Shown: positions 1-64,000 of the stretch, one piece after another
How positions within the stretch are numbered: position 1 is the first letter of the stretch
Layout of the letters: every line of letters starts with the position of its first letter
DNA from: Myxococcota bacterium
Lineage (GTDB): Bacteria > Myxococcota_A > UBA796 > JAJRTE01 > JBJTQF01
Direction of reading: 5' to 3'
Length of the DNA stretch: 64,000 nucleotides
NCBI GenBank assembly: GCA_046075485.1
Contig: JBJTQF010000129.1
Span: forward strand, 1,824-65,823
Notes under the pieces: model-generated
Told to the model about the DNA's origin: nothing
Seen by the model: only the letters and a program-made list of their open reading frames with translations
Databases searched by the model: none
Translations under genes and position numbers: made by a program

Positions 1-447
1 CGAGCCTTTGGAGAGATCCCGCTCGCCTGCCCCAGCACCCTTCTGGAGGGGATTGCCTTCCTCGTCCAGCGCCACCTCCGGCTGATAGCTGCCACCTTCC
101 TCTTGATGCGTGCTCCAGAGCGTCTGCTGCTGAGCCCGTCGCATCTCTTTCAGACGCGCTTGAGCGTCCGCATACTCAGGCGCACTGGTGGGCACAAGCT
201 GAAGCTCACGCAAGATCTTATCATAGGTGGAATCGGTCGGAGAGAGGGTCTTGCCGTCTTTGGTGGCATCCGCCTCGAGCTGGCGCGCCAACGCCATATG
301 ATCGACCACCGGAGCCGGGGCACCTTGTTCACACCCCATCAGAAACAAGGACCACAGCAGCCCGTGGAGCAGGGCCCCTCGCCATACCTGTTGAGCCCGC
401 CCACGCGGTGTGCGTGACGCCGTTCTTGGCTGAAAAAGGGCCTGCAT
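1..447 (-). CDS. Putative lipoprotein, partial (3' end lies beyond the window start)
   Basis: Manual translation of the reverse strand from an ATG (complement of 445-447) gives MQALFQPRTASRTPRGRAQQVWRGALLHGLLWSLFLMGCEQG... A positively charged n-region and hydrophobic core are followed by a lipobox-like LMGC. The frame stays open to position 1. It is not in the ORF track because it has no stop inside the window. Confidence 0.45.
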   Translation of the reverse strand, partial: MQALFQPRTASRTPRGRAQQVWRGALLHGLLWSLFLMGCEQGAPAPVVDHMALARQLEADATKDGKTLSPTDSTYDKILRELQLVPTSAPEYADAQARLKEMRRAQQQTLWSTHQEEGGSYQPEVALDEEGNPLQKGAGAGERDLSKGS

Positions 448-573
448 AGAGCCTCCACCCGAACAAGTCCGCCGCTGCCGGAGCACCATTTGACACCCAC
501 TCCCCGCTTCACAGAGGGCCTCCGCAGTCGCCTTTCCCTGCTCGGTACGCGATATCATCCGTGCGCACATGGT

Positions 574-1728
574 TCAGTGCGCAAAATAGTTGGCCTTGTC
601 TTTAAACTGAGGATCGTGATCGTCGGTGCGGACCAAGTCGGCCATACTCGCCTGAGCCGACGACGCGCCGGTGTTTTCGTGAATACCCAACACCCGCGCT
701 CGATAGCGTGGCCGGAAATAGTTCACCGAACCGTCCACCGTCTGAAGATCGTCTGAGGGCGGGTAGATCGGATTTTGCGGCACAAAGGAACCCCCTTCGT
801 TGTTATTGTCGGGGTTTTGTGTTCCGATATTGCCCTCGAAAGGTTTGGCCGCCGCATATCCATAGAGCATGTCTGAGGCACTCGACGAGCTGGCATCAGC
901 CCCAAAATAAGAGCCGCCGCGCGTGGCGATGTCGAGGAAGTTCTTCATCGGCACCCCCTTGAGCTTCACCGGATAATAGACCATCCCAGTGTCGAGCTTA
1001 TACACCCACGTATCCATCGACTGCGTATACTGCTGCGGATAGTCGCAGCAACCATCACAACAACGGCAGCTTCGCAGGAAGTTATAACCCACCATCGTGC
1101 CCGTCACCCGCTCCAGATCCACCAGCGTATTGCCGTTGGTGGGGGAGGATGGATTGTCTGAGAAGTTATAAAAGCTCCCCGTCGGCGGATTGGGCAGATA
1201 GTTGTCTCCGTCCTCATCTCCTTGAGGGGGGTCGAGGAAGTTGCGGCCTGCCGTATATCGTGCGGCCTTGTCCGCTAGGGCGGGAACGGTGTTGTTGTAG
1301 TAGACGATCTGCTGATAAATGGAGTCAAAACGCCGCTGATAGACGTTGATGACCTCATTGGCGTCAGGAGAATAATCCAGACAGGAGCACTGAGGCTGGC
1401 TCCAATAGAAGACCGGAGACTCATCCGGGTTGTCGCTGACGATGTAGCTGGGACCATAATTGAGGACCGCACGCAAATTCTGAACCTGACGATAAATCTC
1501 GTTGTTGAGATCGGCCATCTTGTTCATGCCAGCGGCTTGCACATTGGCCCCGGCCACCGCGCTGAGGTCCGCACTGGTCTGCATGCGGATGCGATCATTG
1601 ACCAAGATCCCGGAGTTGACGGCCAAGGCCAAAAACAGCACCATCGTGAACAGACCAAGCGCCGAAAAAACGGCGGCCTGCCCTCGCTGGCCTTCTCGCG
1701 TGCGCACACTCAGATGACTCTGGTTCAT
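574..1728 (-). CDS. TadE/TadG-like (Flp pilus assembly pseudopilin-like) membrane-anchored protein
   Basis: ORF 574..1890 trimmed to the internal start MNQSHLSVRTREGQRGQAAVFSALGLFTMVLFLALAV. The RGQAAV motif followed by a TM helix is the TadE/TadG N-terminal signature. The rest is Asn/Asp/Tyr-rich and Cys-rich (CRCCDGCCD). Confidence 0.5.
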   Translation of the reverse strand: MNQSHLSVRTREGQRGQAAVFSALGLFTMVLFLALAVNSGILVNDRIRMQTSADLSAVAGANVQAAGMNKMADLNNEIYRQVQNLRAVLNYGPSYIVSDNPDESPVFYWSQPQCSCLDYSPDANEVINVYQRRFDSIYQQIVYYNNTVPALADKAARYTAGRNFLDPPQGDEDGDNYLPNPPTGSFYNFSDNPSSPTNGNTLVDLERVTGTMVGYNFLRSCRCCDGCCDYPQQYTQSMDTWVYKLDTGMVYYPVKLKGVPMKNFLDIATRGGSYFGADASSSSASDMLYGYAAAKPFEGNIGTQNPDNNNEGGSFVPQNPIYPPSDDLQTVDGSVNYFRPRYRARVLGIHENTGASSAQASMADLVRTDDHDPQFKDKANYFAH

Positions 1729-1787
1729 GGGATCCTCTCTTCCGCCGCTCCCGCTGTGTCGAAGCGTCTGGCTACGGGAAGTGCGCC

Positions 1788-1830
1788 CCTCAGTGAGCCT
1801 CTCAGTGAGCCCCTCAGTGAGCCTCTCAGA
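1788..1830. repeat. Tandem 12-bp direct repeat (cctcagtgagcc, about 3.5 copies) in the 5' leader of the Tad-like gene
   Basis: Seen directly in the sequence. It translates as TEGLTERLTEG in the upstream extension of ORF 574..1890. Confidence 0.7.
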
Positions 1831-2478
1831 GGCCCCGACGCTATGTCGGAATGGACTTTCACTATAGGGGCGAACACTTCCCTCTGTCAATGGCAGAACT
1901 TTTGAATTAACAAGCAGAATTCATGCCACACGCGACATGCCGCAGAACCTTTACTCGCATGCTGCTAACCATCTGCCTCCATGAAGGATTTAAGCTGCCG
2001 CACCTGCCCAGTATGCCACAGACTGGGACACGCATGAGACAGCTTGCGCAGGTCTGGGAGATCCATGTCCCACCCACACAGATCTCATCGCTCAAAATGT
2101 CGCAGCGCCACCCTCCGAAGTGTCGCCCGTAAGCGCTTATTCCCCCTCGCCGCTGGCACGGATAGGCAGCCTCGAGACTCCCTCGCGCGCACGCGATGCA
2201 CCTCGGCGATGACCGACCCCGTCACCACAGCCACGCCGTGACCACGCCGTGACCTCCGCTCGCACGCGCAGCCCCTCCTCTGCGTCACCGCTTTTGAACC
2301 TCCCACACCGGCTTTTGCCCTTTACCGACCCCTCGCCCCATCCTATACTCAATACAGTCGTCATGACCCGTCGAGATGCACGAGGACATGCTCTTCAGAC
2401 ATCTTCCCAAAAGATGCCGCTCTTGGTCCTCATGCCTCTGACCCATCTCTTGTATGGTGCGCTCACGGAGGATCTTGC

Positions 2479-4527
2479 ATGGGAACCGGCACTCAGATCA
2501 TCGATTTTATCAAGAGTAAGCAGGACGTCCAAGCGTTCAAAGACCTCCACTGGGAGGGATCTTTTGACGAATACTTGGACATTGTGAAGCAGAATCCCGG
2601 GGTGACCCGTTCCGCCTATCAGCGCCTGTATGATATGATCATCTCTTTTGGAACCGAAGAGTATCAAGAGTACAAACGCACCATCATACGATACAAGTTT
2701 TTTGATGATCCTCTCGATCATGGCAAGGATGGAGTCTTTGGCATCGATATCCATCTGATGAAGCTGGTCAATGTACTCAAAGCCGCCGCCGAAGGTTATG
2801 GCGCAGATCGCCGCGTGATCCTGTTGCATGGCCCCGTGGGCTCCGCCAAATCCACCATTGTACGCCTGATCAAAAAAGGGATTGAGCACTACTCTCGTAC
2901 CCCCGAAGGCGCACTCTATAGCTTTAGCTGGGATGAGACACCCCTCGGCGGAGCAGGTTGGCTGCCCTCTCCCATGAACGAAGAGCCCCTGCTGCTGGTC
3001 CCCCTGGAGCTGCGGAGCGCCGTCGAAGAAGAGCTCAACCGTGGCACCTTTGCACGTTATCCCCTCAAGATTCGAGGGGAGCTCTCCCCCGTCAGTCGCT
3101 TCATGTATCGAGAGCTGCTCAAAAAGGTAGACGGTGACTGGGGCACCATGCTCAAGCACATCAAAGTGAGACGACTGGTGCTCTCCGAGAAGGATCGGAT
3201 TGGCATCGGCACCTTCCAACCCAAAGACGAAAAAAATCAAGACTCCACCGAGCTGACCGGTGACATCAACTATCGAAAGATCGCCGAATACGGCTCCGAC
3301 TCCGACCCACGCGCCTTCAACTTTGATGGAGAGTTTTGCATCGCAAACCGTGGGGTGATCGAGTTTATCGAGATTCTAAAGCTCGACGTGGCCTTTTTGT
3401 ATGATCTGCTGGGTGCATCTCAAGAGCACAAGATCAAGCCCAAGAAGTTCGCTCAGACCGATATCGATGAGGTGATCATCGGTCATACCAATGAGCCAGA
3501 ATACCGTCGCCTTCAGAATAACGAGTTTATGGAGGCCCTGCGCGACCGTACCATCAAGATCGATGTGCCGTATATTACCCGCGCCAGCATGGAAGTGAAG
3601 ATCTATCAAAAGGACTTCAATGGACAGCGAGTCAAAAAACACATCGCCCCTCACACCCTCCAGATGGCCGCAATGTGGGCCGTGCTCACCCGCTTGGAAG
3701 ATCCCAAAAAGGCCACCCTCACCCTGCTGCAAAAGCTCAAGCTCTACGACGGCAAAACCTTGCCCGGCTTCACCGAGGACAATATCAAAGAGCTGCGCAA
3801 AGAGGCCATCCGCGAAGGACTGGAAGGCATCTCTCCTCGATATGTGCAAGATAAGATCTCCAACGCACTGGTGCGAGAAGAGTATGCCAGCATCAACCCC
3901 TTCATGGTACTCAATGAGCTGGAGAGTGGCCTCAAGAATCACTCGCTGATCTCCAATGAGGAGGTCAAAAAGCGTTATAAAGAGCTGCTGGCGGTGGTCA
4001 AAAAGGAGTACGAAGACATCGTGAAAAACGAGGTCCAAAAGGCCATCGTCGCCGACGAAGACGCCATCAGCCGCCTCTTCCAGAACTACATCGAAAACGT
4101 CAAAGCCTATACCCAGAAAGAGCGGGTGCGCAACCGCTTCACCGGCCAAAACGAGGAGCCCAATGAGCAGCTCATGCGCTCCATCGAAGAAAAAATCGAC
4201 ATCCCCGCCGCTCGAAAAGATGATTTCCGCCGTGAAGTCATGAACTATATCGGCGCACTGCTCATGGAAGGCAAAACCTTCGACTATCGCAGCAACGAGC
4301 GACTCTACAAGGCACTCGAACGGAAGCTCTTTGAAGATCAGAAGGACTCCATCAAGCTCACCAGCTTGGTCTCCAATGTGGTCGACAAAGAAACCCAAGC
4401 CAAGATCGACATCGTAAAACAACGACTGATCAAGCAGTATGGCTATAACGATGAGAGTGCAACAGATGTGCTCAACTTTGTGGCCAGCATCTTCGCGCGC
4501 GGAGACGCGCGCGGAGACGCACGCTGA
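2479..4527 (+). CDS. prkA: PrkA-family serine protein kinase (AAA+ ATPase domain)
   Basis: 682 aa. Walker [13 protein letters not shown]. Global similarity to PrkA/YeaG (N-terminal AAA domain plus PrkA C-terminal domain). First gene of a conserved prkA-yeaH-spoVR arrangement. Confidence 0.85.
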
Positions 4528-4560
4528 GGCGCACACTGAGGCGCACACTGAGGCGCGCAG
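4495..4560. repeat. Two adjacent short tandem repeats: cgcgcggagacg x2 (encoding the [11 protein letters not shown]-terminus of PrkA) and ctgaggcgcaca x3 just after the stop
   Basis: Direct repeats seen in the sequence at the 3' end of prkA. Confidence 0.7.
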
Positions 4561-4640
4561 GCGCGTGCGTGAGCGGACACACATCCCCTCACGAGCGCGT
4601 ACAGTCGCAGGCGTAGAGGGAACGGTCATCGGGAGGTGCT

Positions 4641-5750
4641 GTGGCGCTGGACATTGAAACCGATATCAATCGTTTCAAACATATTGTGCGTGGAAAGATC
4701 CGAAAGGATCTCAAAAAATACATGAGTCAAGGAGAGATGATCGGACGGAAAGGCCGTCAGTTGGTCTCTATTCCTTTGCCTCAGATCGAGATTCCACGCT
4801 TTAAGTTTGGAAGCCGAAACCAGGGTGGCATCGGTCAGGGTGAAGGTCAGCCCGGCACCCCCATCGGAGACGACGGAGAGCAGCAGCCCGGACAAGGAAA
4901 AGCCGGAGAAGCCCCCGGTGAACACCTGCTCGAGGTCGAGCTGACCCTCGAAGAGCTGGCCGCCATCATGGGCGAAGAGCTCAAGCTCCCCCGCATCAAA
5001 CCCAAAGGCCAAAAGCAGATCGAGACCGAAAAAGACCGCTATGTGGGCATCTCTCGCACCGGCCCCGAGAGCCTGCGGCACTTCAAACATACCTATCGCC
5101 AAGCACTCCGGCGCCAGATCTCCACCGGGAGCTATCAGCCGGATAATCCCATCATCATTCCCATCAAAGAAGACAAACGCTATCGAAGCTGGCGCACCAA
5201 ACCCAAACCACAATCCAATGCGGTCATCATTTATATGATGGATGTCTCCGGCTCGATGGGAGAAGCTCAAAAGGAGATCGTGCGCACCACCGCATTCTGG
5301 CTGGATACGTGGCTCGCCAGTCAATATAAGGGCCTCGAGACCCGCTACATTATCCACGATGCCGCCGCAAAAGAGGTGGATAAGGATACCTTCTTCCGCA
5401 CCAAAGAATCAGGTGGGACGCTGATCTCTTCTGCGTATAAGCTGTGCAAACAGATCATCGTCAATGATTATGATGTGGAAGCCTGGAATATCTACCCCTT
5501 CCACTTCTCGGACGGAGACAACTGGTCCGGCACCGACACACGCGAGTGCTTGGCATTGCTCGATCAGTTCTTCTTTCCAACCTGCAATGTCTTCTGCTAC
5601 GGTCAAGTCGAGAGTGAATATGGCAGTGGTCAGTTTCTCCGCGATCTGAAGGAACACTATGCCACCCACGAGCAGCTCCTGACCGCCAAGATCGATGACC
5701 GGGATGACATCTATAATGCCATCAAGACCTTTCTCGGCAAAGGGAAGTGA
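4641..5750 (+). CDS. YeaH/YhbH-like DUF444 protein (vWA-like C-terminus)
   Basis: GTG start with a GGGAGG RBS. The N-terminus ([20 protein letters not shown]) resembles YeaH. C-terminal [13 protein letters not shown] is a vWA MIDAS-like motif. It lies between prkA and spoVR as in the conserved operon. Confidence 0.75.
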
Positions 5751-5761
5751 GGACGCCGACC

Positions 5762-7387
5762 ATGAGCACTGAATCCGCTGAGCAGTCCCACACCAGCACC
5801 GACACCCACTCCAACTCCCCCGTGGAGACACCTCCCTCTTCTCTGCTGGTCTTGGGCAATGATAAAGACCATAGCCTGCCCCCGGAAATCCGCGAGCTCG
5901 TCGATGAGATCAAAGGATATGCCGATGAGTTTGGCCTCGATACCTTCCCCACCCTCTTTGAGATGCTCGACTACGATGAGATCAATATGGTGGCGGCACG
6001 AGGCGGATTTCCCACCCGCTATCCCCACTGGCGCTTCGGCATGGCGTATGAAGAGCTCTCCAAAGGCTATGAGTACGGCTTGCAGAAGATCTATGAGATG
6101 GTGATCAATAATAATCCTTGTTACGCCTATCTGTTAAAATGTAATGCACTCATCGATCAGAAGATGGTGATCGCGCATGTGTATGGGCACTGTGACTTCT
6201 TCAAGAATAATATGTGGTTCTCCCATACCAATCGAAAAATGCTCGATCAGATGGCCAATCATGCCACCCGAGTACGCCGCTACATCGAACGTTTTGGCGC
6301 GGATCGAGTCGAAGCCTTCATCGACACCTGCTTGAGTGTGGAAAATCTCATCGACTACCATGCACCCTATATCAGACGGCGGGTTGATCCCGACGCCCGC
6401 GCACGGACAGAGCACGATGAGGGCCAAGCCGGAGGGGGGGATGGCATCGACGGGGTATATAAGCTCCGCTCCGACCGGCGTTATATGGATACGTACATCA
6501 ACCCCCCGGAGTTTATCGCCTCTCAGCGCGAGAAGCTCAAAGCGGAAGCCGAAAAAGTCCGCCGCTTTCCCGAAGATCCCGAAAAAGATGTCCTGCTCTT
6601 TCTGCTCGAGAACGCCCCGCTCGAGCACTGGGAGCGAGAAGTCCTCCAGATTGTGCGCGACGAAGCGTACTATTTTGCGCCACAAGGCATGACCAAGATC
6701 ATGAATGAAGGTTGGGCCAGCTACTGGCACACCACCATCATGACTCAACGCGCGATGAAGGACTCTGAAGTCATCGACTACGCCGATCACCACTCCGGAA
6801 CCGTGGCCATGAACCCCGGCAGTCTCAACCCCTATAAGGTGGGCATCGAGCTCTTCCGCGACATCGAAGAGCGATGGAACCGAGGTCAGTTCGGGGTCGA
6901 GTGGGATGAGTGTCACGATCTTGAGGCCAAACGCCGCTGGAATCGACAGCTCGGCCTCGGTCGCCAGAAGATCTTTGAGGTGCGCCGCATCTACAACGAT
7001 GTACAGTTTTTGGACGCCTTCTTGACCGAAGATTTTTGCCACCAGCACAAGCTCTTTGTGTACGACTATGACCAACGTGCCGGAAAATATGTGATCTCCA
7101 GCCGCAAGTTCGCGGATGTCAAACGCCGCATGTTGAGCATGATGACCAACTTCGGCAACCCACGCATCGCCGTGACGGATGGAAACCATAACAACCGAGG
7201 AGAGCTCTATCTTCAACACGAACACGATGGGGTGGACCTCAAGGTGGATTATGCCATCGACACCCTGCGCAACCTGGTGGCCCTCTGGCGTCGTCCGTGT
7301 TTCCTCGAGACCATCGTGGAAGGCCGACGGGTGGTCATGAGCCACGACGGAAAAGAGTTCAAAAGTGTACCTTACGCAAAAAAATAG
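5762..7387 (+). CDS. SpoVR/YcgB-family protein
   Basis: ATG at 5762 with a GAGG RBS; ORF 5747..7387 trimmed. Length and conserved blocks (YAYLLKCNALIDQKMVIAHVYGHCDFFKNN, EGWASYWHTTIM) are typical of SpoVR. Third gene of the prkA operon. Confidence 0.8.
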   Translation: MSTESAEQSHTSTDTHSNSPVETPPSSLLVLGNDKDHSLPPEIRELVDEIKGYADEFGLDTFPTLFEMLDYDEINMVAARGGFPTRYPHWRFGMAYEELSKGYEYGLQKIYEMVINNNPCYAYLLKCNALIDQKMVIAHVYGHCDFFKNNMWFSHTNRKMLDQMANHATRVRRYIERFGADRVEAFIDTCLSVENLIDYHAPYIRRRVDPDARARTEHDEGQAGGGDGIDGVYKLRSDRRYMDTYINPPEFIASQREKLKAEAEKVRRFPEDPEKDVLLFLLENAPLEHWEREVLQIVRDEAYYFAPQGMTKIMNEGWASYWHTTIMTQRAMKDSEVIDYADHHSGTVAMNPGSLNPYKVGIELFRDIEERWNRGQFGVEWDECHDLEAKRRWNRQLGLGRQKIFEVRRIYNDVQFLDAFLTEDFCHQHKLFVYDYDQRAGKYVISSRKFADVKRRMLSMMTNFGNPRIAVTDGNHNNRGELYLQHEHDGVDLKVDYAIDTLRNLVALWRRPCFLETIVEGRRVVMSHDGKEFKSVPYAKK

Positions 7388-7518
7388 AGTCCCCCCGATT
7401 ATTTTTCTGCCTTAAGCCTCCTTTAAGCGGGCCCGGTTATGCTGAGGTCATCACATCAGCGGACCACAAGGTTTCGTGTGGAACCTCAGCGGAACGCCAC
7501 GCTCAAGGAGAATCTTTT

Positions 7519-8115
7519 ATGGAGACGTTACCCCTTCATCCCGCCATTGTCCATCTGCCCCTCGCCCTGTCCCTGCTGGTGCCACTGCTGGCGTTCGGGG
7601 TGGCGCTGTCCATCTGGCGCGGCTGGCTGCCAGAAAAAACCTACGGTGCCGTGATGATCGCGCTGGCGCTGATGGCTGCCTCGGCAGGTGCTGCCATGAA
7701 AAGCGGCGAACAAGAAGAAGAAACCGTCGAACGTGTGGTCTCAGAAAGGGCGCTCGAGCACCACGAAGCACTGGCTGAACGTTTTATGTTTTCGTCGGTG
7801 GGACTGCTGATGGTGTCGCTGGCCGGATTTGCCCTCGGCAGCGGACGACGAGGTCTGGCCAGTGCAGGGGTGGGGGTGCTCTCGCTGGGAGTCGCAGCCC
7901 TCGCGCTGGACGCCGGACACGCCGGAGGTGAGCTGGTCTACAAACACGGGGCTGCCAATGCGTATCTCTCGAGCCGCACGAATGCGGGAGCCGCCACAAA
8001 CGCTGAGGCTGGCGCAAACGCTGAGGCTAGCGCACACGCTGAGGCTGGCGCAGGGATGCCCTCCGTGGATGCCGCTGGGTCTAAAAAACACGAGCATGAC
8101 GAGGATGATCACTGA
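7519..8115 (+). CDS. DUF2231-like small membrane protein with an Ala/Glu-rich repeat tail
   Basis: ATG at 7519 preceded by AAGGAG. Hydrophobic helices (LPLALSLLVPLLAFGVALSIW; MIALALMAASAGA; LLMVSLAGFALG). Tail NAEAGANAEASAHAEAGAG is encoded by a 3 x 18-bp tandem repeat at 7999-8052. Stop overlaps the start of the response regulator. Confidence 0.5.
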   Translation: METLPLHPAIVHLPLALSLLVPLLAFGVALSIWRGWLPEKTYGAVMIALALMAASAGAAMKSGEQEEETVERVVSERALEHHEALAERFMFSSVGLLMVSLAGFALGSGRRGLASAGVGVLSLGVAALALDAGHAGGELVYKHGAANAYLSSRTNAGAATNAEAGANAEASAHAEAGAGMPSVDAAGSKKHEHDEDDH

Positions 8116-8786
8116 TGCGCATTCTGCTGGTGGAAGACGACCCGCTGTTGGGTGATGGCATCCGCACGGGGCTCACGCAAGCGGGTTACGCGGTGGATTG
8201 GGTGCGAGATGGGGTTGAGGCTCAGCTCGCCCTCAAGACCGAGACCTATGCCGGGGTGGTGCTGGACTTAGGTTTGCCTCGCCGCTCGGGGCTGGAGGTG
8301 TTGGCGGAGCTGCGGGCTCGAGGGCTCACCGTTCCCGTGTTGATCTTAACCGCTCGAGACACCACCGCAGACAAGGTGAAGGGGCTCGATGCCGGTGCCG
8401 ATGACTATCTCATCAAGCCGTTTGAGCTCGATGAGCTGCTGGCGCGGCTTCGAGCGCTGCTTCGCCGGAGCTTTGGGCGGACTCAGCCGGTACTTCGGTG
8501 GGGGGAAGTGACCCTGGATCCAGCTTCGCACACGGTCTCACGCGCGGGGGTGCGGGTGGAGCTCTCGCCTCGCGAGTTCAGCGTGCTTCAGCAGCTCCTG
8601 GAGCAGCAGGGGCGCGTGCTCTCCAAAGCGCAGCTCGAGGAGGGGCTCTATGCCTGGGACTCGGAGGGTGTGGAGAGTAATGCCATTGAGGTCTACGTTC
8701 ATCATCTCCGCAAGAAGCTGGGGGCCGAGCTGATCGTGATGCTGAGGGGTGTGGGGTATCTGGTGCCTCGCCGGGAGGACGTTTGA
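8115..8786 (+). CDS. OmpR/PhoB-family response regulator (receiver + winged-helix)
   Basis: MRILLVEDDPLLGDGI, phospho-acceptor region VVLDLGLP, LTARD...DDYLIKPF, and a C-terminal trans_reg_C-like domain. ATGA overlap with the downstream histidine kinase. Confidence 0.85.
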   Translation: MRILLVEDDPLLGDGIRTGLTQAGYAVDWVRDGVEAQLALKTETYAGVVLDLGLPRRSGLEVLAELRARGLTVPVLILTARDTTADKVKGLDAGADDYLIKPFELDELLARLRALLRRSFGRTQPVLRWGEVTLDPASHTVSRAGVRVELSPREFSVLQQLLEQQGRVLSKAQLEEGLYAWDSEGVESNAIEVYVHHLRKKLGAELIVMLRGVGYLVPRREDV

Positions 8787-10292
8787 TGTCGGTGCCTTGT
8801 CATCCTCCCCGTTGGAGGGGTGCTTATCCTCCGCTCTTGGCTCGGGTGATGCGGGGTGCGTCGATTCGTCGGCGTCTCTTGGTGCTGCTCCTGGTGGCGA
8901 TGGGGCTGACCTGGGGGCTGGGCGCGTTCTGGAGCTTCCGCGATGCGCGTCATGAGCTCGATGAGCTCTTCGATGCGGAGCTGGTGCAGAGTGTGCGGCT
9001 CCTGGCCCAATGGCAGGGGCTCGGCGACGAAACAATGGAGCCTCGTTCACCGCCACTGCCGGATGATGCGCTCCCGGAGCTCCCCCCGGATGAGCCAGAA
9101 GTGCTGCTGGCTCCGCGAGGTGCTGATTCGGTGAGCAACTCGGCGGAGGGGCTGCTGTATCATCCGTATCAGCGGAAGGTGGCGTTTCAGCTCTGGAGCA
9201 TGGACGGGCGATTGCTTCAGCGTTCTTCTGCGGAGGTGCCGACGACGCCATTTTCTCGGCGTGCGCGTGGTTTTGATGTGCAGCGCCTGGAGGGGCGGCC
9301 CTGGCGGATCTTCGTGCTGGAGCTTCCCGAGCGGGGTTTGCGCATTCAGACGGCGCAGATGTTGGAGGTACGGCGAGAGCTGGCGGGGGCGATCACCGGC
9401 AATCTTTTCCTGCCACTCTTGGGGTTATTGCCGGTGCTGGCGCTGCTGATCTGGGGGGGGGTGAGTGTGGGACTGCTTCCGCTGGCGCGGCTTGGGGTTG
9501 AGCTGGGGCAGCGTTCGCCTTCTCATCTGGAGCCGCTGGCGACGGAGCCGCTGCCGATGGAGCTTCAGCCGGTGGTACAGGCGCTGAATGGGCTGCTGGC
9601 GAGGCTGGAGCAGGCACTCACGCTGGAGCGTCAGTTTACGGCGGATGCGGCGCACGAGCTGCGGACACCGCTGGCGGCGCTGAAGACGCAGGCGCAGGTG
9701 GCGCTGAGGGCTTCGACGGTGGAGGGGCAGCGGCTGGGGCTGGAGCAGGTGCTGGTCGGGGTGGATCGCATGACGCATTTGGTCGAGCAGCTCCTGTTTC
9801 TTGCTCGACTGGATCCGGCGGGGCAGCCATCGCGGGTTCGGGTGGACTTGAGACCGCTGGTGATCTCGGTGCTGGCGGAGCTGGGGCCGATGGCGGTTCA
9901 TAAGGGGGTGGAGCTGGGGCTCGAGGAGGGGGTGAGTCCTTCGGTCTGGGGGGAGCCGGTGTTGCTGCGGGTGGTGGTGCGCAACGTGGTAGACAATGCG
10001 ATTCGGTATACGCCGAGTGGGGGGGGCGGTGTCGGTGCAGCTTCTGGTGTCGGCTGAGGCTGTGCTGCTGGAGGTGGAGGACACGGGGCCGGGGATTCCT
10101 CTGGAGGAGCGTGAGCGGGTGCTGGACCGTTTCTATCGGGTGTTGGGGTCGGGGATGGAGGGCTCCGGGCTGGGGCTGGCGATTGTGAGCCGGATTGTGG
10201 GCTTGCTGGGGGCCAAGCTCGAGCTGCTGGAGGGACGTTCGGGCCGAGGGTTGCGGGTGTTGGTGCATTTTCCGATCAAGCTGGAGACGTAA
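8786..10292 (+). CDS. Sensor histidine kinase (HisKA + HATPase_c), reading frame broken at a G8 tract (10019-10026)
   Basis: TM helices, H-box AAHELRTPLAALKTQAQ in ORF 8783..10057; the HATPase_c part (N-box, G-boxes DTGPGIP, GSGLGLAIV) continues in ORF 9996..10292 in another frame. Joined at the homopolymer. Either a sequencing indel or a real pseudogene/phase variant. Confidence 0.6.
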
Positions 10293-10299
10293 CGGGAGC

Positions 10300-10430
10300 T
10301 GAAGTCTCGTGTGTGCGGATGCGTGGGTGCGTGCGGATGCGTGTGTGCGGGTGGGTGCGTGTGGGTGGGTGCGTGTGGGTGGGTGCGTGCGAGTGCGTGC
10401 GGATGCGTGTGTGCGGATGCGTGGGTTTTA
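10300..10430. repeat. GT-rich imperfect microsatellite-like tandem repeat (units approx gtgcgtg(g/c)g(g/a)tgc; runs of gggtg) in the convergent intergenic region
   Basis: Seen in the sequence. Lies between the histidine kinase stop and the M23 peptidase stop. Both overlapping ORFs are low-complexity (His/Pro/Thr-rich) artefacts. Confidence 0.7.
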
Positions 10431-11633
10431 TTCGATGGCCATTGCTTCGGGGGGGACGCGGATCCACTGGATGGGGTTGACGGGTTTGCCGTTCTCGCGC
10501 ACTTCCAGATACAGGTAGGGGCCTTGAAAGGAGCCGGTATCGCCGACGAGGGCGATTTTTTCGCCGGTTTTGACTTTGTCTCCTGCGTTTTTGAGGAGCT
10601 TGGAGGCGTGTGCATAGATGGAGTGGTATCCGTCGCCGTGGTCGATGATCATGAGCAGGCCGTAACCTTTGAACCACTCGGCGAGTTTGACTTCGCCCTG
10701 GTAGATGGCTTTGATGTCGGCACCGGCGGGAGCGGTGATGTCGAGTCCTCGGTGTGTCTCGCTGACTTTCATGCCTTCGAGTTTGTAGCGGCCAAAGGCG
10801 CGGGTGACTTTTCCGGCTGGGACGGGATAGGGAAGGCGACCAATCTGTGCGGCGAAGCCAGACTTTTCGTCGGCTTTTTGCCGGAGGGGTGATGCGGGTT
10901 CGGTGGAGCTTTTTTCAGCCACGGGTTTGGGGGGAGGAGGTTCCATCTTCCGGGCGAGTGCTGCGGCGGCCAGCTCCAGCTCTTTGAGTCGGCGAGCGTC
11001 GATGCCTTTTTCGGTGCGCAGCTTCTCGAGCAGCTCTTTTTTGCGGAGCCGTTCGCCCTGGGTTTGGACCATTTGTTGTTCGACGTCGGTGGTGAGTGCT
11101 TGGACTTGCAGGCGTTCGGTCTCGAGCTGTTCTTTGATTTCTCCGGCGCGGGCGATGGCACGGCGTTGTTTCTGGACCAGGGCCATGTCTCGCTCGATGA
11201 TGATCTGGAGGTATTTCATGCGCTTGAGGATCTCGGTGCCGGATCCGCCGCCGAGCAGGGCCTGCATAAAACCTTTGTTGCTGTATTTGTAGAGGGCGCG
11301 GAGCCGCTGTTGGAGGAGGACGCGGCGTTCGACGAGGCCATCTTCCAGCTCGGTGCGTTCTTGCTCGAGGCTGGCGATGCGCTCTTCGACTTGTTTCTGG
11401 CGTGTGCGGGCTTGCTCGAGCTTTTGTTCTTGTTCTTGGATGGCGCGGTCGATGGCTTCGAGGGCGTCGAGTACGGAGTCTTCCTGTTTGAGGGTTTCCT
11501 CGAGCTTTTGACGCTGTTGTTTGAGGGCGTCGGGGGCGGCTTGGCCGAGCAGGAGGGGAAGGATGAGGCATAGGAGGAGCAGCCGCGTGATGCGGAGGGG
11601 GGTGAGGGGGCGGTGTGGGCGGAGAGCGGGCAC
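10428..11633 (-). CDS. EnvC-like murein hydrolase activator: N-terminal coiled coil + C-terminal M23 (LytM) peptidase domain
   Basis: Signal/TM at the N-terminus, long heptad coiled coil (QKLEETLKQ... LEQERTELED...). C-terminal M23 motifs HRGLDI, DHGDGYHSIYAH, GDTGSFQGPYLYLEV. Confidence 0.75.
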   Translation of the reverse strand: MPALRPHRPLTPLRITRLLLLCLILPLLLGQAAPDALKQQRQKLEETLKQEDSVLDALEAIDRAIQEQEQKLEQARTRQKQVEERIASLEQERTELEDGLVERRVLLQQRLRALYKYSNKGFMQALLGGGSGTEILKRMKYLQIIIERDMALVQKQRRAIARAGEIKEQLETERLQVQALTTDVEQQMVQTQGERLRKKELLEKLRTEKGIDARRLKELELAAAALARKMEPPPPKPVAEKSSTEPASPLRQKADEKSGFAAQIGRLPYPVPAGKVTRAFGRYKLEGMKVSETHRGLDITAPAGADIKAIYQGEVKLAEWFKGYGLLMIIDHGDGYHSIYAHASKLLKNAGDKVKTGEKIALVGDTGSFQGPYLYLEVRENGKPVNPIQWIRVPPEAMAIE

Positions 11634-11717
11634 GATGACTCCGGGTAAAACGATGGGGGGGAGGTTGGGATCATTTTAACCAGATGCGACGTAACCTTCA
11701 ATCTCTCTACAAAAAAG

Positions 11718-11856
11718 CAAAACACGGGTCAAGGGATGGAATCCCTTGCTGGTGAGTCTGAGAGGACAGCGTCCTCTCAGCTTAAAAGCCGCTTGGAAAG
11801 CGGCTTTTCTTCTTTATTGAAAGGGCTTTGCCCTTTCAAACTATCCCAGCAAGGGC
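11718..11856. repeat. About 140-bp multi-hairpin repeat element, copy A (inverted relative to copies B and C)
   Basis: Four consecutive perfect stem-loops: aagggat-gga-atccctt; gagagga-cagcg-tcctctc; aaagccgctt-gga-aagcggcttt (followed by a T-run); gaaagggc-ttt-gccctttc. About 90% identical to the reverse complement of 20581..20718. Confidence 0.75.
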
Positions 11857-11876
11857 CAACGGGCCCCTGCACCCCT

Positions 11877-12719
11877 TTAGTATTTCTGACACATACTGCA
11901 AAAGTATGTCGCACGCTGCGCCATCACCTCCCGTCTCAACGGCGCAGCACAGCGTGGACACGGTTCTCCCTCCCGCTGATACACCTGAAAATGATTCTCC
12001 GAGCCCGGCTCACTCAGATACAACACCTCATCCGCCGCTTCCGCCTCCACCGCCCAACGCAGCACCCCCACCACCGCCGAAGCCAGCCGCTCATACCCCT
12101 CGACACTCAGCCCTCGTGCGGGCGTGCGCGGGTGAATCCCAGCTCGAAAGAGCGCCTCCACCGCATAGATATTCCCCACACCCGCCACCCTCGCCTGGTC
12201 CATCAGCGCCACCTTGATCGGCTGGCCCGTGTTCTGCATCACCGCCTGAAGCTCCACCCCACTGAGCCCCTCGAGCAGCGGATCAATTCCCGAGACCTCC
12301 TCCCGCAAGCGCACGGGCCCCTCCTCTCGCGGCCAAACCCAAAGCCCTCCAAAGTTGCGCATGTCCACAAAACACAGCGGCTTTCCCTCATCCAAGAGGA
12401 CTCGCACGCGCGTAAAACGAGGAAGACCCTCCAGCTCCTGCACCCACTTTCCCGTCATTCCAAAGCGCATCAGCCAGCCCACCGGCCCCGAAGTCTCCAT
12501 CCAGATCGCCTTGCCCCGCCGCGTCAGGCCCGTGACCCGAGTCCCCTCCACCCGCTCCGCCGCGCCATCCCCAGACACGCCATCCTCAGACGCTCCGTCC
12601 TCAGACGTTCCAGTCCGAAAACAGCCCGCTCGATAGACCTCCACCCGCACAATCAAGCGGCCCAAAAGCCAACGCTCGAGATTTTGACGCACGATCTCTA
12701 CTTCAGGCAGCTCAGGCAT
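11877..12719 (-). CDS. mutM: Formamidopyrimidine-DNA glycosylase (Fpg/MutM)
   Basis: N-terminal MPELPEVE catalytic motif, H2TH region, C-terminal zinc finger CPRC...CSMC. Carries a small low-complexity insertion (SEDGASEDGVSGDGA) encoded by a short DNA repeat. Confidence 0.85.
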   Translation of the reverse strand: MPELPEVEIVRQNLERWLLGRLIVRVEVYRAGCFRTGTSEDGASEDGVSGDGAAERVEGTRVTGLTRRGKAIWMETSGPVGWLMRFGMTGKWVQELEGLPRFTRVRVLLDEGKPLCFVDMRNFGGLWVWPREEGPVRLREEVSGIDPLLEGLSGVELQAVMQNTGQPIKVALMDQARVAGVGNIYAVEALFRAGIHPRTPARGLSVEGYERLASAVVGVLRWAVEAEAADEVLYLSEPGSENHFQVYQREGEPCPRCAAPLRREVMAQRATYFCSMCQKY

Positions 12720-12758
12720 GAATGTGTCCTCACGGATCAGAGAGTCCAGGAAAAACGC

Positions 12759-15395
12759 TCAGTAACCCGCCCCTTCACCCGACGGGATACCCGGTGTTGG
12801 CGGAATCGGAGGATTTCCCTCCAGCGTCACCGGCGTCAGCGGCTCCCGTACATGCTCCTCTCGCGGCGTCGGCAGCGGCGTGCCACGCTCCCCCAACGAA
12901 AAACAGAGCCGAAATCCCAGCGAGACATTGCTAGACGTCTCGGGATAACCTAAATTTCGCGCTAACCGACAGGTCCGCTCACCAACCGTCCAATTACCGC
13001 CCTTCGTGTTGCGCAAGACACGACTGGTCCCATAAAAATCCGCCGTCCACTCCGAAACACACCCCGCCATGTCCTGCACCCCATACGGCGAGAGGTCTTG
13101 CGGATACCGCCCCACCGGCTCCACCGTGGTACGCCCCGGCTTCGAGTCCCGGTTTTTACAATAAGTGGCCTCAAACGCATCTCCCCACGGAAAAAGACGC
13201 CCGTCCGTACCACGGCCTGCCTTCTCCCACTCCGCCGTCGTCGGGAGTCGATAGGGCTTCCCATCCTGCTTGCTCCGCCACGCCGCATACGCCATCGCGT
13301 CTTCCCAGCGCACGTAGATCATCGGAAAATCAGGCTCCCACCGATCCCCTTCCTCATCCGGCGCGTTCGGGAGGCAAAATCGACCCTCCGCCGTACAGGG
13401 CCAGACCGGTTTGTTGTTCTGTGGCGCGCGGGGCGCTCGTTTTTCAGCCTCCTCCGGTTGAGTCGCTTGCAGATCGTTCAGAAACGCCAGGTACTCCCCC
13501 GCCGTCACCGGCAGACGCCCAATCGCGAAGTCGTCCAACATCCCCGTCATCAAGTCTAAGCTGAACGCCTCCGGGTCGCCCCCCATGCGGAAGAGCCCCC
13601 GAGGAATATAGACAAAATCCGGTCCCAGCTCGTCCTCTCGATAGAGCTGCACCCGCGCCTCAATCTTCTCCGTGCGGCTGATGTAAACCGGAAAGCGCAC
13701 CTCCCGATACCCCTCCAAGCTCAACACCGCCAAGTACGAGCCCACCGGGAGCGAGACCCGCACCGGACCTCGCCCCAGCCGCCGAGGAGTGGCAGGCTTG
13801 AGCGCCCGATCCTCTTCTCGAAAGGTGTACAAGACAATCGAGGCCCCCGGCGGTTCACTCTCGATGCGCAGCTCACCGTCTCCTTTGAGCACCGCACTGT
13901 AGCGGCCTCGCACGTCGAAGGCTTGAACACGCGCCTCAAAGTAGCTCAGCTCTGAGCGGTTTCCACGCGCCTCCGCCTGCAAAAAGCGCTGGAGATAGAG
14001 CTCCGCCAGCTCCTCACGGGCGTCTAAGAAGTTGGTATCATGGCCGATGGCCTGGAGAAAGGTCTTCTCCGCCTCGTTAAACTCCCGCATGGCCGCTTCT
14101 TCCATGCGATCCGCTTGGTTCTGAAGCGCCCACACCGGACGCTTCCGCTCCAGACTGTCCCAGGAGTGGCTCTCGCGCCGCGCATCACTGGCGAGCTGCT
14201 GAAGTCGCCGCGCCTCCTCGTGCAGCGCCTTATATTGACGCGATAAGTTGCGGGCATCTCGAAGGGTGGCCTCCGCCGCACGTCGTCGCCACTCCTGCTC
14301 TCGAGTACCTTCTAAAAAGGCGGTGATATCACTGTGTAAGGCCAACGCGGAGCTGTATCGCTCATCCGGCTCTTTTGCCAGACACTTGAGACAGATCTCC
14401 TCCAGCACAGGCGGGATCCGACGCTCTGGCGCTCGAAGGGAGGGTGGCTCCAGGGCTCCCGAACGAATCCGGTTGTAGAAGTGTTCGTCGGGCTCTCCTG
14501 GCGTGCGCTCAAAGGGCGGGGTCCAGGTGAGGATCTCGTACAAGATCGCCCCCAGGGAGTAGAGGTCGCTGCGCTCGTCCAGACGTGCGATCTCCCCTTC
14601 GAGCTGCTCCGGTGAGATATACGAAGGAGCGCCCACAAATCCCGCCGAGCTCGAGATCGGCAGGGCCGGCCCATGCGAGTCCAGGCTCAGCGCCAAGCCC
14701 CAGTCGAGCAGGAGCACCTCACCGTAGGTTCCAATCATGATGTTGTTGGGCTTCAAATCCCGGTGGATGATGTGGTGACTGTGCGCGTATCCCACCGCGT
14801 TGACCACCTGTAGAAAGATCGTCAGCAGACGCACTCGTCCCCACGCCTCCAGCCGATCCGGCTCACCCCGCTTGAGCGAGCGTAACACCTCCGAGAGACG
14901 TTCGCCCTCCACCCGGCGCATGACGTACCCACACTGACCATCACGGCTCGAGACCAAGTCGTAGATGGGCACGATGTTGGGATGCTCCAGGCGAGCGGTG
15001 AGTCGAGACTCATCCTTGAGCAAGGCGTTGATGCCGGATTCTTCTGCCATTTCCGGCAGCGGAAGTTTGAGGGCCACATTACGCATGAGCAGGCGGTCGT
15101 AGGCCAGCAGAACCAGTCCCATGCCACCGCGCCCCAGCTCCTCCCGCCCAAACTGGTAACGGGAGTGCGGATTGCCTTCCTCCACATGCGGCGCGATGCT
15201 CCGCTCCTGCTCGGTGAGCGCCACCGGTGCCAAACCCTCTCGCGAGAAGGGCAGCCGACTGGATGTTAAGGAGACCGTCGAGATGCGCTTTTCACCTTCA
15301 CTACTTTCGTGGGAGCTGTCGAGGCTCTCGGGTCCGGTGGTCAAAAACTTGTTGAAGCGCCCCCAGAGGGAGTCTTTTGAGGCGTCATCCGCCAT
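12759..15395 (-). CDS. Ser/Thr protein kinase fused to a C-terminal FGE-sulfatase (formylglycine-generating-enzyme-like) domain
   Basis: Kinase motifs GRGGMGLV (Gly-loop), VALK, HRDLKPNNIM, DWGLA. The C-terminus matches the FGE-sulfatase fold (YRLPTTAEWEKAGRG, GNVSEW-like GCVSEWTAD, LGFRLCF). Its start overlaps the stop of the upstream sigma-54 activator by 11 nt. Confidence 0.8.
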   Translation of the reverse strand: MADDASKDSLWGRFNKFLTTGPESLDSSHESSEGEKRISTVSLTSSRLPFSREGLAPVALTEQERSIAPHVEEGNPHSRYQFGREELGRGGMGLVLLAYDRLLMRNVALKLPLPEMAEESGINALLKDESRLTARLEHPNIVPIYDLVSSRDGQCGYVMRRVEGERLSEVLRSLKRGEPDRLEAWGRVRLLTIFLQVVNAVGYAHSHHIIHRDLKPNNIMIGTYGEVLLLDWGLALSLDSHGPALPISSSAGFVGAPSYISPEQLEGEIARLDERSDLYSLGAILYEILTWTPPFERTPGEPDEHFYNRIRSGALEPPSLRAPERRIPPVLEEICLKCLAKEPDERYSSALALHSDITAFLEGTREQEWRRRAAEATLRDARNLSRQYKALHEEARRLQQLASDARRESHSWDSLERKRPVWALQNQADRMEEAAMREFNEAEKTFLQAIGHDTNFLDAREELAELYLQRFLQAEARGNRSELSYFEARVQAFDVRGRYSAVLKGDGELRIESEPPGASIVLYTFREEDRALKPATPRRLGRGPVRVSLPVGSYLAVLSLEGYREVRFPVYISRTEKIEARVQLYREDELGPDFVYIPRGLFRMGGDPEAFSLDLMTGMLDDFAIGRLPVTAGEYLAFLNDLQATQPEEAEKRAPRAPQNNKPVWPCTAEGRFCLPNAPDEEGDRWEPDFPMIYVRWEDAMAYAAWRSKQDGKPYRLPTTAEWEKAGRGTDGRLFPWGDAFEATYCKNRDSKPGRTTVEPVGRYPQDLSPYGVQDMAGCVSEWTADFYGTSRVLRNTKGGNWTVGERTCRLARNLGYPETSSNVSLGFRLCFSLGERGTPLPTPREEHVREPLTPVTLEGNPPIPPTPGIPSGEGAGY

Positions 15396-17220
15396 GCTCC
15401 CTCCTCGGCTTACGACCCCGATGGGCCGGACGATGTTCGTTCAGGTCCAGCTCATGCAGGAGGCGGCTGAGATGCTGACGGGAGATGTCGAGCATGTCCG
15501 CTGCTTCTTGTAGGTTTCGGTCGGTACGCTGGAGGGCTTCGGCCAAGAGCTGACGCTGAAAGTTGTTGGTGGCCTCTTTCCAGGTAGGAAACTCGCGTCC
15601 TTCGGCAGTCGGCAGGGGCGTCGAGCGTCGCTCCATCGAGGCCAGCAGGGATGCGGAGATGGTGCCATCGGGGGCATGCATGGAAGCTCGAGCCAGCAGC
15701 CCTTGAAGCTCCTTCACATTTCCGGCGAGTGGATGGGCCTGGAGCCAGGTGCTGGCCTCTGGGGAGAGGGTAAAGCTCCGGTCCACATTCACCCCCAGGT
15801 TGAGCAGGGTATGCTCGGCGAGCAGGGGGATATCGTCCTTTCGGTCGCGCAGGGGCGGAATTCCGATGCGGAACACGTCCAGCCGTACAAAGAGCTCTTC
15901 CCGAAAGGAACCCGAGGCAATACAGTCCCGCAGATCGGCGGTGGTGGTCGCAATCATACGCACATCGAGGGGCCTGCCGGAGCTCTCGCCCACCCGAGCT
16001 GCGGTGCCATCTCGCAGCAGGCTCACCAAGCGGAGCTGCGCTTCGAGGCTGAGCTTCTCGACATCCTTGAGCATGAGGGTGCCACCATTGGCTTCTTCGA
16101 CTTTGCCGATGCGGTTGCGGTCGGCTCCGGGCACAGCGCCGCGTGAGCACCCAAACAGGAGGGCTTCTTCGAGCAGCTCACCGGGCTGTCCACTCTGAAA
16201 CAACACAAATGGACCACGCGCGCGCCGACTGTTGAAGTGCAAGGCTCGAGCCACCACACTCTTGCCGGTGCCGGTCTCGCCGCTGATCAGCACGGGGGTG
16301 GAGGCGTTGAGATCCAATGACAAGGTGATCAGACGCAATACTTCGGCGAGGGCTTCGGAGCGTCCAACCACTTCTCTGAAGCCATATCGCTCCCGGTGCT
16401 GCGTGGTATGATCCACCGACTCACTGGCGAGGCTCACCAACATCTGCCGGGAGACCCACCGAGAGACGTGGTTCATCACCAGCTCGATGAGCAGCCGATC
16501 TTGCTCAGGGAAGGCGTTGGCACGCTTGCGGTGCTCGAGGTACAACACGCCCAGTCCTTTTCCTTCTCGGTTGAGCAGGGGGGCGCAGAGCACGGTCTTG
16601 AGGCGAAGCAAGCGGACGCTGGCGTGGTCGGCAAAACGTGCGTCACGGATGGCTTCTTCCGTATAAACGGCGGAGCGGGTGGAGAGGGCTCGGCGCACGA
16701 TCCCTTGAGAGAGCTCGAGCTGCTCCCAGACCACGGCGATGTCTTCTTCTTCGCAGCCTTTGGTGACCACTTCGACGGGCTGTCCGCGTACTTCGCCGGG
16801 GCGCGAAAACAGGATGAAGATGCCTTTTTCGGCGTCGGTGAGGCTCACCAATGCGCCCAACACTTGAGATAAATAATTCTTGACCGATGGGACTTCGTCG
16901 CTCTTGAGCAGGGCGCGGAAGAGATCACGCTCGCGGCGGGCGTACTCGCGCTCGTGTACGACGGCTTGATGTTGTCCTTTGAGCTGGACGACCTCGGCCT
17001 CGAGCTTTCGCCTGGACTCCAGCACCTCATTTCGTTCGGCGCGGTAGCCTTGAGCCAGGGTGAAGGCGCTGTTGAGGACGTTCTCGAGCCGTTCATTCTG
17101 TTCAGCACTGAGCTGGGGATTCATGCTCTCAAGGAGCTGCACAACCTCGGGCGGAAAAGCGCGCTGCATAGACCTCATCTCGTTGGCTAAAGGGCTCGGG
17201 TGGACAAGCGTCTGGTGCAA
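15385..17220 (-). CDS. Sigma-54-dependent transcriptional activator (GAF-like sensor + AAA+ sigma-54 interaction domain + C-terminal HTH)
   Basis: Walker A GETGTGKSV, the GAFTGA-equivalent region, ESELFG-like LLEEALLFG, and C-terminal Fis-type HTH (NLQEAADMLDISRQHLSRLL). The start could instead be the internal Met at 17178. Confidence 0.8.
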   Translation of the reverse strand: MHQTLVHPSPLANEMRSMQRAFPPEVVQLLESMNPQLSAEQNERLENVLNSAFTLAQGYRAERNEVLESRRKLEAEVVQLKGQHQAVVHEREYARRERDLFRALLKSDEVPSVKNYLSQVLGALVSLTDAEKGIFILFSRPGEVRGQPVEVVTKGCEEEDIAVVWEQLELSQGIVRRALSTRSAVYTEEAIRDARFADHASVRLLRLKTVLCAPLLNREGKGLGVLYLEHRKRANAFPEQDRLLIELVMNHVSRWVSRQMLVSLASESVDHTTQHRERYGFREVVGRSEALAEVLRLITLSLDLNASTPVLISGETGTGKSVVARALHFNSRRARGPFVLFQSGQPGELLEEALLFGCSRGAVPGADRNRIGKVEEANGGTLMLKDVEKLSLEAQLRLVSLLRDGTAARVGESSGRPLDVRMIATTTADLRDCIASGSFREELFVRLDVFRIGIPPLRDRKDDIPLLAEHTLLNLGVNVDRSFTLSPEASTWLQAHPLAGNVKELQGLLARASMHAPDGTISASLLASMERRSTPLPTAEGREFPTWKEATNNFQRQLLAEALQRTDRNLQEAADMLDISRQHLSRLLHELDLNEHRPAHRGRKPRREHGG

Positions 17221-17482
17221 GCACCCTCCGATACGCTTAAAGACTGAGCAGGAATATTACATATTCTGGAACGAGAGGAGAAGTCAAAGAAAGTTTTTCA
17301 GGCCGTTATTCGCCGTTATTCAAAGAGGGGCATCAGAATTTGAAACGCTTCGATCCTGTGATTACGGAATCTCTCTATTCCGGCTATGGTATATAGCCAT
17401 TTTTGTCCAGCGTCTGCTGGTGTTGGCATACCTGGAACATCTGCTGGTCTTTACCAGCCCCTGCTCGGAAGGAGAGTTGCGC

Positions 17483-18079
17483 ATGAACGCCCTCAAAAGT
17501 TCGCTCTTTCTTGTGACGTTGGTCTCATTGCCTCTGGCGCGTATCGACTCGTGCGGCAATTATGACGGAGACCTCGACGGTTTTGGTGAGGACGATGACA
17601 ACTGCGTCGAGCAGTATAATCCCAGCCAGCAGGACGAGGACGGAGATGGGGTGGGAGACGCATGTGATGCGGACACGCCTCAGCATGATACCCATCTGGC
17701 GCCGTGTTATGTCGCCAACTTCTCTGACTTGAGGGGCATCGGCTGGACGGACATCAAGATGTATCCTTATGTGGATGGTGCGGGCACCAAGTGGATGATC
17801 TTCTGGTGGCCGCCTTCTGATTGGCCCGAGTACGGCATCCAGTACGATAATGGCCAGGATGTATGGTCGATGATCTCCAACGAAGCCAGTGTGGACTGGA
17901 CCAGCACCTGGTTTGAAGCCTTCGGCGTCGAGACCGATGCCACGGGCATGGTGACGGTGCTCGAGGGTCCGGCCATCATGCAGTCGTGTACAAACTGCGA
18001 CACCTCCACCTACTGGGAGAAGTGGTACGAGGGCGTCATGACCGCTGAGGCCACCGACATATCCTTCTGCACCGAATAA
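17483..18079 (+). CDS. Secreted protein with a thrombospondin type-3-like calcium-binding Asp-rich repeat
   Basis: ATG 17483 with a GGAGAG RBS. Signal peptide MNALKSSLFLVTLVSLPLA. DGDLDGFGEDDDNC...DEDGDGVGDACD matches DxDxDG TSP3-like motifs. Divergently transcribed from the sigma-54 activator across an AT-richer intergenic region. Confidence 0.5.
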   Translation: MNALKSSLFLVTLVSLPLARIDSCGNYDGDLDGFGEDDDNCVEQYNPSQQDEDGDGVGDACDADTPQHDTHLAPCYVANFSDLRGIGWTDIKMYPYVDGAGTKWMIFWWPPSDWPEYGIQYDNGQDVWSMISNEASVDWTSTWFEAFGVETDATGMVTVLEGPAIMQSCTNCDTSTYWEKWYEGVMTAEATDISFCTE

Positions 18080-18101
18080 CGCGCCCCTTCTCTCTGCTCT
18101 T

Positions 18102-18186
18102 GAGCCTGCCCTTGTTTTGAGCCTGCCCTTGTTTTTGAGCCAATCCCTGTTTTTGTGCCAATCCCTGTTTTTGTGCCTCTCCCCTC
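18102..18186. repeat. Tandem direct repeats (about 4.5 x 18 bp, g(a/t)gcc(tg/aa)(c/t)ccctgttttt) between the TSP3-like gene and the PaaK-like gene
   Basis: Seen in the sequence. The antisense ORF 18010..18198 (GIGTKTGIGTKTGIGSK) is an artefact of this repeat. Confidence 0.75.
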
Positions 18187-18256
18187 GGTTGGAATCACGT
18201 TATGATGTGCGGTACTGGATTTTTATGTCTCTTGCTCTCCTGCTGGAGTAGATCCC

Positions 18257-19702
18257 ATGCCGTCTTCCGCTCACGCCCTTGATTTGCCTGCCGATTCGCC
18301 CACACGCTGGCGCACGCCACTGTCGGAGCCCTCATGGGAGCAGACCCTAAAGCGGCTGAGAGAACATCCGGGAGCACCTCGCTTTAACCATGAGGCGGGA
18401 GATCGACTGCTCGCCTCGGATGTGACGGCGTTGAGGGCCTTTCGTGAGGAGCTCAGGCAATCGACTCGGCGATGTTTTGAGCGGCGACCACCTCCGGCGT
18501 TGCTGGAGAAGCTGCAACAGGTGCTGCCGCATGTCTCTCACCTCGCGGAGCGGCTGCCCGAAGGGTTCCGGCTGGAGCACTCCTGGGAGGAGCTCCCCAC
18601 GATGTCGCGGGCGGACTTGGCGGAGCATCCCGAGCGGCTGGTGCCAGATAACATCTCCCTGGAGCGGTTGCTGGTGTATCGCACGGCGGGCACGACGGGG
18701 CATGCGCTGCTGGTGCCACATGAGGCGCGGGCGGCGGCAGCGTATCAGCCCTTGATCGAACATGCGCTGTCGCGTTATGGGGTGCAGCTTCCGACGGAGC
18801 CGGACAAGGTCTTATGTTTTCTGTTGGGGGCGCAGGCGCACACGGTGACGTATCCGTGTAATCTGAGCTATTTCGGGGGTGCCGGTTTTGCGAAGCTCAA
18901 CCTGAACGGGGCGGATTGGCCTTCGGAGCAGGCCATGCTGGACTATCTGGCCCACTTTGATCCGCCCCTGTTGACGGGGGATCCGCTGACGTTTGCGGAG
19001 CTGTTGCGGCTCAACCCGATGCTGCATCCCCGCGCACTGCTGAGCACGGCGGTGGCGATGAGTCCGGGGCTCAAGGGGTTGCTGGAGCAGCGTTTTCGAT
19101 GTCCGGTGATCGACTGGTACTCGCTGACGGAGACGGGACCGTTGGGATATGCTTGCCCGCTGGGGCACGGGTATCATCAGCTCTCGGAGGACGTCTTTCT
19201 GGAGGTGTTGCGGGAGGATGGGCTGTGTTTGCCGCCGGGGGAGCGGGGAGAGCTGGTGGTGTCGGGGGGGCGAAATCCCTTCTTGCCGCTGTTTCGCTAT
19301 CGCACGGGAGACTGGGGCTCGCTGGATTTTGAGCCATGTCCGTGTGGGGATCCGCTGCCACGCCTGCGGGGGCTGGAGGGTCGAGCGCCGGTGAAGTTGA
19401 TCTCCACCTCGGGGCGGCTGGTGAATACGGTGGACGTCTCGCGGGTGCTGAGGGCCTTTCCGATCTTGCAGCACGAGCTGGAGCAGGAGCATACCCATCG
19501 CATCCGGCTGAGGGTGAGGCCGTTGGGGGTGGGCACTCCCCTTCGGCTTCCGCTGCTCAAGAAAGCGTTACACGCGCTCTTTGGAGAGGATATGGAGCTC
19601 GAGCTGGAGGTGGATCCGTCGTTGGGGAAGCGGCAAGCAGAGGCAGGCACGGGCGACGGAAAACTCCTTCCATACAAGAGCCGGTTGTTACTGGAGGAAT
19701 AA
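18257..19702 (+). CDS. PaaK/F390-synthetase-like adenylate-forming enzyme (acyl-AMP ligase superfamily)
   Basis: 481 aa. YRTGD motif (FRYRTGDWGSLD) and TAGTTG-like region (YRTAGTTGHALLVPH) are typical of the phenylacetate-CoA ligase / coenzyme F390 synthetase family. The stop is 4 nt upstream of the radical SAM start. Confidence 0.55.
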   Translation: MPSSAHALDLPADSPTRWRTPLSEPSWEQTLKRLREHPGAPRFNHEAGDRLLASDVTALRAFREELRQSTRRCFERRPPPALLEKLQQVLPHVSHLAERLPEGFRLEHSWEELPTMSRADLAEHPERLVPDNISLERLLVYRTAGTTGHALLVPHEARAAAAYQPLIEHALSRYGVQLPTEPDKVLCFLLGAQAHTVTYPCNLSYFGGAGFAKLNLNGADWPSEQAMLDYLAHFDPPLLTGDPLTFAELLRLNPMLHPRALLSTAVAMSPGLKGLLEQRFRCPVIDWYSLTETGPLGYACPLGHGYHQLSEDVFLEVLREDGLCLPPGERGELVVSGGRNPFLPLFRYRTGDWGSLDFEPCPCGDPLPRLRGLEGRAPVKLISTSGRLVNTVDVSRVLRAFPILQHELEQEHTHRIRLRVRPLGVGTPLRLPLLKKALHALFGEDMELELEVDPSLGKRQAEAGTGDGKLLPYKSRLLLEE

Positions 19703-19706
19703 AGGG

Positions 19707-20573
19707 ATGTCTATCCACCCTTCGGCGAGTGTTCTGGAAAAGGAGCGGCAAGCGGTTGTGTTGGGGGAGGCTGAGCGGCAAGCGGTTGTTTTGGGGGAGA
19801 CTGAGCAGCCAGCGGGACGGGGCCACTGGGATGCGCCCACGCCGACGAGACCCCATCGGGTGTATGCGGCGCTGACCAACCACTGTAACCGACGCTGTCC
19901 GTGGTGTAGTACCTGTTCATCACCGGAGGGCGAGACCTGGTTGGACCCGGAGAAGCTCTGGGCCAGCCTTCCGGCAGAGGGGCCGTATGAGCTCCAGCTT
20001 GAGGGGGGAGAGCCGACGTTACATCCGGCATTTTGGTCGCTGGTCGCGCGTGCGAGGCAAGACGAACGCTGTCGGCGGGTGGTGTTGTGTACCAATGGAG
20101 TGGTGCTCCCGCGCACACGAGGGCGGCTGGAGGCGTGGGTGGAGCGGCTGGGGGTGCCGGTGACGTTAAAGTTGTCGTGGAATCATCATGTGCTGGAGCG
20201 GGATCCGGGGTTGCCTGCGCTGGCACAGGCGCTGGTGGAGATCATGACGCGGCTGGGAGGAGAGCGACAGTTTGTGCTCAACGTGCGGCTGAGGCGAGGC
20301 GCGCATGAGGATGATGCGTGGGTGACGGCGCGGGCGGAAGCGGCGGGGATCTTGGGGTATGCGAACGTTTTTTATCTTCAGCGATATGGGTTTGCGTCGG
20401 AGGAGGAGGGGTGGGAGGTGCCGCACTTGGTGGGGTATGATTTTCGGTTGATCAACCCGGATGGGCGGGTTTTTGGGCCAGCGCTGGTGGAACGCTCGGA
20501 GGCGATGCGGCGGCTGATGGACAGCACCACACGAGACGCGCCCCCCCCAACAACAAATGGGGTGCAGGGGTGA
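19707..20573 (+). CDS. Radical SAM protein
   Basis: ATG 19707 with a GGAGG RBS directly after the PaaK-like stop. CX3CX2C cluster CNRRCPWC. Glycine-rich QLEGGEPTLHP. The N-terminal region contains a 2 x 30-bp coding tandem repeat (QAVVLGEAER/QAVVLGETEQ). Confidence 0.65.
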   Translation: MSIHPSASVLEKERQAVVLGEAERQAVVLGETEQPAGRGHWDAPTPTRPHRVYAALTNHCNRRCPWCSTCSSPEGETWLDPEKLWASLPAEGPYELQLEGGEPTLHPAFWSLVARARQDERCRRVVLCTNGVVLPRTRGRLEAWVERLGVPVTLKLSWNHHVLERDPGLPALAQALVEIMTRLGGERQFVLNVRLRRGAHEDDAWVTARAEAAGILGYANVFYLQRYGFASEEEGWEVPHLVGYDFRLINPDGRVFGPALVERSEAMRRLMDSTTRDAPPPTTNGVQG

Positions 20574-20580
20574 GACCCAC

Positions 20581-20718
20581 CCCTGCTGGGAAAGTTTGAA
20601 AGGGCAAAGCCCTTTCAATAAAAAAGAAAAGCCGCTTTCTAAGCGGCTTTTTAAGCTGAAAGGACGCTGTCCGTTCAGACTTTCCTGCAAGGGATTCCAT
20701 CCCTTGACCCGTGTTTTG
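20581..20718. repeat. About 140-bp multi-hairpin repeat element, copy B (direct orientation; contains terminator-like hairpins right after the radical SAM stop)
   Basis: Reverse complement is about 90% identical to 11718..11856. Hairpins gaaagggc-aaa-gccctttc and aaaagccgctttc-taa-gcggcttttt (with T-run), then aagggat-tcc-atccctt. Confidence 0.75.
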
Positions 20719-20780
20719 TTTTTTTGGTTTTTGCGCTGCTGTTTTGTGCACTGCTATTTTTGCACTGCTTTTTTTTACAA

Positions 20781-20841
20781 AGAGGGCGCTGCCCTCTCTG
20801 CACGCTCCCGCAAGGGATTCCATCCCCTGACCCGTGTTTTG
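20781..20841. repeat. Partial third copy (C) of the multi-hairpin repeat element
   Basis: agagggc-gct-gccctct hairpin followed by gcaagggattccatcccctgacccgtgttttg, which is near-identical to the end of copy B. The flanking T-rich gcactgctgttttgtg motif is also duplicated. Confidence 0.6.
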
Positions 20842-20872
20842 TTTTTTTGCACTGCTGTTTTGTGGTTGAACC

Positions 20873-21586
20873 TCATCGCCTCCCGCCCTCCATCCGACAT
20901 CTTCCCAGTCTGACAAGCATCCCCACCTGTGGCTCAAGCGCCTGAGCCAACCCCAAAACCTCCGCCGCCGTCACAACCTGAAGGGCATCCTTCAGCTCCA
21001 AAAACGCAGCCTTCAGCCGAGCCTCCGCCACCGTCTCCGCATGGAGATCCGCGATCACCAAAACGGGCAGGCTGCGCTGACGTTTCCACGCCTGCTGAAG
21101 CCGTGTCAGCGCGCTGTCCACACTGCCTGCCACCTGGACCTCAAACACATGGCTAAAGCGTTCACTCTCTGGGTGTTCTTTCCAAACCACATCATAATGT
21201 TCGACCTCGAGCATCGCTGCAAACCCCAGCCATTCCCCCACGCTCTGAATGGTTTCCTGGAGCCTTCGGTGGAGCGTTCCCTGCGCCGAGGGCTTTTCAG
21301 CTCTTGAGTCCTGGAGAAGCTGCGTTTGCGCCAGCCCTTCCATGTGTGCCACCTCCCGACCACGAGGCGTCAAACGCCAGCGAGCGCGTGCGCGTATGAG
21401 CAGGCCCTCGCGCTCGAGCTGAGCGGCGAGCTTTCGAGTCAAGCCCTCAATGGGAGCCTCATCCGGCTCGAGCAGCGGAAAATGTCGGGCGAGACGTTCC
21501 AGCACGAAGTGGGGTTGGTCCTCACCGCCGAGCGCCTCAAGCTCGCTCAGAAGAGGTATTCGGAGGAGCTCTGGGGTGAGCTTCAT
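20873..21586 (-). CDS. Hypothetical protein
   Basis: 237-aa ORF with reasonable codon usage, not antisense to another gene. No recognisable motif. Confidence 0.35.
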   Translation of the reverse strand: MKLTPELLRIPLLSELEALGGEDQPHFVLERLARHFPLLEPDEAPIEGLTRKLAAQLEREGLLIRARARWRLTPRGREVAHMEGLAQTQLLQDSRAEKPSAQGTLHRRLQETIQSVGEWLGFAAMLEVEHYDVVWKEHPESERFSHVFEVQVAGSVDSALTRLQQAWKRQRSLPVLVIADLHAETVAEARLKAAFLELKDALQVVTAAEVLGLAQALEPQVGMLVRLGRCRMEGGRR

Positions 21587-21766
21587 GTGATGTCTCCCAA
21601 ATGAGCCATTCGGTGCGGTTGATGTCCTGCTGAGAGAGGGCTTCCTGAAAGCGTTTTAGCCTCCCGGTGTGCATTTTGCAACACATTTGCACGATTGGAC
21701 AGGCCTTGCTTGACAGAAGTGCAGACCTGCTGCACCTTAACCCCGCCCCTTATTTGGAGGTCCACC

Positions 21767-24538
21767 ATGCAAAGTCATTTGCCTCGACAGAAGTACCTAA
21801 GTCTTGGATTTGGTGTTGGATTTGCGCTCGGCGCTGTCGCCTGTGGCAGTGCAACGGACGATGACAACAGCAGTCCATCCCCCAGTCCCGCTGAATTGAC
21901 ACCGACTCCTACTGCCACACCTGGCAGTGCAACCCCGACACCCGCGACAACCGACCCTGGAACCGCTGGGCCTTATGAACCCACCGCACAGTCTGTTGCC
22001 GCTCATCCCTTGCCCGCTTGGTATCGTGACGCTCGTTTTGGGCTCTTCATCCACTATGGGCCCTATTCCGTGCCAGCCTTCTCACCTCGCGGAGAGTATG
22101 CAGAGTGGTATTGGTCCCACATCTCCGAAACGCCCCTGGAAGAGGTGATCCTGCACCCCGATCCGATGCCGGAGATGATCCAGTATCACCAGGATACCTA
22201 TGGTGCGGGCTTTGAGTATGAAGACTTCTTCCCCATGCTCTCCACCCGAGATGCCGATCCCGAGGCGCTGATGGCGCTCGCCTACGACGCTGGGATGCGC
22301 TACGTCGTGCTGACCGCAAAACATCACGATGGGTTTGTGCTCTACGACTCCGAGCTCACCGAGCGGGACATGGTGGATGAAGGCTCCGGTGACGATGTGG
22401 TCGCCCCCCTCAAAGAAGCCGCCGAAAACGCAGGGCTGACCTTCGGTCTGTATTATTCGCTGCTCGACTGGGGGGAACCCAGCTATCCCGACCGCGAAGA
22501 CTATATTGATGCGTACCTGCTCCCGCAGCTTAAGGAGCTGATCACCCGCTATGAGCCCCAAGTCTTGTGGGCGGATGGGAACTGGGGTCACTCCAGTCAG
22601 TACTGGCGCAGCGCGGAGCTCATCGCCTGGTACTATAACTATATGCTCTCCAAAGAGAAGGACGTGGTGGTCAACGACCGTTTTGGCCTGCCCGGAGACT
22701 TCGCCACCGTGGAATACGCCACCCTCAGCGACGCCGCTTCCCGCATGACCGAAGTGACCCAGGGCATCGGGGAGTCCTTTGGTTACAACCAGAACGAGAA
22801 GCTGGAAGATCTCAGCAGCGTGGAGACCCTGATCCTGAACCTGATCGATGTGGTATGCCGAGGCGGAAATTACCTGCTCAACGTGGGACCAGATCAGCAC
22901 TTTGGCATCCCAGAAGCACAGTGGGAGATCCTCGAAGGGCTCGCCGCCTGGATGAAGGTCAACGGAGAAGGCATTCACGGCACCCGCGCGTGGGTGAACC
23001 CGACCGATGGCGCCGCACGCTTTACCCTCCGAGACGTGGACGACACCCACGCGATCTTGTACGCCTTTGTGCCCGCCGAGCAGGGAGATCTGCTCCTGCC
23101 CAGCCTGCGCACGGGCACCATCGACATCACCGGGGTGAAGGTCTTGGGCAGTACCAGCGCGGTGAGCTACAAACAGAGTGTCTCTGGGCTGTCCATTACC
23201 CGTCCGAGTGTGAGTGGCACAGCGGCCCTGGCCTATGCCATCAGCTTCAGCCGCTCGGCCCTCGAGTATGGACCGCTGACCGTCGCCGCCAGTGGGGTGA
23301 TGCGCAATACACCGGTGGGGGTGAACCTCACCGTCACCAATCGCTCCGCCACGACCGTGAACGAGACCCTGGAGCTGTACGCCAACGACAGCGTGGTATC
23401 TGTCGCAGACGTTCAAGTCGAAGCGGGTGCAACCTCCCGCGTCGGCTTCGAGTTTGTGGGGTATTCGGCAGGACACTTTGATCTCCGGGTGAAAAATCGG
23501 ACCACCGAGGTGCTGGTGGAGCCCATCTGGAACGACAAGAACAAAGACGGCCTGCGCGACGTGGGAGAGCCCACCTTTGCCAGCCTACGCGATGCGCTCG
23601 AGAGTGTGGAGCCCGGCGATGAGCTACGGCTCGACGCGGGCACTTACCGGAGTGACGTGAACCTCTGGCCGGTGAGCATCGAAGCGGCGGTGCGGGTGAT
23701 CGGGCAGGCAGGTGCCATTCTGGACGGTGGGGGAGCACCCAGCCTGATCAGCGTGGCCGCCAGTGGTGTCAGCGTGGAGTCTCTCCAGATGAAAGGGGTG
23801 GGTGCCGACAGCACGGGCTTGACGGTGGCGGTGAACGTCGAGGCGGTGAACGGCACCTCCCTGCTGAACAACCGGATTGTGGGGGGTGTGCGCTTTTCGG
23901 GAGGCCGAACGCACTTGGTGGAAGGCAACAGTCTCCAGGGAGGGGGCATCTCGGCGCAGAATACCTCGTTGCTGACCATTCGTTCCAACCTGGTGGTGGA
24001 TAACTTTTGGGGAACGGGGATCGACCTGCGGGCCAGCTCGGGCCCTCTCATCCAGGACAACCGCTTAAACGGGAACCTCACGGGCATCGTGATCAGCGAA
24101 GCCACCAATGCACAGGTGCTTGCCAACACCATCGACAGCCGCTGGTGGGGCATTCGTTTGCAGGAGGCGAGTGCCTGTACGGTCAACGACAATCAGGTCT
24201 CGGAGACGATGCGGGGCTTCGACTTGCTGGAGAGCAGTCAGAATACGCTGAACTTCAACCGGTGTACGGACTGCGACACGGGCATGCTCTTTCAGGAGAA
24301 GTCCAACAATAACACGTTAACGGGCAATACGCTGGAGCAAGGGCGGGTGGGGATCTTCCTATGGAACACGGGAACGCAGTTGATTCAGGGGAATAACATT
24401 CTCGACACCGAGAGTTATGTGCTCTTCAAGAACGACACGCCGGTGCAAGAAGCGGACGGCAACTACTGGGGCGGAGATCCCTCGGCACAGCTCGGCGGCG
24501 ACGTCTCGGTAGAGAGCTGGTCAAACGGGCCGTATTGA
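21767..24538 (+). CDS. Putative lipoprotein: GH29 alpha-L-fucosidase domain fused to a C-terminal right-handed parallel beta-helix region
   Basis: ATG 21767 with a GGAGG RBS. Signal and lipobox-like LGAVACGS. GH29 N-terminus (YRDARFGLFIHYGPYSVPAF, EWYW). C-terminal repeated N-x-I/V-x-G and NNRI/DNRL segments are typical of pectate-lyase/NosD-like beta-helices. Confidence 0.65.
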   Translation: MQSHLPRQKYLSLGFGVGFALGAVACGSATDDDNSSPSPSPAELTPTPTATPGSATPTPATTDPGTAGPYEPTAQSVAAHPLPAWYRDARFGLFIHYGPYSVPAFSPRGEYAEWYWSHISETPLEEVILHPDPMPEMIQYHQDTYGAGFEYEDFFPMLSTRDADPEALMALAYDAGMRYVVLTAKHHDGFVLYDSELTERDMVDEGSGDDVVAPLKEAAENAGLTFGLYYSLLDWGEPSYPDREDYIDAYLLPQLKELITRYEPQVLWADGNWGHSSQYWRSAELIAWYYNYMLSKEKDVVVNDRFGLPGDFATVEYATLSDAASRMTEVTQGIGESFGYNQNEKLEDLSSVETLILNLIDVVCRGGNYLLNVGPDQHFGIPEAQWEILEGLAAWMKVNGEGIHGTRAWVNPTDGAARFTLRDVDDTHAILYAFVPAEQGDLLLPSLRTGTIDITGVKVLGSTSAVSYKQSVSGLSITRPSVSGTAALAYAISFSRSALEYGPLTVAASGVMRNTPVGVNLTVTNRSATTVNETLELYANDSVVSVADVQVEAGATSRVGFEFVGYSAGHFDLRVKNRTTEVLVEPIWNDKNKDGLRDVGEPTFASLRDALESVEPGDELRLDAGTYRSDVNLWPVSIEAAVRVIGQAGAILDGGGAPSLISVAASGVSVESLQMKGVGADSTGLTVAVNVEAVNGTSLLNNRIVGGVRFSGGRTHLVEGNSLQGGGISAQNTSLLTIRSNLVVDNFWGTGIDLRASSGPLIQDNRLNGNLTGIVISEATNAQVLANTIDSRWWGIRLQEASACTVNDNQVSETMRGFDLLESSQNTLNFNRCTDCDTGMLFQEKSNNNTLTGNTLEQGRVGIFLWNTGTQLIQGNNILDTESYVLFKNDTPVQEADGNYWGGDPSAQLGGDVSVESWSNGPY

Positions 24539-24621
24539 GGGCGGAGACGCTCCCACCGGTGTGGGGGCGAGGTCACACCCCCCTTTTCCCGCTCCCGCAG
24601 CCCTTGCATATGCATTGATCC

Positions 24622-24650
24622 TTGCCGCATCCGCAGACCCTGCCTATACT
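24622..24650 (+). promoter_or_regulatory. Putative sigma-70-like promoter for the O-methyltransferase gene (-35 ttgccg, 17-nt spacer, -10 tatact), preceded by a perfect 10-bp palindrome tgcatatgca at 24606-24615
   Basis: Sequence inspection only. Position is appropriate, about 70 nt upstream of ATG 24718. Confidence 0.25.
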
Positions 24651-24717
24651 GAACCCTGCCTGTCGAGCCCGGTTGCCTCCCATCCGGGTCATTTTATTCC
24701 CTGTAGGAGAACCTCTC

Positions 24718-25881
24718 ATGAAGCTCAAGGTGGTGCCCACCAACGTCATCGAGCGTGTTCTGGCGCTTGGCAATCAGCTCCCCACCCCGATTGCGGAGAC
24801 CTTTGGCGCCATGATGTTGGCGCGTGCCATTGAAGGTGCCAACAACCTGGGCATCTTCAACTTCTTGGGACAGCGCGGATCTGCCACCTTAAACGAGCTG
24901 TGTACCGCCCTTCAGCTTAACGACGAAGTGGTGGGGGCCTTACTGCATGCCCTGGAAGGTGCGGGTTATATCCTCACCCGTCCGGATGCCTACGCGCGTG
25001 ATGCGCATGGGGAAGCCCTCTTGCGGTACAGCAACACCGCCATTTCCGAACGTTTTTTGGTCGAAGGTTCTCCGCAGTACGTGGGTAATTTTATCCGCTA
25101 CAACGAACAGCAGCTCATGATCTGGATGTCTCTGGAGCATATGGCGCGCATTCGAGGGCGGCGGGCAAGCATGTTTGAGCTGCTGGGCAAGATCATGGAG
25201 GAGCTCAAAGAGCAGATGCCGCAGCTCGAAGAGCATGTATATAACGTGCATCACGGGCTCAAGAGTGAGCGCATCTGGCGCAATTATATGCTGGGCCTGC
25301 GCGACATGGCCAATCTCTCGGTCCCCGAGCTTCAGCTTTACCTGCGTTTTCCGCGTGGTATGACCCGGCTCTTGGATTTGGGGGGAGGCCACGGTGCCTA
25401 CTCGATCTGGATGTGCAAGCGTTATCCGCAGCTTCGCGCCACCATCTTGGATCTCGAAGGAGCCGCTACGGTGGGCCGTGAGCTGGTGGCACGAGAAGGG
25501 CTCAGCGACCGCATCGAGTACGTGACGGGAGATCTGGTGCAGCGGGAGAGTTTTGGCGAAGCCGAGTATGACGTGGCCTTCAGCTTTAACCTCATCCACC
25601 ATCTGAAGAACGAAGAGAACGTGCTGATGTTGCGGAAGCTCTCGCGGGCCTTAAAGCCGGGGGGCTCCTTGGTCCTGTGGGATGAGTTTAAAGACAAGGC
25701 CCTCAAAGAAGACGATCTGGCGCGGTTTATTGGCGTGATGTTTCTGCTGGCCAGCGGGGGCGACAGTTATCCCTTTGAGACTGTGATCGGCTGGCTGGAG
25801 CAAGAAGGCTTCAAGCGCATCAAACGGTACACCATGAAGAGCGCCCCTGGAACGGGCCTGCTCTGGGCCAAGAAAGGATAA
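24718..25881 (+). CDS. Class I SAM-dependent O-methyltransferase (family 2-like, with N-terminal dimerisation/winged-helix region)
   Basis: ATG 24718 with an AGGAGA RBS. SAM-binding motif LLDLGGGHGAYS, acidic ILDLE and TGDL motifs. Confidence 0.6.
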   Translation: MKLKVVPTNVIERVLALGNQLPTPIAETFGAMMLARAIEGANNLGIFNFLGQRGSATLNELCTALQLNDEVVGALLHALEGAGYILTRPDAYARDAHGEALLRYSNTAISERFLVEGSPQYVGNFIRYNEQQLMIWMSLEHMARIRGRRASMFELLGKIMEELKEQMPQLEEHVYNVHHGLKSERIWRNYMLGLRDMANLSVPELQLYLRFPRGMTRLLDLGGGHGAYSIWMCKRYPQLRATILDLEGAATVGRELVAREGLSDRIEYVTGDLVQRESFGEAEYDVAFSFNLIHHLKNEENVLMLRKLSRALKPGGSLVLWDEFKDKALKEDDLARFIGVMFLLASGGDSYPFETVIGWLEQEGFKRIKRYTMKSAPGTGLLWAKKG

Positions 25882-25884
25882 GGA

Positions 25885-26862
25885 GTGCGGCTGCCCAATG
25901 GGGATCTGGAGTGGATGGTCGAAGAAGACACCGCACCGGTCAGGCTCGATCACTACATGCGGCGGCGCATGCCCCGTTTCAGTCGGACCACGATTCAAGC
26001 CTTCATCGACGACCAAACCGTGAGACGGCTGGAGCACACCGGTCAGCTCCTGGTGTTGAAGGCGTCCAGCCGAGTGCAGCCGGGTGACGTGCTGCATCTG
26101 CGGCGTCCGACCCCTCCGCCTCCCGATCCACGCTCCTTGCCCCGCCAAGCCTTGCGTGTGGTGTACGAAGACGAAGCCCTCCTGGTGGTGGACAAACCGG
26201 CGGGTATGTTGGTGCATCCGGCGGGCGTGCGCATCGACGATACCGTGATTGGCATTTTACGTGCTCAATTTCAAGAGATGTACGTCGATCTGGCCCATCG
26301 GCTGGACCGAGAGACCTCTGGCCTGCTGCTCTTGACCCGCTCTCCTGAAGCCAATCGGCTGATCAAAGAAGACTTCAAACATCGCCGGATTCATAAACGA
26401 TATCTGGCCGTAGTACGTGGCGTGCCGAGCTGGGAGCAGCACACCGTCGAGCTCCCGATGGGCAACGGCACCCTGGAGATCCGAGTACGCCAGGTGATCC
26501 GCGACGATGGGTATCCCGCCCGCACCACCTTTGTGCTCAAAGAGAGGCTGGGGAGCCGGGGCGCCCTGATCGAAGCACAGCCTCACACCGGACGGCTGCA
26601 TCAAATCCGTGTCCACCTCGAAGCCCTGGGACTGTCCCTGGTGGGTGATAAGATCTATGGCGGAGATGGCCAAGACTTCATCACCTTTCGCGAAACCGGC
26701 TTAACCGAAGAGCTGCTGACCCGCTTGGGCCACTGGCGACATGCACTTCATGCGTGTCAGCTTACAGTTCTTCATCCGATCCGTAAAAAGTGGATGCAGT
26801 TTCACACGCCACTTCCGGCAGATATGGTAGAATTGTGTGACAAAATGAAAGCGGAACCCTGA
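25885..26862 (+). CDS. RluA-family 23S rRNA/tRNA pseudouridine synthase (with S4-like N-terminus)
   Basis: Catalytic motif HRLDRETSGLLLLTR. Overall RluD/RluC-like organisation. Confidence 0.75.
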   Translation: MRLPNGDLEWMVEEDTAPVRLDHYMRRRMPRFSRTTIQAFIDDQTVRRLEHTGQLLVLKASSRVQPGDVLHLRRPTPPPPDPRSLPRQALRVVYEDEALLVVDKPAGMLVHPAGVRIDDTVIGILRAQFQEMYVDLAHRLDRETSGLLLLTRSPEANRLIKEDFKHRRIHKRYLAVVRGVPSWEQHTVELPMGNGTLEIRVRQVIRDDGYPARTTFVLKERLGSRGALIEAQPHTGRLHQIRVHLEALGLSLVGDKIYGGDGQDFITFRETGLTEELLTRLGHWRHALHACQLTVLHPIRKKWMQFHTPLPADMVELCDKMKAEP

Positions 26863-27051
26863 CGCGGCATCCACTGGCGTTGGGGAGCGGAGAAAACTGC
26901 TGGTTTTCCTGTTTTGCAAGATGCAAACAGGGACACGAGCCGGACGCGGCAGCGGAAGCGGAGAAACGTGGTGCGGAACGCATTCAAAACGACTATTTTA
27001 TCAGATAACAGACACGCGGTTAAAATCAGCAAAATCGAAGCACACGCCACG

Positions 27052-28716
27052 ATGCTGCAACACCGTGGAACGTCTCGTGCTGGTGTGCTGACGGGCCTAC
27101 TCTGTGCCCTGCTGACGGTGGGCTGTGCCACCACGGGACTCCAGAAGGGTCAAACGCTGGTGGAGCGAGGACGCTACACCGAAGCCCTAGAAGTGTATCG
27201 GCAGGAGCTGGAGCGGCGTCCCAACAACCAAGAGCTCAAAGTGGCGCTCAACGCGGCCAAGAAGCTTGAAGCCGAGCGTCTGTGTGGGATGGCCGACGGG
27301 CGGCTGAAGGCCGACGATCCGCAGCGTGCGTTTGAGCTCTTTGCCGATGCCACTCGATACGATCCGAGCTCCGAGCGGGCGAAGGCAGGGCTTGAAGCCT
27401 CACGCGACCTCTGGATCAAACACGGTGAGCGCCAAGAGCAAGCAGGACGGCCCACCGAAGCACGGGCCATCTACGAGCGCATCCTACGTGAGTTCCGAGG
27501 ATATGCACCTTGTGAGGCGGCTCTCAAGCGCATCCAGCTTGCGGGGGCCACCAAACATCGAGCGGCGGCGACGGCCTATCTTCAGGCCAACCAGCCCGGC
27601 AATGCGGTGATTGAGCTGCTGAAAGCCCGCAGGCTCTACACCGACCAGCCGGATCTCGAAGGAGAGCTGCTCAAAGCCGTTCAGAAGCTCAAGGACAATG
27701 CCACCCTCGACGTGGCAGTCTTTGCGCGGCCAAAGTCGGTACTGACGGGGCCTCCGTGGGCGGTGGCTTTTAACGAACGTTTCCGGCAGAACGCCATTCC
27801 GATGCAGGTGATGGCAGGTCCGGTGGAGCGCAGCGTGCGGGTGGAGCTCTTTGGCACCTTCTCCAAACCCGTCAAACGCAGCGAGAAGTCCCAGGCCAGC
27901 ATGACCCTCCCGGCAGGGTTTAAGAGCCGCCCCAATCCCGAGTACGAGGCCCTCAAGCTCCAAGTGGATGCGGCACTCGCCCGGGTTAGGCAAGCAGAAC
28001 AGCCGGTGCGAGAAGCCCAACGCCTGCTCGACTCGATGGTCGAAGAGCGCAAACGCGCCGGAGGGGTGACCGCGCTGCCCGAAGAAGAAGTGCAGCGTAA
28101 GCGGGTCGCCGAGGTGAATAAGCCCTATAAAGCTGCACTCGACGAGTTTCAGCGTTTGAGTCAGCAGCTTGCGCCGATCAAACCGTCCTTTGAAGAGCCC
28201 TTGACCCGGACGGTGAGTTATCCGGTGATGATGAACTATCTGACCCTGGAGCTGACGGGGCAGGTGGTGATCACCGACGCCGCCGGGATGGTGCTGGAGA
28301 CGCTTCCCGTGCTCGAGCGCCTGACGGTGAAAGATCCGTCACATCCGCTGCTCAAAGCCACCCCTGACCGGCCCGAGCTGCCGGTGGATCCGGTCCAGCT
28401 CCCCTCCGAAGCAGAGCTGAAGCAGAAGCTGGAAGCAGGGTTGATGGACAAAGTGGGCGGACGGCTGGAGCATTTTTATCGCGAGCGGCTCTCCAAGCGC
28501 TGGAGTGAAGCCCGTCGGTTGGCCGTGGCAGGCAAGGTCGATGCCGCCGTTGAAATGTTCTTGTTGGCCTGGATTACAGAGCCCCGCCAGGCCCCCGATG
28601 AGGTGCTCCGCTATGTCGGAGAGACTCGCCAGACCCTGGGACTGCCGCTGCTGGAGACCTTACGCGCGCCACAGTCCACCTCCCAGGCGTCACTGCATGA
28701 GGGCTCCAATCTCTGA
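27052..28716 (+). CDS. TPR-like repeat lipoprotein, function unknown
   Basis: Trimmed to MLQHRGTSRAGVLTGLLCALLTVGCATTG (lipobox LTVGC). Helical repeat-rich sequence (TPR-like: YTEALEVYRQELERRPNNQELKVALN). Confidence 0.5.
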   Translation: MLQHRGTSRAGVLTGLLCALLTVGCATTGLQKGQTLVERGRYTEALEVYRQELERRPNNQELKVALNAAKKLEAERLCGMADGRLKADDPQRAFELFADATRYDPSSERAKAGLEASRDLWIKHGERQEQAGRPTEARAIYERILREFRGYAPCEAALKRIQLAGATKHRAAATAYLQANQPGNAVIELLKARRLYTDQPDLEGELLKAVQKLKDNATLDVAVFARPKSVLTGPPWAVAFNERFRQNAIPMQVMAGPVERSVRVELFGTFSKPVKRSEKSQASMTLPAGFKSRPNPEYEALKLQVDAALARVRQAEQPVREAQRLLDSMVEERKRAGGVTALPEEEVQRKRVAEVNKPYKAALDEFQRLSQQLAPIKPSFEEPLTRTVSYPVMMNYLTLELTGQVVITDAAGMVLETLPVLERLTVKDPSHPLLKATPDRPELPVDPVQLPSEAELKQKLEAGLMDKVGGRLEHFYRERLSKRWSEARRLAVAGKVDAAVEMFLLAWITEPRQAPDEVLRYVGETRQTLGLPLLETLRAPQSTSQASLHEGSNL

Positions 28717-28721
28717 GAGGG

Positions 28722-29879
28722 GTGCTTGTGCTCAGTCCGCGTGTTCGTCTGGGGCTCTTGCTGTCATCGCTGGCCCTGCTTTTGGTGGTCATGTATGCCA
28801 TTCGAGGGGTTTTATTGCCCTTCGTGCTGGCTTTTTTGAGTCTTTATCTGCTCAATCCGCTGGTGGAGCGTCTCACGCGCGTGCAGGTGGGCGCACGTCC
28901 GCTCCCGCGCGCGGTGGCGGTGGCGGTGGTATTGATCGGTGTGTTGGGGCTGCTCGCGGGTATTGTCAGCTACTTGGTGCCCGCGCTGGCTCAGGAGTTC
29001 CGTCCATTCCGGCAGAACCTGCCTCAGTATTATTATCAGCTCGTCAATACGCAGCTTCCCAACCTCATCCACTTTTTGCAGCGCACCGCCAACGAAGCGG
29101 GGCTGGAAATCAACGTGCAAGCAGCCCTCTTGGGCGGGCTGCCGGAGACCTTCAGCTCTGAGAATGGCTTCTTTTTGGTGGGAGAAGTGCAGAAGATCGT
29201 CGGGGGGTTTTTTGGCACCCTCTTCCGCTTTATCTTGGTCTTCATCTTGACCATGTTTTTGCTGCTCGACTGGCCCAAGATCCGAGACATCATCGCCAAC
29301 CTCGTACCGCCTCGATTTCGGCAGGTGCTGGGGGAGCTGGTGAAGTCATTGGATCGGGATCTCAGCGGCTCGATTCGAGGACAGCTCAGCATCTGCGCGA
29401 TCAACTTTGTGCTCACCACCCTTGGATTATGGGTACTTGGCGTAAAATATGCCCTCACGCTGGGGGTCATCGCCGGGGTTTTCTCTATTATTCCGGTCTT
29501 TGGCTCCATCATCAGCACCCTGCCGATTGTGCTGGTGTGCCTGACCGTCTCCATGTGGGATGCCGTCAAAGCCGTCCTGATGATCATCTTTATCCACCTG
29601 ATCGAAGCCAACATCCTCAACCCGAAGGTGATGGGCCATCATGTGGAGCTGCACCCGATCATCATTCTGTTTGCCATCATGGTGGGCGAACATCTGCTGG
29701 GACCGGTGGGCCTGCTGATCGGCGTGCCCATTGTGGCCGCGCTGCGCTCGCTCCTGCTCTTTGTGCTGCAACGCATTGCCGAGAACTCCGGCGAAGAGCC
29801 TCCCGGAGAGGGGGCCAACGCTGCTGCCGGAGTCCGTGAAGCCGCCACCTCTACCACCCCGGCCCCCCTCGCCAATTGA
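28722..29879 (+). CDS. AI-2E family transporter (PerM/YdiK/TqsA-like, UPF0118)
   Basis: GTG start with a GAGAGGGG RBS. About 8 TM helices and typical length. Conserved C-terminal region with ...IPIV... and charged tail. Confidence 0.6.
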   Translation: MLVLSPRVRLGLLLSSLALLLVVMYAIRGVLLPFVLAFLSLYLLNPLVERLTRVQVGARPLPRAVAVAVVLIGVLGLLAGIVSYLVPALAQEFRPFRQNLPQYYYQLVNTQLPNLIHFLQRTANEAGLEINVQAALLGGLPETFSSENGFFLVGEVQKIVGGFFGTLFRFILVFILTMFLLLDWPKIRDIIANLVPPRFRQVLGELVKSLDRDLSGSIRGQLSICAINFVLTTLGLWVLGVKYALTLGVIAGVFSIIPVFGSIISTLPIVLVCLTVSMWDAVKAVLMIIFIHLIEANILNPKVMGHHVELHPIIILFAIMVGEHLLGPVGLLIGVPIVAALRSLLLFVLQRIAENSGEEPPGEGANAAAGVREAATSTTPAPLAN

Positions 29880-30043
29880 CCGTTTCTTCCTACACCCATG
29901 CCCCTGACCGTTTCTTCCTACACCCATGCCCTTTGACCGCTGCTTTCTACACCCATGCCCTTTGAACTGTCCGACTTTTCGGACAGTGTCCGACTTTTCG
30001 GACACTCGGACACCCCCTCGGACACCTGCCCGGACACCTCCCA
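29880..30043. repeat. Cluster of tandem direct repeats and repeated hairpins right after the AI-2E stop: 3 x ~28 bp (ccgtttcttcctacacccatgccc...), 2 x tgtccga-cttt-tcggaca hairpin, 4 x cggacacc
   Basis: Seen in the sequence. The units are contiguous with no spacers, so it is not a CRISPR array. The hairpins may be terminators, or operators for the downstream gene. Confidence 0.75.
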
Positions 30044-30170
30044 TCAAGAGACAGGCCCTCACATGGAGCAAAAAACGTCATACTTCCAATGAGTTACACA
30101 CCATCATGTCCTGGCATGCGGATTGCTCTTTTCTCCGTCAAAGCCCTCAACCTTTACGGAGACATCTACC

Positions 30171-30728
30171 ATGCAGCTCAACCCCAGTGTGCCCTCCCCC
30201 TTTGTGTCAGCGCCTCATGAGGATGGAGCGGAGGCGACCCCGACTTCTCCACCTGCGCCCCGTGCGACACCTGCTCCCGCATATTTGCCTGCTGCGCCAA
30301 CGGCTCCGGTGCTACCGGTGAATTTCCCTGAGCGAAGTGAGCTGATGGCCCTGCTTCAAGCATTGGTGGAAGGACTGGTGGAGCATCCCCAGCTCGTCTG
30401 GGTGGAGGAGCTCCGCAGTCGGGAGCGTCGCGTCTTGGAGGTGCATGTGGCCCCTTCGGATCTCTGTCGGCTGCTCGGCCCGTTTGGCTCTACCTTTCAA
30501 GCCTTAAGGACAGCCCTACGACGCTGCACAGGCCCTCACGAGGAAGGGTATCAGCTTCATCTGATCGGAGACCGACAGGTATGGCACGCCACCTCCGACC
30601 CGGACGACGGTCTGTGGGAATATCCCGAGTGGCTCAACGCCTCCGCAGAAGAGCCCAGGGCGACCGTCGAAAGTTCTAACACCCAGAAGAGCCCATCTGG
30701 TACAGGGACTACCGAGTCAAGATTTTGA
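30171..30728 (+). CDS. KH-domain RNA-binding protein (KhpA-like) with a Pro/Ala-rich N-terminal extension
   Basis: ATG 30171 with a GGAGA RBS. LVEHPQLVWVEELRSRERRVLEVHVAPSDLCRLLGPFGSTFQALRTALR resembles the KhpA/YlqC KH fold (VxExxxxxxxxLxLxVxxxDxGRxIG). Confidence 0.45.
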   Translation: MQLNPSVPSPFVSAPHEDGAEATPTSPPAPRATPAPAYLPAAPTAPVLPVNFPERSELMALLQALVEGLVEHPQLVWVEELRSRERRVLEVHVAPSDLCRLLGPFGSTFQALRTALRRCTGPHEEGYQLHLIGDRQVWHATSDPDDGLWEYPEWLNASAEEPRATVESSNTQKSPSGTGTTESRF

Positions 30729-31036
30729 TATGATGGACGTTTTTCGATGTATGCGCCAAACGTTGCAGGGTTACAATTTCGCCATCGCACTGCGACCACT
30801 CGGAGCGGGGACGCGGCGAGAGCCGTCCACATCTGCATCCCCGGGGCGAAGAACTCAGCCGTATATTCGCTTTGTCTTTGCGCTCCCTTGGAGTATATTC
30901 CACTCCTAAGGGTTCTGTTACTTGGACGGCAAGGGAGCCATACCCCGCCGTCATGGTGTACCGCCTCAAAAGAAAGTGGAGTGTGATAACACGCCCGAAA
31001 CGACCGCGCCACCTCCACCCTCAAGAGAGGCCGCTT

Positions 31037-32089
31037 ATGACATCCCCCTTCAACCCAACTTGGCGTCACCTCAAGAGTGCAGCCTTCTCGCTGGAAGAGA
31101 ACAGCACCGCAGGCCATACCCTTCGTTTTCCACTCTGGGGCCGAGACGTGGAGGTGTATGCCAACGCCAACCTCTCCTTATACAGTGCCCAGCCCTGCAA
31201 TGCCCGCTGTGCGTTCTGTGTCGAGGAGCTACGGCCCGCCTCTCGTGGGACCGCCCTGACCCTTCAAAAGCGCGTGGAATCCGACGATGGACGCTATTTT
31301 GCCCGGCTGGAGGAGACCCTCCGGGCGCTCAAGCCGCTCAACCCCAGTGTGAGCATGACCGGTGGTGAGGTGAGCCTCGACCCTCGACTGCCGCAGATGT
31401 TAAGGCTGGTCAAACAATACGAAGGCCGAAAGCGCACGTTGACCACCAACGGCTCGGGCCTGCTGCGGATACAAGACGGGCAGGACATCTTGCAGCATAT
31501 CCTGGAGGGAGGACTGGCCCATCTCAACATCAGCGTGGCCCATCCTGACCCGGAGCGCAGTGCTCGTCTGATGCGGCTCCCCACGCTCTTGACGGAAGCT
31601 GCGTTGCGGGAGATCGCACAGCGGACACAGGCGGGAGGCACACGGCTCCGGCTCTCCTGCGTCCTGCTGCAAGAAGGCGTGCGGGGACTCGAAGAAATGC
31701 GTCAATATCTGGCATTTGCCACACGGCTGGGCGTGGACAACGTAATCTTTCGACAGCTCATGCAGGTGGACATGAACACCGTAGAAGAGAACTTCGTCAC
31801 CCGCTATTCCGCCCGTCAGCGGGTGATGCTTGAGCCCCTGCTCAACACCCTCGACGAGACCCCGGGCTTTGAGCGCGTGCGCCAAGTGATGGGCTACTAT
31901 TATTATGTGGAGGTCTGGCGGGTGAACGGCATGGACGTGGTGTTTGAAGAAGCCGATCTTGCCAGACTGGAGGAGAGCAAGCGCCTGCATCCCGAGCGCA
32001 TCCATGAGCTGATATTTCATCCAAATGGCAGGTTATGCTCGACGTGGCAGCCGTGGGATGGCGTGCTGGGACCGCCAGAAGTGGCCTGA
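31037..32089 (+). CDS. Radical SAM protein
   Basis: ATG 31037 with an AGAGAGG RBS. CX3CX2C CNARCAFC. SMTGGEVSLDP glycine-rich SAM motif. About 350 aa. Confidence 0.65.
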   Translation: MTSPFNPTWRHLKSAAFSLEENSTAGHTLRFPLWGRDVEVYANANLSLYSAQPCNARCAFCVEELRPASRGTALTLQKRVESDDGRYFARLEETLRALKPLNPSVSMTGGEVSLDPRLPQMLRLVKQYEGRKRTLTTNGSGLLRIQDGQDILQHILEGGLAHLNISVAHPDPERSARLMRLPTLLTEAALREIAQRTQAGGTRLRLSCVLLQEGVRGLEEMRQYLAFATRLGVDNVIFRQLMQVDMNTVEENFVTRYSARQRVMLEPLLNTLDETPGFERVRQVMGYYYYVEVWRVNGMDVVFEEADLARLEESKRLHPERIHELIFHPNGRLCSTWQPWDGVLGPPEVA

Positions 32090-32289
32090 AAAACGTTTAA
32101 TCCGCATGTAGCATTTTTGTCGGGTCGCGGGTTTCATTTCATGAGACGCACCGGGCATCGGAAAGGCGAGGGGTCGTTCCGCCGTAAGAATTGACAGTGG
32201 CTTCAGGCCACTTCATACTAAAGGTGAAGACGAGAGGAAAGATCGTCTCGGTCGTCGAAGGCATCCAACATCAACCTGGAGATTGTATC

Positions 32290-32691
32290 ATGACCAAGCT
32301 GACGGGTACGTTGTTTTCACTGATTGCGCTGGCTTCTGTCGGTTCTACCGCAGAGGCTGCGGTCGTGCGTGGCTCAAACTGCGTGGATATCAAGGCTTCG
32401 CTCACCTGCAAGGGCAATGTGGTCAGTGGGACCGGTACGGTGACAAACTGCTCCACCCGTGCCGATACGTTTTTCCTGAATGCCAAGGCGTACACCCCTT
32501 CCGGCGCGCTGGAAGTGGACGAGAGCCAGACCCTGCCGCTGGGTGCAGGCAAAACCTACACCCTGCCCGTGAACTTTGAGATCTGGTCGGGAACGCAATC
32601 CGGTTCCTGGAAGATCGTGCTGACCGCCGACGCAGAGAAGGGCACCGCCCTCAAGACCTATACCTTTTACCTCACCGCCCCCTGCCCCTGA
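32290..32691 (+). CDS. Small secreted protein (133 aa), unknown function
   Basis: ATG 32290 with a GGAGA RBS. Signal peptide MTKLTGTLFSLIALASVGSTAEA. Five Cys residues. Immediately downstream of the radical SAM gene. Confidence 0.45.
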   Translation: MTKLTGTLFSLIALASVGSTAEAAVVRGSNCVDIKASLTCKGNVVSGTGTVTNCSTRADTFFLNAKAYTPSGALEVDESQTLPLGAGKTYTLPVNFEIWSGTQSGSWKIVLTADAEKGTALKTYTFYLTAPCP

Positions 32692-32749
32692 GCCACCATC
32701 CCCGTCGGGGGTCCAGAGGGGTGAGCGCTCTCCCGCAGACCTCACCCGC

Positions 32750-32812
32750 TCTGAGTCTCAGGCTAAGGCTGAGTCTACGGCTGAGTCTCAGTCTCAGGCT
32801 AAGTCTGAGCCA
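32750..32812. repeat. Tandem repeat (ctgagtctca / ggctaag units) in the convergent intergenic region
   Basis: Seen in the sequence. Confidence 0.6.
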
Positions 32813-34049
32813 GCCCTTGCCCTGCCAGCCATCCCATCGTCCACGCACTCTGAAAGTTGAAGCCCCCCGTCACCCCGTCGATGTCCAGCACCTCTCCCGC
32901 CAGAAAGAGCCCAGGACAGACACGGCTCTCCGCCGTCTTCATCGACACTTCTTTGAGCGTCACCCCACCAGCCGTCACAAACTCCTCTTTAAAGACCCCT
33001 TTCCCCGAGACCTCCAGCGACTGAGCCAGGAGCTGCTGCACCAGCCCCCCCAGCTCCTTGCGCGTCAGCTCCGCCCATTTGCGGTCGAGCGGTACCTCCG
33101 CCCGGGTCAGCAGCCACTCCCACAGGCGCTGAGGCAGGCCCAAGATGCTCTGCGTGGAGACCTGGCGTTTGGGATGTGTCTCACGCTCCGCCTGAAAACG
33201 CCCCCGGAGCCCGTCCTCGTGCCACCCCGGAAGCCAGCTCACCCGCAGGCGCGCGTGATACCCGTGTGTGTGTAAAAAACGAGCGCCCCACGCCGAGAGC
33301 TTCAGCACCGCCGGACCACTCAGCCCCCAGTGGGTGATGAGCAGCGGGCCCTCCTGGACCAGCCCCGCCTCCACCAGCTCCACCCGCGCATGAGGCACCG
33401 CATTTCCCGCGAGCGCATGCAGGGAGGCATCCGCCACCTCAAAGGTAAACAGCGACGGCACCGGCGGCACAATCGAGTGCCCGAGCTGCTGAGCCAGCGC
33501 AAACCCGCCTGAGCCTCCCCCGGTGGCCAGCAGCACCTTCTGCGCGTCAAGCGTCTCACCGTGTATGCTGGTCAGTCGAAAGGAGCCGGTGGGCAGCTTC
33601 TCCAGCCGACTCACCCCCCACTGAGTCTTGACCACCACCCCCGCGTCATCCGCCGCTGCTTGCAGACAGTCGATGATCGAGTCCGACCGATCCGAGACGG
33701 GGAACATGCGCCCGTCCTCCTCAGTCTTGAGCGGAACCCCCCGGGACTCAAAAAACGCCACCACATCGCGAGGCTGAAAGCGGGTGAAGGGCCCCAGCAG
33801 CTCGCGTGCGCCACGCGGATAATGTTTGATCAGGGTCTGAGGCTCAAAACAGGCGTGGGTGACATTACAGCGGCCTCCGCCGGAGATGCGCACTTTGGCG
33901 AGGGGACGCGGGGTTTTCTCGAGCACGATCACCGGACGAGCCGGATTTCGTTCGGCGCAGGTGATGGCCGCAAAATAGCCCGCCGCTCCGGCACCCACAA
34001 TCACCACGGGCAGGTTGGAAAGATCCTCAGCAGGCATGGGTTCAGACAT
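32799..34049 (-). CDS. HI0933/YhiN-like FAD-dependent flavoprotein (aminoacetone-oxidase-family)
   Basis: Rossmann VVIVGAGAAGYFAA. Family-specific ISGGGRCNVTH. Confidence 0.65.
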   Translation of the reverse strand: MSEPMPAEDLSNLPVVIVGAGAAGYFAAITCAERNPARPVIVLEKTPRPLAKVRISGGGRCNVTHACFEPQTLIKHYPRGARELLGPFTRFQPRDVVAFFESRGVPLKTEEDGRMFPVSDRSDSIIDCLQAAADDAGVVVKTQWGVSRLEKLPTGSFRLTSIHGETLDAQKVLLATGGGSGGFALAQQLGHSIVPPVPSLFTFEVADASLHALAGNAVPHARVELVEAGLVQEGPLLITHWGLSGPAVLKLSAWGARFLHTHGYHARLRVSWLPGWHEDGLRGRFQAERETHPKRQVSTQSILGLPQRLWEWLLTRAEVPLDRKWAELTRKELGGLVQQLLAQSLEVSGKGVFKEEFVTAGGVTLKEVSMKTAESRVCPGLFLAGEVLDIDGVTGGFNFQSAWTMGWLAGQGLAQT

Positions 34050-34350
34050 AAAAACTCATCGTAGAAGAAGCAGCACACAACCGACAACGGGGGGCAAGAT
34101 AGCATCCCTGACGACACACAACAAGGCAGGAGCAGCGCCCTCACAGCCGAGCCAGCCATCCGCTGCGGGGGTCGCCCGCGTATGTTCAGCGACACAACCC
34201 GACGGGAGCCCATCAACCAGCGCAAGATCTGTCGCGGCTTCGGACGATCTTGCTTGCAACTCGGTACAGATCCAGCTAAAGCACCCTCGCCGACGAGAAG
34301 TGCTGTCCAGCATCCCGCCGGTTTTTGCATAGAGCTGCCCGTTTTGAACG

Positions 34351-35748
34351 ATGGAGGAACCCGTGTTTTCAAAGACCCTTTGGACCCTGCCCTTGCTGTT
34401 GGGCTTCGGACTTCAGCCCGCGCTGACCGCCGATGGATGTGGCGAGACCACCCCCACCCCCACCCCGGCGCCCACACCGACCCCCGTGCCCGACTCCGAC
34501 TATGCCCGCTTTGTCCAGTATATGGAGGCCCTCCGCGCAACCTCAGACGCCGCCACCCGTGATGCCCTCACCCGAGAGTTCTTCTATACCGTCCAATATT
34601 CCGACGGTTTTCCCATCATTGAGGGCAACAGTGTCACCTTCGTCTACCAAGCCAATGGCGAAGCGGCGGAGCCTTATCGAGTGGCAGGCGATTTTAACAC
34701 CTGGAACGCCACCAGCCACAGCATGGCCAAGATTGCTTCCGATTATAATGTGTACTTCTTGACCGTCACCTTGAGCAATCCGCGCGTGCGCAGCATGTAC
34801 AAGCTGGTGGGCAAGAGTGGTGGCTCCGACCTCTATTATGCCGATCCCAAGTCCCGCCGGTATCAATACGACTCCTATGGGATGTATTCGCTGATCTTCG
34901 GGGGAGGCTCCAGCGAGAAGAGCCACTTGGCGCGGTATCCGCTGATGAAGTCCAGCTTCTTGGACTACGACCGCGATCTGTTTCTCTACCTGCCTCCTGG
35001 TTATGACCAAGAGAGCGAGACCTACCCCGTGCTCTACATGCACGATGGCCAGAACCTGTTTGATCCCAACGCTTTTTACGGCGGCTGGAAGGTCGATCAG
35101 GTGATCGACAACCTGCTCACGCAAGGCAAGATGCGAGAGGTGATCGTGGTGGGCATCGCCAACACCCCCGACCGCATGGATGAATATACCCAAGTGGAAG
35201 ACCTGCTCCCCGCGTATGGTGGGCTGCTCGGCGGTGAAGCCGCCCTCTATGCCCAGCACATCGTGCAGGAGGTCAAGCCCTACATCGACGCACACTATCG
35301 CACCCAAGCGGCACGCGAGAGCACGGGCGTGTTGGGCTCCTCCCTCGGCGGTTTAGTGAGCTTCTACGTCGGCTATGACTATCCCGAGGTGTTCCGCTTT
35401 GTCGGGGGCATGTCGAGCACCTTCGGCTGGGGCAGTCTCAACCTGGACAATCCCACCATGATCGACCTGATCGCGGGGGCCTCCAAGCTGCCGCTGCAAT
35501 ATTATCTCGACAGTGGTGGGGATGACGGCGGTGGCTGCCGTGACAGCGACGGAGACGGCATCAACGACGACAACGCCAATGCCGACGACAACTTCTGCGA
35601 GACGCAGCAGATGTACCAAGTGCTGCAAAACAAAGGTCACACCTCCGCCGACCTGAAGTATGTGACCGTGCTGGGCCAAGAGCATAACGAAGCAAGCTGG
35701 AACAGTCGGCTGCCGCTGGTGCTCACCTACTTCTTTCCGAAGCTCTAA
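34351..35748 (+). CDS. Lipoprotein esterase (putative esterase / enterochelin-esterase-like alpha/beta hydrolase) with an N-terminal beta-sandwich domain
   Basis: Signal plus lipobox LTADGC, Thr/Pro linker. Nucleophile elbow GSSLGG. YMHDGQNLFD typical of the PF00756-like esterase family. Confidence 0.6.
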   Translation: MEEPVFSKTLWTLPLLLGFGLQPALTADGCGETTPTPTPAPTPTPVPDSDYARFVQYMEALRATSDAATRDALTREFFYTVQYSDGFPIIEGNSVTFVYQANGEAAEPYRVAGDFNTWNATSHSMAKIASDYNVYFLTVTLSNPRVRSMYKLVGKSGGSDLYYADPKSRRYQYDSYGMYSLIFGGGSSEKSHLARYPLMKSSFLDYDRDLFLYLPPGYDQESETYPVLYMHDGQNLFDPNAFYGGWKVDQVIDNLLTQGKMREVIVVGIANTPDRMDEYTQVEDLLPAYGGLLGGEAALYAQHIVQEVKPYIDAHYRTQAARESTGVLGSSLGGLVSFYVGYDYPEVFRFVGGMSSTFGWGSLNLDNPTMIDLIAGASKLPLQYYLDSGGDDGGGCRDSDGDGINDDNANADDNFCETQQMYQVLQNKGHTSADLKYVTVLGQEHNEASWNSRLPLVLTYFFPKL

Positions 35749-35751
35749 GCC

Positions 35752-37347
35752 TCATGCGGAGGCGGGTGTTTTGGGATCCTCCGGCGGAGCGGAGCCCTTG
35801 AGCACACGCCCTCCTTGCTCCAGCCCCTCCACGATGCTGCGATAGAGCACCACCCCTTGAGAGAGCAGCCCGCCAATCTCCGGCAGAGCCTGATTTCCGC
35901 CCACATGGGTAAAGCTGATCGGCCCGATATTTCCCTGGAGCGCCCTGGCCAGCTCAGGAAGTCCGGTACTCACCAGGGTCTGAAGGGCTCGACCGGCGGC
36001 AAGGGCGGCTTCCACTTCTCCCCTCGCTCGGAGCTCCTCGAGGGCCAGCCGTTTTTCCTGCTCCTGCATCGCCAGTGCTTGCTGCCGACGCCGAAGTGCC
36101 TGCTGATGTTCCAGCTCTTGCAGGGCCATCCGTGCTTCCAGCTCCAACTTCTCCCGGCTCAGTTTCTGCTCGAGCGCCATGCGTGCGAGCTGCTCTTGTT
36201 CGGAGCGTAGAGTGGCTTCTGCCTGGAGTGCGGCCAGCTCCGTCCGCGCTTCGATGCTGCGGCGAGCCTCTTCCGCCTGTGCGTGGGCGAGGGCTTGGGC
36301 CTGCTCCGCCTGAAGCCGTGCCAGCTTTTGTTCTTGCTCCGCCTGCACTTGCGCCAGGGTCTTCTCTTGTTCTGCTCTCAGCCGTCGCAGCTCTTGCTCC
36401 TTCTGAGCGGTGAGAAGCTGGAGCTGTCGTTCGCGGTCTCGTTCGATGCGCAGGAGAACTTCGGCTTGCTCCAGCTCTTGCTTGCGCCGCTGCACCACAT
36501 TTTGGGTCTCAGCGGCCTTGAGGACTTCGCGGGATTCGGTCTCAGCGGCTTCCGATTCGGCCACCGCTTTGAGTACCCGGGTATCTCGCTGGCCCTGGAT
36601 GGAGGCTTCGGCGACTCGGCGTTCGGTCTCCGCCCGGCGCTCGGCCACTTCTCGCTGACGATCCAGCTCCGCTTTTTCGGCTTGAGTGGCGAGGGTCGCG
36701 CGAAAGGGAGCCTGCATGTCCTTGAAGACCTTCTCGGACAAGATGACCACATCTTGGATCTCGATGGAGTCGAGCACCACGCCCCAGCCCTGGTCGGTTT
36801 CGTCGTCTTTTGCGCCTTTGCCGCTGACCACCGGGGCGATCTCCTGGATCAGAAAATCGGAGATGGTCTCTTTGCGACGGGTGAGGCACTCGTCGATGCT
36901 CAGGTTGGCAATCAAACGCCGCGAAGCCCCGATGAACATTTCTCGCATGGTGTGCGAGAGTTTTTCGCTGGCGCGTTCGGTGAAGCTGAAGTTGAGCACC
37001 CGAAAGGCAAGCAGAGGGTTGACGATGCGATAGACGGCCACCCCGGAGATCTCCACCCCGACCTTCTCGCGGGTCACTTGGTCGGCTTTGAAGTCTACCT
37101 GCTGCAAGCTGGTGGGCACGATGGCCACCGACTGCCAGGGCCACTTAAAGACGGTGGTCCCCTGCCCCGAACGGCGCGGATCGATCTTGCCTCCCCGGAG
37201 ACAGATCAGGTACTCGCTGGGATTGGCGGTGATAAATCCCCAACGTTTTATCTTCTCGGGATCTTCGATGGGTTTACCGGCACGCCAGCCGTCCTGATAA
37301 CGCTCTCGTGACTCTTTGGGGGAAGACTTGGTGGCTTGAGTGACCAT
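35752..37347 (-). CDS. SPFH/band-7 (flotillin-like) protein with a long Glu/Ala-rich coiled coil
   Basis: Trimmed to MVTQATK with an AGGAG RBS. N-terminal SPFH-like region followed by about 200 aa of EA-rich heptads (AEQEKTLAQVQAEQEQKLARLQAEQAQALAHAQAEEARR). Confidence 0.55.
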   Translation of the reverse strand: MVTQATKSSPKESRERYQDGWRAGKPIEDPEKIKRWGFITANPSEYLICLRGGKIDPRRSGQGTTVFKWPWQSVAIVPTSLQQVDFKADQVTREKVGVEISGVAVYRIVNPLLAFRVLNFSFTERASEKLSHTMREMFIGASRRLIANLSIDECLTRRKETISDFLIQEIAPVVSGKGAKDDETDQGWGVVLDSIEIQDVVILSEKVFKDMQAPFRATLATQAEKAELDRQREVAERRAETERRVAEASIQGQRDTRVLKAVAESEAAETESREVLKAAETQNVVQRRKQELEQAEVLLRIERDRERQLQLLTAQKEQELRRLRAEQEKTLAQVQAEQEQKLARLQAEQAQALAHAQAEEARRSIEARTELAALQAEATLRSEQEQLARMALEQKLSREKLELEARMALQELEHQQALRRRQQALAMQEQEKRLALEELRARGEVEAALAAGRALQTLVSTGLPELARALQGNIGPISFTHVGGNQALPEIGGLLSQGVVLYRSIVEGLEQGGRVLKGSAPPEDPKTPASA

Positions 37348-37612
37348 GCACAGCTCCTGGGGTTTTATCTCAATCCTGCCACGCCAGAAGAGCAGCGGGC
37401 CGGATTGTGGGCTTGTTTGAGGCATTTGGCTCGCCGTCTGTGGGAGCGCATACTCAAAATTGCATGTGTCATGCCAGCAAAAAATAGGCAGGAGGGACTG
37501 GAAAAAATGCCTTCAGCGCCCGCCGAAGGTGCCGAGTCGGGGCAACATGCGCCAGCGGAGGGCAGGAGAGGTGCATCATTTTGGGGCAGGTGCTCGATAA
37601 CGGTGCAGCACT

Positions 37613-37680
37613 CGCGCATCACGTAGGTACGCGCATCACGCCGGTACGCGCATCACGTAGGTACGCGCATCACTCAGGTA
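37613..37680. repeat. 4 x 17-bp tandem direct repeat (cgcgcatcacg(t/c)(a/c)ggta) downstream of glgC and upstream of the flotillin-like gene
   Basis: Seen in the sequence. Confidence 0.75.
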
Positions 37681-37724
37681 CGGCAGCAGGCGCTCGTGGA
37701 AGGCGACAGCAGGCAGGCGCAGGC

Positions 37725-39053
37725 TCAGATCACCGTTCCAGGCTCGAGCACCCCGTATTTCGGGATGATGATCACCCCTTCGCGGATGAACCAAGCCCCG
37801 TTTTCACCGTCGGCATATTGGAGGTTCCGCTCGTTGGTGAGGCGACAGCCCGCGCCAATACGTGCGTTTTTGTCGATGATCGCTCTGCGCATGACACAGC
37901 CGGGCCCCAGTCCGAGTCCCGGGAGGTTCTCGCTGCTGAAGGCCGCCGCCCGTCGATTTTCGCCGTCAAAGGCATCTGAGCCAAACAGGATGGAGTGGGA
38001 GACCTCACAGCCCGCCCGAATATGCGCACGCACTCCGATGATCGAGCGGGACACCCCGGAAGACTCCACCACCGCACCATCGGCCACCAGCGCCCCGTCC
38101 AGGCTGGACCGATACAGGCGAGCAGGTGGCAAAAACCGCGCATGAGTATAGATGGGCGCTTCGGCATCATGAAAATGAAAGGCCGGATCGTCGAGGGTTA
38201 AGCCCACACTGGCTTCGTAATAGCTCGAGATGGTGCCAATGTCGCGCCAGTAATCGTTATAGACATGACACCAAGTAGAATAATCTCGCACCAGCCGATT
38301 TAAGGTATCTTTGCCCAGATCTTGGTCTTCGGCATGACGCATGAGCTGCTCCAAGACCTCCCGCCGAAACAAATAGATGCCCATAAAACCCAGATACTGC
38401 TCTTCGTGAGGCGCAGGCTGTCGCACCCCAAAGATGGTCCGCTCTTTTTCAGTCAAACGTAAAGGGTCGAGCTGTTCAGGGGTATTCGGCTTGCGCACCA
38501 CTTGCACCAGCCGCCCATTTTCATTGAGCTTAAGCACTCGAAATCGAGCGGCATCGGAGCGCGGAACCACCGCCGCCGCTAAGGTGACATCCGCATTTCG
38601 ATACTCATGCAGCTCCAGCAGTCGGCGCAGATTCAATCGGCACAGGTGATCACCCGGCATGATCAAAACATTCCGAAAAGACGGATTCTGAAGGTAGCGT
38701 AGATTCTGACGAATGGCGTCCGCAGTTCCCTGAAACCAAGAGGGAGAATCAAATCCATATCGCTGCTCAGCGGCCAGAATGGCGACAAAGCCGGTGGCAA
38801 AGGCATCAAATTTATAAGTACGCGCGACATGATTGTTGAGGGAGGCAGAGTTATGCTGCGTGAGCACAAAGATCTGCCGCAGTCCCGAGTTGATGGCATT
38901 GGAGAGTGCCACGTCAATAAAGCGGAACTTTCCACCCAGGGGCACCGCTGGTTTACACCGCTCACGGGTCAGCGGAAAAAGACGGGTGCCCTGTCCGCCG
39001 CCCAAAATCAGGCAGACGGTCTCGCGTTGGAGGTTGTCGGTGAGCATAGGCAA
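37725..39053 (-). CDS. glgC: Glucose-1-phosphate adenylyltransferase
   Basis: LILGGGQGTRLFPLTRERCKPAVPLGGKFRFIDVALSNAINSG is the hallmark GlgC N-terminus. About 440 aa with a C-terminal left-handed beta-helix. Confidence 0.85.
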   Translation of the reverse strand: MPMLTDNLQRETVCLILGGGQGTRLFPLTRERCKPAVPLGGKFRFIDVALSNAINSGLRQIFVLTQHNSASLNNHVARTYKFDAFATGFVAILAAEQRYGFDSPSWFQGTADAIRQNLRYLQNPSFRNVLIMPGDHLCRLNLRRLLELHEYRNADVTLAAAVVPRSDAARFRVLKLNENGRLVQVVRKPNTPEQLDPLRLTEKERTIFGVRQPAPHEEQYLGFMGIYLFRREVLEQLMRHAEDQDLGKDTLNRLVRDYSTWCHVYNDYWRDIGTISSYYEASVGLTLDDPAFHFHDAEAPIYTHARFLPPARLYRSSLDGALVADGAVVESSGVSRSIIGVRAHIRAGCEVSHSILFGSDAFDGENRRAAAFSSENLPGLGLGPGCVMRRAIIDKNARIGAGCRLTNERNLQYADGENGAWFIREGVIIIPKYGVLEPGTVI

Positions 39054-39123
39054 TCACGCTGGCCGCATCACACGGGCCGATAGAATGTGAAGATGAAACC
39101 ACTTGGGCGAAGAGACCCTCTCA

Positions 39124-39429
39124 TCAGCTCCCGTGGCAGCGTTTATACTTTTTGCCGCTGCCACACGGACACGGATCGTTACGCCCCAGCTTCTCAAGGG
39201 TCTCGGGACGAGGCGGCATGGCTTGAGGCCGCAGGCGATGGGCCAGCTCCCGAAACAGCTCCAAGACCGCTTCTTGTTCGTCTGGGCTGGGGTTATCCCA
39301 ATCCGGCTCGAGCTCTTCTTCGTCAGGCGTCTGAGACAATCCCAGCTCAGGCGTCTGCACACCTTCTAAGCTCAGCGGTGGATTTTCAGGAGCCTCTGGC
39401 CCCGGCGGATATTGTGCAGAGTGTCCCAT
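39124..39429 (-). CDS. SEC-C metal-binding-motif protein
   Basis: C-terminal [16 protein letters not shown] is the SecA C-terminal zinc-binding (SEC-C) motif. Acidic N-terminus. Confidence 0.6.
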
Positions 39430-39565
39430 TCAGTGCTCATCTGTGTGCGTTTGAATCTCAAGTGCCTGCTCAAATAATCAAGCATACTTGCGCCTTCTCC
39501 GTCAATTCTTTATGATAACCTCGCAAAATCTATGCTTCAAACTCGTACACCGCTAAGGAGACAGT

Positions 39566-40402
39566 GTGGACACGCTGGAAAAAGTCAGAGGGCAACATGG
39601 CATCGTCGGACGTCAACAGGAGCTGGAAGCCCTCTTTGCCTGCCTCAGCGCCGGTCGGCATGTGCTGCTCGAAGGTCCGGTGGCCGTCGGGAAAACGGCG
39701 CTCGCCCGAGCCTGCGCGGAGGTGCTCGAGCGTGGGGTGCTGCGGGTCGATGGGGATGGGCGCTTCACCGAGCAAAAGCTGGTGGGCCAGTTTGACCCGC
39801 CCGTGGTCATGCGCGAAGGGTATCACGCCGGTGCGTTCCTCCGAGGACCGCTGGTCCAAGCGATGGAGCAAGGGTCCATTCTCTTCATCAACGAGCTCAA
39901 CCGCATGCCCGAAGGGGTCCAGAATGTGCTCCTGCCGGTGCTCGACGAGGGCTCGCTGGTGGTGCCTCATCTGGGTCAGCTCCGCGCGGCACCTGGATTT
40001 TCGGTCATCGCCACGATGAACCCGAGGGAGTTTGTGGCCACCGGGCATCTCTCGGAAGCACTGCTCGACCGCTTCGAGCTGATTCAGCTCCGCCATCAGT
40101 CGGAGGCGGAGGAGCTGGAGATCGTGCTCCGCCATACACGTCCGCCCACACCGGATCGGGCGCTGGCGGAAGAAGCGGTGGCCATCGTGCGCCGGACTCG
40201 CCAGCATCCCCGCATTCGTCGAGGAGCCAGTGTCCGCGCAGCCATCGCACTGGTGGAGGTCGCGCGTGCGTTGGGGGGCATCGAGGCGCTCTCGCGTGCC
40301 GCTCAGGTGGCGCTCCCCGGTCGTATCGAGCTGCGTGAGGCTCAAGAGGGGGTCATGGAAGGGGTGCTGCTCGAGGTGGCGCCCGAGAAAAAAAAAAGAT
40401 AA
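39566..40402 (+). CDS. MoxR-like AAA+ ATPase
   Basis: GTG start with an AAGGAG RBS. Walker A LEGPVAVGKT, Walker B ILFINELNR, sensor region. Length about 280 aa. Confidence 0.7.
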   Translation: MDTLEKVRGQHGIVGRQQELEALFACLSAGRHVLLEGPVAVGKTALARACAEVLERGVLRVDGDGRFTEQKLVGQFDPPVVMREGYHAGAFLRGPLVQAMEQGSILFINELNRMPEGVQNVLLPVLDEGSLVVPHLGQLRAAPGFSVIATMNPREFVATGHLSEALLDRFELIQLRHQSEAEELEIVLRHTRPPTPDRALAEEAVAIVRRTRQHPRIRRGASVRAAIALVEVARALGGIEALSRAAQVALPGRIELREAQEGVMEGVLLEVAPEKKKR

Positions 40403-40437
40403 AACTGGCCACGGAGGATCTCAGCAAGACCGCCTCC

Positions 40438-41313
40438 ATGCAATATGAGGACGACCGCGACCGCAGCTCACCCTTTATTCCCAACCCAGAGGCGGGTGAT
40501 GAGGAGGCCATGCTCCCCGAAGGATGGGAGGCGGCCATCGAATACCACCGGCTCAAGCGGATCATCCCCGAGGGTCGTGTACGTGCGCGGGTGCGTGAGG
40601 CGGCGATTTCGGCGGTGCTCCAGCAGGCGATGGAGTGTGTTCGGCATGCTTCTCGTCCGATGCGGATCCGGGAGCAGGCGTGGCAGGAAGCGCCGGGGGG
40701 GGATATCGACCTGGAGCAGACACTCGACGCGGGTTATCTGCTGGAGCCGGAAGATCCTCAGCGGCTGCGGGTCTTACAACGAGAGGCGCGTGAGGCGGAT
40801 GTGGTGCTGATCCTCGACATGAGCTTGTCCATGACCGGTGAGAAGATCGCGCTGGTGGCGGTGGCAACAACGGTGTTGGCCTTTACCTTGCCAGCGGAGC
40901 GGCTCGGGCTGGTGGTCTTTGATTCTCAAGCGCATGTGCTCAAGCGGCTGGGGGAGGTGTTGCCGTTGCGGGAGCTGGTGCGGCGGCTGCTGGAGTTTCC
41001 GGCGAAGGGCTACACACACCTCTCGGATGGGCTGCGTAAGGGGCTCGAGGTGCTCCGGGAAGGCCGTCAAGCGGTTCGCTGTGGTGTTTTGATGTCGGAT
41101 GGGGTCTATAATGTAGGCTGGGATCCTGCGCCGCTGGCGACCCTCTATCCTCGGCTGCATGTGATCCAGGTGGGGGAGGGAGATGTCGAGTCTCGTGACA
41201 AGGGGCTCAGTCGCCGCATGGCCAGCAACGGGCGAGGCCGGTATGCACGCGCCGAACGTTATGAGGAGCTGCCTTCGATGACTTGGCGGCTGGTGCAGGA
41301 TCTCTTCCGCTGA
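40438..41313 (+). CDS. von Willebrand factor A (VWA) domain protein, partner of the MoxR ATPase
   Basis: MIDAS-like VLILDMSLSM and downstream VLMSDG. Directly follows the MoxR gene, which is the canonical pairing. Confidence 0.65.
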   Translation: MQYEDDRDRSSPFIPNPEAGDEEAMLPEGWEAAIEYHRLKRIIPEGRVRARVREAAISAVLQQAMECVRHASRPMRIREQAWQEAPGGDIDLEQTLDAGYLLEPEDPQRLRVLQREAREADVVLILDMSLSMTGEKIALVAVATTVLAFTLPAERLGLVVFDSQAHVLKRLGEVLPLRELVRRLLEFPAKGYTHLSDGLRKGLEVLREGRQAVRCGVLMSDGVYNVGWDPAPLATLYPRLHVIQVGEGDVESRDKGLSRRMASNGRGRYARAERYEELPSMTWRLVQDLFR

Positions 41314-41343
41314 GGCATGATTCACGCAATAAGATAGGAGCAT

Positions 41344-41754
41344 ATGCGCATGAACGCATGGATGAAGATACCGCAGGGGCTGCTGATGGTGGTGGGGCTC
41401 AGCTTCGCACAGGGCTGTGGGGAGGTGAGTGAGGGAGGACCGGTGTTGCTCTCGGCTCAGGTGAGCTGCTCGGGGGAGGACGCTTGGAGCTTCCAGGCTC
41501 AGGTGTCGGATCCGACGGGGGCGGAGGACATCGCGCAGGTGTATGTGGATGTTTATGACTTGGATATCAGCCTGGACACATCGATTGGCAGCTTGGATCT
41601 GTCGAACGGAGGGGATGGGGTGTGGACGGCGGAGGCTCAACCTTCGGCGGGCAATGGGCTGGGGGCGTGTGAGCGGAAGGACCGCTTCGAGTTCGACTTT
41701 TTTGTGCGAGACTTCGCGGGGGGTCAAGATGGTGGCTCCACGGTGGCAGAATAA
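41344..41754 (+). CDS. Small lipoprotein, paralogue 1
   Basis: Signal plus lipobox FAQGC. Shares the VYVDV(Y/V)D...D and CE(R/Y)..(R/Y)..F(E/D)FDF(F/W) segments with the next gene. Confidence 0.5.
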   Translation: MRMNAWMKIPQGLLMVVGLSFAQGCGEVSEGGPVLLSAQVSCSGEDAWSFQAQVSDPTGAEDIAQVYVDVYDLDISLDTSIGSLDLSNGGDGVWTAEAQPSAGNGLGACERKDRFEFDFFVRDFAGGQDGGSTVAE

Positions 41755-41922
41755 GGGTGGCAGCAAGATTTTTTGAGGGTCTCTGAATAAGTGTCGAGGG
41801 GGCGCGTCTTGAGAGTGTACGCAACGACGTTCAAAGGCCAGGTGCTCAAATCCTCCGCTTGGCGCTTCTCAGTCACAGATGATGCGGGTGTTTTCCCGCT
41901 TGATGTATCAGGAGTCACGATC

Positions 41923-42396
41923 ATGAACGCAATGAATCCTCTGAAGCAGGCTCTTTCTCGAATGATGGCGTTGGCGGGCGTGCTGGCGATCAGTGCTTCC
42001 ACGGCGGGTTGTTTGGTGGTGGTGGATGATAACGATCCGTATGGTCCTTATAACAGTGCGCCGTATTTTGTGGACACGGAGCTGTATGTGAACTGCGGTT
42101 GGGACAGCTACTACCAACAATATCGCTGGGATTTCCAGGCGTTTGTGGATGATCCAGATGGTCCGTTGGATGTCCATGAGGTCTATGTGGACGTGGTGGA
42201 CACGTACATCGACCCGACAGGGCCAGTGGAGAGCTGGAATCTGGTGTATGACGGGAATGGCTGGTGGTCCAACTACATCTATGAGCAGTATTCCGGGTAT
42301 CTGACCTGCGAATACTACTATGATTATGAGTTCGACTTCTGGGCGATTGATACGGGGAATGCGACGGACTCCGTGACGTATGTGCCGTATTACTGA
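41923..42396 (+). CDS. Small lipoprotein, paralogue 2 (Tyr/Asp-rich)
   Basis: ATG 41923 with an AGGAG RBS. Lipobox STAGC. Conserved blocks in common with 41344..41754. Confidence 0.5.
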   Translation: MNAMNPLKQALSRMMALAGVLAISASTAGCLVVVDDNDPYGPYNSAPYFVDTELYVNCGWDSYYQQYRWDFQAFVDDPDGPLDVHEVYVDVVDTYIDPTGPVESWNLVYDGNGWWSNYIYEQYSGYLTCEYYYDYEFDFWAIDTGNATDSVTYVPYY

Positions 42397-42484
42397 GGGG
42401 TCTGAGGTTCCGCGCGGACCTACTTCGATGCACCTCCCGCCTGCCGGACTCCAGCCGAGCTTCCACCCGCACACACCTCACGGC

Positions 42485-43267
42485 TCACCCGCGCGTCTGA
42501 AAACGTCGCCGATAGTCTCGAGGAAGTTCTCCCACAAAACGCTCAAACGCTCCGGTAAAAGCCCCCAGACTCTCAAAGCCGACCTCAAAGGCCACCTCCG
42601 TCACCCGTGCGCCCGGCAGGGAGAGCAGCTCCATCGCCTTCAGCAGCCGGGCATCGTGGAGAAACTGCCGCCAAGTGGAGCCGGTCTCCTGTTCAAAACG
42701 TCGCGCGAGCGTCCGCACCGAGAGACCCGCCGCCTTCGCGCCCTCTTCCATCCCGATGGGCTCTCCCAGGTGCTCCAGGGCAAACTGCATGGCCTTCTGA
42801 AGCTCGGGAGACTGAGCAGTCGGGAGACGCCACAGCCCTGCCGTCTCCGCCCAAGCCAGGGCCAGCTCCCCCAAGACCAGTAGAAAACGTTCGGCGTGAG
42901 CTTCTCGATGGGGGCGCTCTGGACCATACCGGCGGGCAAACAACATCAGCTCTCGGCCCAGCGTATCCAGCGCAAAGACCCGGGTGCTGCTCAACACTCG
43001 AGGCAGGAAGCTGGGCTGAAAATACACCGTGGCCAGCTCCGCTTCCCGTGCGAAGACCCGATGTGGCGTGCCACTCGGAATCCAGGCCGCTCTCTGAGGC
43101 GGCAGGAGCCACTGCGCGTCCTCCACCCACAAGTGCAGCATCCCCTCTGAAGCGTAGAGAAGCTGCTCGTGCTGATGACGATGCCAGTCCGTCTGAACCG
43201 CATGTAAGGACTCACAGAGCGAAAAAGCGGGATGTTCGAGAGTGTCCAGGTCGAGCCGTTCTTTCAT
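42485..43267 (-). CDS. AraC-family transcriptional regulator (cupin sensor + AraC HTH)
   Basis: C-terminal double HTH (GLSVRTLARRFEQETGSTWRQF... EVAFEVGFESLGAFTGAFERFVG). N-terminal cupin-like region with HRHQHEQL. Confidence 0.75.
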   Translation of the reverse strand: MKERLDLDTLEHPAFSLCESLHAVQTDWHRHQHEQLLYASEGMLHLWVEDAQWLLPPQRAAWIPSGTPHRVFAREAELATVYFQPSFLPRVLSSTRVFALDTLGRELMLFARRYGPERPHREAHAERFLLVLGELALAWAETAGLWRLPTAQSPELQKAMQFALEHLGEPIGMEEGAKAAGLSVRTLARRFEQETGSTWRQFLHDARLLKAMELLSLPGARVTEVAFEVGFESLGAFTGAFERFVGELPRDYRRRFQTRG

Positions 43268-43429
43268 CGGGTGCTCCACAAGATGGCAGCCAATCGTAAA
43301 TAAATGGCAGATCCTCGAAAGCACGTCAAGGGGCTCCCGTGTATACTCTGAAACATTCACCGGGGCGGGGCCAGACGTTCCCCGAGCCCCCGAAGCTCCC
43401 AAGTCACGCTTTATCCAAAAGGATCGATC

Positions 43430-44401
43430 ATGAAGACCTTTACGCGCATCAGCCTCTCATCTCTGAGCATGTTTATGTTGACCTCGCTTATGGCAAGCTG
43501 CTCGCCCGCAGAAGAGCAGGCGCTCGAGGTTCACACGTTTACCTCCGATGGCAGCGGATTTGATACCCACAGCTACTGGGTGGATACCGGACGGGAGGTG
43601 GTGGTCTTTGATGCTCAGTTTACCCCCGCTCTGGCGGAACAGATGCGCGCGGAGATCCGCAGTCTCACCGCGTCACCGGTGCGGTACGTGGTGGTGACCC
43701 ATCCCAATCCGGACAAGTTTAATGGGGCGAGTGTCTTCCAAGCAGAAGGGGCCACTCTGGTAGCCTCGTCGGAGACCGCTGCTGCCATGCCTGGGGTGCA
43801 TGCGTATAAAGAGGCGTACTTTACCGGGGTCGGGATGTTCGCGGAAGGCACTTACCCTGCCCTGCCCACAGTGGACATGACCTTCGACGGGACGCTTCGG
43901 CTGGAGCTCGACGCGGATGTGGACATCACACTGCATACGCTGAGTGGTCCCGGGGTCAGCAGCACGCAGACGGTGGCCCTCTTGCAGGGAGCGGTCATCG
44001 CAGGGGATCTATTTGCGAACCAGGTGCATGCCTGGCTGGAAGGTGGCATCGTCGAAGGCGCTCCGCGCCCCACCCTCGAGAGCTGGCAGGCGATGCTCGA
44101 TGAGGTGACACGCCTGTCTGACGCAGCGGCTCAGGTGTATCCCGGACGCGGTGAGCCGGCACCGCTGGAGGAGGCGAGCGCGGCTCAGCAGCTCTACCTG
44201 GAGACGATGGAGGGGCTGGTGGAGACGTATGTCAACACGCTCCCCGATGCGGCGGAGGCGCTGACGGGGGAGCAAGCCTCGACGCACTATGCCAACATCA
44301 CGGCGGAGGCAGAGAAGGCTTTTCCCACGTATGGGCTCTCGTATTTGGTGAGTTATGGGGTGTACGGGCTGGCGCTGCAAAAGGCCGGGGTGCTGGAGTA
44401 A
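43430..44401 (+). CDS. MBL-fold metallo-hydrolase lipoprotein
   Basis: Signal plus lipobox LMASCS. HxHxDK-like VVVTHPNPDKFNG and overall beta-lactamase-fold pattern. Divergent from the AraC regulator. Confidence 0.55.
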   Translation: MKTFTRISLSSLSMFMLTSLMASCSPAEEQALEVHTFTSDGSGFDTHSYWVDTGREVVVFDAQFTPALAEQMRAEIRSLTASPVRYVVVTHPNPDKFNGASVFQAEGATLVASSETAAAMPGVHAYKEAYFTGVGMFAEGTYPALPTVDMTFDGTLRLELDADVDITLHTLSGPGVSSTQTVALLQGAVIAGDLFANQVHAWLEGGIVEGAPRPTLESWQAMLDEVTRLSDAAAQVYPGRGEPAPLEEASAAQQLYLETMEGLVETYVNTLPDAAEALTGEQASTHYANITAEAEKAFPTYGLSYLVSYGVYGLALQKAGVLE

Positions 44402-44541
44402 AAGCCAGCAGGAAGAGGGGAGGGGCACACGCGCCTCAGAGGTGACAGAACAGCGGGCTCTACGCAGGCTCAAGAGTAGCGTGACGCATCAGACGGTACA
44501 TCAATACAAAAATGACTCTCCATCTGATGCGTTATGCTCAC

Positions 44542-45084
44542 TCATGTTTTGGAGGATGAGGACTCTAGCTTGATCGCCGCCAGCTTGTCCTGCAACGTTC
44601 CAAAAGACTGCGAAGGGGTGCCCTCCGTGTACGGCGCAGCGGAAGGTGCTCCAGTTCGACCCGCGACGGTATGATCCGCCCGAGCCTGCCCGGGCCGCTG
44701 TCCCGAGGGATAAGCGGTTCGTGTGCCTGCACCACCGCCATCACCTCCCGAAATCCTTGCTCGTTCTGTCTGTGTTGATTGCTGGGCGCGGGCCAGACGC
44801 CTGAGCCAGCCAAGCTGCCAGCGCAGGTCTGCTTCCGTGGGAGCAAGCGACTGATGTACTGTGTGCAGTAGCCAATCCAACACCTCCTTGTGAGCCTTTT
44901 CGATCTCCTCTCGCGCGGTGAAAGCCGTGTTCTCCAGGCGCTCGAGCAGCTCGACGGCGTCCTGGACACTTCCGCCCTGTGCCAGACATTCGAGCGCATC
45001 CTGCATAAAACGTTCATGGTTTGACGTGTTCATACCGGCGGCGGCCTGTTCTAACTTTTGGAGCGTGTGGGTCTTCGAATGCAC
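44542..45084 (-). CDS. Small alpha-helical protein, candidate Cas11 (Csm2-like small subunit); last gene of the cas operon
   Basis: GTG start with a GGGAGG RBS 8 nt upstream, 1 nt after the upstream RAMP stop. Predicted all-helical about 110-aa core plus a disordered Gly/Ala-rich tail. Assignment is by position and composition only. Confidence 0.35.
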   Translation of the reverse strand: MHSKTHTLQKLEQAAAGMNTSNHERFMQDALECLAQGGSVQDAVELLERLENTAFTAREEIEKAHKEVLDWLLHTVHQSLAPTEADLRWQLGWLRRLARAQQSTQTERARISGGDGGGAGTRTAYPSGQRPGQARADHTVAGRTGAPSAAPYTEGTPSQSFGTLQDKLAAIKLESSSSKT

Positions 45085-45085
45085 G

Positions 45086-46150
45086 TCAACAACCTCCCTG
45101 ATGCAGCGTGATCAGTTGTTTTTCGCCCTCGTTCCATCGATCTTCCCAGCTCACAAAGTGGTCACGAAGCGTCGCACGCTCCATCGATACAAGGTGCCGT
45201 TGGTGATCGTAGAGCTCAATGGACTTCAGCTCCGGCTTGACACGACCGAAGCCGAGCGCACGACCTGCGCCGACCTTGAGATAGGAGGCAGGCTCACATC
45301 CCAGAGCGGTCAGCAGTCCCCCGAGCTCCTCCGGCAAGAGGTTCTGAAAGATCAGCGTGCCGGTGAGCCAGACGTTTTTTGGGATCACCTCGACCTTAAA
45401 GGGCTTGGGCTTTTTGGCATTCGGCGCAGGCGCAGGCGCAGAGACGGTGGCGGTGCTGTTCGAGAGGGCAAATTTACGCCCGTGCAGCGTGCTCACCTCA
45501 AAGTAGGCGTCGCTGTTGGGTGACGATTTTCTTGCAACCCCCAGATGGTGGAGGTTCGGGCTAAACTGAGCTGGGAGTTCCGCCAGCTCAGTGGTCTCGC
45601 CAGACGGTACTGCATACGCTTCTAAGACCAAGTCTGAGCAGGTGAGACGCCCTCGTTGACTCTCTCTGCCTGCACATCCAAAGAGCGCACACGCCGGACA
45701 CATCATTGCGGCGCGCGGATCCACTTGACAGCGATGGAAGGCCGCCCCCTGTATGGCACTCGGGAGGAGCTGCGCGTACCCCACGCGAGTGGTGGAGCGG
45801 ATCTTCTCTTTGTTATGGGCTTTGAGCTTGGTCACACTCACGCAGCTCTTGGTGAGGGCTTCATAACGAGCCCGGAGCAGTCCTTTTAAGCTGGAGCCCG
45901 GAATACCAAGCTGGCCTGCGATGCGCATGCAGCTCCGCACCACCTCGCCGTTGACCAGACGTTTCCCCCCAGAGCCGACATGAACCGGCTGCTCGGTCAA
46001 GAAACGGATCTCCAAACGCCCCGAGAGTGTGCCTTCGCAGCGTCGATCCAGCCTCGCCTCGCGACGCCGTTTACACGCCACATGGGGAGAAACCTGTACA
46101 AACTCATAGCCCTGTGGGATCTGCTTTTTGGAGAGAGTCGATGAGCTCAT
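45086..46150 (-). CDS. cas7: Type III Cas7-family RAMP protein (Csm3/Csm5/Cmr-like)
   Basis: G-rich loop GIPGSSLKGLLRARYEAL. Cys cluster CPACALFGC (RAMP zinc-finger/FG motif). Start overlaps the upstream gene stop (ATGA). Confidence 0.75.
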   Translation of the reverse strand: MSSSTLSKKQIPQGYEFVQVSPHVACKRRREARLDRRCEGTLSGRLEIRFLTEQPVHVGSGGKRLVNGEVVRSCMRIAGQLGIPGSSLKGLLRARYEALTKSCVSVTKLKAHNKEKIRSTTRVGYAQLLPSAIQGAAFHRCQVDPRAAMMCPACALFGCAGRESQRGRLTCSDLVLEAYAVPSGETTELAELPAQFSPNLHHLGVARKSSPNSDAYFEVSTLHGRKFALSNSTATVSAPAPAPNAKKPKPFKVEVIPKNVWLTGTLIFQNLLPEELGGLLTALGCEPASYLKVGAGRALGFGRVKPELKSIELYDHQRHLVSMERATLRDHFVSWEDRWNEGEKQLITLHQGGC

Positions 46151-47091
46151 GTCGCCCCTCCCAGTGTGTTGCGTGCATGTTCTAACCAGGTTTGAAGCTG
46201 CTCCGGTGAGGGCTCAAAGCGAACTGCCAGCCCTCGGCGAAGTCCTGGTTCACCGGTCAGCTCAGCGTCCGGCTCCAGACCGTAGTCCAGCCGTTCCCGC
46301 TCCGTCGCCAGCCTGCCCACGCCGGTTGCTGGAGCACCCTCTCGCCCAGACTGCTCATGCAGAAAGGACTCCACATGCACCCGCACGAAGCCCAGCCCTC
46401 GACTCTTGCCAGAGCCAAGCTGGACAAAACCGAGGTTGAGCTCTTCAAGGGCCGAGGCGACCAGCCCAAGCTGCCAGAGCTGATAGTTTTCAAAGCTCAG
46501 CTCGCCCCAGAAAGAGACCCCCACTGGCACCAGCTCTTGATCAAACGGACCATCGGCCACCGAACCCTTGATGCGGTCAATGGCCACATTCAGCCGAAGT
46601 TCCGTCTTGTTGGCCGCTTGGAGGTTGTGGAGCTGCGCCGCTGAGAGCGGCTCCTCTTGGTTCGGCCAGGGAAAGAAGTCTCGCACTCCGACTCGTCCCT
46701 TGAGGACCGTGGAGCCAAAAGTACGACATGCCGAACAGTGCATTTTGTAAACGTCAGAGGTGGAGAGGGGAGGCTCCTGCTTACGGCGCTTGTGAACACG
46801 AACACTACATGACAGTTCCTGTTCTTTCTTGTTTTCAAATGGATTACACGCCCCTTGCCGCGTCCCAAAAGACGACCCCCGAATGCTCGCTTCCACCGCC
46901 GCACGTAACACCCCCTTAAAGCTCGAGCCCGGGATGTAAACGGTCGAGCCATGCTGAAGGTGTCGCGTCCGAACACACACCAAGTCCGCCAGTGTGGGAT
47001 CCAAGCCTGCAAATCCCGCTCGAATGAGCAGCGGCGAAACCGTCTCGAGACGAAGGCGGAGCACCGCCCGATTATAGCTCTTACGAAACAT
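46147..47091 (-). CDS. cas7: Type III Cas7-family RAMP protein (Csm3/Cmr4-like)
   Basis: YIPGSSFKGVLRAAVEA G-rich loop. CSACRTFGS. C-terminal GSGKSRGLG glycine-rich segment. Confidence 0.8.
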   Translation of the reverse strand: MFRKSYNRAVLRLRLETVSPLLIRAGFAGLDPTLADLVCVRTRHLQHGSTVYIPGSSFKGVLRAAVEASIRGSSFGTRQGACNPFENKKEQELSCSVRVHKRRKQEPPLSTSDVYKMHCSACRTFGSTVLKGRVGVRDFFPWPNQEEPLSAAQLHNLQAANKTELRLNVAIDRIKGSVADGPFDQELVPVGVSFWGELSFENYQLWQLGLVASALEELNLGFVQLGSGKSRGLGFVRVHVESFLHEQSGREGAPATGVGRLATERERLDYGLEPDAELTGEPGLRRGLAVRFEPSPEQLQTWLEHARNTLGGAT

Positions 47092-47989
47092 GTTGAGCCT
47101 CCTTTACCACAAGCGCCAGTGCCTGACGATACTTCTCTAGGCGCTCCAAGAGGTCATCTCCGTTGAGTTTTTCGACACCTTTCCCTTCCAGTAGGCTGCG
47201 AGCATCCAGTCGTTCAAGCGAATCCCAGTGCAGAGAGACACGCCCCAACCCTCGCGAGGTGAAGCCCCCCAGCGCCGTAAACCCTTCGTGGAGCTGGTCA
47301 AAGCCCACGGTCAGCAGTCCCATCGCCCAGGGGGACGGATTGTCAACAAAGACCTCCAGGGTAAAACGAGCGCCTGGCGAGACCACCTCAAAGTCGTACT
47401 TCTGGCTGTTGTGAACAGTACGCAGATCCCGATCAATGGCCACACCATCCCGAAGTTCAATGGGAAGGCGACGACGGCCTCGCCATGCTCGCTCCTGAAG
47501 CAGCAGGTCCGAGAAGCGTACATGGCTGGCCACCGCCCGGGAGCCCAGGATACGACAGATGCAGCAATGCTGCTCCAGCTTCACGGCGTCGTGCCTGCCT
47601 CGTCGATGCCAGCCGCAGCTTCCAGTGCCGTTGCGCTGATCGGACTCCGCCTCGAGCAGCGGATCGCAGGCCCACAGCCCCGAGGTGGGAGGCAAGTCCG
47701 CACCACGAACCAGCGCCTCCAGGGTGGCACGAATGGCTCCCTTCAGGCTGCTACCCGGAATGAATGGGAACCCATCTGCATCTCGCATGACGGGCAGATC
47801 GACGGCGTTGAGCTCGTCGGAGTCTCCCCCGCCGATCCGAAGCCCGGTCTGAGCGACCAACGAGCCCCTGAGCACCAGTCGCTCTCGAAGTGTATGAAAG
47901 TTCGCCACTTCTTCGGCGGAGATCTCAGTGCGGTTCGGGGGGAATGGTGGAGCGGTGAGTGGCTCCTGCTCTGACCTCTCGATGCTCAT
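47081..47989 (-). CDS. cas7: Type III Cas7-family RAMP protein (Csm3/Cmr4/Cmr6-like)
   Basis: FIPGSSLKGAIRATLEAL. CCICRILGS. GGFTSRGLGRV glycine-rich segment. 11-nt overlap with the downstream gene. Confidence 0.8.
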   Translation of the reverse strand: MSIERSEQEPLTAPPFPPNRTEISAEEVANFHTLRERLVLRGSLVAQTGLRIGGGDSDELNAVDLPVMRDADGFPFIPGSSLKGAIRATLEALVRGADLPPTSGLWACDPLLEAESDQRNGTGSCGWHRRGRHDAVKLEQHCCICRILGSRAVASHVRFSDLLLQERAWRGRRRLPIELRDGVAIDRDLRTVHNSQKYDFEVVSPGARFTLEVFVDNPSPWAMGLLTVGFDQLHEGFTALGGFTSRGLGRVSLHWDSLERLDARSLLEGKGVEKLNGDDLLERLEKYRQALALVVKEAQHVS

Positions 47990-50289
47990 GAGCGTGATCC
48001 TCCCTGAGAGCGTGGAGCCGGGGTAGCGTCAGCGCGACGTGTCGCCGGGTGATCGGAGCGTCGGTCACCTGAATGTCGGTCTTTCTCCACCGCTTGATGG
48101 TAGGTGAAGGCCCGTGTGAGAAAGGTTGTATACAGTCTCCAGCCATAGACTCGTAAGGGGTCGTCGTCCTCTGCGATGCTATTCATGGCGGCTTCGGCCC
48201 CACCAATGACGGACTGGACCAGCTTGAGATTCCAGCCGGTGGTTCTTTCTCCCCGTCCTGCCTGATAGCGGAGGTAATTTTTAATCTCGGCCTCTACTTC
48301 TGCTTGGCTACAGATGCCGATGAGATGATTAAACTGGCTCTTATTGGGGGTTCCCTTGCGCTCTGAGTTGAACGCCTCCTCCATGACCCGCTCGGCCTCC
48401 ACGACCAAGTGCTTCCGATAAGGTCTGATGCGGCTGTCCAAGTCTGAGCCTTCCAGCGGGCTGGACTCCTGCTTGTCTGAGGAGAGGTGTCTGCTGTCCA
48501 TGTCGTCTCCTTGTGTAAAAAACGGATCGTAAATCAAGAGCTGACCAAAACCTTGATGACGTCTGTCACCACTTCCAGACGCCTCCAAGTGGGCCAGCCG
48601 TTCGAGCATGTTCTTTTCATCGAGCTGAGCAGGGAAACGCACCACAAAGACGGCTCCCGCTGCGACAGCCTGGACACAGGTCATCTGACCGCTGCGCTGG
48701 TCCCAGCTCCCTTCCCGACTAAAACGACGCTGAGAAAGGAAGAGCTCAGCGCCCAGGTCTTGAGCAATACTCTGCGCGCCATCTCCCCCATCCAGCGGGA
48801 TCAGCGGCGAGAGCAACGTGATGGGCACCAGTCGGCTGGACTGTTTTTCATCCAGCTTGAGCTTCTTCAACAGCTCACGCAGCTTTTGTTGGAACTGTTG
48901 ACGCCGCTCCACCAGCGGCTTCCAGCGGGGTGGCTCGAGCACCTCCACCTGAACCTGCCCCCAGCCGTGAGCACTTCCACGCCCCAGGGCCCGCAAGGAG
49001 TTCAACCCCTGGGCCAGTCGAACGCGGCTCTCCGCAGGAATCTGGCGGATGGAGCCTTCAAAAACAGCTCCCGGCTGAAGCTGCTCCTGACAAAAGAGCT
49101 GCTCGTGGGCTGCGGCATCGCGACCACGATCCAGCGACACTCGAGTACGGGTCTGAGTCGAGGGAGCACTGCGATGGGTACGCCAGCCGTGTGCGTTCCG
49201 CAGCGGCGCGCCACATGTACACGTCAAGCTCCGGATTCGGCTGAGGCGGTTCATCTGCTCGGGCTGCTCGATGAGGGTTGCCGCCATCAGCTCCAGCAGA
49301 GAATCCCGAAGTTTATGTGTTCGTCCCGCTTGTTTACAGAGCATGGCGGTGATCGGAAGGGGGCCCGGCACGCTGTGCGGAAAAACACACGGCTCGGTGG
49401 GGTGCAGAAAGCCAAAGTGAGCACCAGAATTTGCAACCAGTGCTTGAAATGCAGCATCCGCATTAGGATCAAGCGCTTGTGCATTCAGGATCTCCGCGAG
49501 GGTAAACCCAACGGCCCCTCGGAGTGTGCTGCCAGGCACATCCAGCCGACACTCGAGCAGGTTACGCTCACTGACGGGCGCTGCCAATGCAGTCGGCGAG
49601 CGTAGGGTCACGCGCACACTCACGGCGTCGGGAGAGGGAAGCGTAAGGTGCGGTTCAGATGGCGGGGAACACAGCTCGAGCTGGAGCTCGGCGCGTGCCA
49701 TGCCTCGGCTTCTTCCACTGCCGATATGGGTGGTCGCTCGAACGGCGGCCTTGAGATGAAACAGAAGCTGCTCATCCTTGAGGCACCCAGTCGCCTCAAA
49801 ACGGAGCTGGCGGCGAGAGGGCACCCGCTGCATGAAGAGTCGCTGCTCCTCTGCCGAACGAGACGCCCGAGAGCGCCCGAGACCAGGGCGCGTCATCCAG
49901 CCGGGCTCTGTCTGACAATGTGCATCATGCAGATCAAGGGCAGAAAAACGGAGGGATTGTGCGGGTAAATCTTCACGCTGGCCACCAAACAGACGGCAGG
50001 GCACACAAGGCCGTCCATTCTCGAGGGTACAGGGTTGAGCAGCTTGGAGGCTTCCGTAGGGGACACCGGTTCCGCCTGCGCAGACGGGAGCGGGCTGGTC
50101 GGGTGAGGCCATTCCTCTCAGCAGTGCCTCCAGGGATTGGCGGAGGGCTCCTCGGATGGCGGTGGCAGGGATAAAGGCCCTTCCATCCTGAGCGGCGTGC
50201 ATGATATGAACTCCAGCGGGGGCTGCGGACACACCGCCGATCAACAGTCCTCCACTGGGAAAGGTGAGCGTGAGCTTAAGCTGTTTCAT
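47986..50289 (-). CDS. Large (767 aa) fusion protein with two RAMP domains (Cas7/Cas5-like) and a C-terminal helical extension
   Basis: RAMP 1: FIPATAIRGALRQSLEALL, CVPCRLFGG, GSGRSRGMARAEL. RAMP 2: LDVPGSTLRGAVGFTLAE, LGRGSAHGWGQVQVEV. About 230-aa helical C-terminus. ATGA overlaps at both ends. Confidence 0.7.
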   Translation of the reverse strand: MKQLKLTLTFPSGGLLIGGVSAAPAGVHIMHAAQDGRAFIPATAIRGALRQSLEALLRGMASPDQPAPVCAGGTGVPYGSLQAAQPCTLENGRPCVPCRLFGGQREDLPAQSLRFSALDLHDAHCQTEPGWMTRPGLGRSRASRSAEEQRLFMQRVPSRRQLRFEATGCLKDEQLLFHLKAAVRATTHIGSGRSRGMARAELQLELCSPPSEPHLTLPSPDAVSVRVTLRSPTALAAPVSERNLLECRLDVPGSTLRGAVGFTLAEILNAQALDPNADAAFQALVANSGAHFGFLHPTEPCVFPHSVPGPLPITAMLCKQAGRTHKLRDSLLELMAATLIEQPEQMNRLSRIRSLTCTCGAPLRNAHGWRTHRSAPSTQTRTRVSLDRGRDAAAHEQLFCQEQLQPGAVFEGSIRQIPAESRVRLAQGLNSLRALGRGSAHGWGQVQVEVLEPPRWKPLVERRQQFQQKLRELLKKLKLDEKQSSRLVPITLLSPLIPLDGGDGAQSIAQDLGAELFLSQRRFSREGSWDQRSGQMTCVQAVAAGAVFVVRFPAQLDEKNMLERLAHLEASGSGDRRHQGFGQLLIYDPFFTQGDDMDSRHLSSDKQESSPLEGSDLDSRIRPYRKHLVVEAERVMEEAFNSERKGTPNKSQFNHLIGICSQAEVEAEIKNYLRYQAGRGERTTGWNLKLVQSVIGGAEAAMNSIAEDDDPLRVYGWRLYTTFLTRAFTYHQAVEKDRHSGDRRSDHPATRRADATPAPRSQGGSRS

Positions 50290-51818
50290 GGGATCTTCTC
50301 CAGGAGTCGAGCCAGGGTGAGCAGTCCAGGCTTGGGCATGTCGTCGATCATCACCTCTTTCTGCTTCCAGTCGGCGCCAATGCTGGCAAAATAGTGCTTC
50401 CAGCTCTCCGAGCGGGCCACCTGGTAGCGGAATTGGTTATGCGCTTCTTCCATCACCTCTGCTCGATGGATGTCTGCCAACCAGCTCCGTTGGGAGGACT
50501 GCACCCTCTTGAGGGCCTCTGCTCCGATGCGGGTCTGTTTCCAGTCATCGGCATCCAGGGAGAATGGATGTCCGTTGCGGTAGAGGTCCAGTGTTTGTGC
50601 TTCGATGCGGAGCTCTCCTGCGGTCATCAGTGCCACCTCCAACCCGCTGCGCCAGCCTCCTTCGCGGCATCCTTGTTTAGCGTGGTCCTCGAGCTGATGT
50701 GCCAAGCTCAGCAGGCGGGAAGCGGGAAAGGCACCGTTGGCGATGAGCAATCCGACGCCCAGCCCTGCTGCTTTCAGTGTGTTTTTTGCTCCGGTCTCTT
50801 CCAAGACGCTGTATTTACCCACAGAACTTAGAATCTCTGCTGCGTCTGTCAGTCCTTCTTCAATGGTTTGAGTCAGACATAGCACGTAGGTCAGACTGTC
50901 TTTGGGTGCGAGGAAGGCTCTCACATCGTCGCCTCCAGAGGCCACCGAGATGAGGGCATTCCCAACGGCGGCAGCCGCTTTTGTTTGTGCGCCGGCAAAG
51001 ATCTCTCCGACAAGCGCGGACACCGTGGCACACAACTCCAGCGTCGAGAGGCTCGAGAACAACTGTCCCAGGTTATTGCCATCCGCTGAGACCACAGCCA
51101 CCTGCTGATCTGGCGAGAGCTCGATCAGCGAGCCCTGTTTGACGGACTTCCCGCTGAGCCGAATGAAGGCGTCACAGCGAGGACAGATGAGCTCATGGCG
51201 CGCGTCGGGGCGCGGAGAGGGGACAGTCCCTTTGAAGGCATGGCAATCTGCGCAGGCGTCTGCTCGTGAGGTGGGAAGCTCACCGCCGGGAACGGTGGCT
51301 CCATCTTTGGCCAGCTCAAGCCGCGTCCGCAACAGCTCCAGGCAGGATTTGGCGCTTTTCGTATCGTAGGGGGACGAGGCTGTCGCCAGGACGCCCCCGA
51401 AGCTCTGCTCAAAGAAGGTGTGCTTGAGCTCATGCTGAAGCTGTTTCGCTTTGTCCTCTGACGAAGCGAGCAGCATGCCACGGCCTCCGGCGGCGAAGAT
51501 GGCCCCTGCTCTCTTCCGTTGTTGTGTGTCAAACTGCTTCAGCCACTGGCTGGCACCGTACATGGCAATCGGGCGACTATTGGCGGCAATGAGAGACTGA
51601 ATTCCATTGACATCGTAGGCCACCAGCCACGGACGCGCTCCGGCTTGCTGGATGGCCTTACGTGTGTTGGCCTCCGTCTTCTTGCAGAGGGATTTGAGAT
51701 CTGAGCTCAAGCATGCTCCTCCTGTTGAGGGTCGTGATGGTCCCGCAGTGTGGCCTGACGGGTATCTCGATGGAGGGATTGCACGCTGAGTCGGAAGAAG
51801 CTGACACCTGCTCGTCAC
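50286..51818 (-). CDS. cas10: Cas10-like large subunit lacking an HD domain (palm/cyclase domains with GGDD; treble-clef zinc finger)
   Basis: LVAYDVNGIQSL (palm 1), CADCHAF...ICPRCD zinc finger, VVSADGNNLGQLF and ISVASGGDDV (palm 2 GGDD), helical C-terminal domain. No H..HD motif at the N-terminus. The start is uncertain (GTG at 51818, no good RBS). Confidence 0.65.
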   Translation of the reverse strand: MTSRCQLLPTQRAIPPSRYPSGHTAGPSRPSTGGACLSSDLKSLCKKTEANTRKAIQQAGARPWLVAYDVNGIQSLIAANSRPIAMYGASQWLKQFDTQQRKRAGAIFAAGGRGMLLASSEDKAKQLQHELKHTFFEQSFGGVLATASSPYDTKSAKSCLELLRTRLELAKDGATVPGGELPTSRADACADCHAFKGTVPSPRPDARHELICPRCDAFIRLSGKSVKQGSLIELSPDQQVAVVSADGNNLGQLFSSLSTLELCATVSALVGEIFAGAQTKAAAAVGNALISVASGGDDVRAFLAPKDSLTYVLCLTQTIEEGLTDAAEILSSVGKYSVLEETGAKNTLKAAGLGVGLLIANGAFPASRLLSLAHQLEDHAKQGCREGGWRSGLEVALMTAGELRIEAQTLDLYRNGHPFSLDADDWKQTRIGAEALKRVQSSQRSWLADIHRAEVMEEAHNQFRYQVARSESWKHYFASIGADWKQKEVMIDDMPKPGLLTLARLLEKIP

Positions 51819-52006
51819 TTTTTTTGGGGGAGACGCCAGAATCGACGCTGCGCACTCTTTCCGCGCAGGCTGCGAGGTGGGAAAACGTAGGTGGCTGCCT
51901 CAGACGTAGGCTGGTTACGGTGGCTTAGAGACTCACGCCGAAGCAGGGGTGTGTTTCCCCGACAGCTTCGGGCGTATGAGGAGCGGATGGATGCCGGAAG
52001 CCCCCC

Positions 52007-52531
52007 TCACTTACACCGTTGAGCACTGCACGCTTGGCTCAGCGCCGTCACCCCTGCCTGCCCTGCCGGAGAGCGTGCTTCTTCGGCCAGGAGCCGGTGA
52101 CGCCAGCACGCCACACGTTTCATCGTCTGGCGGTCCCAACGCTCCCAGTCTTGTTTGTACTTGATGCGCTGGTACTCCACCCCGCGATCCGCTGGCAGCC
52201 CCTCTCGACTGTTGCCATCCCAGCTATGAGATCTCAACGCAATTAGTTTGTCTTTATCGATCACCATCACCACATGCCCTGCCCCTCGCCCTTCGTCCCG
52301 GTAGACCAGCACATCCCCTGCCAGAAGCGGCTTATCGGCGGGACACTGCTCAAAGTGACGAGCCAGCGCGCTGTTATTTCCCACCATCCCTGCCGTCGCC
52401 ACATACCGGTCCTCCGGCGTGTACGGCAGACCTGCCCGTGTGAAGGCAAACCAGCTCGCCCGCGAACAATCAATCCCGCGTGACAGGTTGATGGCATCCG
52501 AGCTCCCGCTCCAGCCGAGTGGTAGGCGCAC
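52007..52531 (-). CDS. NlpC/P60 (C40 peptidase)-like protein
   Basis: GIDCSRASWFAF...LPYTP (Cys motif), GDVLVY...GHVVMVI (His motif) follow the NlpC/P60 Cys-His pattern. No signal peptide. Confidence 0.4.
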   Translation of the reverse strand: MRLPLGWSGSSDAINLSRGIDCSRASWFAFTRAGLPYTPEDRYVATAGMVGNNSALARHFEQCPADKPLLAGDVLVYRDEGRGAGHVVMVIDKDKLIALRSHSWDGNSREGLPADRGVEYQRIKYKQDWERWDRQTMKRVACWRHRLLAEEARSPAGQAGVTALSQACSAQRCK

Positions 52532-52777
52532 CCTCCGCTCGCCGGACTTTCATCCGGTGGATGCTCGAGCGGATGCGCTCGCTGAAAGCCGGAGCCTCCC
52601 CCCGGTCGAAAAAGGTTGATTTCCGACCCGTGTTTAAACATCCTCCCCTGTCATACCAAGGCACTCGGTTCTTTCCAACGCCGAGCACCGCCTCACACCT
52701 GCCTGCTTCGAGGAGCCCCCACGGAGCAGGCCCCCACGGAGCAGGCCCCCACGTTCGTCATGTGATCAGGAGGCTTT

Positions 52778-54274
52778 ATGAGGATCCCACTCTTGTGCTC
52801 GCTGGTGATAGGTCTGCTGAGTGCGGGTGATTCAGCCCCTTGCCAAGCGGCACCCGGTCCTTCGGCCACGCAGCAGCTTCAGGCACTTTCCCCACTTTCC
52901 GCCAGCAATACATCCATCGTGGATGCCGCAGGAGCTCCCGTGATGCTCCGAGGTGTCAACCTGGGGAGCTGGATCTACAATGAAGCCTGGATCAGCGCCA
53001 TCGACTATCCCTTGCATGGCCGCTTGGCGGTGCTCGGCGAGCAGACGGGCCTGAGCGCCCCGGTCAAAGAAACCCTCGTCGAGCTTGGCCCCTTCGAGAG
53101 TGGCTCCGAAGCCGAATATCTGGCCGCCTTTGAGACCGCCTTGAGCACTCGGGTCTCTGTCGCCGAAGCGCAAGCCCTGACCGAGCAGGCGCTAGATTAT
53201 CCGGTGATTTACGACGATGCGGACCTGAAGCTCCTGGACATGCTGGAGCAGACCTACGGCTTGGATGGACGAGAGGCCATTTATACATCTTTCCTTCAGT
53301 CCTGGATCACTCAATTTGACATTCAGTTTATCGCTGGGTTGGGCATGAATGTGGTGCGGGTGCCAATGGGCTATCGTATGCTCCTCGACCTACCCGCTGC
53401 GGCCAAACCCTCTGCTCCATTGAGATTTCGGGCTTCAACCTTCCAGGCGCTCGACCAGCTCTTAACCTGGTGTGAGCAGGCGGGCATCTATGCGGTGCTC
53501 GATATTCAGGAGGCGCCCGGCGGACAAAATGAATACTCGGGGCCCAGCACCCTCTACACGGACCCCGAGATGCAGCAGCTTACCGTGGAGCTCTGGCTCG
53601 AGCTCTCTCGGCGATACAAGAGCCGGAATGTGGTGGCCGCCTACAGCCTGCTCGCGGAACCTTATAGCGCCCCGGACGTTGAGACCATGATGGCGATGTA
53701 CGACAAGCTCTATGATGCCATCCGAGCGACGGGCGACAACCACTTGCTGGTGATCCACGACGGCTTTAAGGGGATGAACAAGCTGCCTGCGCCCAGCACA
53801 TATGGTTGGAAAAATGTCCTGTACTCCACCCATCTCTTTGAGTGGGGGGCCAAACCCTACGCGGCTTGGAAGACGGTGATCAAGGCCACGGAGACCGCCT
53901 TTAAGAAGGCCCAGGCGAAGCAGAATGTTCCATACTTTGTGGGTTCCTTCTCCACCATGTACGATGAAGACGCGGCATATCGCGCCTTTCGAGACTACTT
54001 GACGACCTTCGATACCAACAAGTGGTCATGGGCGATGTGGACGTATAAGCGCATCGATGACCCGCTGGAGTACGAATATTACGGGACCACCACCGCGTGG
54101 GGCATCTGGCAACGCCTCAACGAGACAGCGGACTGGCAGCGGGCGGATCTCTATCTGGATGGGGAGAGCCTCCTGGTAGAGAAGCTGAGCGGCTATACCA
54201 CGGAGAAGATGCTCCTCAACAACCGGCTCTACACGCTGCTGAGTGATCACTTACGCACACCATCTGTACACTGA
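52778..54274 (+). CDS. Secreted glycoside hydrolase family 5 protein (exo-beta-1,3-glucanase-like)
   Basis: Signal peptide. RGVNLGSW, VLDIQEAPGGQNEYSG, LLAEPYS (NEP-type acid/base position), HLFEWG motifs are consistent with GH5. Confidence 0.6.
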   Translation: MRIPLLCSLVIGLLSAGDSAPCQAAPGPSATQQLQALSPLSASNTSIVDAAGAPVMLRGVNLGSWIYNEAWISAIDYPLHGRLAVLGEQTGLSAPVKETLVELGPFESGSEAEYLAAFETALSTRVSVAEAQALTEQALDYPVIYDDADLKLLDMLEQTYGLDGREAIYTSFLQSWITQFDIQFIAGLGMNVVRVPMGYRMLLDLPAAAKPSAPLRFRASTFQALDQLLTWCEQAGIYAVLDIQEAPGGQNEYSGPSTLYTDPEMQQLTVELWLELSRRYKSRNVVAAYSLLAEPYSAPDVETMMAMYDKLYDAIRATGDNHLLVIHDGFKGMNKLPAPSTYGWKNVLYSTHLFEWGAKPYAAWKTVIKATETAFKKAQAKQNVPYFVGSFSTMYDEDAAYRAFRDYLTTFDTNKWSWAMWTYKRIDDPLEYEYYGTTTAWGIWQRLNETADWQRADLYLDGESLLVEKLSGYTTEKMLLNNRLYTLLSDHLRTPSVH

Positions 54275-54296
54275 GGCGCGCTCTGGCGGAGGGCTG

Positions 54297-55295
54297 CTAC
54301 TGCTCCACCTGTTGCAAAGGTGCGATCCCCCAAAACATCACCACCTCCTCACCATCCTCACGCGCTGCCGCCTGAGCCTCCAGCCGATCCAGCTCCTGAA
54401 CCGTCACATCTCGATGCCAGGGAATGAAGGTCGCCAAGTCCGCCTTCGAGATCCGCGCAATCACCGCTCGCTGCCCAAGCTTCCGCTCAGGACGATCCAG
54501 CACCGACTTCATATAGTCCCGAATTTTACGAAACAGGTCCAAGTGCCCGGCGCGAAAGCGTTCCTTCGGATGGCTCAGCACCAGAGAATGCACCCCCGGA
54601 CGGCTCGACCAGCGCGCAGGCACACGCCGTCTTGCCTCCGTCACCTCCAAGTACCCCGCCCGTTGCAGAAAAACAAGCTGCGCCTGGAGCCGCTCCAGCC
54701 CGAGCACCTTCAGCTCCGGCGACTTGAGGAGCTGCTCGGCACTCATCGGGCGCGCGTGGAGCCGCTGCATGATGTGCAGATGCAGCAGATATTCCTGCTC
54801 CAGCTCCGAGAGCGGCTTCTGCCAGTCCTTCAAGTCAGAAGAGGCAAGCTGGTAACGAAGGTGATGACTGCCCTCTCGCCGAATCAGCCTCCGCGCTTCC
54901 AAGAGCGTCAGACCAATCTGGATGTCCTCCAGCTCGGTGCTTTTGTTAAACGCCTCAAGCAGCGCCCGCTCGGTCTGAGCCCCGGACTCCAGCACGGTGA
55001 TGAGCTTTCGCAGAATGGCCCCCTGCTGCACACTGGCCGCCTCCTTTTGTAAGGTCCGGCTCGCCTGCGCCAAGAGCTTGACCGCCCCTTCACTGTATTC
55101 AAGCTGAATGCTCATCTCTCGCTGCGTGCGATGTTCGGCCTCCAGCTCCCGAAACATCGCCACCTGAAGCAAGCGCACCAGGTTTTTGCCAGAGCCTTGA
55201 TTGGAGCGCAGCGCCACATACACCGCAACCCGCAAGATCTCTATGATGAGCGCCTGCCAATACGTAGAAGGTTGATCGGTCAGCACTTTGGGCAT
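54297..55295 (-). CDS. Hypothetical protein
   Basis: 332-aa ORF, helical, no recognised motif. Confidence 0.35.
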   Translation of the reverse strand: MPKVLTDQPSTYWQALIIEILRVAVYVALRSNQGSGKNLVRLLQVAMFRELEAEHRTQREMSIQLEYSEGAVKLLAQASRTLQKEAASVQQGAILRKLITVLESGAQTERALLEAFNKSTELEDIQIGLTLLEARRLIRREGSHHLRYQLASSDLKDWQKPLSELEQEYLLHLHIMQRLHARPMSAEQLLKSPELKVLGLERLQAQLVFLQRAGYLEVTEARRRVPARWSSRPGVHSLVLSHPKERFRAGHLDLFRKIRDYMKSVLDRPERKLGQRAVIARISKADLATFIPWHRDVTVQELDRLEAQAAAREDGEEVVMFWGIAPLQQVEQ

Positions 55296-55318
55296 AAAAC
55301 ATCCTCATCGAGCACCGT

Positions 55319-55594
55319 TTACGAAGGATCAGAGGTTACACTCAGGCGATTATTGACACGATCTGAAGGAACGTCAAAGAGAATCCACGGTGGGTCAGAC
55401 ACGCTGGGGAGAGGTTGACAGGAAAAGACGATGCAGCTCAGCCCATCCTCACCTGCCCCGGACTCCAGCAACCCATCCTCACCCGCCCCGGACTCCAGCA
55501 GCCCATGCTCGAGAACGCCCGCCCGTGCGTGCGTGGAGGTCATGACAACAATGGTCATCATCAGGAAAAGTGTCAGCTTAAAAGTTCGGATCAT
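55319..55594 (-). CDS. Small secreted protein with a tandem-repeated GLLESGAGED motif
   Basis: Trimmed to MIRTFKLTLFLMMTIVVMTSTHARA (signal peptide). The repeat is encoded by a 2.4 x 30-bp DNA tandem repeat at 55441-55513. Confidence 0.3.
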   Translation of the reverse strand: MIRTFKLTLFLMMTIVVMTSTHARAGVLEHGLLESGAGEDGLLESGAGEDGLSCIVFSCQPLPSVSDPPWILFDVPSDRVNNRLSVTSDPS

Positions 55595-56052
55595 CACAGT
55601 GCCTCTCATCGCGACCGAGGATTTCCCAAGCATGGGAGATGTCCTCGCCAGTCCCAATGACCCGTCCCCTTCGGAGGTGCCGGAGCTTAGCGCCGGGCAA
55701 ACACCTCCCCCGCACCCGTCCGCTGTTCGTGCGGAGGGCCTCAGCGTGGGCTCGAGCCATCAGGTTGGGGGTGAATATTCGGTCCAGTCTCATGTACGAC
55801 AGGCGGAAAGGACTGCCTTATGCAGCCCTTGAACCGAGCCACCGCTCGCCACGTCCGACACCACCAGCTCCCGGGAGGCCGTGTCGTGTCCGTCGCGTGT
55901 TGCGTACAGAGATGAATCTGAGAAATCCCGCCTTGCTGACGGCTCAGGGCCCAAAAGAGGAAAAAAGGTGTGATTTTTTTGGAAGGCACTTCAAGCACGC
56001 ACCCCGGCGCGCTTCACGAGGGCAGGCGCTCAGCAGTCACGGACGAAACACA

Positions 56053-56844
56053 TCACCACGCCACCTCACAACGAACAGCAGCAGGCTCAGGCAGCGGCTT
56101 ACTGCGCTGAAAGTCGGAGTACGCCTGAAGCACATCACTCAGCACTTGTTTCAGATCGCGCATCAACGAGAGCTGTAACAGACACTGCGCCCTGAGATCG
56201 GTTCGTGGAAGCACCGACTGCCCCAGCCGACGCTGAAGCACGGCGGCAGCCTGTCGATTGATCTTGTCTCGCTCCGCCTGCACTTTGTTTTCCTCCGAGA
56301 GCGCCGTCTGATCGTGTGCGACGTGGAGCCGCAGCCGGTTGATGTCCATATACTGATCGGTGTTAAACAGCTCGGCCACCCTGGGCACCTCATACCCATT
56401 GCCCAAGTTCCCCTTAAACAGCGGATTTCCGGGCCCCTGCCCCGCTGCCGGATTCTTCGGCGGATAGGTCCGATTATCCCGCGCCTCCACGAAGGCTTGA
56501 TGAAGGCCGAGGATCCACTCCTGGAATCCTTCAGGGCTGGAGGCCGCCCGTCTCAGCACACTGGCCAGCACCCGCGTGGTCTTCGGACCCACCGCAAACA
56601 GATATCGACCGACCTGGGCCTTCGCCGCCGTGTTGCAGTCGAACCAAAGATCCGCCAGCTTATCCGCCAGCACCCAGAGCTCCTGCGCCGCCATCCCCAG
56701 CGCCTGCTGCTGCGCCTGCTGCTGCCCCATCCGCTGAAAGACCGCCAGCTCCGCCGCCGTTGGTTGAAGCGGAATCTCCACTCGAGTCAGTATCACATCT
56801 CGACAGGAACCCTGGGCGAGCCCCGCAAAATATCCCTCCAACAC
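56053..56844 (-). CDS. Hypothetical protein (last gene of a four-gene operon)
   Basis: 263-aa ORF, Gln-rich. No motif recognised. Confidence 0.35.
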   Translation of the reverse strand: MLEGYFAGLAQGSCRDVILTRVEIPLQPTAAELAVFQRMGQQQAQQQALGMAAQELWVLADKLADLWFDCNTAAKAQVGRYLFAVGPKTTRVLASVLRRAASSPEGFQEWILGLHQAFVEARDNRTYPPKNPAAGQGPGNPLFKGNLGNGYEVPRVAELFNTDQYMDINRLRLHVAHDQTALSEENKVQAERDKINRQAAAVLQRRLGQSVLPRTDLRAQCLLQLSLMRDLKQVLSDVLQAYSDFQRSKPLPEPAAVRCEVAW

Positions 56845-56862
56845 TTCGGTATCACCACACCG

Positions 56863-58068
56863 TTAGGGATCTCCTCCCGCTCGCGCAGCGATCTCACTCA
56901 GGAGCGCATGGTCTGGGATCATATAGGGCTCCGGCGGGGTGGTGATGCCCTTCTCGCGCAGGCGTGCGTGGAGCTGCGTCGCATGACTCACCCCCAGCGC
57001 CTGAACCTGCACCCCCTGGCGTTTATGAATCAGCTCGGCAATGGAGGGGGTATCATCGGTGCTCTCGATCACCTCACCTTGAACATCGCGTGTTTTCAGC
57101 ACATTTTCGGCACCGTCCGAGATGAGCACCACCAGCCGCTCATGCGCAGGGTTGCCGTGACGCACCAGCAGCTCCCCCGCATAAACCAGGGCCCGCCCGA
57201 TGTGGGTCATCCGGCCATTTTCCGCCCTCAAGAGGCTGACCGCATCCTGAAACTGACGCACCACCCCCGGCGAGACCCCCGCATTCAGAGGCAGCAGCCC
57301 TCGCGTGCGCGGAAAGACCTGCTGACATTGATCGGTAAAGGCCACCAGCGCAAAACTCGACGCCCTGCCTGGGGTTTTGGTACGCTGCTCGAGCAGGCGC
57401 AGCAGCGACCGCTGCACCGCATCCATCCGGGTGATGCGCCGACGACCCTCGTGCAGCCCGTACCCCTCGTCGAGGGTCATATCACGAATGTTCATCGAGC
57501 CGCTACAGTCCGCCAAGATCACCACGTCGATGCCCACATGCTGACGAGAGGTAAAGAGCTTCACCCGCGTGTTTGTCCCCACTCGAAAGATTGTTGACAT
57601 CTCATTTGGTGCAGGCTTTTGCTGTCTGACCCGGTACAACACATCGTCGAGGGTGATCAGGAGCCCCTCGCGTGTGCTCGCCGCATCGGTCGTAAAGAGC
57701 AGGTGGGGCAGCTCTCGGCTCTCGTTGAGACACGCCAGGGCCTTGTCGCTGGACAGCTCGATCACCGGCTCCAACCACAGCTCTTCGAGCATCACCACCG
57801 GATTTTCTTGCCAGGTGAGCTGCCAGCGGACCCGCTCCTGCTGCAAGCTGAGGGTCTCGGCCAGACGCGCGCTGAGGGCCACCAAGCCGGGCGGGATGCG
57901 GGGATGAGGCAAGATCTGGACGGGCTCGGCACGGTTCGCGTCCAGGTTGTGCAAAATCCCCACCACCTGTTCCTGGAGCACCTGCGGCGAGAGATAGAGG
58001 CGATTTCCTTGCACCATGCCATTCTGATGCATCACACATAACAGTTGTTCGCTTGAGCTTAGTCTCAT
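56863..58068 (-). CDS. VWA-domain protein
   Basis: MIDAS motif VVILADCSGSM and downstream VVLISDGAEN. 4-nt overlap with the upstream gene. Confidence 0.55.
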   Translation of the reverse strand: MRLSSSEQLLCVMHQNGMVQGNRLYLSPQVLQEQVVGILHNLDANRAEPVQILPHPRIPPGLVALSARLAETLSLQQERVRWQLTWQENPVVMLEELWLEPVIELSSDKALACLNESRELPHLLFTTDAASTREGLLITLDDVLYRVRQQKPAPNEMSTIFRVGTNTRVKLFTSRQHVGIDVVILADCSGSMNIRDMTLDEGYGLHEGRRRITRMDAVQRSLLRLLEQRTKTPGRASSFALVAFTDQCQQVFPRTRGLLPLNAGVSPGVVRQFQDAVSLLRAENGRMTHIGRALVYAGELLVRHGNPAHERLVVLISDGAENVLKTRDVQGEVIESTDDTPSIAELIHKRQGVQVQALGVSHATQLHARLREKGITTPPEPYMIPDHALLSEIAARAGGDP

Positions 58069-59300
58069 AAGCTGTCCTTCTCCCAGCGCAGCGACACACC
58101 CAGCGTCCTTTCCAGGCGTGGTTTGGCCTGCTCCACGGCGCCCCGCATTGGCTTGGGCAGGGAGATAAAGAGCAGGTTCAGCGACGGTTTATAGTCCGTG
58201 GCCTGGATTTCTCGGGCGATCTCAGGTTTTCCCAAGCTCTGGAGGGCCTGCGAGAGCTGCTCTTGCAAGCGCACACGCCGGAGCTCCGACGAATCCACCG
58301 GGGTCTGATCGATGCGCTTGAGGGTCTCCTCCAGCCGGGTGCGGAGCTGCACCTCAAAGGGCGACTTTCCGAGCAGCCGTTGCTGCAACCCGGCATAGAG
58401 GGCTCGAATCTGCGCTTGAGAAGGCGTGCGTTGGAGCTGCTTGATGATGACATGGCGTGTTCCCATATAACCGGGGATTCTGAGCTGCTCGTGTGGAGGC
58501 ATGCGCCGGTTACGCAGGATCGTTCCGGCGGCGAGCTGGTAGATCAGAGCGTCTGGGCTCAAGGTGGACAAGTTCCGGTGTGTGGCGCAGAGCATCAGCC
58601 CTTCCCGCTCGGGGCCGTAGATCTTCCATTGGCGGGCGTGATCAGGACAGACCCGCTGACCACAGGGCTGATGGGTGGAGGACTCCACAAACTCACACGA
58701 GAAGGTGCCGAGCTGTGGACACGGGGTCACCGTACAGCGTGGAAATAACGCATCATAACAGTCTGCGCAATAGCGGCGACTGGGATCATTGGGATGAGAC
58801 GTCCCGTGCAGTACACAGATCGCCTGCTGACAGGGGCCGTCACACCAGCTCGTGGCCCGCCCTGAGCAAGTGCGGCAGGTGGGCACATGCGCGGGACAGA
58901 AGGCATCAAGCGCCCCATCCAATAAGGTGGCGTGCTGAAAACACACCTCCACGTTATCTTTTTGCTCATCCCGGCAGGTCACACACTCAAAGGGTGCATA
59001 CTGCTTGGCCTCTGGCGGACAGGCGGAGCAGAAGTGGGTGAGTGAAGGTCTCTCCAGAATCGACCGCAGGGCCAGGGGGGTACTCGGCTGGAGCGGCTGG
59101 AGAGAGGCCGGGGCCCGAATGATCTCTAAGCGAATCACCCCGGAGCCGCTCTTCATCTGGATGAGCTGTCCGGTCTGGAGCGTTTTTCCCATCAGGCTGG
59201 ACTCAATGGCGGTCCAGAGCCGCTGAAAGGAGGCGGGCTCGAGGGCGGGCACACGAGACTGACGAAGATCCATCACCAGGTCAATGCAGTCCATGACCAC
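58065..59300 (-). CDS. Cys-rich hypothetical protein (multiple CxxC pairs, putative zinc-ribbon-rich)
   Basis: More than 25 Cys in about 200 aa (CSACPP, CVTCRD, CPAHVPTCRTCSG, CDGPC, CADCYD, CPDH). 20-nt overlap with the upstream gene. Confidence 0.4.
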   Translation of the reverse strand: MVMDCIDLVMDLRQSRVPALEPASFQRLWTAIESSLMGKTLQTGQLIQMKSGSGVIRLEIIRAPASLQPLQPSTPLALRSILERPSLTHFCSACPPEAKQYAPFECVTCRDEQKDNVEVCFQHATLLDGALDAFCPAHVPTCRTCSGRATSWCDGPCQQAICVLHGTSHPNDPSRRYCADCYDALFPRCTVTPCPQLGTFSCEFVESSTHQPCGQRVCPDHARQWKIYGPEREGLMLCATHRNLSTLSPDALIYQLAAGTILRNRRMPPHEQLRIPGYMGTRHVIIKQLQRTPSQAQIRALYAGLQQRLLGKSPFEVQLRTRLEETLKRIDQTPVDSSELRRVRLQEQLSQALQSLGKPEIAREIQATDYKPSLNLLFISLPKPMRGAVEQAKPRLERTLGVSLRWEKDSL

Positions 59301-60681
59301 CTCCGTGACGATGCGGCACTTCGTCTTGTGGGGCTGACGATGTTCGTTCCCCAGCGCCGGGCGTCTCTGAGGCGCTGGAAGGTGCAGCCCCCTCGTGTGT
59401 GGTCGTGGCGGCTCCGGCGGGTTGCAGGTGTGCCTCCCACTGCATCATGATCACGGCATACGCGGCTGGATTTTTCATCCGGTTGTAGTCGGCCAGGGAT
59501 GACCATCCTCCTGTTTGCTTCGTCACACGCGCGGCAGCCCCGAGGGGTTCGGCTCCCCCTGCGGCGGGTGCATCCGTCGAAGGCCCCAGCTCGAGCCGCT
59601 GAGTGCGCACCAGGGTTGCCAGACATGCCGGAATCTGGGGAGAAGCCTTATGAAAGTGGCGGCGGAAGAGCTCATTTTCCGACAAGATCCCCTCCAGTCC
59701 TAAGCTGTTGAGGGCCGCCCCGGAGCTCAGCGGGGCCAGCTCCTCCGGGGTCACACCCAGAACATGCAGCTCTCCCACCATGCTGAGCAGCAGGCGCTCC
59801 AGCCGCTCCGCGCTCTTACTCCGCTCGCCGTTGACCGAAATGAGGGGCGCTTGAACCCCTCGAGCGATGGTCTGGGTGCGATTTTTCTCCAGTGTCCGCT
59901 GAGAGATGCCTTCCACGCGCGCGCCCATGCGGGCCATGCGTCGCCCTTGCAGCAGCAGGGCCTGATACAAGATGCTGTGGACACGAGAGGTTGAGAGCAG
60001 GGTCTGTGCATCGGTCAGATGAATACGAAGCTGTGGCAGCGGCTCACCCTGCTCTTGACGGAGCTGGAGGTCGAGGCTTGCCAAGTCGGAGACACCCCGG
60101 TGACGTTTGAGGTGCGCCAGCACCCGGTCGAGATAGGCAGGCTCGCAGCAGCTCAGATAGGGAGACGCCGAAAAACCGGACTGCTCGAGGCGAACAGAGC
60201 CAGCGGGTTGAACGCCCGCCATACCACTTCGACTGCGCCCAGAGATTGCAATCAGCAGGTCTGATTCTTGACGAATGTGATTGTGAATGACCTCCCGCTC
60301 GATGTCATCGTATACCTCCAGCGCGTGCTCATCTTCGCAGCAGAGCCGAGCCCAGGGGATGCCTTCTCGGGGGGCCACCGCAGCGGGATAGAGCTGAGCG
60401 CCTTGTTGCTCCAGCCAAGCAGCCAGCAGCCGGGTGGCCTCCTGGAGCGCCTGAAAGCAGGTCTCCCGCGCCTCATAGCTGTGCAGCCAGCGTAAGCCGG
60501 TGTCGAGCCATACGGGAGTGGCCAGCTCGTGCGGCCCCGGCGGAACGCGCAGGGTGAGGTTGTCTGGAAACTTCGGCAGGTGCTCCGGGCGGGTTAAGAA
60601 TTGAAAATGAGGTGCCACCACCACCCAGCCTTTGCGTAGGCGCTGACGAGAGGGTCCAATTCGATAGAGCTTCACCAGCAT
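59281..60681 (-). CDS. Hypothetical protein (first gene of the four-gene operon)
   Basis: 466-aa ORF with good coding character. No motif confidently recognised. Confidence 0.35.
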   Translation of the reverse strand: MLVKLYRIGPSRQRLRKGWVVVAPHFQFLTRPEHLPKFPDNLTLRVPPGPHELATPVWLDTGLRWLHSYEARETCFQALQEATRLLAAWLEQQGAQLYPAAVAPREGIPWARLCCEDEHALEVYDDIEREVIHNHIRQESDLLIAISGRSRSGMAGVQPAGSVRLEQSGFSASPYLSCCEPAYLDRVLAHLKRHRGVSDLASLDLQLRQEQGEPLPQLRIHLTDAQTLLSTSRVHSILYQALLLQGRRMARMGARVEGISQRTLEKNRTQTIARGVQAPLISVNGERSKSAERLERLLLSMVGELHVLGVTPEELAPLSSGAALNSLGLEGILSENELFRRHFHKASPQIPACLATLVRTQRLELGPSTDAPAAGGAEPLGAAARVTKQTGGWSSLADYNRMKNPAAYAVIMMQWEAHLQPAGAATTTHEGAAPSSASETPGAGERTSSAPQDEVPHRHGGGHGLH

Positions 60682-60723
60682 GATGCAGAGATCTCCTGAT
60701 GGTATGATATGTGGGAGGGCCCT

Positions 60724-61759
60724 TTACAACGGCTTGTCACTCGACGGGGCCTGAAGTCCGTCGAGATCAAAATCGAGGTCGATGTCTAAGGTCATGGCAT
60801 TTGCATGGACCTGAGCAGGAGGTGCTACCGTCGGAGGTGCCACCATGTGACTGATTTGAGTGGGGCCTTCCTCCATCCAAGCGGAGGCCCCAAAGAAGGA
60901 CGTTACCGTGGGTGCTGGAGCCTCCGTTGCTGCTGAAGGCATCGTCGCTGGAGCCACCGTCGCTGGAGCCACCGTCGCTGAGGGCAGCGTCGCTGAAGGC
61001 ATCGCTGCTGAAGCCGTCGCTGCCGGAGCAGACAGCAGGACGTCTTCTTCGGACAAATAAGCGGGGATATGTTCTTTCTGGGGGGCTGCTGAGGACTTCG
61101 CCGAGTCCTCTTCCGTCAAATAAGTGGGGATGTGCTCTCCTTTTTTCGGTGGAGCTGCTTCCACATGGCCGGTCAAGGGGGAGACGGGTGGCCGTTTGAC
61201 GGCCTTTTCTCGAACGGGAGGTGCGGAGCGGGGGGCATACTCCATCACAAACGGAATGGCGGGGGTTGCCAGTACAAAAAACTGACCCAAGAGCACACAT
61301 CCGAAGGCCACCAGTCCCGTCCCTGCTGCGGCACCTGCACTGGCGAACTCCTGAACGGAGGCGCCCTCACCGATGAGCGCGGCCACAAATCCCCCCAGAC
61401 CGCCTCCGAGAAGGCCGCCGGTGAGCACGCTGATCAGCAGCAGGAGCTCCGCCGCCGTGGAGAGCCAGCTCGCCACCGCCCCCCCCGATGGAGGCTACCA
61501 CCAGCCACGCGAGCACACCCGGGGCTCCCTTCGGCTCCGCCCACACCATAATCTGATACATATAATAGAGGAGGTGTCCCAGCAGCAGGGCCCCCACCCC
61601 GTAGCGGCTCCAGCCCATCCAGTGGGGAAGCTCGGGGGTGGCTTCGACTGTGACATCCGCGCTCGCCCCTCTCTCTTCTGAAGGCGTCGGACTCGGGCGC
61701 GCCACACCGCTACTCATCTCGGCTGGAAGGCTCCCTGCTGACCAGAAACCCCATTCCAT
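60724..61759 (-). CDS. Membrane protein with a Pro/Ala/Thr-rich repeat region; frame broken at a G8 tract (complement of 61479-61486)
   Basis: ORF 61367..61759 has an N-terminal TM segment (LLLGHLLYYMYQIMVWA, then VLAWLVVASIGGGG). ORF 60724..61476 has more TM helices plus repeats. They join across the homopolymer in different frames. 6 x 15-bp tandem repeats at 60941-61030 encode the (S/P)ATV(A/L)P repeats. Confidence 0.4.
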
Positions 61760-62103
61760 TGACGATGACTGCTTTTTGAAAAGGATGGGATCTGCTCAAA
61801 AAATGTGGCTGTTTCTTTGTAGGCTTGTACTGTACTGATGGCCTCTTGCCGACTGACCTGAGCATCTCTTGCCTGGATCCTATGGCTGACAACTTCGGCA
61901 TGCATGAGCATGGCAGGGATGGCATGTCCGCTCTTGAGCGCCTGTGTTTTGCAGTAGTCAAACAGCTCACGCCCTGGCCGATATCCGTTCATCTTCAGAA
62001 CATCGTAAAGGCCCTGCCTGACGCTTAGAATGTCGTAAAATCGGGCTCTTATATCGTTGGAGCGGGCGGCTTCTTCGAGGTTCTGCCACTTATCCATATG
62101 CAT
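61714..62103 (-). CDS. Hypothetical protein in a lower-GC patch
   Basis: 129-aa ORF. Local GC is clearly below the window average. Confidence 0.3.
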   Translation of the reverse strand: MHMDKWQNLEEAARSNDIRARFYDILSVRQGLYDVLKMNGYRPGRELFDYCKTQALKSGHAIPAMLMHAEVVSHRIQARDAQVSRQEAISTVQAYKETATFFEQIPSFSKSSHRQWNGVSGQQGAFQPR

Positions 62104-62471
62104 TCCTTTAGCTGTTGATGGCCGATGCCAAACCGGACGTGATCCAAAACGTTGAGGGTCTCTTCTGTGTTAGCATAGCGGTTTAAAAAACAGCCGACAA
62201 CCCTCAAACACACTTGCCCTCACCTTTCTCATGAGGTAAGGTCTGAAGCGTAGAGCCCCATTCCTATGTGGATCATACAAGGTCGTATGGTGTGTTTTTG
62301 GCTAAAATATTGGCCCAAACGTCTCCAACACACACGTTATCCTCGGTCAGCAGCAGGTAAAAGACAGGAGCACGACGTCCATGAGAAGGTCCATCCGCCA
62401 AGATTTGAAGTCCATCCCCGTTTTGGAGGACTTACAACCAGTGATATCTGCCACACACAGGATATACCGCC

Positions 62472-63479
62472 ATGTCTGATGTTTCCCGCTCGCTGCTCGA
62501 CGACCTGGACATTCTGGCGAAACAAGACGCTGAGCCCGCAGCTCGGCAAAAAAGTGTGGAGCACCTTCAGAAAACAATCGAACGCCTTCAGCGCGTCAGC
62601 AAATACAGGCTCACGCGGCAAGACGCCGAGGATGTATGCATGGACGTTATGGAGGCTTTTTACCGAAAGCTCCTCGAAGACTATGCCCTCACCGGAGCAC
62701 TTCCCTTCTCTTCGGATGAGAAAGCCTGTGCTTGCCTCAAAAGAATGATACGTAACAAAACCGTAGATCTCTTTCGCACACAAAAGAAGCAAGCATATAT
62801 CCCCGTAGAAGACGAGAAGTCCGCGAAGAATGAGCCGACACTGCTCCTCGACACGCAAGAGGCGCTCGAGTTTGACCTGCGGAAGCTGCCTCACCACACG
62901 CTGTGGCCCGATGACCGGACGAGTGGCCCCCAGCAGCTCGTCCAGTGGCTGATGGCCTGCTGTATCTGGCCCTTCGAGTTGCGGATGTTGAGCCTATTTT
63001 GGGGTCCACTCATCGACGAAGTGGCGGCGGTGCAAGGGGAAAAGGGGACCACAAACAGCCTTCGAGTCCACCTTGAAGAGCAGCTTGCCCTCTTCCTGGA
63101 GCAGACAACCCATCATCGCCTGGCCCTTCAGCGGCTGAAGACCTCCCCACCCACGCCGGTGGAGCTGGAGAATTACCACAGACGGGAGCCCGACCCCATG
63201 TATCAGCAGGCCAAAAATCGGCTGCATCAGCAGCACAAACGCGCACGCGCTGGGTTACAACAGTATCTGGAGCAGCTTCGAGCGGTGGTTCAGGCGGAGT
63301 CTGGGCTCTCAAGGCCCCTGCTGGCTGCGGAGCCCGTAGCACATTCGCCCCAGCAGCGTCGAATGGGGGCCTCTGCTGCTGCGCTTGTGAAGGCTCATGC
63401 GCTCCAGGAGGACGATGTTGAGCAGCTCCTGCGCCTGAGCGAGCTGCTGCGCACGCGAAAATCCGGTATTCGCCCTTAA
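62472..63479 (+). CDS. Sigma-70 family (ECF-like region 2) domain protein with a long C-terminal extension
   Basis: DAEDVCMDVMEAFYRKL ... KRMIRNKTVDLFRTQKK resembles sigma-70 region 2 (ECF sigma). No clear region 4 was recognised, so it may be an atypical sigma or sigma-like regulator. Confidence 0.35.
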   Translation: MSDVSRSLLDDLDILAKQDAEPAARQKSVEHLQKTIERLQRVSKYRLTRQDAEDVCMDVMEAFYRKLLEDYALTGALPFSSDEKACACLKRMIRNKTVDLFRTQKKQAYIPVEDEKSAKNEPTLLLDTQEALEFDLRKLPHHTLWPDDRTSGPQQLVQWLMACCIWPFELRMLSLFWGPLIDEVAAVQGEKGTTNSLRVHLEEQLALFLEQTTHHRLALQRLKTSPPTPVELENYHRREPDPMYQQAKNRLHQQHKRARAGLQQYLEQLRAVVQAESGLSRPLLAAEPVAHSPQQRRMGASAAALVKAHALQEDDVEQLLRLSELLRTRKSGIRP

Positions 63480-63541
63480 AATGGTGTCACACTGCGTCCA
63501 AGCACACACGAAGACCCCTTAAGTTGAATCAGACGGGAGTG

Positions 63542-64000
63542 ATGATGACAGAGCTGGAGACAATCGAAGCATTGTTGGCGGAAGCGGCGCTGGAACGAGT
63601 GGCCGAGCAGGAACAGCTCGTGGTGGCTCGAGCGAAAAGTGCCTTTGGTTTTGCCCCTCCTCCCGACCGGCTGGCTCCCGACCGGCTGGCTCCAGGGGAC
63701 TGGCGGGAGGCGCTGGGCCTTCACCCCTGGCAGGCCCTGCCTTCTCAGGCGGCGGAGTCGGCGGGCCTCCGGCTTTGGTACGCAGGGGATACGCCCGAGC
63801 TGCTCATGCTTCAGGCGGAGTCCGGTTCCGCCCTCCGGGTGCGCACCCAACTTCAAGCGCACCCCACCACGGGAGCGGATCAGCCGTCAATCCCCGGTGT
63901 CCAGCAGGATCCCCAAGAGCCGGCCCTGGTGTGGCTTGATCTCCGCACGGCTCCACTGGCCCTGGTGCTGAGTGAGACGCAGGAAGGACTTCTGGTGGCA
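63542..64000 (+). CDS. Hypothetical protein, partial (runs off the window end)
   Basis: ATG 63542. Open frame to position 64000. Contains the PDRLAPDRLAP repeat from a 2 x 15-bp DNA repeat. Confidence 0.3.
   Translation, partial: MMTELETIEALLAEAALERVAEQEQLVVARAKSAFGFAPPPDRLAPDRLAPGDWREALGLHPWQALPSQAAESAGLRLWYAGDTPELLMLQAESGSALRVRTQLQAHPTTGADQPSIPGVQQDPQEPALVWLDLRTAPLALVLSETQEGLLVA

Follow-up and report, generated by a model that had tools for sequence, protein, structure and literature searches.

A 64-kb stretch of Myxococcota bacterium DNA, hereafter the window, holds a hairpin-rich repeat at both ends of an 8.7-kb gene block, in inverted orientation. Two questions arise from this arrangement: what kind of element is the repeat, and does its placement reflect movement or inversion of the block, or a role at the ends of genes?

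Copies A and B and the operons that they close

Pfam bore out the gene content given to the block by a first-pass annotation (mutM, a kinase-FGE fusion, a sigma-54 activator, a TSP3-like protein, a ligase and a radical SAM gene), as well as its lack of a transposase or integrase. The genes form two divergent operons, and copies A and B each lie just 3′ of the outermost gene, with equal polarity. The relevant features are as follows.

11877..17220, minus strand: leftward operon ending at A
15385-17220, minus strand: sigma-54 activator
12759-15395, minus strand: Ser/Thr kinase-PEGA-FGE fusion
11877-12719, minus strand: mutM
17483..20573, plus strand: rightward operon ending in B
17483-18079, plus strand: TSP3-like protein, called as 198 aa
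18257-19702, plus strand: AMP-ligase
19707-20573, plus strand: radical-SAM gene, probable start ATG 19707, stop 20573
11710..11875, minus strand: copy A, full element, 166 nt (repeat comparison, sequence reading)
20559..20726, plus strand: copy B, full element, 168 nt (repeat comparison, sequence reading)
11673..11701, minus strand: sigma-70-like promoter match TTGAAG-17-TAAAAT, directly downstream of A and upstream of an M23 peptidase gene (10428-11633)

Copy A begins 1 nt past the TAA stop codon of mutM. At the other end of the block, the TGA stop of the radical-SAM gene (20571-20573) falls inside the first hairpin of B, which provides the last codons and the stop; the last 17 codons lie in or adjoining the left arm of B, and an A-rich counterpart of the T-rich tail reaches left to ~20541, within the radical-SAM open reading frame.

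The two copies had been described as about 90% identical in inverted orientation, and BLAST agreed (92.3% over 143 nt, E = 1e-50). Over the whole element, 148 of 168 columns are identical (88%). The inverted-repeat arms pair as 11710-11787 with 20649-20726 (78 nt, 91% identity) and as 11784-11855 with 20580-20651 (72 nt, 94%), and the longest identical stretches measure 32 and 30 nt. Both copies are present where first placed (11718-11856 and 20581-20718), but their real limits are wider, 11710-11875 for A and 20559-20726 for B, with GGGGTGCAGGGG as the common gene-side start. On the minus strand, A reads GGGGTGCAGGGG-H0-H1-H2-H3-H4-ACCC-T-rich tail. Each copy therefore holds five hairpins, not the four initially reported, H0 having been overlooked.

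11849..11870, minus strand: A-H0 hairpin GCAGGGGCC-CGTT-GGCCCTTGC, 9 bp, one G.T pair
11817..11839, minus strand: A-H1 hairpin TTGAAAGGGC-AAA-GCCCTTTCAA, 10 bp
11784..11808, unstranded: A-H2 central hairpin AAAAGCCGCTT-NNN-AAGCGGCTTTT, flanked by an A-tract and a T-tract; bidirectional, terminator-like
11726..11780, minus strand: A module, H3 (11758-11780), spacer, H4 (11730-11748) and ACCC
11710..11729, minus strand: A tail ACCCGTGTTTTGCTTTTTTG
11818..11874, plus strand: H1+H0 arm of A seen from the other strand, resembling a degenerate inverted module (covariance model R1, 21.7 bits, E 0.017); left arm of A
20564..20586, plus strand: B-H0 hairpin GCAGGGGTG-AGACC-CACCCCTGC, 9 bp
20596..20618, plus strand: B-H1 hairpin
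20627..20651, unstranded: B-H2 central hairpin, bidirectional, terminator-like
20656..20710, plus strand: B module, H3 (20656-20678), H4 (20688-20706) and ACCC
20707..20726, plus strand: B tail ACCCGTGTTTTGTTTTTTTG
20560..20617, minus strand: H1+H0 arm of B seen from the other strand, likewise resembling a degenerate inverted module (R1, 23.7 bits, E 0.007); left arm of B

The stem-loops had been called perfect. This holds for H1-H4 of A (stems of 8-11 bp) and for H0, H1, H2 and H4 of B; H3 of B carries one A.G mismatch and, compared with A, one compensatory replacement of G-C by A-T. H0 is preserved between the copies via two compensatory double changes. Folding of the unit as RNA gave z-scores of -5.9 and -5.3 for the two copies. 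Eight of the ten perfect hairpins with a stem of at least 8 bp in the entire 64 kb fall in A and B, and shuffled sequence gave ~5.8 for the whole window. This concentration, together with the low GC content of the element (52% in A and ~49% in B, against 60% in the window), marks it as foreign to the local intergenic style.

The two halves of each copy are themselves related. Alignment of the left arm with the reverse complement of the right arm scored 49 and 41, as against 17 ± 3 for shuffles, and R1 scored the well-conserved right-hand modules at 60.2 bits (A, 11726-11779) and 58.7 bits (B, 20657-20710). Each full copy forms an imperfect palindrome whose terminal inverted repeats are long and degenerate; the arms measure ~70 nt with the A-rich and T-rich tails included, match at ~70% and are internally structured. 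The mosaic consists of a degenerate inverted H0-H1 part that ends in GGGT and an A-rich tail, the central H2, and a well-conserved H3-H4 part followed by ACCC and a T-rich tail.

A third copy, C, follows B. Its existence stood, but its description as truncated did not: R1 gives it 57.7 bits (20779-20833) as an intact module with both hairpins. A repeated motif associated with the T-rich spacer between B and C was also recovered, GCRCTGCTGTTTTGTG lying at 20733-20748 and 20849-20864.

20727..20776, plus strand: T-rich spacer, 14-15-nt tandem repeat GTTTTTGCACTGCT, 3.4 copies
20733-20748, plus strand: GCGCTGCTGTTTTGTG within the T-rich spacer
20781..20864, plus strand: copy C including the following motif, minimal two-hairpin module (R1); the repeat part spans 20781-20849
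20781-20797, plus strand: H3c, AGAGGGC-GCT-GCCCTCT
20811-20829, plus strand: H4c, one A.C mismatch
20830-20849, plus strand: copy C tail
20849-20864, plus strand: second GCACTGCTGTTTTGTG, past the C tail

Copy C matches the 3′ end of B at 95-97% identity over 40-48 nt, at a B-C spacing of 123 nt, and in the ERR14789953 strain a T removes the A.C mismatch of H4c. C is a solo copy of the H3-H4 module. BLAST, an nhmmer profile and the covariance model with filters off found no further copies in the 64-kb window, so that the tally stands at two sites and three modules, 9 kb apart. Type III cas genes are present, yet the window contains no CRISPR array, and the B-C spacing is not array-like.

The H3-H4 module in Clostridia and phages

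Hairpin conservation was found well beyond the two sites. The H3-H4 module recurs in gut Clostridia and in siphovirus-like phages, in many cases arranged as inverted doublets or as arrays that differ among strains, and Lachnospiraceae, Christensenella and other Clostridia share the H4 core of 27-31 nt without a mismatch. Inverted doublets occur at four loci (L002, L005, L013 and L022), array alleles vary among strains at one Lachnospiraceae locus, and arrays were also observed in phages. The first-pass placement of the element among non-coding hairpin-array repeats of the REP/MITE kind was supported. No match to the full five-hairpin composite was found outside A and B in the sequences searched.

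When the modules are aligned, 97% of cells are paired and 7 of 14 pairs are changed on both sides, and none of 500 shuffles attained the observed score. H3 formed no part of any search pattern. H3 is variable with a conserved apex C-GCY-G, H4 reads CAAGGG-N7-CCCTTG, and the ACCC tail follows. None of the 237 paired cells holds a G.T wobble, which would fit constraint on both DNA strands. An exact 20-mer occurs once per genome in each of the six matching reference genomes, which points to a family of possibly low copy number, in contrast to classical REPs.

A search of Rfam with the window and ten related loci yielded no match to the element at gathering thresholds. All weak scores lay far below threshold, for example those of Aggregatibacter sRNA 82 (24.3 bits, threshold 51.4), Termite-leu (23.7, threshold 51) and Clostridiales-2 (20.1, threshold 58.6), and the Lachnospiraceae and phage copies likewise had no Rfam match. 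Elsewhere in L001 and L014, Rfam identified guanidine-I riboswitches. In phage L027, the module closes a conserved, structured repeat of ~350 nt with an RNA-like look.

Predicted termination at the operon ends

The proposal that the element works as a bidirectional terminator is supported by prediction, as a terminator scan picked up H2 (AAAAGCCGC...GCGGCTTTT) in A and in B, each time antisense to the gene upstream. Two intrinsic terminators per copy had been proposed, of which H2 stood as a convincing bidirectional candidate. It has the GC-rich stem-loop and directly following U-tract of an intrinsic terminator; H4 has them in part and is only terminator-like, because its T-run begins 7 nt past the stem, displaced by ACCCGUG. 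On the sense strand, the U-tract of H2 comprises only 4-5 U, by symmetry. Judged by these features, the element probably acts as a terminator. At B, H2 lies between the convergent radical-SAM gene and a 237-aa gene and would stop both transcripts; A, at the end of an operon, would keep the mutM operon insulated from the M23 peptidase gene, for which a separate promoter-like site is present. Blocking of 3′ exonucleases may be a further effect of the hairpins.

H2 resembles bidirectional intrinsic (Rho-independent) terminators in its GC-rich stem between an A-tract and a T-tract, and in its position between convergent genes (B) and at an operon end (A). It differs from them in sitting within a repeated, transferable five-hairpin element rather than in site-specific local sequence. 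Termination of the adjacent gene is nevertheless no general property of the module, because it is antisense to neighboring genes at several Firmicutes loci and in a phage.

Origin of the element and its inverted arrangement

A relative with 81% nucleotide identity (L019 and L020) keeps the order from radical SAM to mutM and lacks the element at both orthologous sites, whereas a 98.8-99% identical strain carries it. Presence/absence polymorphism at orthologous sites was found, though no clean empty site with identical flanks was among the sequences available. The mutM-side neighbor of the block differs in the 81% relative, and the flanks of that relative are non-homologous. Compared with its counterpart there, the radical-SAM protein has 17 additional C-terminal residues. 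We infer that the elements arrived via insertion or recombination after the split from this relative, and that the original 3′ end of the radical-SAM gene was replaced when B arrived.

Taken together, we favor, with somewhat better than even confidence, the view that A and B are non-coding, imperfectly palindromic mosaic repeats of ~170-190 nt, of the REP/BIME/REPIN/MITE kind, which were acquired after this split and now serve as terminators or insulators. The element is most likely selfish REP/MITE-like DNA that also halts transcription. It may have spread via a hairpin-recognizing enzyme acting in trans, or by recombination with phage DNA.

We regard it as a new family of REP/BIME/REPIN/MITE-type palindromic repeats. 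In enterobacteria, BIMEs (bacterial interspersed mosaic elements) combine palindromic units of alternating orientation with other short motifs; found where transcription units end (3′), they differ from strain to strain at any one site and influence both termination and the stability of mRNA. Our element shares the mosaic of palindromic units, the location at 3′ ends and the strain variation at a site, but has no sequence relationship to BIMEs and is far less abundant in the available sequence. MITEs such as Correia/NEMIS, RUP and ERIC are non-coding elements of 100-200 nt with terminal inverted repeats that form long hairpins, insert beside genes, and can supply terminators or change gene ends. 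Size, terminal inverted repeats, lack of coding capacity, gene adjacency and hairpin formation are all shared, whereas terminal repeats that are ~70 nt long, only ~70% matched and internally structured set the present element apart. Inspection of the A and B boundaries revealed no common direct repeat that could represent a target-site duplication, and the sequence analyzed contained no autonomous parent element with matching ends.

REPINs are inverted REP doublets mobilized by RAYT transposases, and REPIN-RAYT systems are mostly inherited vertically within lineages (PMC3116915; PMC3337134; bioRxiv 10.1101/2022.05.22.493013). As in REPINs, the units here are short, palindromic, extragenic and non-coding, form inverted pairs around a spacer, keep their hairpins by compensatory change, and occur solo as well as in doublets. 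However, the unit is a two-hairpin module with the feet CCYG (5′) and ACCC (3′) rather than one hairpin with a GTAG foot, and the spacer is a terminator hairpin. Furthermore, the module is common to unrelated gut bacteria (27-31 identical bases) and phages rather than lineage-restricted, and REP/REPIN sequences number tens to hundreds of dispersed copies per genome, whereas copy number here appears to be low, the 64 kb holding three modules at two sites. RAYT genes encode Y1/HUH transposases and are often flanked by REPs; Pfam detected neither a RAYT nor another transposase gene in the block, and a tblastn screen of ~458 kb, in itself weak, gave no match. A more far-reaching reading, which we offer tentatively and hold to be rather unlikely, is that the module is the recognition unit of a horizontally moving hairpin element, with REPIN-like doublets and arrays, that, in contrast to REPIN-RAYT systems, crosses between distant gut bacteria and their phages, seeds terminators, rewrites the 3′ ends of genes such as radical SAM, and marks breakpoints of strain-level rearrangement. 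If true, this would imply a so far undescribed mobilizing enzyme or recombination route.

Could the repeats instead owe their existence to selection on RNA, or to a single local event? A dedicated structured RNA, whether an sRNA or a regulatory part of the 3′ UTR, with selection on the RNA for a specific function beyond termination, would accord with the strong covariation, the very stable folds and the RNA-like phage repeat that the module ends, and both full copies would be transcribed as same-sense 3′ UTRs. Nonetheless, we regard it as unlikely: no Rfam family reaches its gathering threshold, the best weak score being that of Aggregatibacter sRNA 82; orientation relative to neighboring genes is mixed across loci; RNA-only selection normally tolerates the G.U pairs that are missing here; and the architecture is near-palindromic, because of which both strands fold alike. 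Purely local duplication, in which a terminator region was copied once inverted and once partially in tandem with neither family nor mobility, is consistent with the confinement of all window copies to 9 kb and of the full composite to A and B. This seems quite unlikely given that the module, variable H3 included, recurs with covariation in unrelated bacteria and phages, that C is nearer to the module of locus L006 than to H3 of B (83.6% over 55 nt), that each full copy is an inverted doublet as at other loci, and that the 81% relative lacks the element at both sites.

The favored reading, acquired palindromic repeats at operon ends, also bears on the inverted arrangement, which may simply follow from equal polarity relative to two divergent operons, without inversion; with two copies, chance could also account for it. 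Movement of the 8.7-kb block as a composite transposon or island bounded by the repeats would explain the outward-pointing inverted terminal copies and the different mutM-side neighbor in the 81% relative. It is the least credible account to us, as the block occurs in that relative with no repeats around it, the GC content of the block (0.61-0.63) is the same as in the flanking DNA, the block has no transposase or integrase, and mutM is a housekeeping gene. Flipping of the block between A and B by homologous recombination or a site-specific recombinase also appears very improbable. The inverted repeats (143 nt at 92%, identical runs of 32 and 30 nt) are long enough for RecA-dependent exchange. 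No alternative junction was seen, but in each independent assembly the contigs end within the repeats or shortly before them, which would hide orientation variants, and the non-homologous flanks of the 81% relative are uninformative on this point. The block and its immediate surroundings contain no recombinase gene, and a flip would not rewire expression, because the promoters of both operons lie within the block. Moreover, ordinary genes lie between similar outward-pointing pairs in L010 and in phage L045.

Anatomy of the repeat copies

The inverted repeat flanking the 8.7-kb gene block was recovered by BLAST at 92.3% identity over 143 nt (E = 1e-50), confirming that it is real and far beyond chance. 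A repeat search of the window resolved it into two pairs of inverted arms, 11710-11787/20649-20726 (91%) and 11784-11855/20580-20651 (94%). The repeat thus stood as first annotated, but its boundaries did not, as similarity reaches further towards the genes; over the full element, the two full copies, A and B, are 88% identical. BLAST within the window also returned a 40-nt partial match at 20810-20849 (95-97% identity), and neither BLAST, an nhmmer core profile nor the unfiltered covariance model found further copies in the 64 kb. The copies are as follows.

11710-11875, minus strand: copy A, starting with GGGGTGCAGGGG at 11864-11875
20559-20726, plus strand: copy B, starting with GGGGTGCAGGGG at 20559-20570
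20781-20849: copy C, with hairpins H3c (AGAGGGC-GCT-GCCCTCT) and H4c and the same tail

The whole window contains ten perfect hairpins with stems of ≥8 bp, of which eight fall within A and B, and the folding z-scores of these two regions are -5.9 and -5.3. A consensus fold of B with the reverse complement of A yielded five hairpins (H0-H4) instead of the four first counted, with three compensatory double changes between the copies, two in H0 and one in H3. The element is laid out as [A-rich]-GGGT-H0-spacer-H1 / H2 / H3-spacer-H4-ACCC-[T-rich]. R1, a covariance model of the module H3-H4 plus ACCC, scored the modules of A, B and C at 58-60 bits and also matched H0-H1 on the opposite strand of both full copies (23.7 and 21.7 bits, E ~0.01). 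When the left arm was aligned to the reverse-complemented right arm, over ~70 nt and with the A-rich tail mirroring the T-rich tail, the score was 49 for B and 41 for A (shuffles, 17 +/- 3). Each element is therefore an imperfect palindrome. Copy C, initially described as truncated, proved to be a complete minimal module; the T-rich spacer preceding it holds a 14-15-nt tandem repeat, and a second GCACTGCTGTTTTGTG follows it.

In a strain with 98.8% identity, the first 65 nt of copy A (L018:4154-4218) differ from the window at ~10 positions. Several of these differences break H0 and H1, and the divergence, far above that of the adjacent genes, could be real decay or a contig-end error.

Two divergent operons capped by the repeat

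Pfam matches confirmed the gene content first listed for the block, with no transposase among them. The genes form two divergent operons.

Leftward operon: sigma-54 activator, kinase-PEGA-FGE fusion, mutM
Rightward operon: TSP3-like protein, AMP-ligase, radical-SAM gene

Copy A starts 1 nt past the mutM stop codon (TAA); beyond it lies a promoter-like site of the neighbouring M23 peptidase gene. Copy B begins in the last stretch of the radical-SAM ORF, with the TGA of that ORF in H0, and separates this gene from a convergent 237-aa gene. Both copies have identical polarity relative to the gene that each follows, which could explain their mutual inversion, although with only two copies it could also be chance. 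The layout recurs at a related locus, L010, where opposite-strand copies flank hydrolase<-TetR / flavoprotein->ferredoxin.

H2 (AAAAGCCGCTT-NNN-AAGCGGCTTTT) was the sole hairpin accepted by the terminator scan, in both copies, and it is bidirectional in that an A-tract and a T-tract flank its stem. A and B cap the two operons, and H2 very probably ends transcription in both directions. The hairpins flanking H2 would act as 3′-end protectors. Across loci, the orientation of the module relative to neighbouring genes is mixed.

The first-pass annotation had raised the idea that the repeats serve as substrates for inversion of the block. Flipping between A and B is possible in principle, and the copies share identical runs of 32 and 30 nt, but the idea lacks support and would have little functional logic, since the promoters of both operons lie inside the block. 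Contigs from the same strain (SRR29270176, 99.96-100% identity) and from a second strain (ERR14789953, 98.8-99%) confirmed the element and showed the same gene-to-repeat adjacencies as the window; they are uninformative on inversion because every one of them stops within the repeats or shortly before them. The block is no island by composition, its GC content being flat and equal to that of the flanks, and tblastn with approximate query sequences gave no match to a Y1 transposase in 458 kb. In place of an 8.7-kb block that inverts or moves, a simpler picture thus emerges: a palindromic repeat with a predicted bidirectional terminator caps each of two divergent operons. In practice the repeat is also a nuisance, as every sample examined had its short-read assembly interrupted at or close to it.

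Within the block, a GAF-sigma-54 activator gene is divergent from genes for the small, secreted TSP3-like protein, the PaaK-like AMP-ligase and the radical-SAM protein (window 15385-20573). This arrangement is kept in a relative with 81% identity and may represent a cassette for peptide or cofactor modification under sigma-54 control. A 30-nt tandem duplication (19743-19815, 2.4 copies) in the N-terminal part of the radical-SAM gene (ATG at 19707) encodes a repeated ERQAVVLGE peptide. Elsewhere, a three-gene operon, PrkA - DUF444 (YeaH-like) - SpoVR-like, spans 2479-7387. Short tandem repeats (10308-10426, 18100-18178, 29876-29965 and 37613-37682; periods of 10-29 nt, 3-10 copies) lie mostly in predicted intergenic gaps, including one immediately 3′ of the gene for the M23 peptidase and another separating the TSP3-like from the ligase gene.

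Gain of the element relative to an 81%-identical relative

Homologs of mutM were rare, with one at 98% identity, one at 76% and the remainder at ≤57%. In the 81%-identical relative (L019, L020), the internal order of the block is identical (radical SAM-ligase-TSP3-like / sigma-54 activator-kinase-mutM), but the element is absent at both ends: mutM is followed by a 105-nt spacer and then an acyltransferase gene, the 60 nt past the radical-SAM stop contain no element, and the covariance model found no match in the relative. Beyond the block, the flanks of the window and of the relative share no homologs. The element was therefore inserted or gained relative to this relative's state. No target-site duplication was seen at the element copies, and we infer that the route was either transposition in trans or recombination involving DNA from phages or other sources.

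The gain also appears to have left a mark on a protein. The radical-SAM C-terminus reads ...AMRRLP* in the relative and ...AMRRLMDSTTRDAPPPTTNGVQG* in the window, where a 17-residue extension absent from the relative (MDSTTRDAPPPTTNGVQG, 20516-20573) is encoded in and beside the left arm of the element, with the stop codon in H0. One copy thus seems to have rewritten the C-terminus of the enzyme. The junction between the radical-SAM gene and B is attested by the window alone; a same-strain Logan contig (L050) shows no divergence until it ends at window position 20467, ~90 nt before B, a stop that could reflect low coverage or heterogeneity of the population where this gene ends.

The module in gut bacteria and phages

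We scanned 185,579 species genomes and a metagenome collection with the 20-mer GGGATTCCATCCCYTGACCC, one pattern each, and obtained 6 and 11 loci, respectively. These matches are not chance, because they extend to 27-31 identical bases and have before them a variable GC-rich hairpin (apex C-GCY-G), then CCYG. Recorded hosts were Lachnospiraceae, Christensenella and other Clostridia or Bacillota; a Bacteroidales MAG gave one partial match, and the GC content of the loci ranged from 42% to 69%. A loop-free pattern added 21 loci on viral contigs, where two or three units form an array and the stem interiors show the following covariation.

GGGAC-GCT-GTCCC
GGGGC-ATT-GCCCC
GGGAG-TTC-CTCCC
GGGGG-ATC-CCCCC

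One of these contigs, L027, is a genuine phage of siphovirus-like type, carrying genes for endolysin, large terminase, portal, scaffold and major head proteins. Across 18 distinct module instances in a curated alignment, 97% of cells were paired and 7 of 14 pairs had changed on both sides (27 cells); none of 500 shuffles reached the observed score, and slid controls collapsed. Covariation in H3 is free of ascertainment bias, since H3 was in no search pattern. The 237 paired cells contained no G.T wobbles, a pattern that fits a constraint shared by the two strands, be it at the DNA level or bidirectional. R1 further detected inverted partner modules around a central hairpin at four loci (L002, L005, L013 and L022).

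Known identities fitted poorly. In both gathering and E-value modes, Rfam returned no family for the window, the Firmicutes loci or the phage repeat, with faint sub-threshold matches to Clostridiales-2 and Termite-leu. A tRNA-like T-arm was rejected on stem and loop geometry and on the lack of any Rfam tRNA, an integron attC on the absence of RYYYAAC and GTTRRRY boxes, and a reverse-strand sigma-54 promoter (TGGAATCCCTTGCA) on a GG-GC spacing 2 nt too short, the last two by inspection. An ATG in the H4 loop opens a shadow ORF (11736-12953) opposite to mutM, but the frames of A and B diverge after ~20 codons owing to a 1-nt indel, and those of the Firmicutes copies stop after 7-27 codons (by inspection), marking the element as non-coding. 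A CRISPR repeat was also dismissed: the window carries a type III effector cluster (45086-51818; RAMP, Cmr3-like, Cas10 palm domain), yet its 64 kb hold no array, and no similarity was seen. BLAST of B gave no match among plasmids and a single 35-nt match among phages, in a Vibrio phage, attributable to chance terminator similarity. Searches of the literature with DNA and RNA spellings, and of the supplements of a microbiome RNA-motif paper, found nothing relevant.

The repeat is best supported as a new family of the REP/BIME/REPIN/MITE type of palindromic repeats. REPIN-RAYT proper is disfavoured by the hairpin feet (CCYG and ACCC, versus GTAG), by an apparently low copy number (one exact 20-mer match per matching reference genome) and by the spread across unrelated hosts and phages, which contrasts with the mostly vertical inheritance of REPINs (PMC3116915; PMC3337134; bioRxiv 10.1101/2022.05.22.493013). 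The two-hairpin module is a compact, covariation-supported motif, absent from Rfam and the searchable literature, and is shared by an uncultured 60%-GC bacterium, gut Clostridia and siphovirus-like phages. If horizontally mobilised, it would run counter to the vertically inherited REPIN-RAYT model and offer a supply of ready-made terminators. An apparent transposition between phages L027 and L045 dissolved into orthologous paralogues, giving no evidence of movement.

At the Lachnospiraceae dnaA-rnpA-yidC locus (L001, L013, L016), strain flanks are 98.7% identical and the hairpin arrays at the same intergenic site are entirely different (e.g. L016:6095-6165 versus the reverse complement of L001:3431-3676): one is a 120-nt composite, the other an array of 246 nt built from 'GC hairpin + AC(Y)CC' units. 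Synteny between L013 and L001 stops ≤9 nt from a unit. In L027, a siphovirus-like gut phage, there are two or three structured repeats of ~380 nt that are paralogous to one another (5004-5413, 6886-7270 and near 14.9 kb; 79-84% identical); they occur also in L035, L036, L038, L045, L046 and L032. They had no Rfam match. Lying after the terminase and portal genes and antisense to both, these repeats contain several covarying hairpins, end in the module and a T-run, and may be an unknown phage RNA.

What the first reader, a model, noticed from the sequence alone, without database searches (positions are those of the whole stretch)
44542..51818. Standalone type III-like (III-D-like) CRISPR-Cas effector operon with no array, Cas6, adaptation genes or CARF effector in the window
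Six co-directional minus-strand genes with 1-11-nt start/stop overlaps (ATGA junctions at 46147/46150, 47986/47989 and 50286/50289) encode a Cas10-like protein, a 767-aa protein with two RAMP domains, three single RAMP proteins with the canonical G-rich loop (FIPGSSLKGAIR, YIPGSSFKGVLR, GIPGSSLKGLLR; a fourth copy FIPATAIRGALR sits in the fusion protein), and a small helical candidate Cas11. RAMP Cys clusters (CxxC...FG) are present in each. No spacer-separated direct repeats were found in the window. The nearest repeat clusters (29.9 kb, 37.6 kb) are contiguous tandem repeats. This could be an orphan effector complex using a distant array, or a derived non-canonical system.
Basis: partly seen in the sequence, partly recalled or inferred. 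Interest (0 to 1): 0.85.

Follow-up and report, generated by a model that had tools for sequence, protein, structure and literature searches.

The report
Orphan type III-D CRISPR effector operon
This is an intact six-gene operon for an RNA-guided type III-D CRISPR surveillance complex in a Myxococcota genome that sits alone, without the CRISPR array, guide-processing, spacer-acquisition or downstream killer genes found next to most of its relatives; this is a recognisable variant of a known kind of system, not a new kind.

Summary
Window 44542-51818 (minus strand) carries six overlapping, intact genes. They are: an HD-less Cas10 with an intact GGDD cyclase site; a 767-aa Cas7-Cas5(Csx10)-Cas11 fusion; three single Cas7 proteins; and a 180-aa helical protein. 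A confident model of the 180-aa protein has a Cas11/Cmr5 fold. No CRISPR array, Cas6, Cas1/Cas2 or CARF/SAVED gene lies anywhere in the 64 kb, and the flanks are housekeeping genes.

The operon belongs to a mainly Myxococcota family (Sorangium, Polyangium, Nannocystis and MAGs). Half of its members in my sample do have arrays close by. Many also have TIR-SAVED, SAVED-peptidase, CARF or Csx3 genes, and some have Cas6 and Cas1/Cas2. The family is therefore a genuine cyclic-oligoadenylate-signalling type III-D variant, lying between III-D1 and the Synechocystis III-Dv system. The window copy is a stripped-down "effector-only" locus.

Most likely it is loaded with crRNAs from an array elsewhere in the genome. 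This could not be tested, because only this contig is available. Array-less type III loci are well documented. Two points are mildly new: a second, divergent Cas11-like subunit sits where Csx19 would be expected, and His replaces the catalytic Asp in the first Cas7 domain.

The parts
50286..51818 (-). cas10: a minimal Cas10 made of Palm1, a Zn-finger, Palm2 and a Cas11-like C-terminal domain, with no HD nuclease domain. The ORF is 510 aa. The probable true start is TTG at 51710, giving 474 aa.
   Evidence: - Pfam Cas10-Cmr2_palm2 1e-10, above the cut-off; PADLOC Cas10 7e-20.
- Alignment with 13 orthologues shows these as invariant: D69, GGxG 111-114, Cys189/192/212/215, D246-G-N and G295-G296-D297 of GGDD. 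The protein begins directly with Palm1.
- An AGGAGG sequence lies 7 nt upstream of TTG codon 37.
47986..50289 (-). Fusion gene cas7-cas5(csx10)-cas11, 767 aa.
- Cas7 module: about aa 1-205 (49675-50289).
- Csx10-type Cas5: about aa 222-591 (48517-49626).
- Csm2-like Cas11: about aa 617-737 (48079-48441).
   Evidence: - Pfam RAMPs 5e-12 (aa 15-197).
- NCBIfam Csx10 1.5e-25 and PADLOC Cas5_IIId 5e-27 (aa 222-591).
- PADLOC Csm2 7e-7 (aa 620-737).
- The C-terminal module is 45% identical (E 4e-27) to the free-standing 173-aa Cas11 gene of Sorangium locus L005.
- A family profile hits the III-Dv Cas7-Cas5-Cas11 structure 8s9t_A at 2e-9.
- The catalytic-loop position is His28, not Asp.
47081..47989 (-). 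cas7 (Csx7/Csm3-like), 302 aa, predicted to be an active RNA-cleaving backbone subunit with catalytic Asp64.
   Evidence: - NCBIfam Csx7 6e-47, above the cut-off.
- Best PDB match is the III-D Cas7 paralogue 8bmw_H at 6e-18.
- The 'D-L/M-P-V-x-R/K-D' loop is conserved in all 12 true orthologues.
46147..47091 (-). cas7, 314 aa, second stand-alone backbone subunit. Asp36 sits at the catalytic-loop position.
   Evidence: - Csx7 2.5e-25 and PADLOC Csm3 4e-34.
- The loop position is D or E in 10 of 11 orthologues.
45086..46150 (-). Terminal cas7, 354 aa, TIGR03986-like. It is the counterpart of the III-Dv Cas7-insertion and of Cas7.4 of Cas7-11, but lacks the large insertion. It is probably non-catalytic.
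   Evidence: - TIGR03986 1e-28 and gRAMP C-terminal region 1e-16.
- PDB hits: gRAMP 8d9e_B 2e-10, III-D2 9wxh_D and III-Dv 8s9t_E.
- No conserved acidic residue in the catalytic loop.
44542..45084 (-). Second, divergent Cas11-like small subunit, 180 aa. Residues 1-~110 form a five-helix domain and the C-terminal tail is disordered. It takes the operon slot where III-D1/III-Dv loci often carry csx19.
   Evidence: - No hit in Pfam, NCBIfam, PADLOC or PDB sequences.
- Conserved as the last operon gene in 11 of 15 loci clustered.
- AF2 model with a 39-sequence MSA: pLDDT 88-98 over residues 1-110.
- P0180 is a natural fusion of the terminal Cas7 with this domain.

Best explanation
The locus is the effector module of a type III-D CRISPR-Cas variant.

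**Shown**
- The gene content is Cas10 (no HD domain; cyclase site intact), a Cas7-Cas5(Csx10)-Cas11 fusion, three single Cas7 proteins and a second Cas11-fold protein.
- All six genes are intact and conserved.
- Nothing else CRISPR-related lies within 44 kb on one side or 12 kb on the other.

**Inferred mechanism, by analogy with the solved Synechocystis III-Dv complex**
- One copy of each protein assembles around a single fixed-length crRNA.
- Cas5 holds the 8-nt repeat-derived 5' tag.
- Four Cas7 modules form the backbone.
- The Cas10 C-terminal domain, the fused Cas11 and the 180-aa Cas11-like protein form the minor filament.
- Binding of a complementary transcript is followed by cleavage at 6-nt intervals. 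Cleavage is by the two Cas7s that keep the catalytic Asp (D64 of the 302-aa protein and D36 of the 314-aa protein). The first Cas7 module has His28 in place of Asp, and the terminal Cas7 has no acidic residue there.
- Target binding also switches on the Cas10 Palm domains to make cyclic oligoadenylate. There is no HD DNase.

**Inferred source of guides and effectors**
- The operon has no array, Cas6 or cOA-sensing effector of its own. The crRNA, and any CARF/SAVED effector, must therefore come in trans from another CRISPR-Cas locus in the same genome. Many array-less type III loci work this way.
For: **Identity**
- Profile hits.
- PDB relatives.
- Cas11 fold of the sixth protein.
- Fusion and fission of Cas11 within the family.

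**Catalytic competence**
- The Cas10 metal-binding residues, GGDD and the Zn-finger are invariant across 14 orthologues.
- The Cas7 Asp is conserved.

**The family is a real CRISPR system that signals with cOA**
- CRISPR arrays lie within the fetched flanks of L007, L008, L010, L013, L015, L016, L017, L018 and L019. Their 35-37-nt repeats have type-III-like 3' ends.
- TIR-SAVED occurs in L005, L014, L017, L018 and L025.
- SAVED-M48 peptidase lies directly upstream of cas10 in L006 and L008, and by clustering in L010. A 579-aa SAVED protein occupies the same position in L026.
- CARF-TM occurs in L013 and CARF_Card1 in L026.
- Csx3 occurs in L007.
- Cas6 occurs in L026, L017 and L018.
- Cas1, Cas2 and RT occur in some loci.

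**Maintenance**
- All six ORFs are intact in the window and in orthologous locus L022.
- dN is 0.19-0.47 against a saturated dS of about 2 for the five core genes.
- The GC content of the operon matches that of the flanks.

**Precedent**
- III-Dv makes cOA, lacks a functional HD domain and has one copy of each subunit (PMC11026444).
- Most III-B, III-C, III-E and III-F loci lack arrays (PMC12669027).
Against: - No array, Cas6 or cOA effector could be shown for this genome. Only one contig of the MAG (69,382 bp, of which the window covers 64,000) is visible, so the in-trans supply is an assumption.
- Saturated dS means the low dN/dS reflects long-term constraint and cannot exclude recent loss of function.
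- No sigma-70-type promoter match lies upstream. The scan does not cover other promoter types.
- His replaces the catalytic Asp in the first Cas7 module, so the number of cleavage sites is uncertain.
- The stoichiometry and the position of the sixth protein are inferred from fold, operon position and one fusion protein, not from a complex model.
Confidence: 0.6

Rival explanations
1. Decaying remnant. The array, Cas6, adaptation genes and cOA effector were deleted, and the effector operon is a still-intact but functionless leftover on its way to pseudogenisation.
For: - The window has none of the partner genes that most relatives keep within a few kb.
- The sixth protein is the least conserved gene: 39% identity to L022, pN/pS 0.61.
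- No promoter-like site was found.
Against: - All six ORFs are full length, with translationally coupled overlaps.
- Every Cas10 and Cas7 catalytic residue that is conserved in the family is kept.
- The nearest relative with flanks (L022, 52-75% identity for the five core proteins and 39% for the sixth) is an intact six-gene operon in a different, non-syntenic neighbourhood. It has no array in its 11-kb contig. L001 is likewise bare within 10 kb. The effector-only state therefore recurs and persists.
Confidence: 0.2
2. Apparent orphan caused by the assembly. The array and partner genes are on the same chromosome close by, but fall outside this contig or in the 5.4 kb of the contig not covered by the window. 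CRISPR arrays often break metagenome assemblies.
For: - The source contig is 69,382 bp against a 64,000-bp window.
- In several relatives the arrays lie at contig ends (L003/L007, L016, L019).
Against: - In relatives the arrays lie 0.3-5 kb from the operon. Here 44 kb downstream and 12 kb upstream are array-free and filled with housekeeping genes. Any array would be at least 12 kb away, so the locus is still 'in trans' in the usual sense.
Confidence: 0.1
3. Exapted, non-defence RNA-guided or RNA-binding complex. It would use a non-CRISPR transcript as guide, or none, for example for gene regulation. It would be independent of arrays and of cOA effectors.
For: - Effector-only loci embedded in housekeeping genes recur in at least two distant lineages: the window with L022, and L001.
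- His replaces the first Cas7 catalytic Asp in 22 of 32 family members.
Against: - The cyclase site is fully conserved, which makes sense only if a signal is produced and sensed.
- Closely related operons sit next to arrays and SAVED/CARF effectors.
- No candidate non-coding RNA was detected near the operon.
Confidence: 0.07

Closest known systems
Type III-Dv effector of Synechocystis sp. PCC 6803 (PDB 8s9t; PMC11026444)
   Same: - Same operon logic and order: cas10, then a cas7-cas5(csx10)-cas11 fusion (791 aa there, 767 aa here), then further cas7 modules ending in a TIGR03986-type Cas7.
- Cas10 has no working HD domain but keeps GGDD.
- cOA signalling is demonstrated there; here it is inferred from the SAVED/CARF neighbours of relatives.
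   Different: - The two middle Cas7s are separate genes here, not a Cas7-2x fusion.
- The terminal Cas7 lacks the large insertion (354 aa against 795 aa).
- No Csx19 (a beta-rich protein essential for III-Dv assembly). An all-alpha second Cas11-like protein is present instead.
- The first Cas7 module has His where III-Dv has catalytic D26.
- Sequence similarity is remote (profile E 2e-9 over one stretch).
- The Synechocystis locus has Cas6-2a, adaptation genes, an array, Csm6 and Csx1. The window has none of these.
Type III-D1 (e.g. Saccharolobus solfataricus Csm, PDB 8bmw)
   Same: - Csx10-type Cas5.
- Several non-identical Cas7 paralogues encoded as separate genes.
- The 302-aa Cas7's best solved relative is 8bmw_H (6e-18).
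   Different: - In III-D1 the Cas7, Cas5 and Cas11 are separate genes; here they are fused.
- Within this family the roughly 600-aa members show an intermediate state: Cas7-Cas5 fused with Cas11 separate.
Type III-D2 (Gammaproteobacteria HyVt-522, PDB 9wxh; PMC13294483)
   Same: - A Cas7-Cas5 fusion plus a minimal HD-less Cas10.
- A TIGR03986-type terminal Cas7.
- Single copy of each subunit.
   Different: - III-D2 fuses the other three Cas7s into Cas7x3 and has no separate Cas11.
- Its Cas10 has GGDE and makes SAM-AMP/SAM-AMP2, sensed by CorA.
- This family has GGDD in most members and SAVED/CARF neighbours rather than CorA.
Type III-E Cas7-11 / gRAMP
   Same: - The terminal Cas7 here is most similar to the Cas7.4 region of gRAMP (2e-10).
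- Cys-rich knuckles are present in the Cas7 modules.
   Different: - III-E is a single polypeptide without Cas10 or Cas5.
- It processes its own pre-crRNA and signals through the Csx29 protease.
Array-less type III loci that borrow crRNAs (common in III-B, III-C, III-E and III-F; e.g. Marinomonas mediterranea III-B using I-F crRNAs, PMC5576922)
   Same: - An effector module without its own array or adaptation genes, presumed to be loaded in trans.
   Different: - For III-D, arrays are the usual state in the classification figure (PMC12669027).
- Here even Cas6 and every cOA effector are missing locally.
- The donor array has not been identified.

Membership tests
Type III CRISPR-Cas effector module | Cas10 large subunit with Palm/cyclase domains | tested here: met
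   - Pfam Cas10-Cmr2_palm2 42 bits against a cut-off of 27; PADLOC Cas10 7e-20.
- GGDD, the Palm1 Asp and a four-Cys Zn-finger are invariant in 14 orthologues.
Type III CRISPR-Cas effector module | Cas7 (RAMP) backbone subunits, a Cas5 and a Cas11 small subunit | tested here: met
   - Four RAMP/Cas7 modules, one Csx10 Cas5 and one Csm2-like Cas11 module.
- A second protein with a Cas11 fold.
Subtype III-D | Cas5 of the Csx10 type (the signature gene) | tested here: met
   - TIGR02674 Csx10 1.5e-25 over aa 222-591. This is 90 bits, below NCBIfam's equivalog cut-off of 177.
- Three PADLOC Cas5_IIId models at 5e-27 to 2e-25.
Subtype III-D | csx19 gene (frequent in III-D1/III-Dv, but not universal) | tested here: not met
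   - No ORF in the operon or the window matches any Csx19 model (PADLOC, NCBIfam).
- The sixth gene is all-alpha with a Cas11 fold, whereas Csx19 is described as beta-rich.
Variant III-Dv (Synechocystis type) | cas7-cas5-cas11 fusion gene | tested here: met
   - The 767-aa protein has the three modules in that order.
- A family profile hits 8s9t_A.
Variant III-Dv (Synechocystis type) | cas7-2x double fusion and an insertion-containing terminal cas7 | tested here: not met
   - The two middle Cas7s are separate genes of 302 and 314 aa.
- The terminal Cas7 is 354 aa, with the TIGR03986 match split around where the insertion would be.
Variant III-D2 | Cas7x3 triple fusion, Cas7-5 without Cas11, CorA effector, GGDE Cas10 making SAM-AMP | tested here: not met
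   - No Cas7x3.
- Cas11 is present.
- Cas10 has GGDD.
- No CorA was found in the window. CorA was not reported among the listed neighbour families of relatives, but only the 25 commonest of 66 families were shown, so this is not exhaustive.
Complete (autonomous) CRISPR-Cas locus | Adjacent CRISPR array | tested here: not met
   Five independent scans of the 64 kb found none. No relic of relatives' repeats is present.
Complete (autonomous) CRISPR-Cas locus | Cas6 processing nuclease and Cas1/Cas2 adaptation module | tested here: not met
   - PADLOC on 46 window ORFs found none.
- tblastn with the family's own Cas6 proteins found nothing.
cOA-signalling type III system | Catalytically intact Cas10 cyclase site | tested here: met
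   D69, the GGxG motif, D246 and G295-G296-D297-D298 are all present and conserved.
cOA-signalling type III system | CARF or SAVED sensor-effector encoded with the system | tested here: not met
   - None in the window.
- Present next to relatives L005, L006, L008, L013, L014, L017, L018, L025 and L026, and in L010 by clustering with L008.
cOA-signalling type III system | Actual synthesis of cOA on target RNA binding | not testable with these tools
   Needs biochemistry.

The most novel reading that the evidence does not exclude
The effector-only state may not be a passive loss. Under this reading, the Myxococcota III-D lineage includes stable, array-less and Cas6-less operons (the window, L022, L001). 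These would be guided by crRNAs made by an unrelated CRISPR type, or by non-CRISPR transcripts. The lineage-specific features would be adaptations to that lifestyle: a second Cas11 paralogue replacing Csx19, often carrying an extra C-terminal domain, and a conserved His in place of the first Cas7 catalytic Asp. Possible roles include altered guide loading or target handling.
Probability: 0.1. Interest if true: 0.6.

Novelty: new member of a known kind. Interest (0 to 1): 0.35.

Why it matters
**Genome annotation.** The six genes are currently labelled only 'RAMP superfamily' or 'hypothetical'. They can now be named as a type III-D-variant effector module.

**Evolution of type III systems.** This Myxococcota family holds two intermediate steps on the proposed path from multi-subunit III-D1 towards single-protein III-E, as a naturally occurring series:
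- Cas7-Cas5 fused with Cas11 free (about 600-aa members).
- Cas7-Cas5-Cas11 fused with all other Cas7s still free (this locus).

**An uncharacterised subunit.** The family contains a Cas11 paralogue where Csx19 is expected. There are about 120 clusters at 50% identity in 1.84 billion representatives, and no Pfam, PADLOC or PDB sequence match.

**The orphan state.** It is not surprising, since array-less type III loci are common. It does make a testable prediction: the genome should carry a compatible array and a cOA effector elsewhere.

Tried and rejected
1. **Single-protein scan of genome contigs with the fusion protein.** No confirmed relatives. It succeeded only with a family alignment.
2. 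**Single-sequence PDB searches.** Cas10 gave nothing. The fusion protein gave only a marginal hit.
3. **First AF2 model of the sixth protein, with 5 sequences.** pLDDT was 49, so it was unusable and was not searched. A 39-sequence MSA fixed this.
4. **hhalign of the sixth protein's domain against the family's own fused Cas11 domain.** Probability 0.2%, so the two Cas11-like modules are not recognisably related by sequence. The Cas11 assignment of the sixth protein rests on fold only.
5. **My early reading that L015/L006 carry a type I-G system.** The hit is to the Cas6-like C-terminal half of the Cas5-6g models, in a stand-alone ~250-300-aa RAMP next to a true PF10040 Cas6 in L026. I therefore dropped 'I-G donor system' as a conclusion.
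6. **The PADLOC 'RtcR CARF_AAA_HTH' hit in the window.** It is a GAF-sigma54 activator at 15385-17220 and has no CARF domain.
7. **Attempts to extend beyond the window or identify the NCBI record.** They failed or returned only short Logan contigs from run SRR29270176.
8. **Conserved neighbours.** None are shared between the window and related loci beyond the six genes.
9. **Rfam.** No hits in the window.
Full report
**1. The observation**

ORF listing confirms six co-directional minus-strand genes at exactly the stated coordinates. They have 4-nt ATGA-type overlaps at 46147-46150, 47986-47989 and 50286-50289, an 11-nt overlap at 47081-47091 and a 1-nt gap at 45085.

Three profile libraries agree on what the genes are:
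- The 510-aa ORF is a Cas10. Pfam palm2 scores 42 bits against a cut-off of 27, and PADLOC Cas10 gives 7e-20.
- The 767-aa ORF carries three modules: an N-terminal Cas7 (RAMP, aa 15-197), a Csx10-type Cas5 (aa 222-591; 5e-27) and a Csm2-type Cas11 (aa ~617-737; 7e-7).
- The 302-aa ORF is a Csx7/Csm3 Cas7 (6e-47, above NCBIfam's equivalog cut-off).
- The 314-aa ORF is a second Cas7 (2.5e-25).
- The 354-aa ORF is a TIGR03986-type RAMP (1e-28) that also matches the C-terminal Cas7 region of type III-E gRAMP.
- The 180-aa ORF has no hit in any library.

**2. What is missing from the window**

No CRISPR array was found by any of five methods:
- the repeat finder;
- TRF;
- k-mer chaining;
- a degenerate 24-mer three-copy chain scan;
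- Rfam at gathering thresholds, which gave zero hits of any kind.

The repeat clusters at 29.9 and 37.6 kb are contiguous tandem repeats.

PADLOC scanning of 46 other window ORFs found no Cas6, Cas1, Cas2, CARF or SAVED protein. The single 'CARF_AAA_HTH' hit is a GAF-sigma54 activator at 15385-17220, matched through its AAA+ module. tblastn with 17 accessory proteins taken from related loci found nothing at E<=0.01. These included Cas6, TIR-SAVED, SAVED-M48, Card1, Csx3, CARF-TM, SMODS, E1-E2 and JAB.

The flanks are ordinary chromosomal genes of the same GC content: AraC, an MBL-fold hydrolase, NlpC/P60, GH5, MoxR/VWA, a glycogen-type nucleotidyltransferase and others.

**3. Source and family**

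The fusion protein is identical to a protein of a Myxococcota MAG on a 69,382-bp contig. It has 98 detectable relatives, and nearly all the named ones are Myxococcota (Sorangium, Polyangium, Nannocystis, Minicystis and MAGs).

Two architectures occur:
- About 600 aa, covering 77% of the query. This is Cas7-Cas5, followed by a separate ~170-aa gene.
- About 725-840 aa. This is the full Cas7-Cas5-Cas11 fusion, seen in 19 of the 98.

The separate small gene of Sorangium locus L005 is 45% identical (E 4e-27) to residues 621-730 of the window fusion. The C-terminal module is therefore a Cas11 that has been fused or split within this family.

I fetched 26 loci, some of them duplicates or fragments of the same contig. 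The conserved module is always the same: cas10 (~470-530 aa in the Myxococcota-type loci, 571 aa in the two Acidobacteriota relatives), the fusion with or without a separate cas11, three cas7 genes, and a last gene homologous to the window's 180-aa ORF. No other gene is shared between the window and these loci.

**4. The family is a genuine, signalling CRISPR-Cas system**

*Arrays.* Arrays with 35-37-nt repeats and periods of about 70-75 nt lie within the fetched flanks of L007 (the same contig as L003), L008, L010, L013, L015, L016, L017, L018 and L019. None lies near the window, L001, L005, L006, L014, L022, L025 or L026.

*Sensor-effectors and other accessory genes in relatives.*
- TIR-SAVED in L005, L014, L017, L018 and L025.
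- A SAVED-M48 peptidase immediately upstream of cas10 in L006 and L008, and by clustering in L010. A 579-aa SAVED protein occupies the same position in L026.
- CARF-TM in L013 and CARF_Card1 in L026.
- Csx3 in L007.
- A PF10040 Cas6 in L026, with homologues in L017 and L018.
- Cas1, Cas2 and a reverse transcriptase in some loci.

*Cas10.* The alignment of 14 orthologues shows these as invariant: the Palm1 Asp (D69), a GGxG loop, a four-Cys Zn-finger, D246-G-N, and GGD(D/E). The protein starts directly with Palm1, so there is no HD domain. The most economical reading is that target RNA binding triggers cOA synthesis, which SAVED or CARF effectors sense. This has been demonstrated for the architecturally closest solved system, Synechocystis III-Dv (PMC11026444).

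**5. Anatomy and predicted mechanism of the window complex**

*Cas7 catalytic positions.*
- The 302-aa Cas7 keeps the Csm3-type catalytic loop (AV-D64-LPVMRD), which is conserved in all true orthologues.
- The 314-aa Cas7 has D36 at the equivalent position, which is D or E in 10 of 11 orthologues.
- The terminal 354-aa Cas7 has no conserved acidic residue there. This is as expected for a Cas7.4/Cas7-insertion counterpart. Its best solved relatives are gRAMP, the III-D2 TIGR03986 subunit and the III-Dv TIGR03986 subunit.
- In the fusion's own Cas7 module, the residue that aligns with catalytic D29 of the III-D2 Cas7-5 protein is His28. It is His in 22 of 32 family members, Asp in 7 and Ser in 3.

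I therefore predict two certain cleavage sites and one doubtful one.

*The sixth protein.* Its family has only about 120 representatives among 1.84 billion clusters. The conserved ~110-aa domain is almost always N-terminal. Total length ranges from 84 to 346 aa, because many members carry an extra C-terminal domain that the window copy (and L006 and L026) lacks. No member matches Pfam at a meaningful level, and none matches a PDB sequence.

One representative, P0180 (638 aa), is a fusion of the terminal Cas7 (39% identical to the window's, E 4e-58) with this domain. This argues that the two sit next to each other in the complex.

*Proposed complex.* Together with the Cas11-like C-terminal domain of Cas10, the operon supplies three small-subunit-like modules for a four-Cas7 backbone. 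This fits a complex with one copy of each gene product, as measured for III-Dv. That stoichiometry is an inference, not a result.

**6. Classification**

The Csx10 signature places the operon in subtype III-D. It shares the cas7-cas5-cas11 fusion with III-Dv. It lacks III-Dv's cas7-2x fusion, insertion-bearing terminal cas7 and csx19. It lacks III-D2's Cas7x3, its CorA association and its GGDE/SAM-AMP chemistry (PMC13294483). It thus sits between III-D1 and III-Dv, and the ~600-aa relatives represent an even earlier step.

I found no paper describing this Myxococcota family. The search covers open-access text only, and the classification papers' supplementary locus tables were not examined. 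I therefore rate the locus as a new member of a known kind with some variant features, not as a new variant class.

**7. Why is it alone?**

Four readings were weighed.

(a) *In-trans use of crRNAs, and of a cOA effector, encoded elsewhere.* I favour this reading for three reasons:
- The genes are intact and translationally coupled, and they keep every conserved catalytic residue.
- The orthologous operon in L022 (52-75% identical for the five core proteins, 39% for the sixth) is equally intact, lies in a different neighbourhood, and has dN well below a saturated dS.
- Array-less type III loci are well documented (PMC12669027; PMC5576922).

(b) *A decaying remnant.* This cannot be excluded, because dS saturation hides recent events.

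(c) *An assembly artefact.* This is unlikely to change the picture, because 12-44 kb of array-free housekeeping DNA flanks the operon.

(d) *Exaptation to a non-CRISPR role.* This is the most novel reading, but it has no positive support.

None of these can be settled without the rest of the genome, which the tools could not reach.

**8. Verdict**

Two refinements apply: there is a third (Cas11) module in the 767-aa protein, and a probable TTG start for cas10 at 51710. One guess is now supported by structure prediction: the 180-aa protein has a Cas11 fold.

This is an orphan effector module of a type III-D variant. It is useful for annotation and as an evolutionary intermediate, and it offers a small uncharacterised Cas11-like family for follow-up. 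It is not a surprising system in kind.

Noticed in passing
L006 1633-8440; L008 1143-8486 and 16013-16849; L010 (same layout); L026 1566-8378: In Sorangium and Polyangia relatives the III-D-variant operon is embedded in a CBASS-like island. The order is Ser/Thr kinase, ECF-type sigma factor, kinase, SMODS cyclase, then a SAVED protein (SAVED-M48 peptidase in L006/L008) directly upstream of cas10. L008 and L010 also have E1-E2 (Cap2-like) and JAB (Cap3-like) genes. This recalls the sigma/anti-sigma-controlled CBASS plus type III-B island of Myxococcus xanthus (PMC11506125), but with a III-D effector.
   Followed up: partly
window 50206-50208 (His28 codon of the fusion protein, minus strand): The catalytic-loop residue of the fusion's Cas7 module aligns with the catalytic Asp (D29) of the III-D2 Cas7-5 protein. 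It is His in the window and in 22 of 32 family members, Asp in 7 and Ser in 3. A second His (H31) is nearly invariant (30 of 32). The functional meaning is unknown.
   Followed up: partly
protein P0180 (638 aa; metagenomic representative, no locus fetched): A natural fusion of the terminal Cas7 (residues 7-324) with the sixth-protein Cas11-like domain (residues 355-459). The DNA could not be inspected, so a gene-calling or frameshift artefact is not excluded.
   Followed up: partly
window 51710-51818: The cas10 ORF as listed starts at GTG 51818. An in-frame TTG at 51710 has an AGGAGG sequence 7 nt upstream and gives a 474-aa protein, matching the length of orthologues (466-530 aa).
   Followed up: yes
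window 44484-44532: A 10-bp perfect inverted repeat (ACGCATCAGA ... TCTGATGCGT) with a 29-nt loop lies 10 nt after the operon's last stop codon, between the convergent cas operon and the MBL-fold gene. No T-run follows it. It may be a weak bidirectional terminator.
   Followed up: no
window 2479-7387: A PrkA kinase, DUF444 and SpoVR-like gene triad, which is a conserved stress/starvation operon.
   Followed up: no
window 10295-10440: A GT-rich degenerate micro-repeat (GTGCGTGCGG-like units, about 10 copies) in an intergenic region.
   Followed up: no
window 29876-30042 and 37613-37682: A 29-nt x3.1 tandem repeat is immediately followed by a 19-nt x1.9 palindromic unit (TGTCCGACTTTTCGGACAG) and a 12-nt x3 repeat. 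A separate 17-nt x4.1 tandem repeat lies at 37.6 kb. None has spacers, and none resembles the CRISPR repeats of related loci.
   Followed up: partly
L015 3058-3963; L006 683-1414; L026 3-449: A stand-alone ~250-300-aa RAMP matches only the Cas6-like C-terminal half of the type I-G Cas5-6g (Csb2) models. In L026 it lies next to a canonical PF10040 Cas6. It may be an additional crRNA-processing or crRNA-binding factor of this family.
   Followed up: partly
window 39566-41313 and 56863-58068: A MoxR-type AAA+ ATPase with an adjacent VWA protein, and a second VWA protein about 5 kb upstream of cas10. They were not linked to the cas operon by conservation in related loci.
   Followed up: no

Follow-up and report, generated by a model that had tools for sequence, protein, structure and literature searches.

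What kind of protein is encoded by the 767-codon reading frame at positions 47986-50289 of the DNA analysed here (a stretch of 64 kb, referred to as the window), and how does it relate to known type III CRISPR effectors? A preliminary description had presented the protein as unusual, with two fused RAMP modules and a helical extension that could be Cas11-like, in an arrangement that was not textbook. Our analysis supports this interpretation overall, and makes it very likely that the protein consists of three type III-D effector subunits, Cas7, Cas5 (of the Csx10 type) and Cas11 (of the Csm2 type), joined in one polypeptide. The arrangement is indeed not textbook type III-A or III-B; however, the protein is less unusual than first implied, because a Cas7-Cas5-Cas11 fusion has already been described and structurally solved (PMC11026444).

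An uninterrupted gene in a six-gene operon

The cas7-cas5(csx10)-cas11 reading frame is uninterrupted on the minus strand (47986..50289), and the same span of the plus strand is full of stops; the preliminary description gave no strand. The gene sits in an operon of six genes, all on the minus strand, and an ATGA start/stop overlap at each of its ends indicates translational coupling; all six reading frames of the operon are intact and translationally coupled. The open frame, the overlaps and the presence of homologues of full three-part length (19 of 94 aligned) mark the protein as real. The motifs quoted for it were recovered, namely CVPCRLFGG at residues 95-103 and the G-rich loops HIGSGRSRG (188), GRGSAHGWG (436) and GSGDRRHQGFG (572).

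Domain organisation of the 767-residue protein

Domain HMM matches run in the order Cas7, Csx10 and Csm2 along the protein. The N-terminal Cas7 domain (Csx7/Csm3-like; residues 1-207, 49669..50289) is matched by Pfam RAMPs at residues 15-197 (E 5e-12), NCBIfam Csx7 at 34-200 and PADLOC Csm3 at 12-199 (E 1e-14). Next comes a type III-D Cas5 domain, of the Csx10 kind (residues 223-590, 48520..49623), matched by PADLOC Cas5_IIId at 224-591 (E 4.7e-27), Pfam Cas_Cmr3 at 364-586 and NCBIfam TIGR02674 (Csx10) at 222-591, the last with E 1.5e-25 and a score of 90 bits, under the equivalog cutoff of 177 bits. The HMMs from all three collections bear out two RAMP units, the second of which is a Cas5 rather than simply another RAMP module. 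A flexible Cas5-Cas11 linker (residues 591-614, 48448..48519; pLDDT below 50 at 603-614) leads to a five-helix bundle, the Csm2-like small subunit Cas11 (residues 615-743, 48061..48447), and the AF2 model ends in a disordered basic tail (about residues 744-767, 47989-48060). The C-terminal region is thus helical as described, but spans about 175 residues and not 230, the Cas5 domain ending near residue 590.

The AF2 model of the whole protein (pLDDT 90.2, pTM 0.80) contains three folded modules parted by low-confidence linkers, with confident structure on both sides of each junction. A Foldseek search of this model against the PDB returned four chains of the Synechocystis Cas7-Cas5-Cas11 protein at the top (E 1.5e-30 to 6e-29, TM 0.53-0.54), led by 8s9x_A/8s9t_A (E 1.5e-30, TM 0.54, identity 14%), which places the protein in a derived type III system, as had been proposed. 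Cas7-11, with which a comparison had been suggested alongside the Csx10/Cas5-Cas7 fusions of type III-D, appeared in the next tier only (E about 1e-11), and the protein is of the III-D kind. By hhalign, it is colinear with the Synechocystis protein over residues 1-595 of both (probability 96.8%). The Cas7-Cas5-Cas11 design is known from this cyanobacterial system, so our protein adds a divergent new member to a known kind, set in an operon that differs slightly.

Within the Cas7 domain, a CCCC zinc knuckle (C70, C87, C95 and C98) that includes the CVPCRLFGG motif is near-invariant in the homologue alignment, and alignment columns of the Cas5 domain contain a conserved C318/H325/C357/C359 cluster. 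Csx10-type Cas5 proteins in solved relatives are built from two RRM-like halves with an inserted lid. His28 of the fused Cas7 domain aligns by hhalign with the catalytic D26 of the Synechocystis protein, in a loop where the alignment could shift by 1-2 residues. Across the 94 aligned homologues, this column holds H in 68, D in 14 and S in 8, and His28 is thus what most of the family has rather than a private mutation. Because His28 stands at the catalytic-Asp position, the fused Cas7 unit may be non-cleaving.

The C-terminal domain is related to Cas11

Four different Csm2/small-subunit HMMs match the C-terminal domain (E 7e-7 to 3e-4) in alignments that span almost the full model, among them the PADLOC Csm2 HMMs at residues 620-737 (E 7.3e-7) and 'CAS-III-D effector_SS' (E 1.3e-6). 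When modelled in isolation, the domain folds as a five-helix bundle (pLDDT 89.5), and 11 of its 12 top Foldseek matches are Cas11/Csm2 chains of Csm complexes, the best being 8bmw_B from the S. solfataricus type III-D effector (TMt 0.62, rmsd 3.4 A). Sorangium sp. So ce854 encodes this domain in a separate 173-aa gene (L001:11798-12319), which lies 6 nt downstream of a 596-aa Cas7-Cas5 gene and whose product is 45% identical to the C-terminus of our protein (E 5e-30), relating the fused domain to a stand-alone cas11 through gene fusion or fission.

It could be argued that this region is an unrelated helical extension of Cas5, such as a dimerisation or effector-docking domain, since small helical bundles readily match one another; the Foldseek E-values of the isolated domain are weak (0.1-0.5), as are those of the PDB sequence matches to its profile (0.27-0.46), and hhalign detects no sequence similarity to the Synechocystis Cas11 domain. 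Yet the only PDB sequences matched at E below 10 are three Csm2 chains, with which the domain has the motifs SQ(l/i)xxL and YLR...YQaGR in common, and the stand-alone Sorangium orthologue is located exactly at the place of cas11 in type III-D operons. Together with the HMM and structural matches, this leaves an unrelated extension very improbable. The 'Cas5-associated domain' that had been offered as another option is needless.

Fused and unfused relatives

The majority form of the family, at roughly 600 aa, has the two-domain Cas7-Cas5 architecture, and fused and unfused forms are interleaved in the family tree. Among fused homologues, the Cas5-Cas11 linker is hypervariable in length and sequence. 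The lack of the Cas11 part in 75 of the 94 aligned homologues, the separate cas11 gene only 6 nt downstream in Sorangium and the origin of the sequence from a metagenome-assembled contig could together suggest that the long reading frame is an assembly or frameshift artefact joining two or three ordinary genes (cas7, csx10 and cas11), a possibility already raised in the preliminary description. However, the 19 homologues with the same full-length architecture come from independent contigs and samples, and include metagenome-assembled contigs of Polyangia (L008) and Acidobacteriota (L019); the latter locus has the same layout, fused Cas11 domain included (hhalign 97.7%). Furthermore, Cas7 and Cas5 are joined in every family member found, in a close relative (L007) the frame stays open across this junction, the linker position equals that in the experimentally purified Synechocystis fusion, and the AF2 model is confident on either side of each junction. 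A frameshift artefact is to all intents ruled out because of the 19 independent fused homologues.

The other genes of the operon

Directly upstream of the fusion lies cas10, which encodes the large subunit as a mechanical reading frame of 510 aa (50286..51818, minus strand). It is recognised by Pfam Cas10-Cmr2_palm2 at residues 240-383 and by PADLOC Cas10/Cas10d HMMs (down to E 7e-20), and is weakly similar to the Synechocystis III-Dv Cas10 (E 6e-4). Its GGDD motif (residue 295) is intact. The protein shows palm and zinc-finger regions only, and has no HD domain because Palm1-like sequence beginning near residue 64 leaves no room for one. The true start is probably an in-frame TTG near 51712, preceded at 7 nt by AGGAGG, giving a protein of about 474 aa; related Cas10s measure 466-494 aa.

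Downstream follow three stand-alone Cas7 genes, all on the minus strand. The first (302 aa, 47081..47989) is a Csx7 protein (NCBIfam, E 6e-47, above cutoff) with the zinc-knuckle motif CCICRILG; it matches residues 8-178 of Synechocystis Cas7-2x (BLASTP E 7e-14), making it the counterpart of Cas7-2x.1, and its D64 aligns with the catalytic D33. The second (314 aa, 46147..47091; Pfam RAMPs, E 2.5e-22) corresponds to Cas7-2x.2, matching the second half of Cas7-2x (232-408; BLASTP E 2e-6), and carries the motif CSACRTFG and a candidate catalytic Asp at D31 or D36, the loop alignment being ambiguous. These two reading frames are separate and overlap by 11 nt. The terminal Cas7 (354 aa, 45086..46150; motif CPACALFG) is related to TIGR03986/Cas7-insertion, with a partial NCBIfam TIGR03986 match (E 1e-28); core segments alone align with the 795-aa Synechocystis Cas7-insertion (BLASTP E 1e-8), and both the large insertion and an obvious catalytic Asp are missing. 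All four Cas7 domains of the operon possess zinc knuckles.

The operon ends in a conserved, uncharacterised gene of 180 aa (44542..45084, minus strand), whose N-terminal part of about 100 aa is a helical domain. Homologues occupy the same position in five related loci (L001, L002, L005, L006 and L007), and a profile search returned 'hypothetical' proteins only. Searches of Pfam, NCBIfam, PADLOC and PDB sequences gave no match to it, and hhalign related it to neither Cas11 nor Synechocystis Csx19. The first five genes correspond one to one, and in the same order, to those of type III-Dv (cas10, fusion, Cas7-2x.1-like, Cas7-2x.2-like, Cas7-insertion-like), and the Csx10-type Cas5, HD-less Cas10 and four different Cas7 domains are features of subtype III-D.

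Arrays and ancillary genes

The 64-kb window contains no CRISPR array, cas6, cas1/2 or other adaptation genes, and Pfam and PADLOC identified no ancillary CARF or SAVED effector beside the operon. Together with the His at the catalytic-Asp position of the fused Cas7, and a last gene shorter than the 294-aa Sorangium protein, this could indicate an orphan or decaying type III module that has lost crRNA-guided interference or been repurposed. Such decay appears unlikely, given that the six coupled reading frames are intact, that the GGDD motif, the zinc ligands and D64 of the first stand-alone Cas7 have been retained, that His28 is the usual family state, and that the short form of the last gene recurs in a relative (54% identity). 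Moreover, 7 of the 9 related loci that were scanned have CRISPR arrays no more than 10 kb away, with repeats of 35-37 nt, and type III modules often use arrays encoded elsewhere. Related loci also carry TIR-SAVED, Csx3 and weak SAVED genes.

A model for the effector

By analogy with the Synechocystis type III-Dv effector, we infer how a functional complex would assemble, with what stoichiometry, and how it would cleave and signal, with a crRNA supplied by an array that lies beyond the window. [quoted passage not shown] Owing to the flexible linker of ~20 residues, the Cas11 domain could bend back onto the Cas7 filament and would there, together with the C-terminal domain of Cas10, line the target-RNA groove; being tethered, Cas11 would be present once per complex. 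Further along, the backbone would be continued and capped by the three stand-alone Cas7 proteins. Once bound, the target RNA would be cut every 6 nt by the Cas7 units that retain a catalytic Asp, predicted to be the 302-aa Cas7 (D64) and probably also the 314-aa protein. Target binding would in addition switch on the GGDD palm of Cas10, which would then produce a nucleotide second messenger that acts on ancillary effectors.

Significance of the locus

With its known protein architecture, the locus amounts to a modest new variant of type III-D, and it does not overturn current understanding; its value is incremental, for the classification and evolution of compact RNA-targeting effectors. The protein can now be annotated precisely as Cas7-Cas5(Csx10)-Cas11 instead of 'RAMP superfamily protein'. 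More tentatively, the locus and its relatives may represent an undescribed, Csx19-less type III-D sub-variant across Myxococcota and in Acidobacteriota, consisting of cas10, cas7-cas5(+/-cas11), three cas7 genes without fusion and a conserved new accessory gene, with cas11 fused or split many times independently and the first Cas7 site usually His, not Asp; we consider this conceivable rather than probable. If it holds, these systems would be natural intermediates between multi-subunit and single-protein type III effectors. The locus fills a gap in the proposed route from III-D1 to III-Dv and III-D2 and on to III-E, having the first III-Dv fusion and not the second, and neither Csx19 nor the Cas7 insertion, while among its relatives the Cas5/Cas11 boundary opens and closes repeatedly. 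It offers a comparative system for how tethering the small subunit affects stoichiometry and crRNA length, and for which accessory subunit replaces Csx19.

Comparison with known type III systems

The closest known system is the type III-Dv effector of Synechocystis sp. PCC 6803, whose Cas7-Cas5-Cas11 subunit is encoded in the sll7066 region of pSYSA (PDB 8S9T/8S9U/8S9V/8S9X; PMC11026444). Both proteins have the same domain order, Cas7, Csx10-type Cas5 and Cas11, and similar lengths (767 aa here, 791 aa in Synechocystis), and their flexible linkers fall at corresponding places (about 208-222 and 591-614 in our protein, 221-244 and 602-624 in Synechocystis, the latter being the Cas5-Cas11 linker K602-T624; bioRxiv 10.1101/2022.06.13.496011). 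Both genes directly follow an HD-less cas10 and precede Cas7 genes whose order is the same. Unlike in Synechocystis, to which the protein is 14% identical without detectable similarity between the Cas11 domains, His28 replaces the catalytic D26, the CCCC zinc knuckle has no aligned counterpart, the next two Cas7 genes are unfused rather than a Cas7-2x double-Cas7 fusion, the terminal Cas7 lacks the insertion, a different uncharacterised gene ends the operon, and the window has no adjacent cas6, cas1-2 or array. Csx19 was not found, no operon protein having an NCBIfam or PADLOC match to it, a search of the operon genes that a very divergent or distant copy could escape.

Also close are type III-D1 systems, which have separate csx10 and cas11, four cas7 genes and csx19, and the S. 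solfataricus type III-D effector (PDB 8BMW; PMC9945777). Our locus shares the gene order, the Csx10-type Cas5, the HD-less Cas10 and several Cas7 paralogues not fused together, and the SsoCsm small subunit is the best structural match of its Cas11 domain; in contrast to III-D1, however, cas7, csx10 and cas11 form one reading frame and Csx19 was not detected.

The protein might instead belong to type III-D2 (Cas7-5) or type III-E (gRAMP/Cas7-11). Its best PDB sequence match by phmmer is the III-D2 Cas7-5 chain 9wxh_C (E 0.004), in which the N-terminal Cas7 is likewise fused to Cas5, exactly the architecture of the ~600-aa family majority. With Cas7-11, which forms the second Foldseek tier, it shares the fusion of backbone subunits with a Cas11 domain and zinc knuckles, present in all four Cas7 domains here as in Cas7-11. 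However, type III-D2, known from Gammaproteobacteria bacterium HyVt-522 (PDB 9WXH), has no Cas11, a Cas7x3 fusion with an insertion, and CorA, for which a Cas10 with a GGDE motif makes SAM-AMP (PMC13294483); our locus encodes Cas11 as part of the fusion, keeps its three other Cas7s as individual genes and has a GGDD motif, and a scan of 17 operon and neighbouring genes found no CorA. Cas7-11, in turn, has four Cas7 domains and neither Cas5 nor a Cas10 partner, whereas our system retains both and has a single fused Cas7. An assignment to III-D2 or III-E is therefore highly improbable, and the III-D1/III-Dv-like placement is favoured, the III-Dv subunit leading the structural matches with an E-value about 19 orders of magnitude below the next tier.

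A Cas7-Cas5-Cas11 fusion gene in a six-gene operon

A preliminary description of this DNA reported a 767-aa protein with two RAMP domains and a long helical C-terminal region. The underlying ORF at 47986–50289 on the minus strand is real, comprising 767 codons, and the plus-strand frame is full of stops. It is the second of six genes, all on the minus strand, which form one operon; the other five are a Cas10-like gene (50286–51818, 510 aa as a mechanical ORF), three genes for RAMP proteins (47081–47989, 46147–47091 and 45086–46150) and an uncharacterised last gene (44542–45084, 180 aa). The junctions between them consist of three ATGA start/stop overlaps, one 11-nt overlap and one 1-nt gap, and the genes are therefore translationally coupled.

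The cas10 ORF as listed begins with a GTG at 51818 and is 510 aa long (start region 51700–51818, minus strand), which is probably an over-extension. The true start is probably an in-frame TTG near 51712, which has AGGAGG 7 nt before it and would give a product of ~474 aa, fitting the cas10 genes of relatives (466–494 aa). Upstream of cas10, at a distance of 188 nt and likewise on the minus strand, is a 174-aa ORF (52007–52531), a possible gene whose NlpC/P60 (E 3e-4) and CHAP (E 7e-3) matches are both sub-threshold.

Elsewhere in the window, an apparently intergenic repeat cluster at 29866–30042 contains three 29-nt direct repeats (TGACCGTTTCTTCCTACACCCATGCCC..), followed by a 19-nt palindromic unit (TGTCCGACTTTTCGGACAG) in two perfect copies and then CGGACAC repeats, and resembles an operator or iteron region. 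At 37613–37682, just past the 3' end of a glgC-like gene, a 17-nt unit (CGCGCATCACGYAGGTA) is repeated four times in tandem, and a stretch with strong GC skew includes a degenerate GT-rich microsatellite (GTGCGTGCGG-like, ~130 nt) at 10295–10440. A MoxR-type AAA ATPase gene adjoins a VWA protein gene at 39566–41313 on the plus strand, and a second VWA protein (56863–58068, minus strand) belongs to a downstream cluster of genes without Pfam matches (58065–60681); as far as tested, these MoxR/VWA genes have no relation to the CRISPR operon.

Domain architecture of the fusion protein

Pfam, NCBIfam and PADLOC place identical units in identical order along the 767-aa protein. Pfam assigns a RAMP domain to residues 15–197 and Cmr3 to 364–586, and NCBIfam assigns Csx7 to 34–200 and Csx10, its type III-D Cas5 model, to 222–591, the latter with E 1.5e-25, yet under the equivalog cutoff. 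PADLOC detects Csm3 at 12–199 (E 1e-14) and Cas5_IIId at 224–591 (E 4.7e-27), and four of its small-subunit models (Csm2, 'CAS-III-D effector_SS') match at ~620–737 with E-values from 7e-7 to 3e-4. Two 'Cas5_IIId' HMMs of PADLOC, PDLC02089 and PDLC02090, are long (679 and 499 positions); one of their matches spans the Cas7 domain into Cas5 (160–507) and the other Cas5 into the Cas11 domain (251–669), suggesting that fused proteins of this kind had already gone into the profiles now used for classification.

With the whole protein as query, phmmer found only marginal matches among PDB sequences (E 0.004 and 0.89), and structure prediction was needed. The AlphaFold2 model, based on 94 homologues in the alignment, is confident (pLDDT 90.2, pTM 0.80) and consists of beta-rich modules at 1–207 and 223–590, a disordered stretch at 603–614, five helices at 615–743 and a disordered basic tail. 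The C-terminal extension is thus helical as described, but its length is ~175 residues including linker and tail, not the ~230 initially proposed. The Cas7 and Cas5 domains each have a conserved metal-ligand cluster, C70/C87/C95/C98 and C318/H325/C357/C359 respectively, and the first takes in the CVPCRLFGG motif noted previously; the motifs of the preliminary description all occur in the protein where it had placed them. [quoted passage not shown] HMMs, model and structure matches together support the original interpretation of fused RAMPs with a helical extension from a derived type III system.

The C-terminal extension is a Cas11 domain

No similarity between the Cas11-domain profile and the Synechocystis Cas11 domain was detected by hhalign. 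Since these domains are too divergent for that comparison, we modelled the C-terminal 156 residues alone (pLDDT 89.5). Of the top 12 Foldseek matches of this isolated domain, eleven are Cas11/Csm2 chains from Csm complexes. The best match, with TMt 0.62 and rmsd 3.4 A, is 8bmw_B, which serves as small subunit in the S. solfataricus type III-D effector, and Cmr5 ranks lower. The Foldseek E-values are only 0.1–0.5, and weak values are usual for small helical bundles. Searching PDB with the Cas11-domain sequence profile retrieved just three sequences below E 10, all of them Csm2, which have the motifs SQ(l/i)xxL and YLR..YQaGR in common with the domain.

Fused and separate cas11 genes among relatives

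A search of 5.8 billion proteins yielded 98 homologues of the fusion, mostly from Myxococcota (Sorangium, Polyangium, Nannocystis, Minicystis) and falling into two length classes, one of ~600 aa that covers 77% of the query and one of 725–838 aa that covers 95–99%. In Sorangium sp. So ce854, a 596-aa Cas7-Cas5 gene is separated by a 6-nt gap from a 173-aa gene, the product of which is 45% identical to the C-terminus of the fusion (E 5e-30) and also matches Csm2 HMMs; another related locus (L006) has a separate Cas11 gene arranged in the same way. The fused state occurs in 19 of the 94 aligned sequences, among them an Acidobacteriota MAG with the same Cas11 family (hhalign 97.7%) and the same operon layout. 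The fusion is therefore genuine and not an artefact.

Neighbour-joining (NJ) trees of the Cas7-Cas5 region required 8–12 changes of fused state in 100/100 bootstrap replicates, compared with 13–19 for shuffled states, which means that the Cas5|Cas11 boundary has been opened or closed repeatedly. The estimate is rough, given that the trees are NJ only and that some metagenomic 'stand-alone' calls are fragments. One such candidate, a 176-aa database protein (P0100), was rejected as a stand-alone Cas11: it is only the C-terminal part of a fused gene that the contig end truncates, and its frame, open already at nt 1, includes the end of the Cas5 domain (L007:1–717, from a close relative). Metagenomic counts of stand-alone Cas11 are hence upper bounds. 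When 1.84 billion cluster representatives were scanned exhaustively with the Cas11 domain in HMMER, only 83 clusters matched. About ten of these represent fused genes or pieces of them, and the remainder are proteins of ~60–250 aa, most of them 100–190 aa.

Predicted mechanism

By analogy with the solved Synechocystis homologue, the Cas5 domain would bind the crRNA 5' tag and Cas10, and the fused Cas7 domain would start a backbone that the three free Cas7s would extend and cap. The tethered Cas11 and the C-terminal domain of Cas10 would make up the minor filament, and cleavage would occur at the Asp-bearing Cas7s. In the fused Cas7 domain, His28 (50206–50208, minus strand) aligns with the catalytic D26 of its Synechocystis counterpart; of 94 family members, 68 have H in this column, 14 have D and 8 have S, and a second nearby histidine, H31, is nearly invariant in the family. 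Cleavage at this first site may thus be lost or proceed by a different chemistry. The window Cas10 is weakly similar to Synechocystis Cas10 and leaves no space for an HD domain, and phmmer found nothing relevant to it in PDB; its GGDD predicts nucleotide signalling.

CRISPR arrays and ancillary genes

Tandem Repeats Finder, a repeat search and Rfam detected neither a CRISPR array nor any Rfam family in the 64-kb window, and no cas6 or cas1/2 was found at 1–64000. Of nine other loci scanned, seven have arrays with 35–37-nt repeats no more than 10 kb from the homologous operon (L005:16499–18028; L010:19837–22000+; L015:7586–8172 and 17783–18047; L017:4095–7100+; L019:16976–21210, the Acidobacteriota MAG; L020:16927–17429; L021:53–695), and several of their repeats end in ATTGAAGC or ATTGAAAC-type tags. 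No array was present at Sorangium sp. So ce854 (L001), L002, the Polyangia MAG contig L008 or L016. For the family as a whole, crRNA guidance is thus likely; for the window locus it is a possibility.

Varied ancillary genes stand beside related operons, including TIR-SAVED in Sorangium (L001:6683–7933), Csx3 and a TIR protein (L005:11651–12592 and 13259–14473), an AAA/PD-(D/E)XK protein with RtcB (L007:4326–7753) and a weak SAVED protein (L019:15468–16391). This fits cyclic-nucleotide signalling by the same Cas10 family; no TIR-SAVED/Csx3/SAVED-type gene was recognised beside the window operon.

A conserved last gene

The uncharacterised gene forms the operon end in every related locus examined, with family members at the same position in the window (44542–45084, minus strand) and at L001:15046–15930, L002:14940–15836, L005:10790–11638, L006:6319–6699 and L007:3628–4155. 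Their products range from 126 to 298 aa and have a helical N-terminal domain of ~100 aa with the motifs NH..(Y/F/W)..(E/D)A and LGWLRR; the 294-aa Sorangium version also has a C-terminal domain, for which tblastn gave no match anywhere in the window. Pfam, NCBIfam, PADLOC and PDB sequences gave no match. Used on its own in a word-index homologue search, the 180-aa protein recovered only itself, and a profile search recovered 13 hypothetical proteins. We considered a second Cas11 or a divergent Csx19 and dropped both, as the profile matched nothing among the Cas11 profile, Csx19 and PDB sequences. The product may represent a new subunit, or else an accessory protein in place of Csx19.

Comparison with type III-D systems

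The Synechocystis type III-Dv operon (PMC11026444) has the order cas10, cas7-cas5-cas11, cas7-2x, csx19, cas7-insertion, with which the window operon is colinear. Cas7-2x.1 is matched by the 302-aa Cas7 (E 7e-14), whose D64 aligns with the catalytic D33, and Cas7-2x.2 by the 314-aa Cas7. The 354-aa Cas7 corresponds to Cas7-insertion in the core and lacks the insertion. In contrast to III-Dv, however, the two middle Cas7s are unfused, Csx19 is not detectable in the operon (NCBIfam, PADLOC; hhalign for the last gene), and the operon closes with a conserved gene matching nothing known.

A zinc-knuckle motif, CxxC-x-(L/I/T)FG, occurs in all four Cas7 domains of the window (CVPCRLFG, CCICRILG, CSACRTFG and CPACALFG; 45086–47989 and 49996–50082, minus strand). 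Cas7-11 and type III-D2 Cas7.3 share it, but it is missing from the fused Cas7 domain of Synechocystis as far as that domain aligns.

Type III-D2, which has a Cas7-5 without Cas11 together with Cas7x3 and CorA (PMC13294483), is unlike the window locus. Because its architecture is known already and has been solved, the 767-aa protein is new at the protein level only as a very divergent member. [quoted passage not shown] The novelty therefore lies at the locus level, as a new, partial-fusion type III-D variant between III-D1 and III-Dv.
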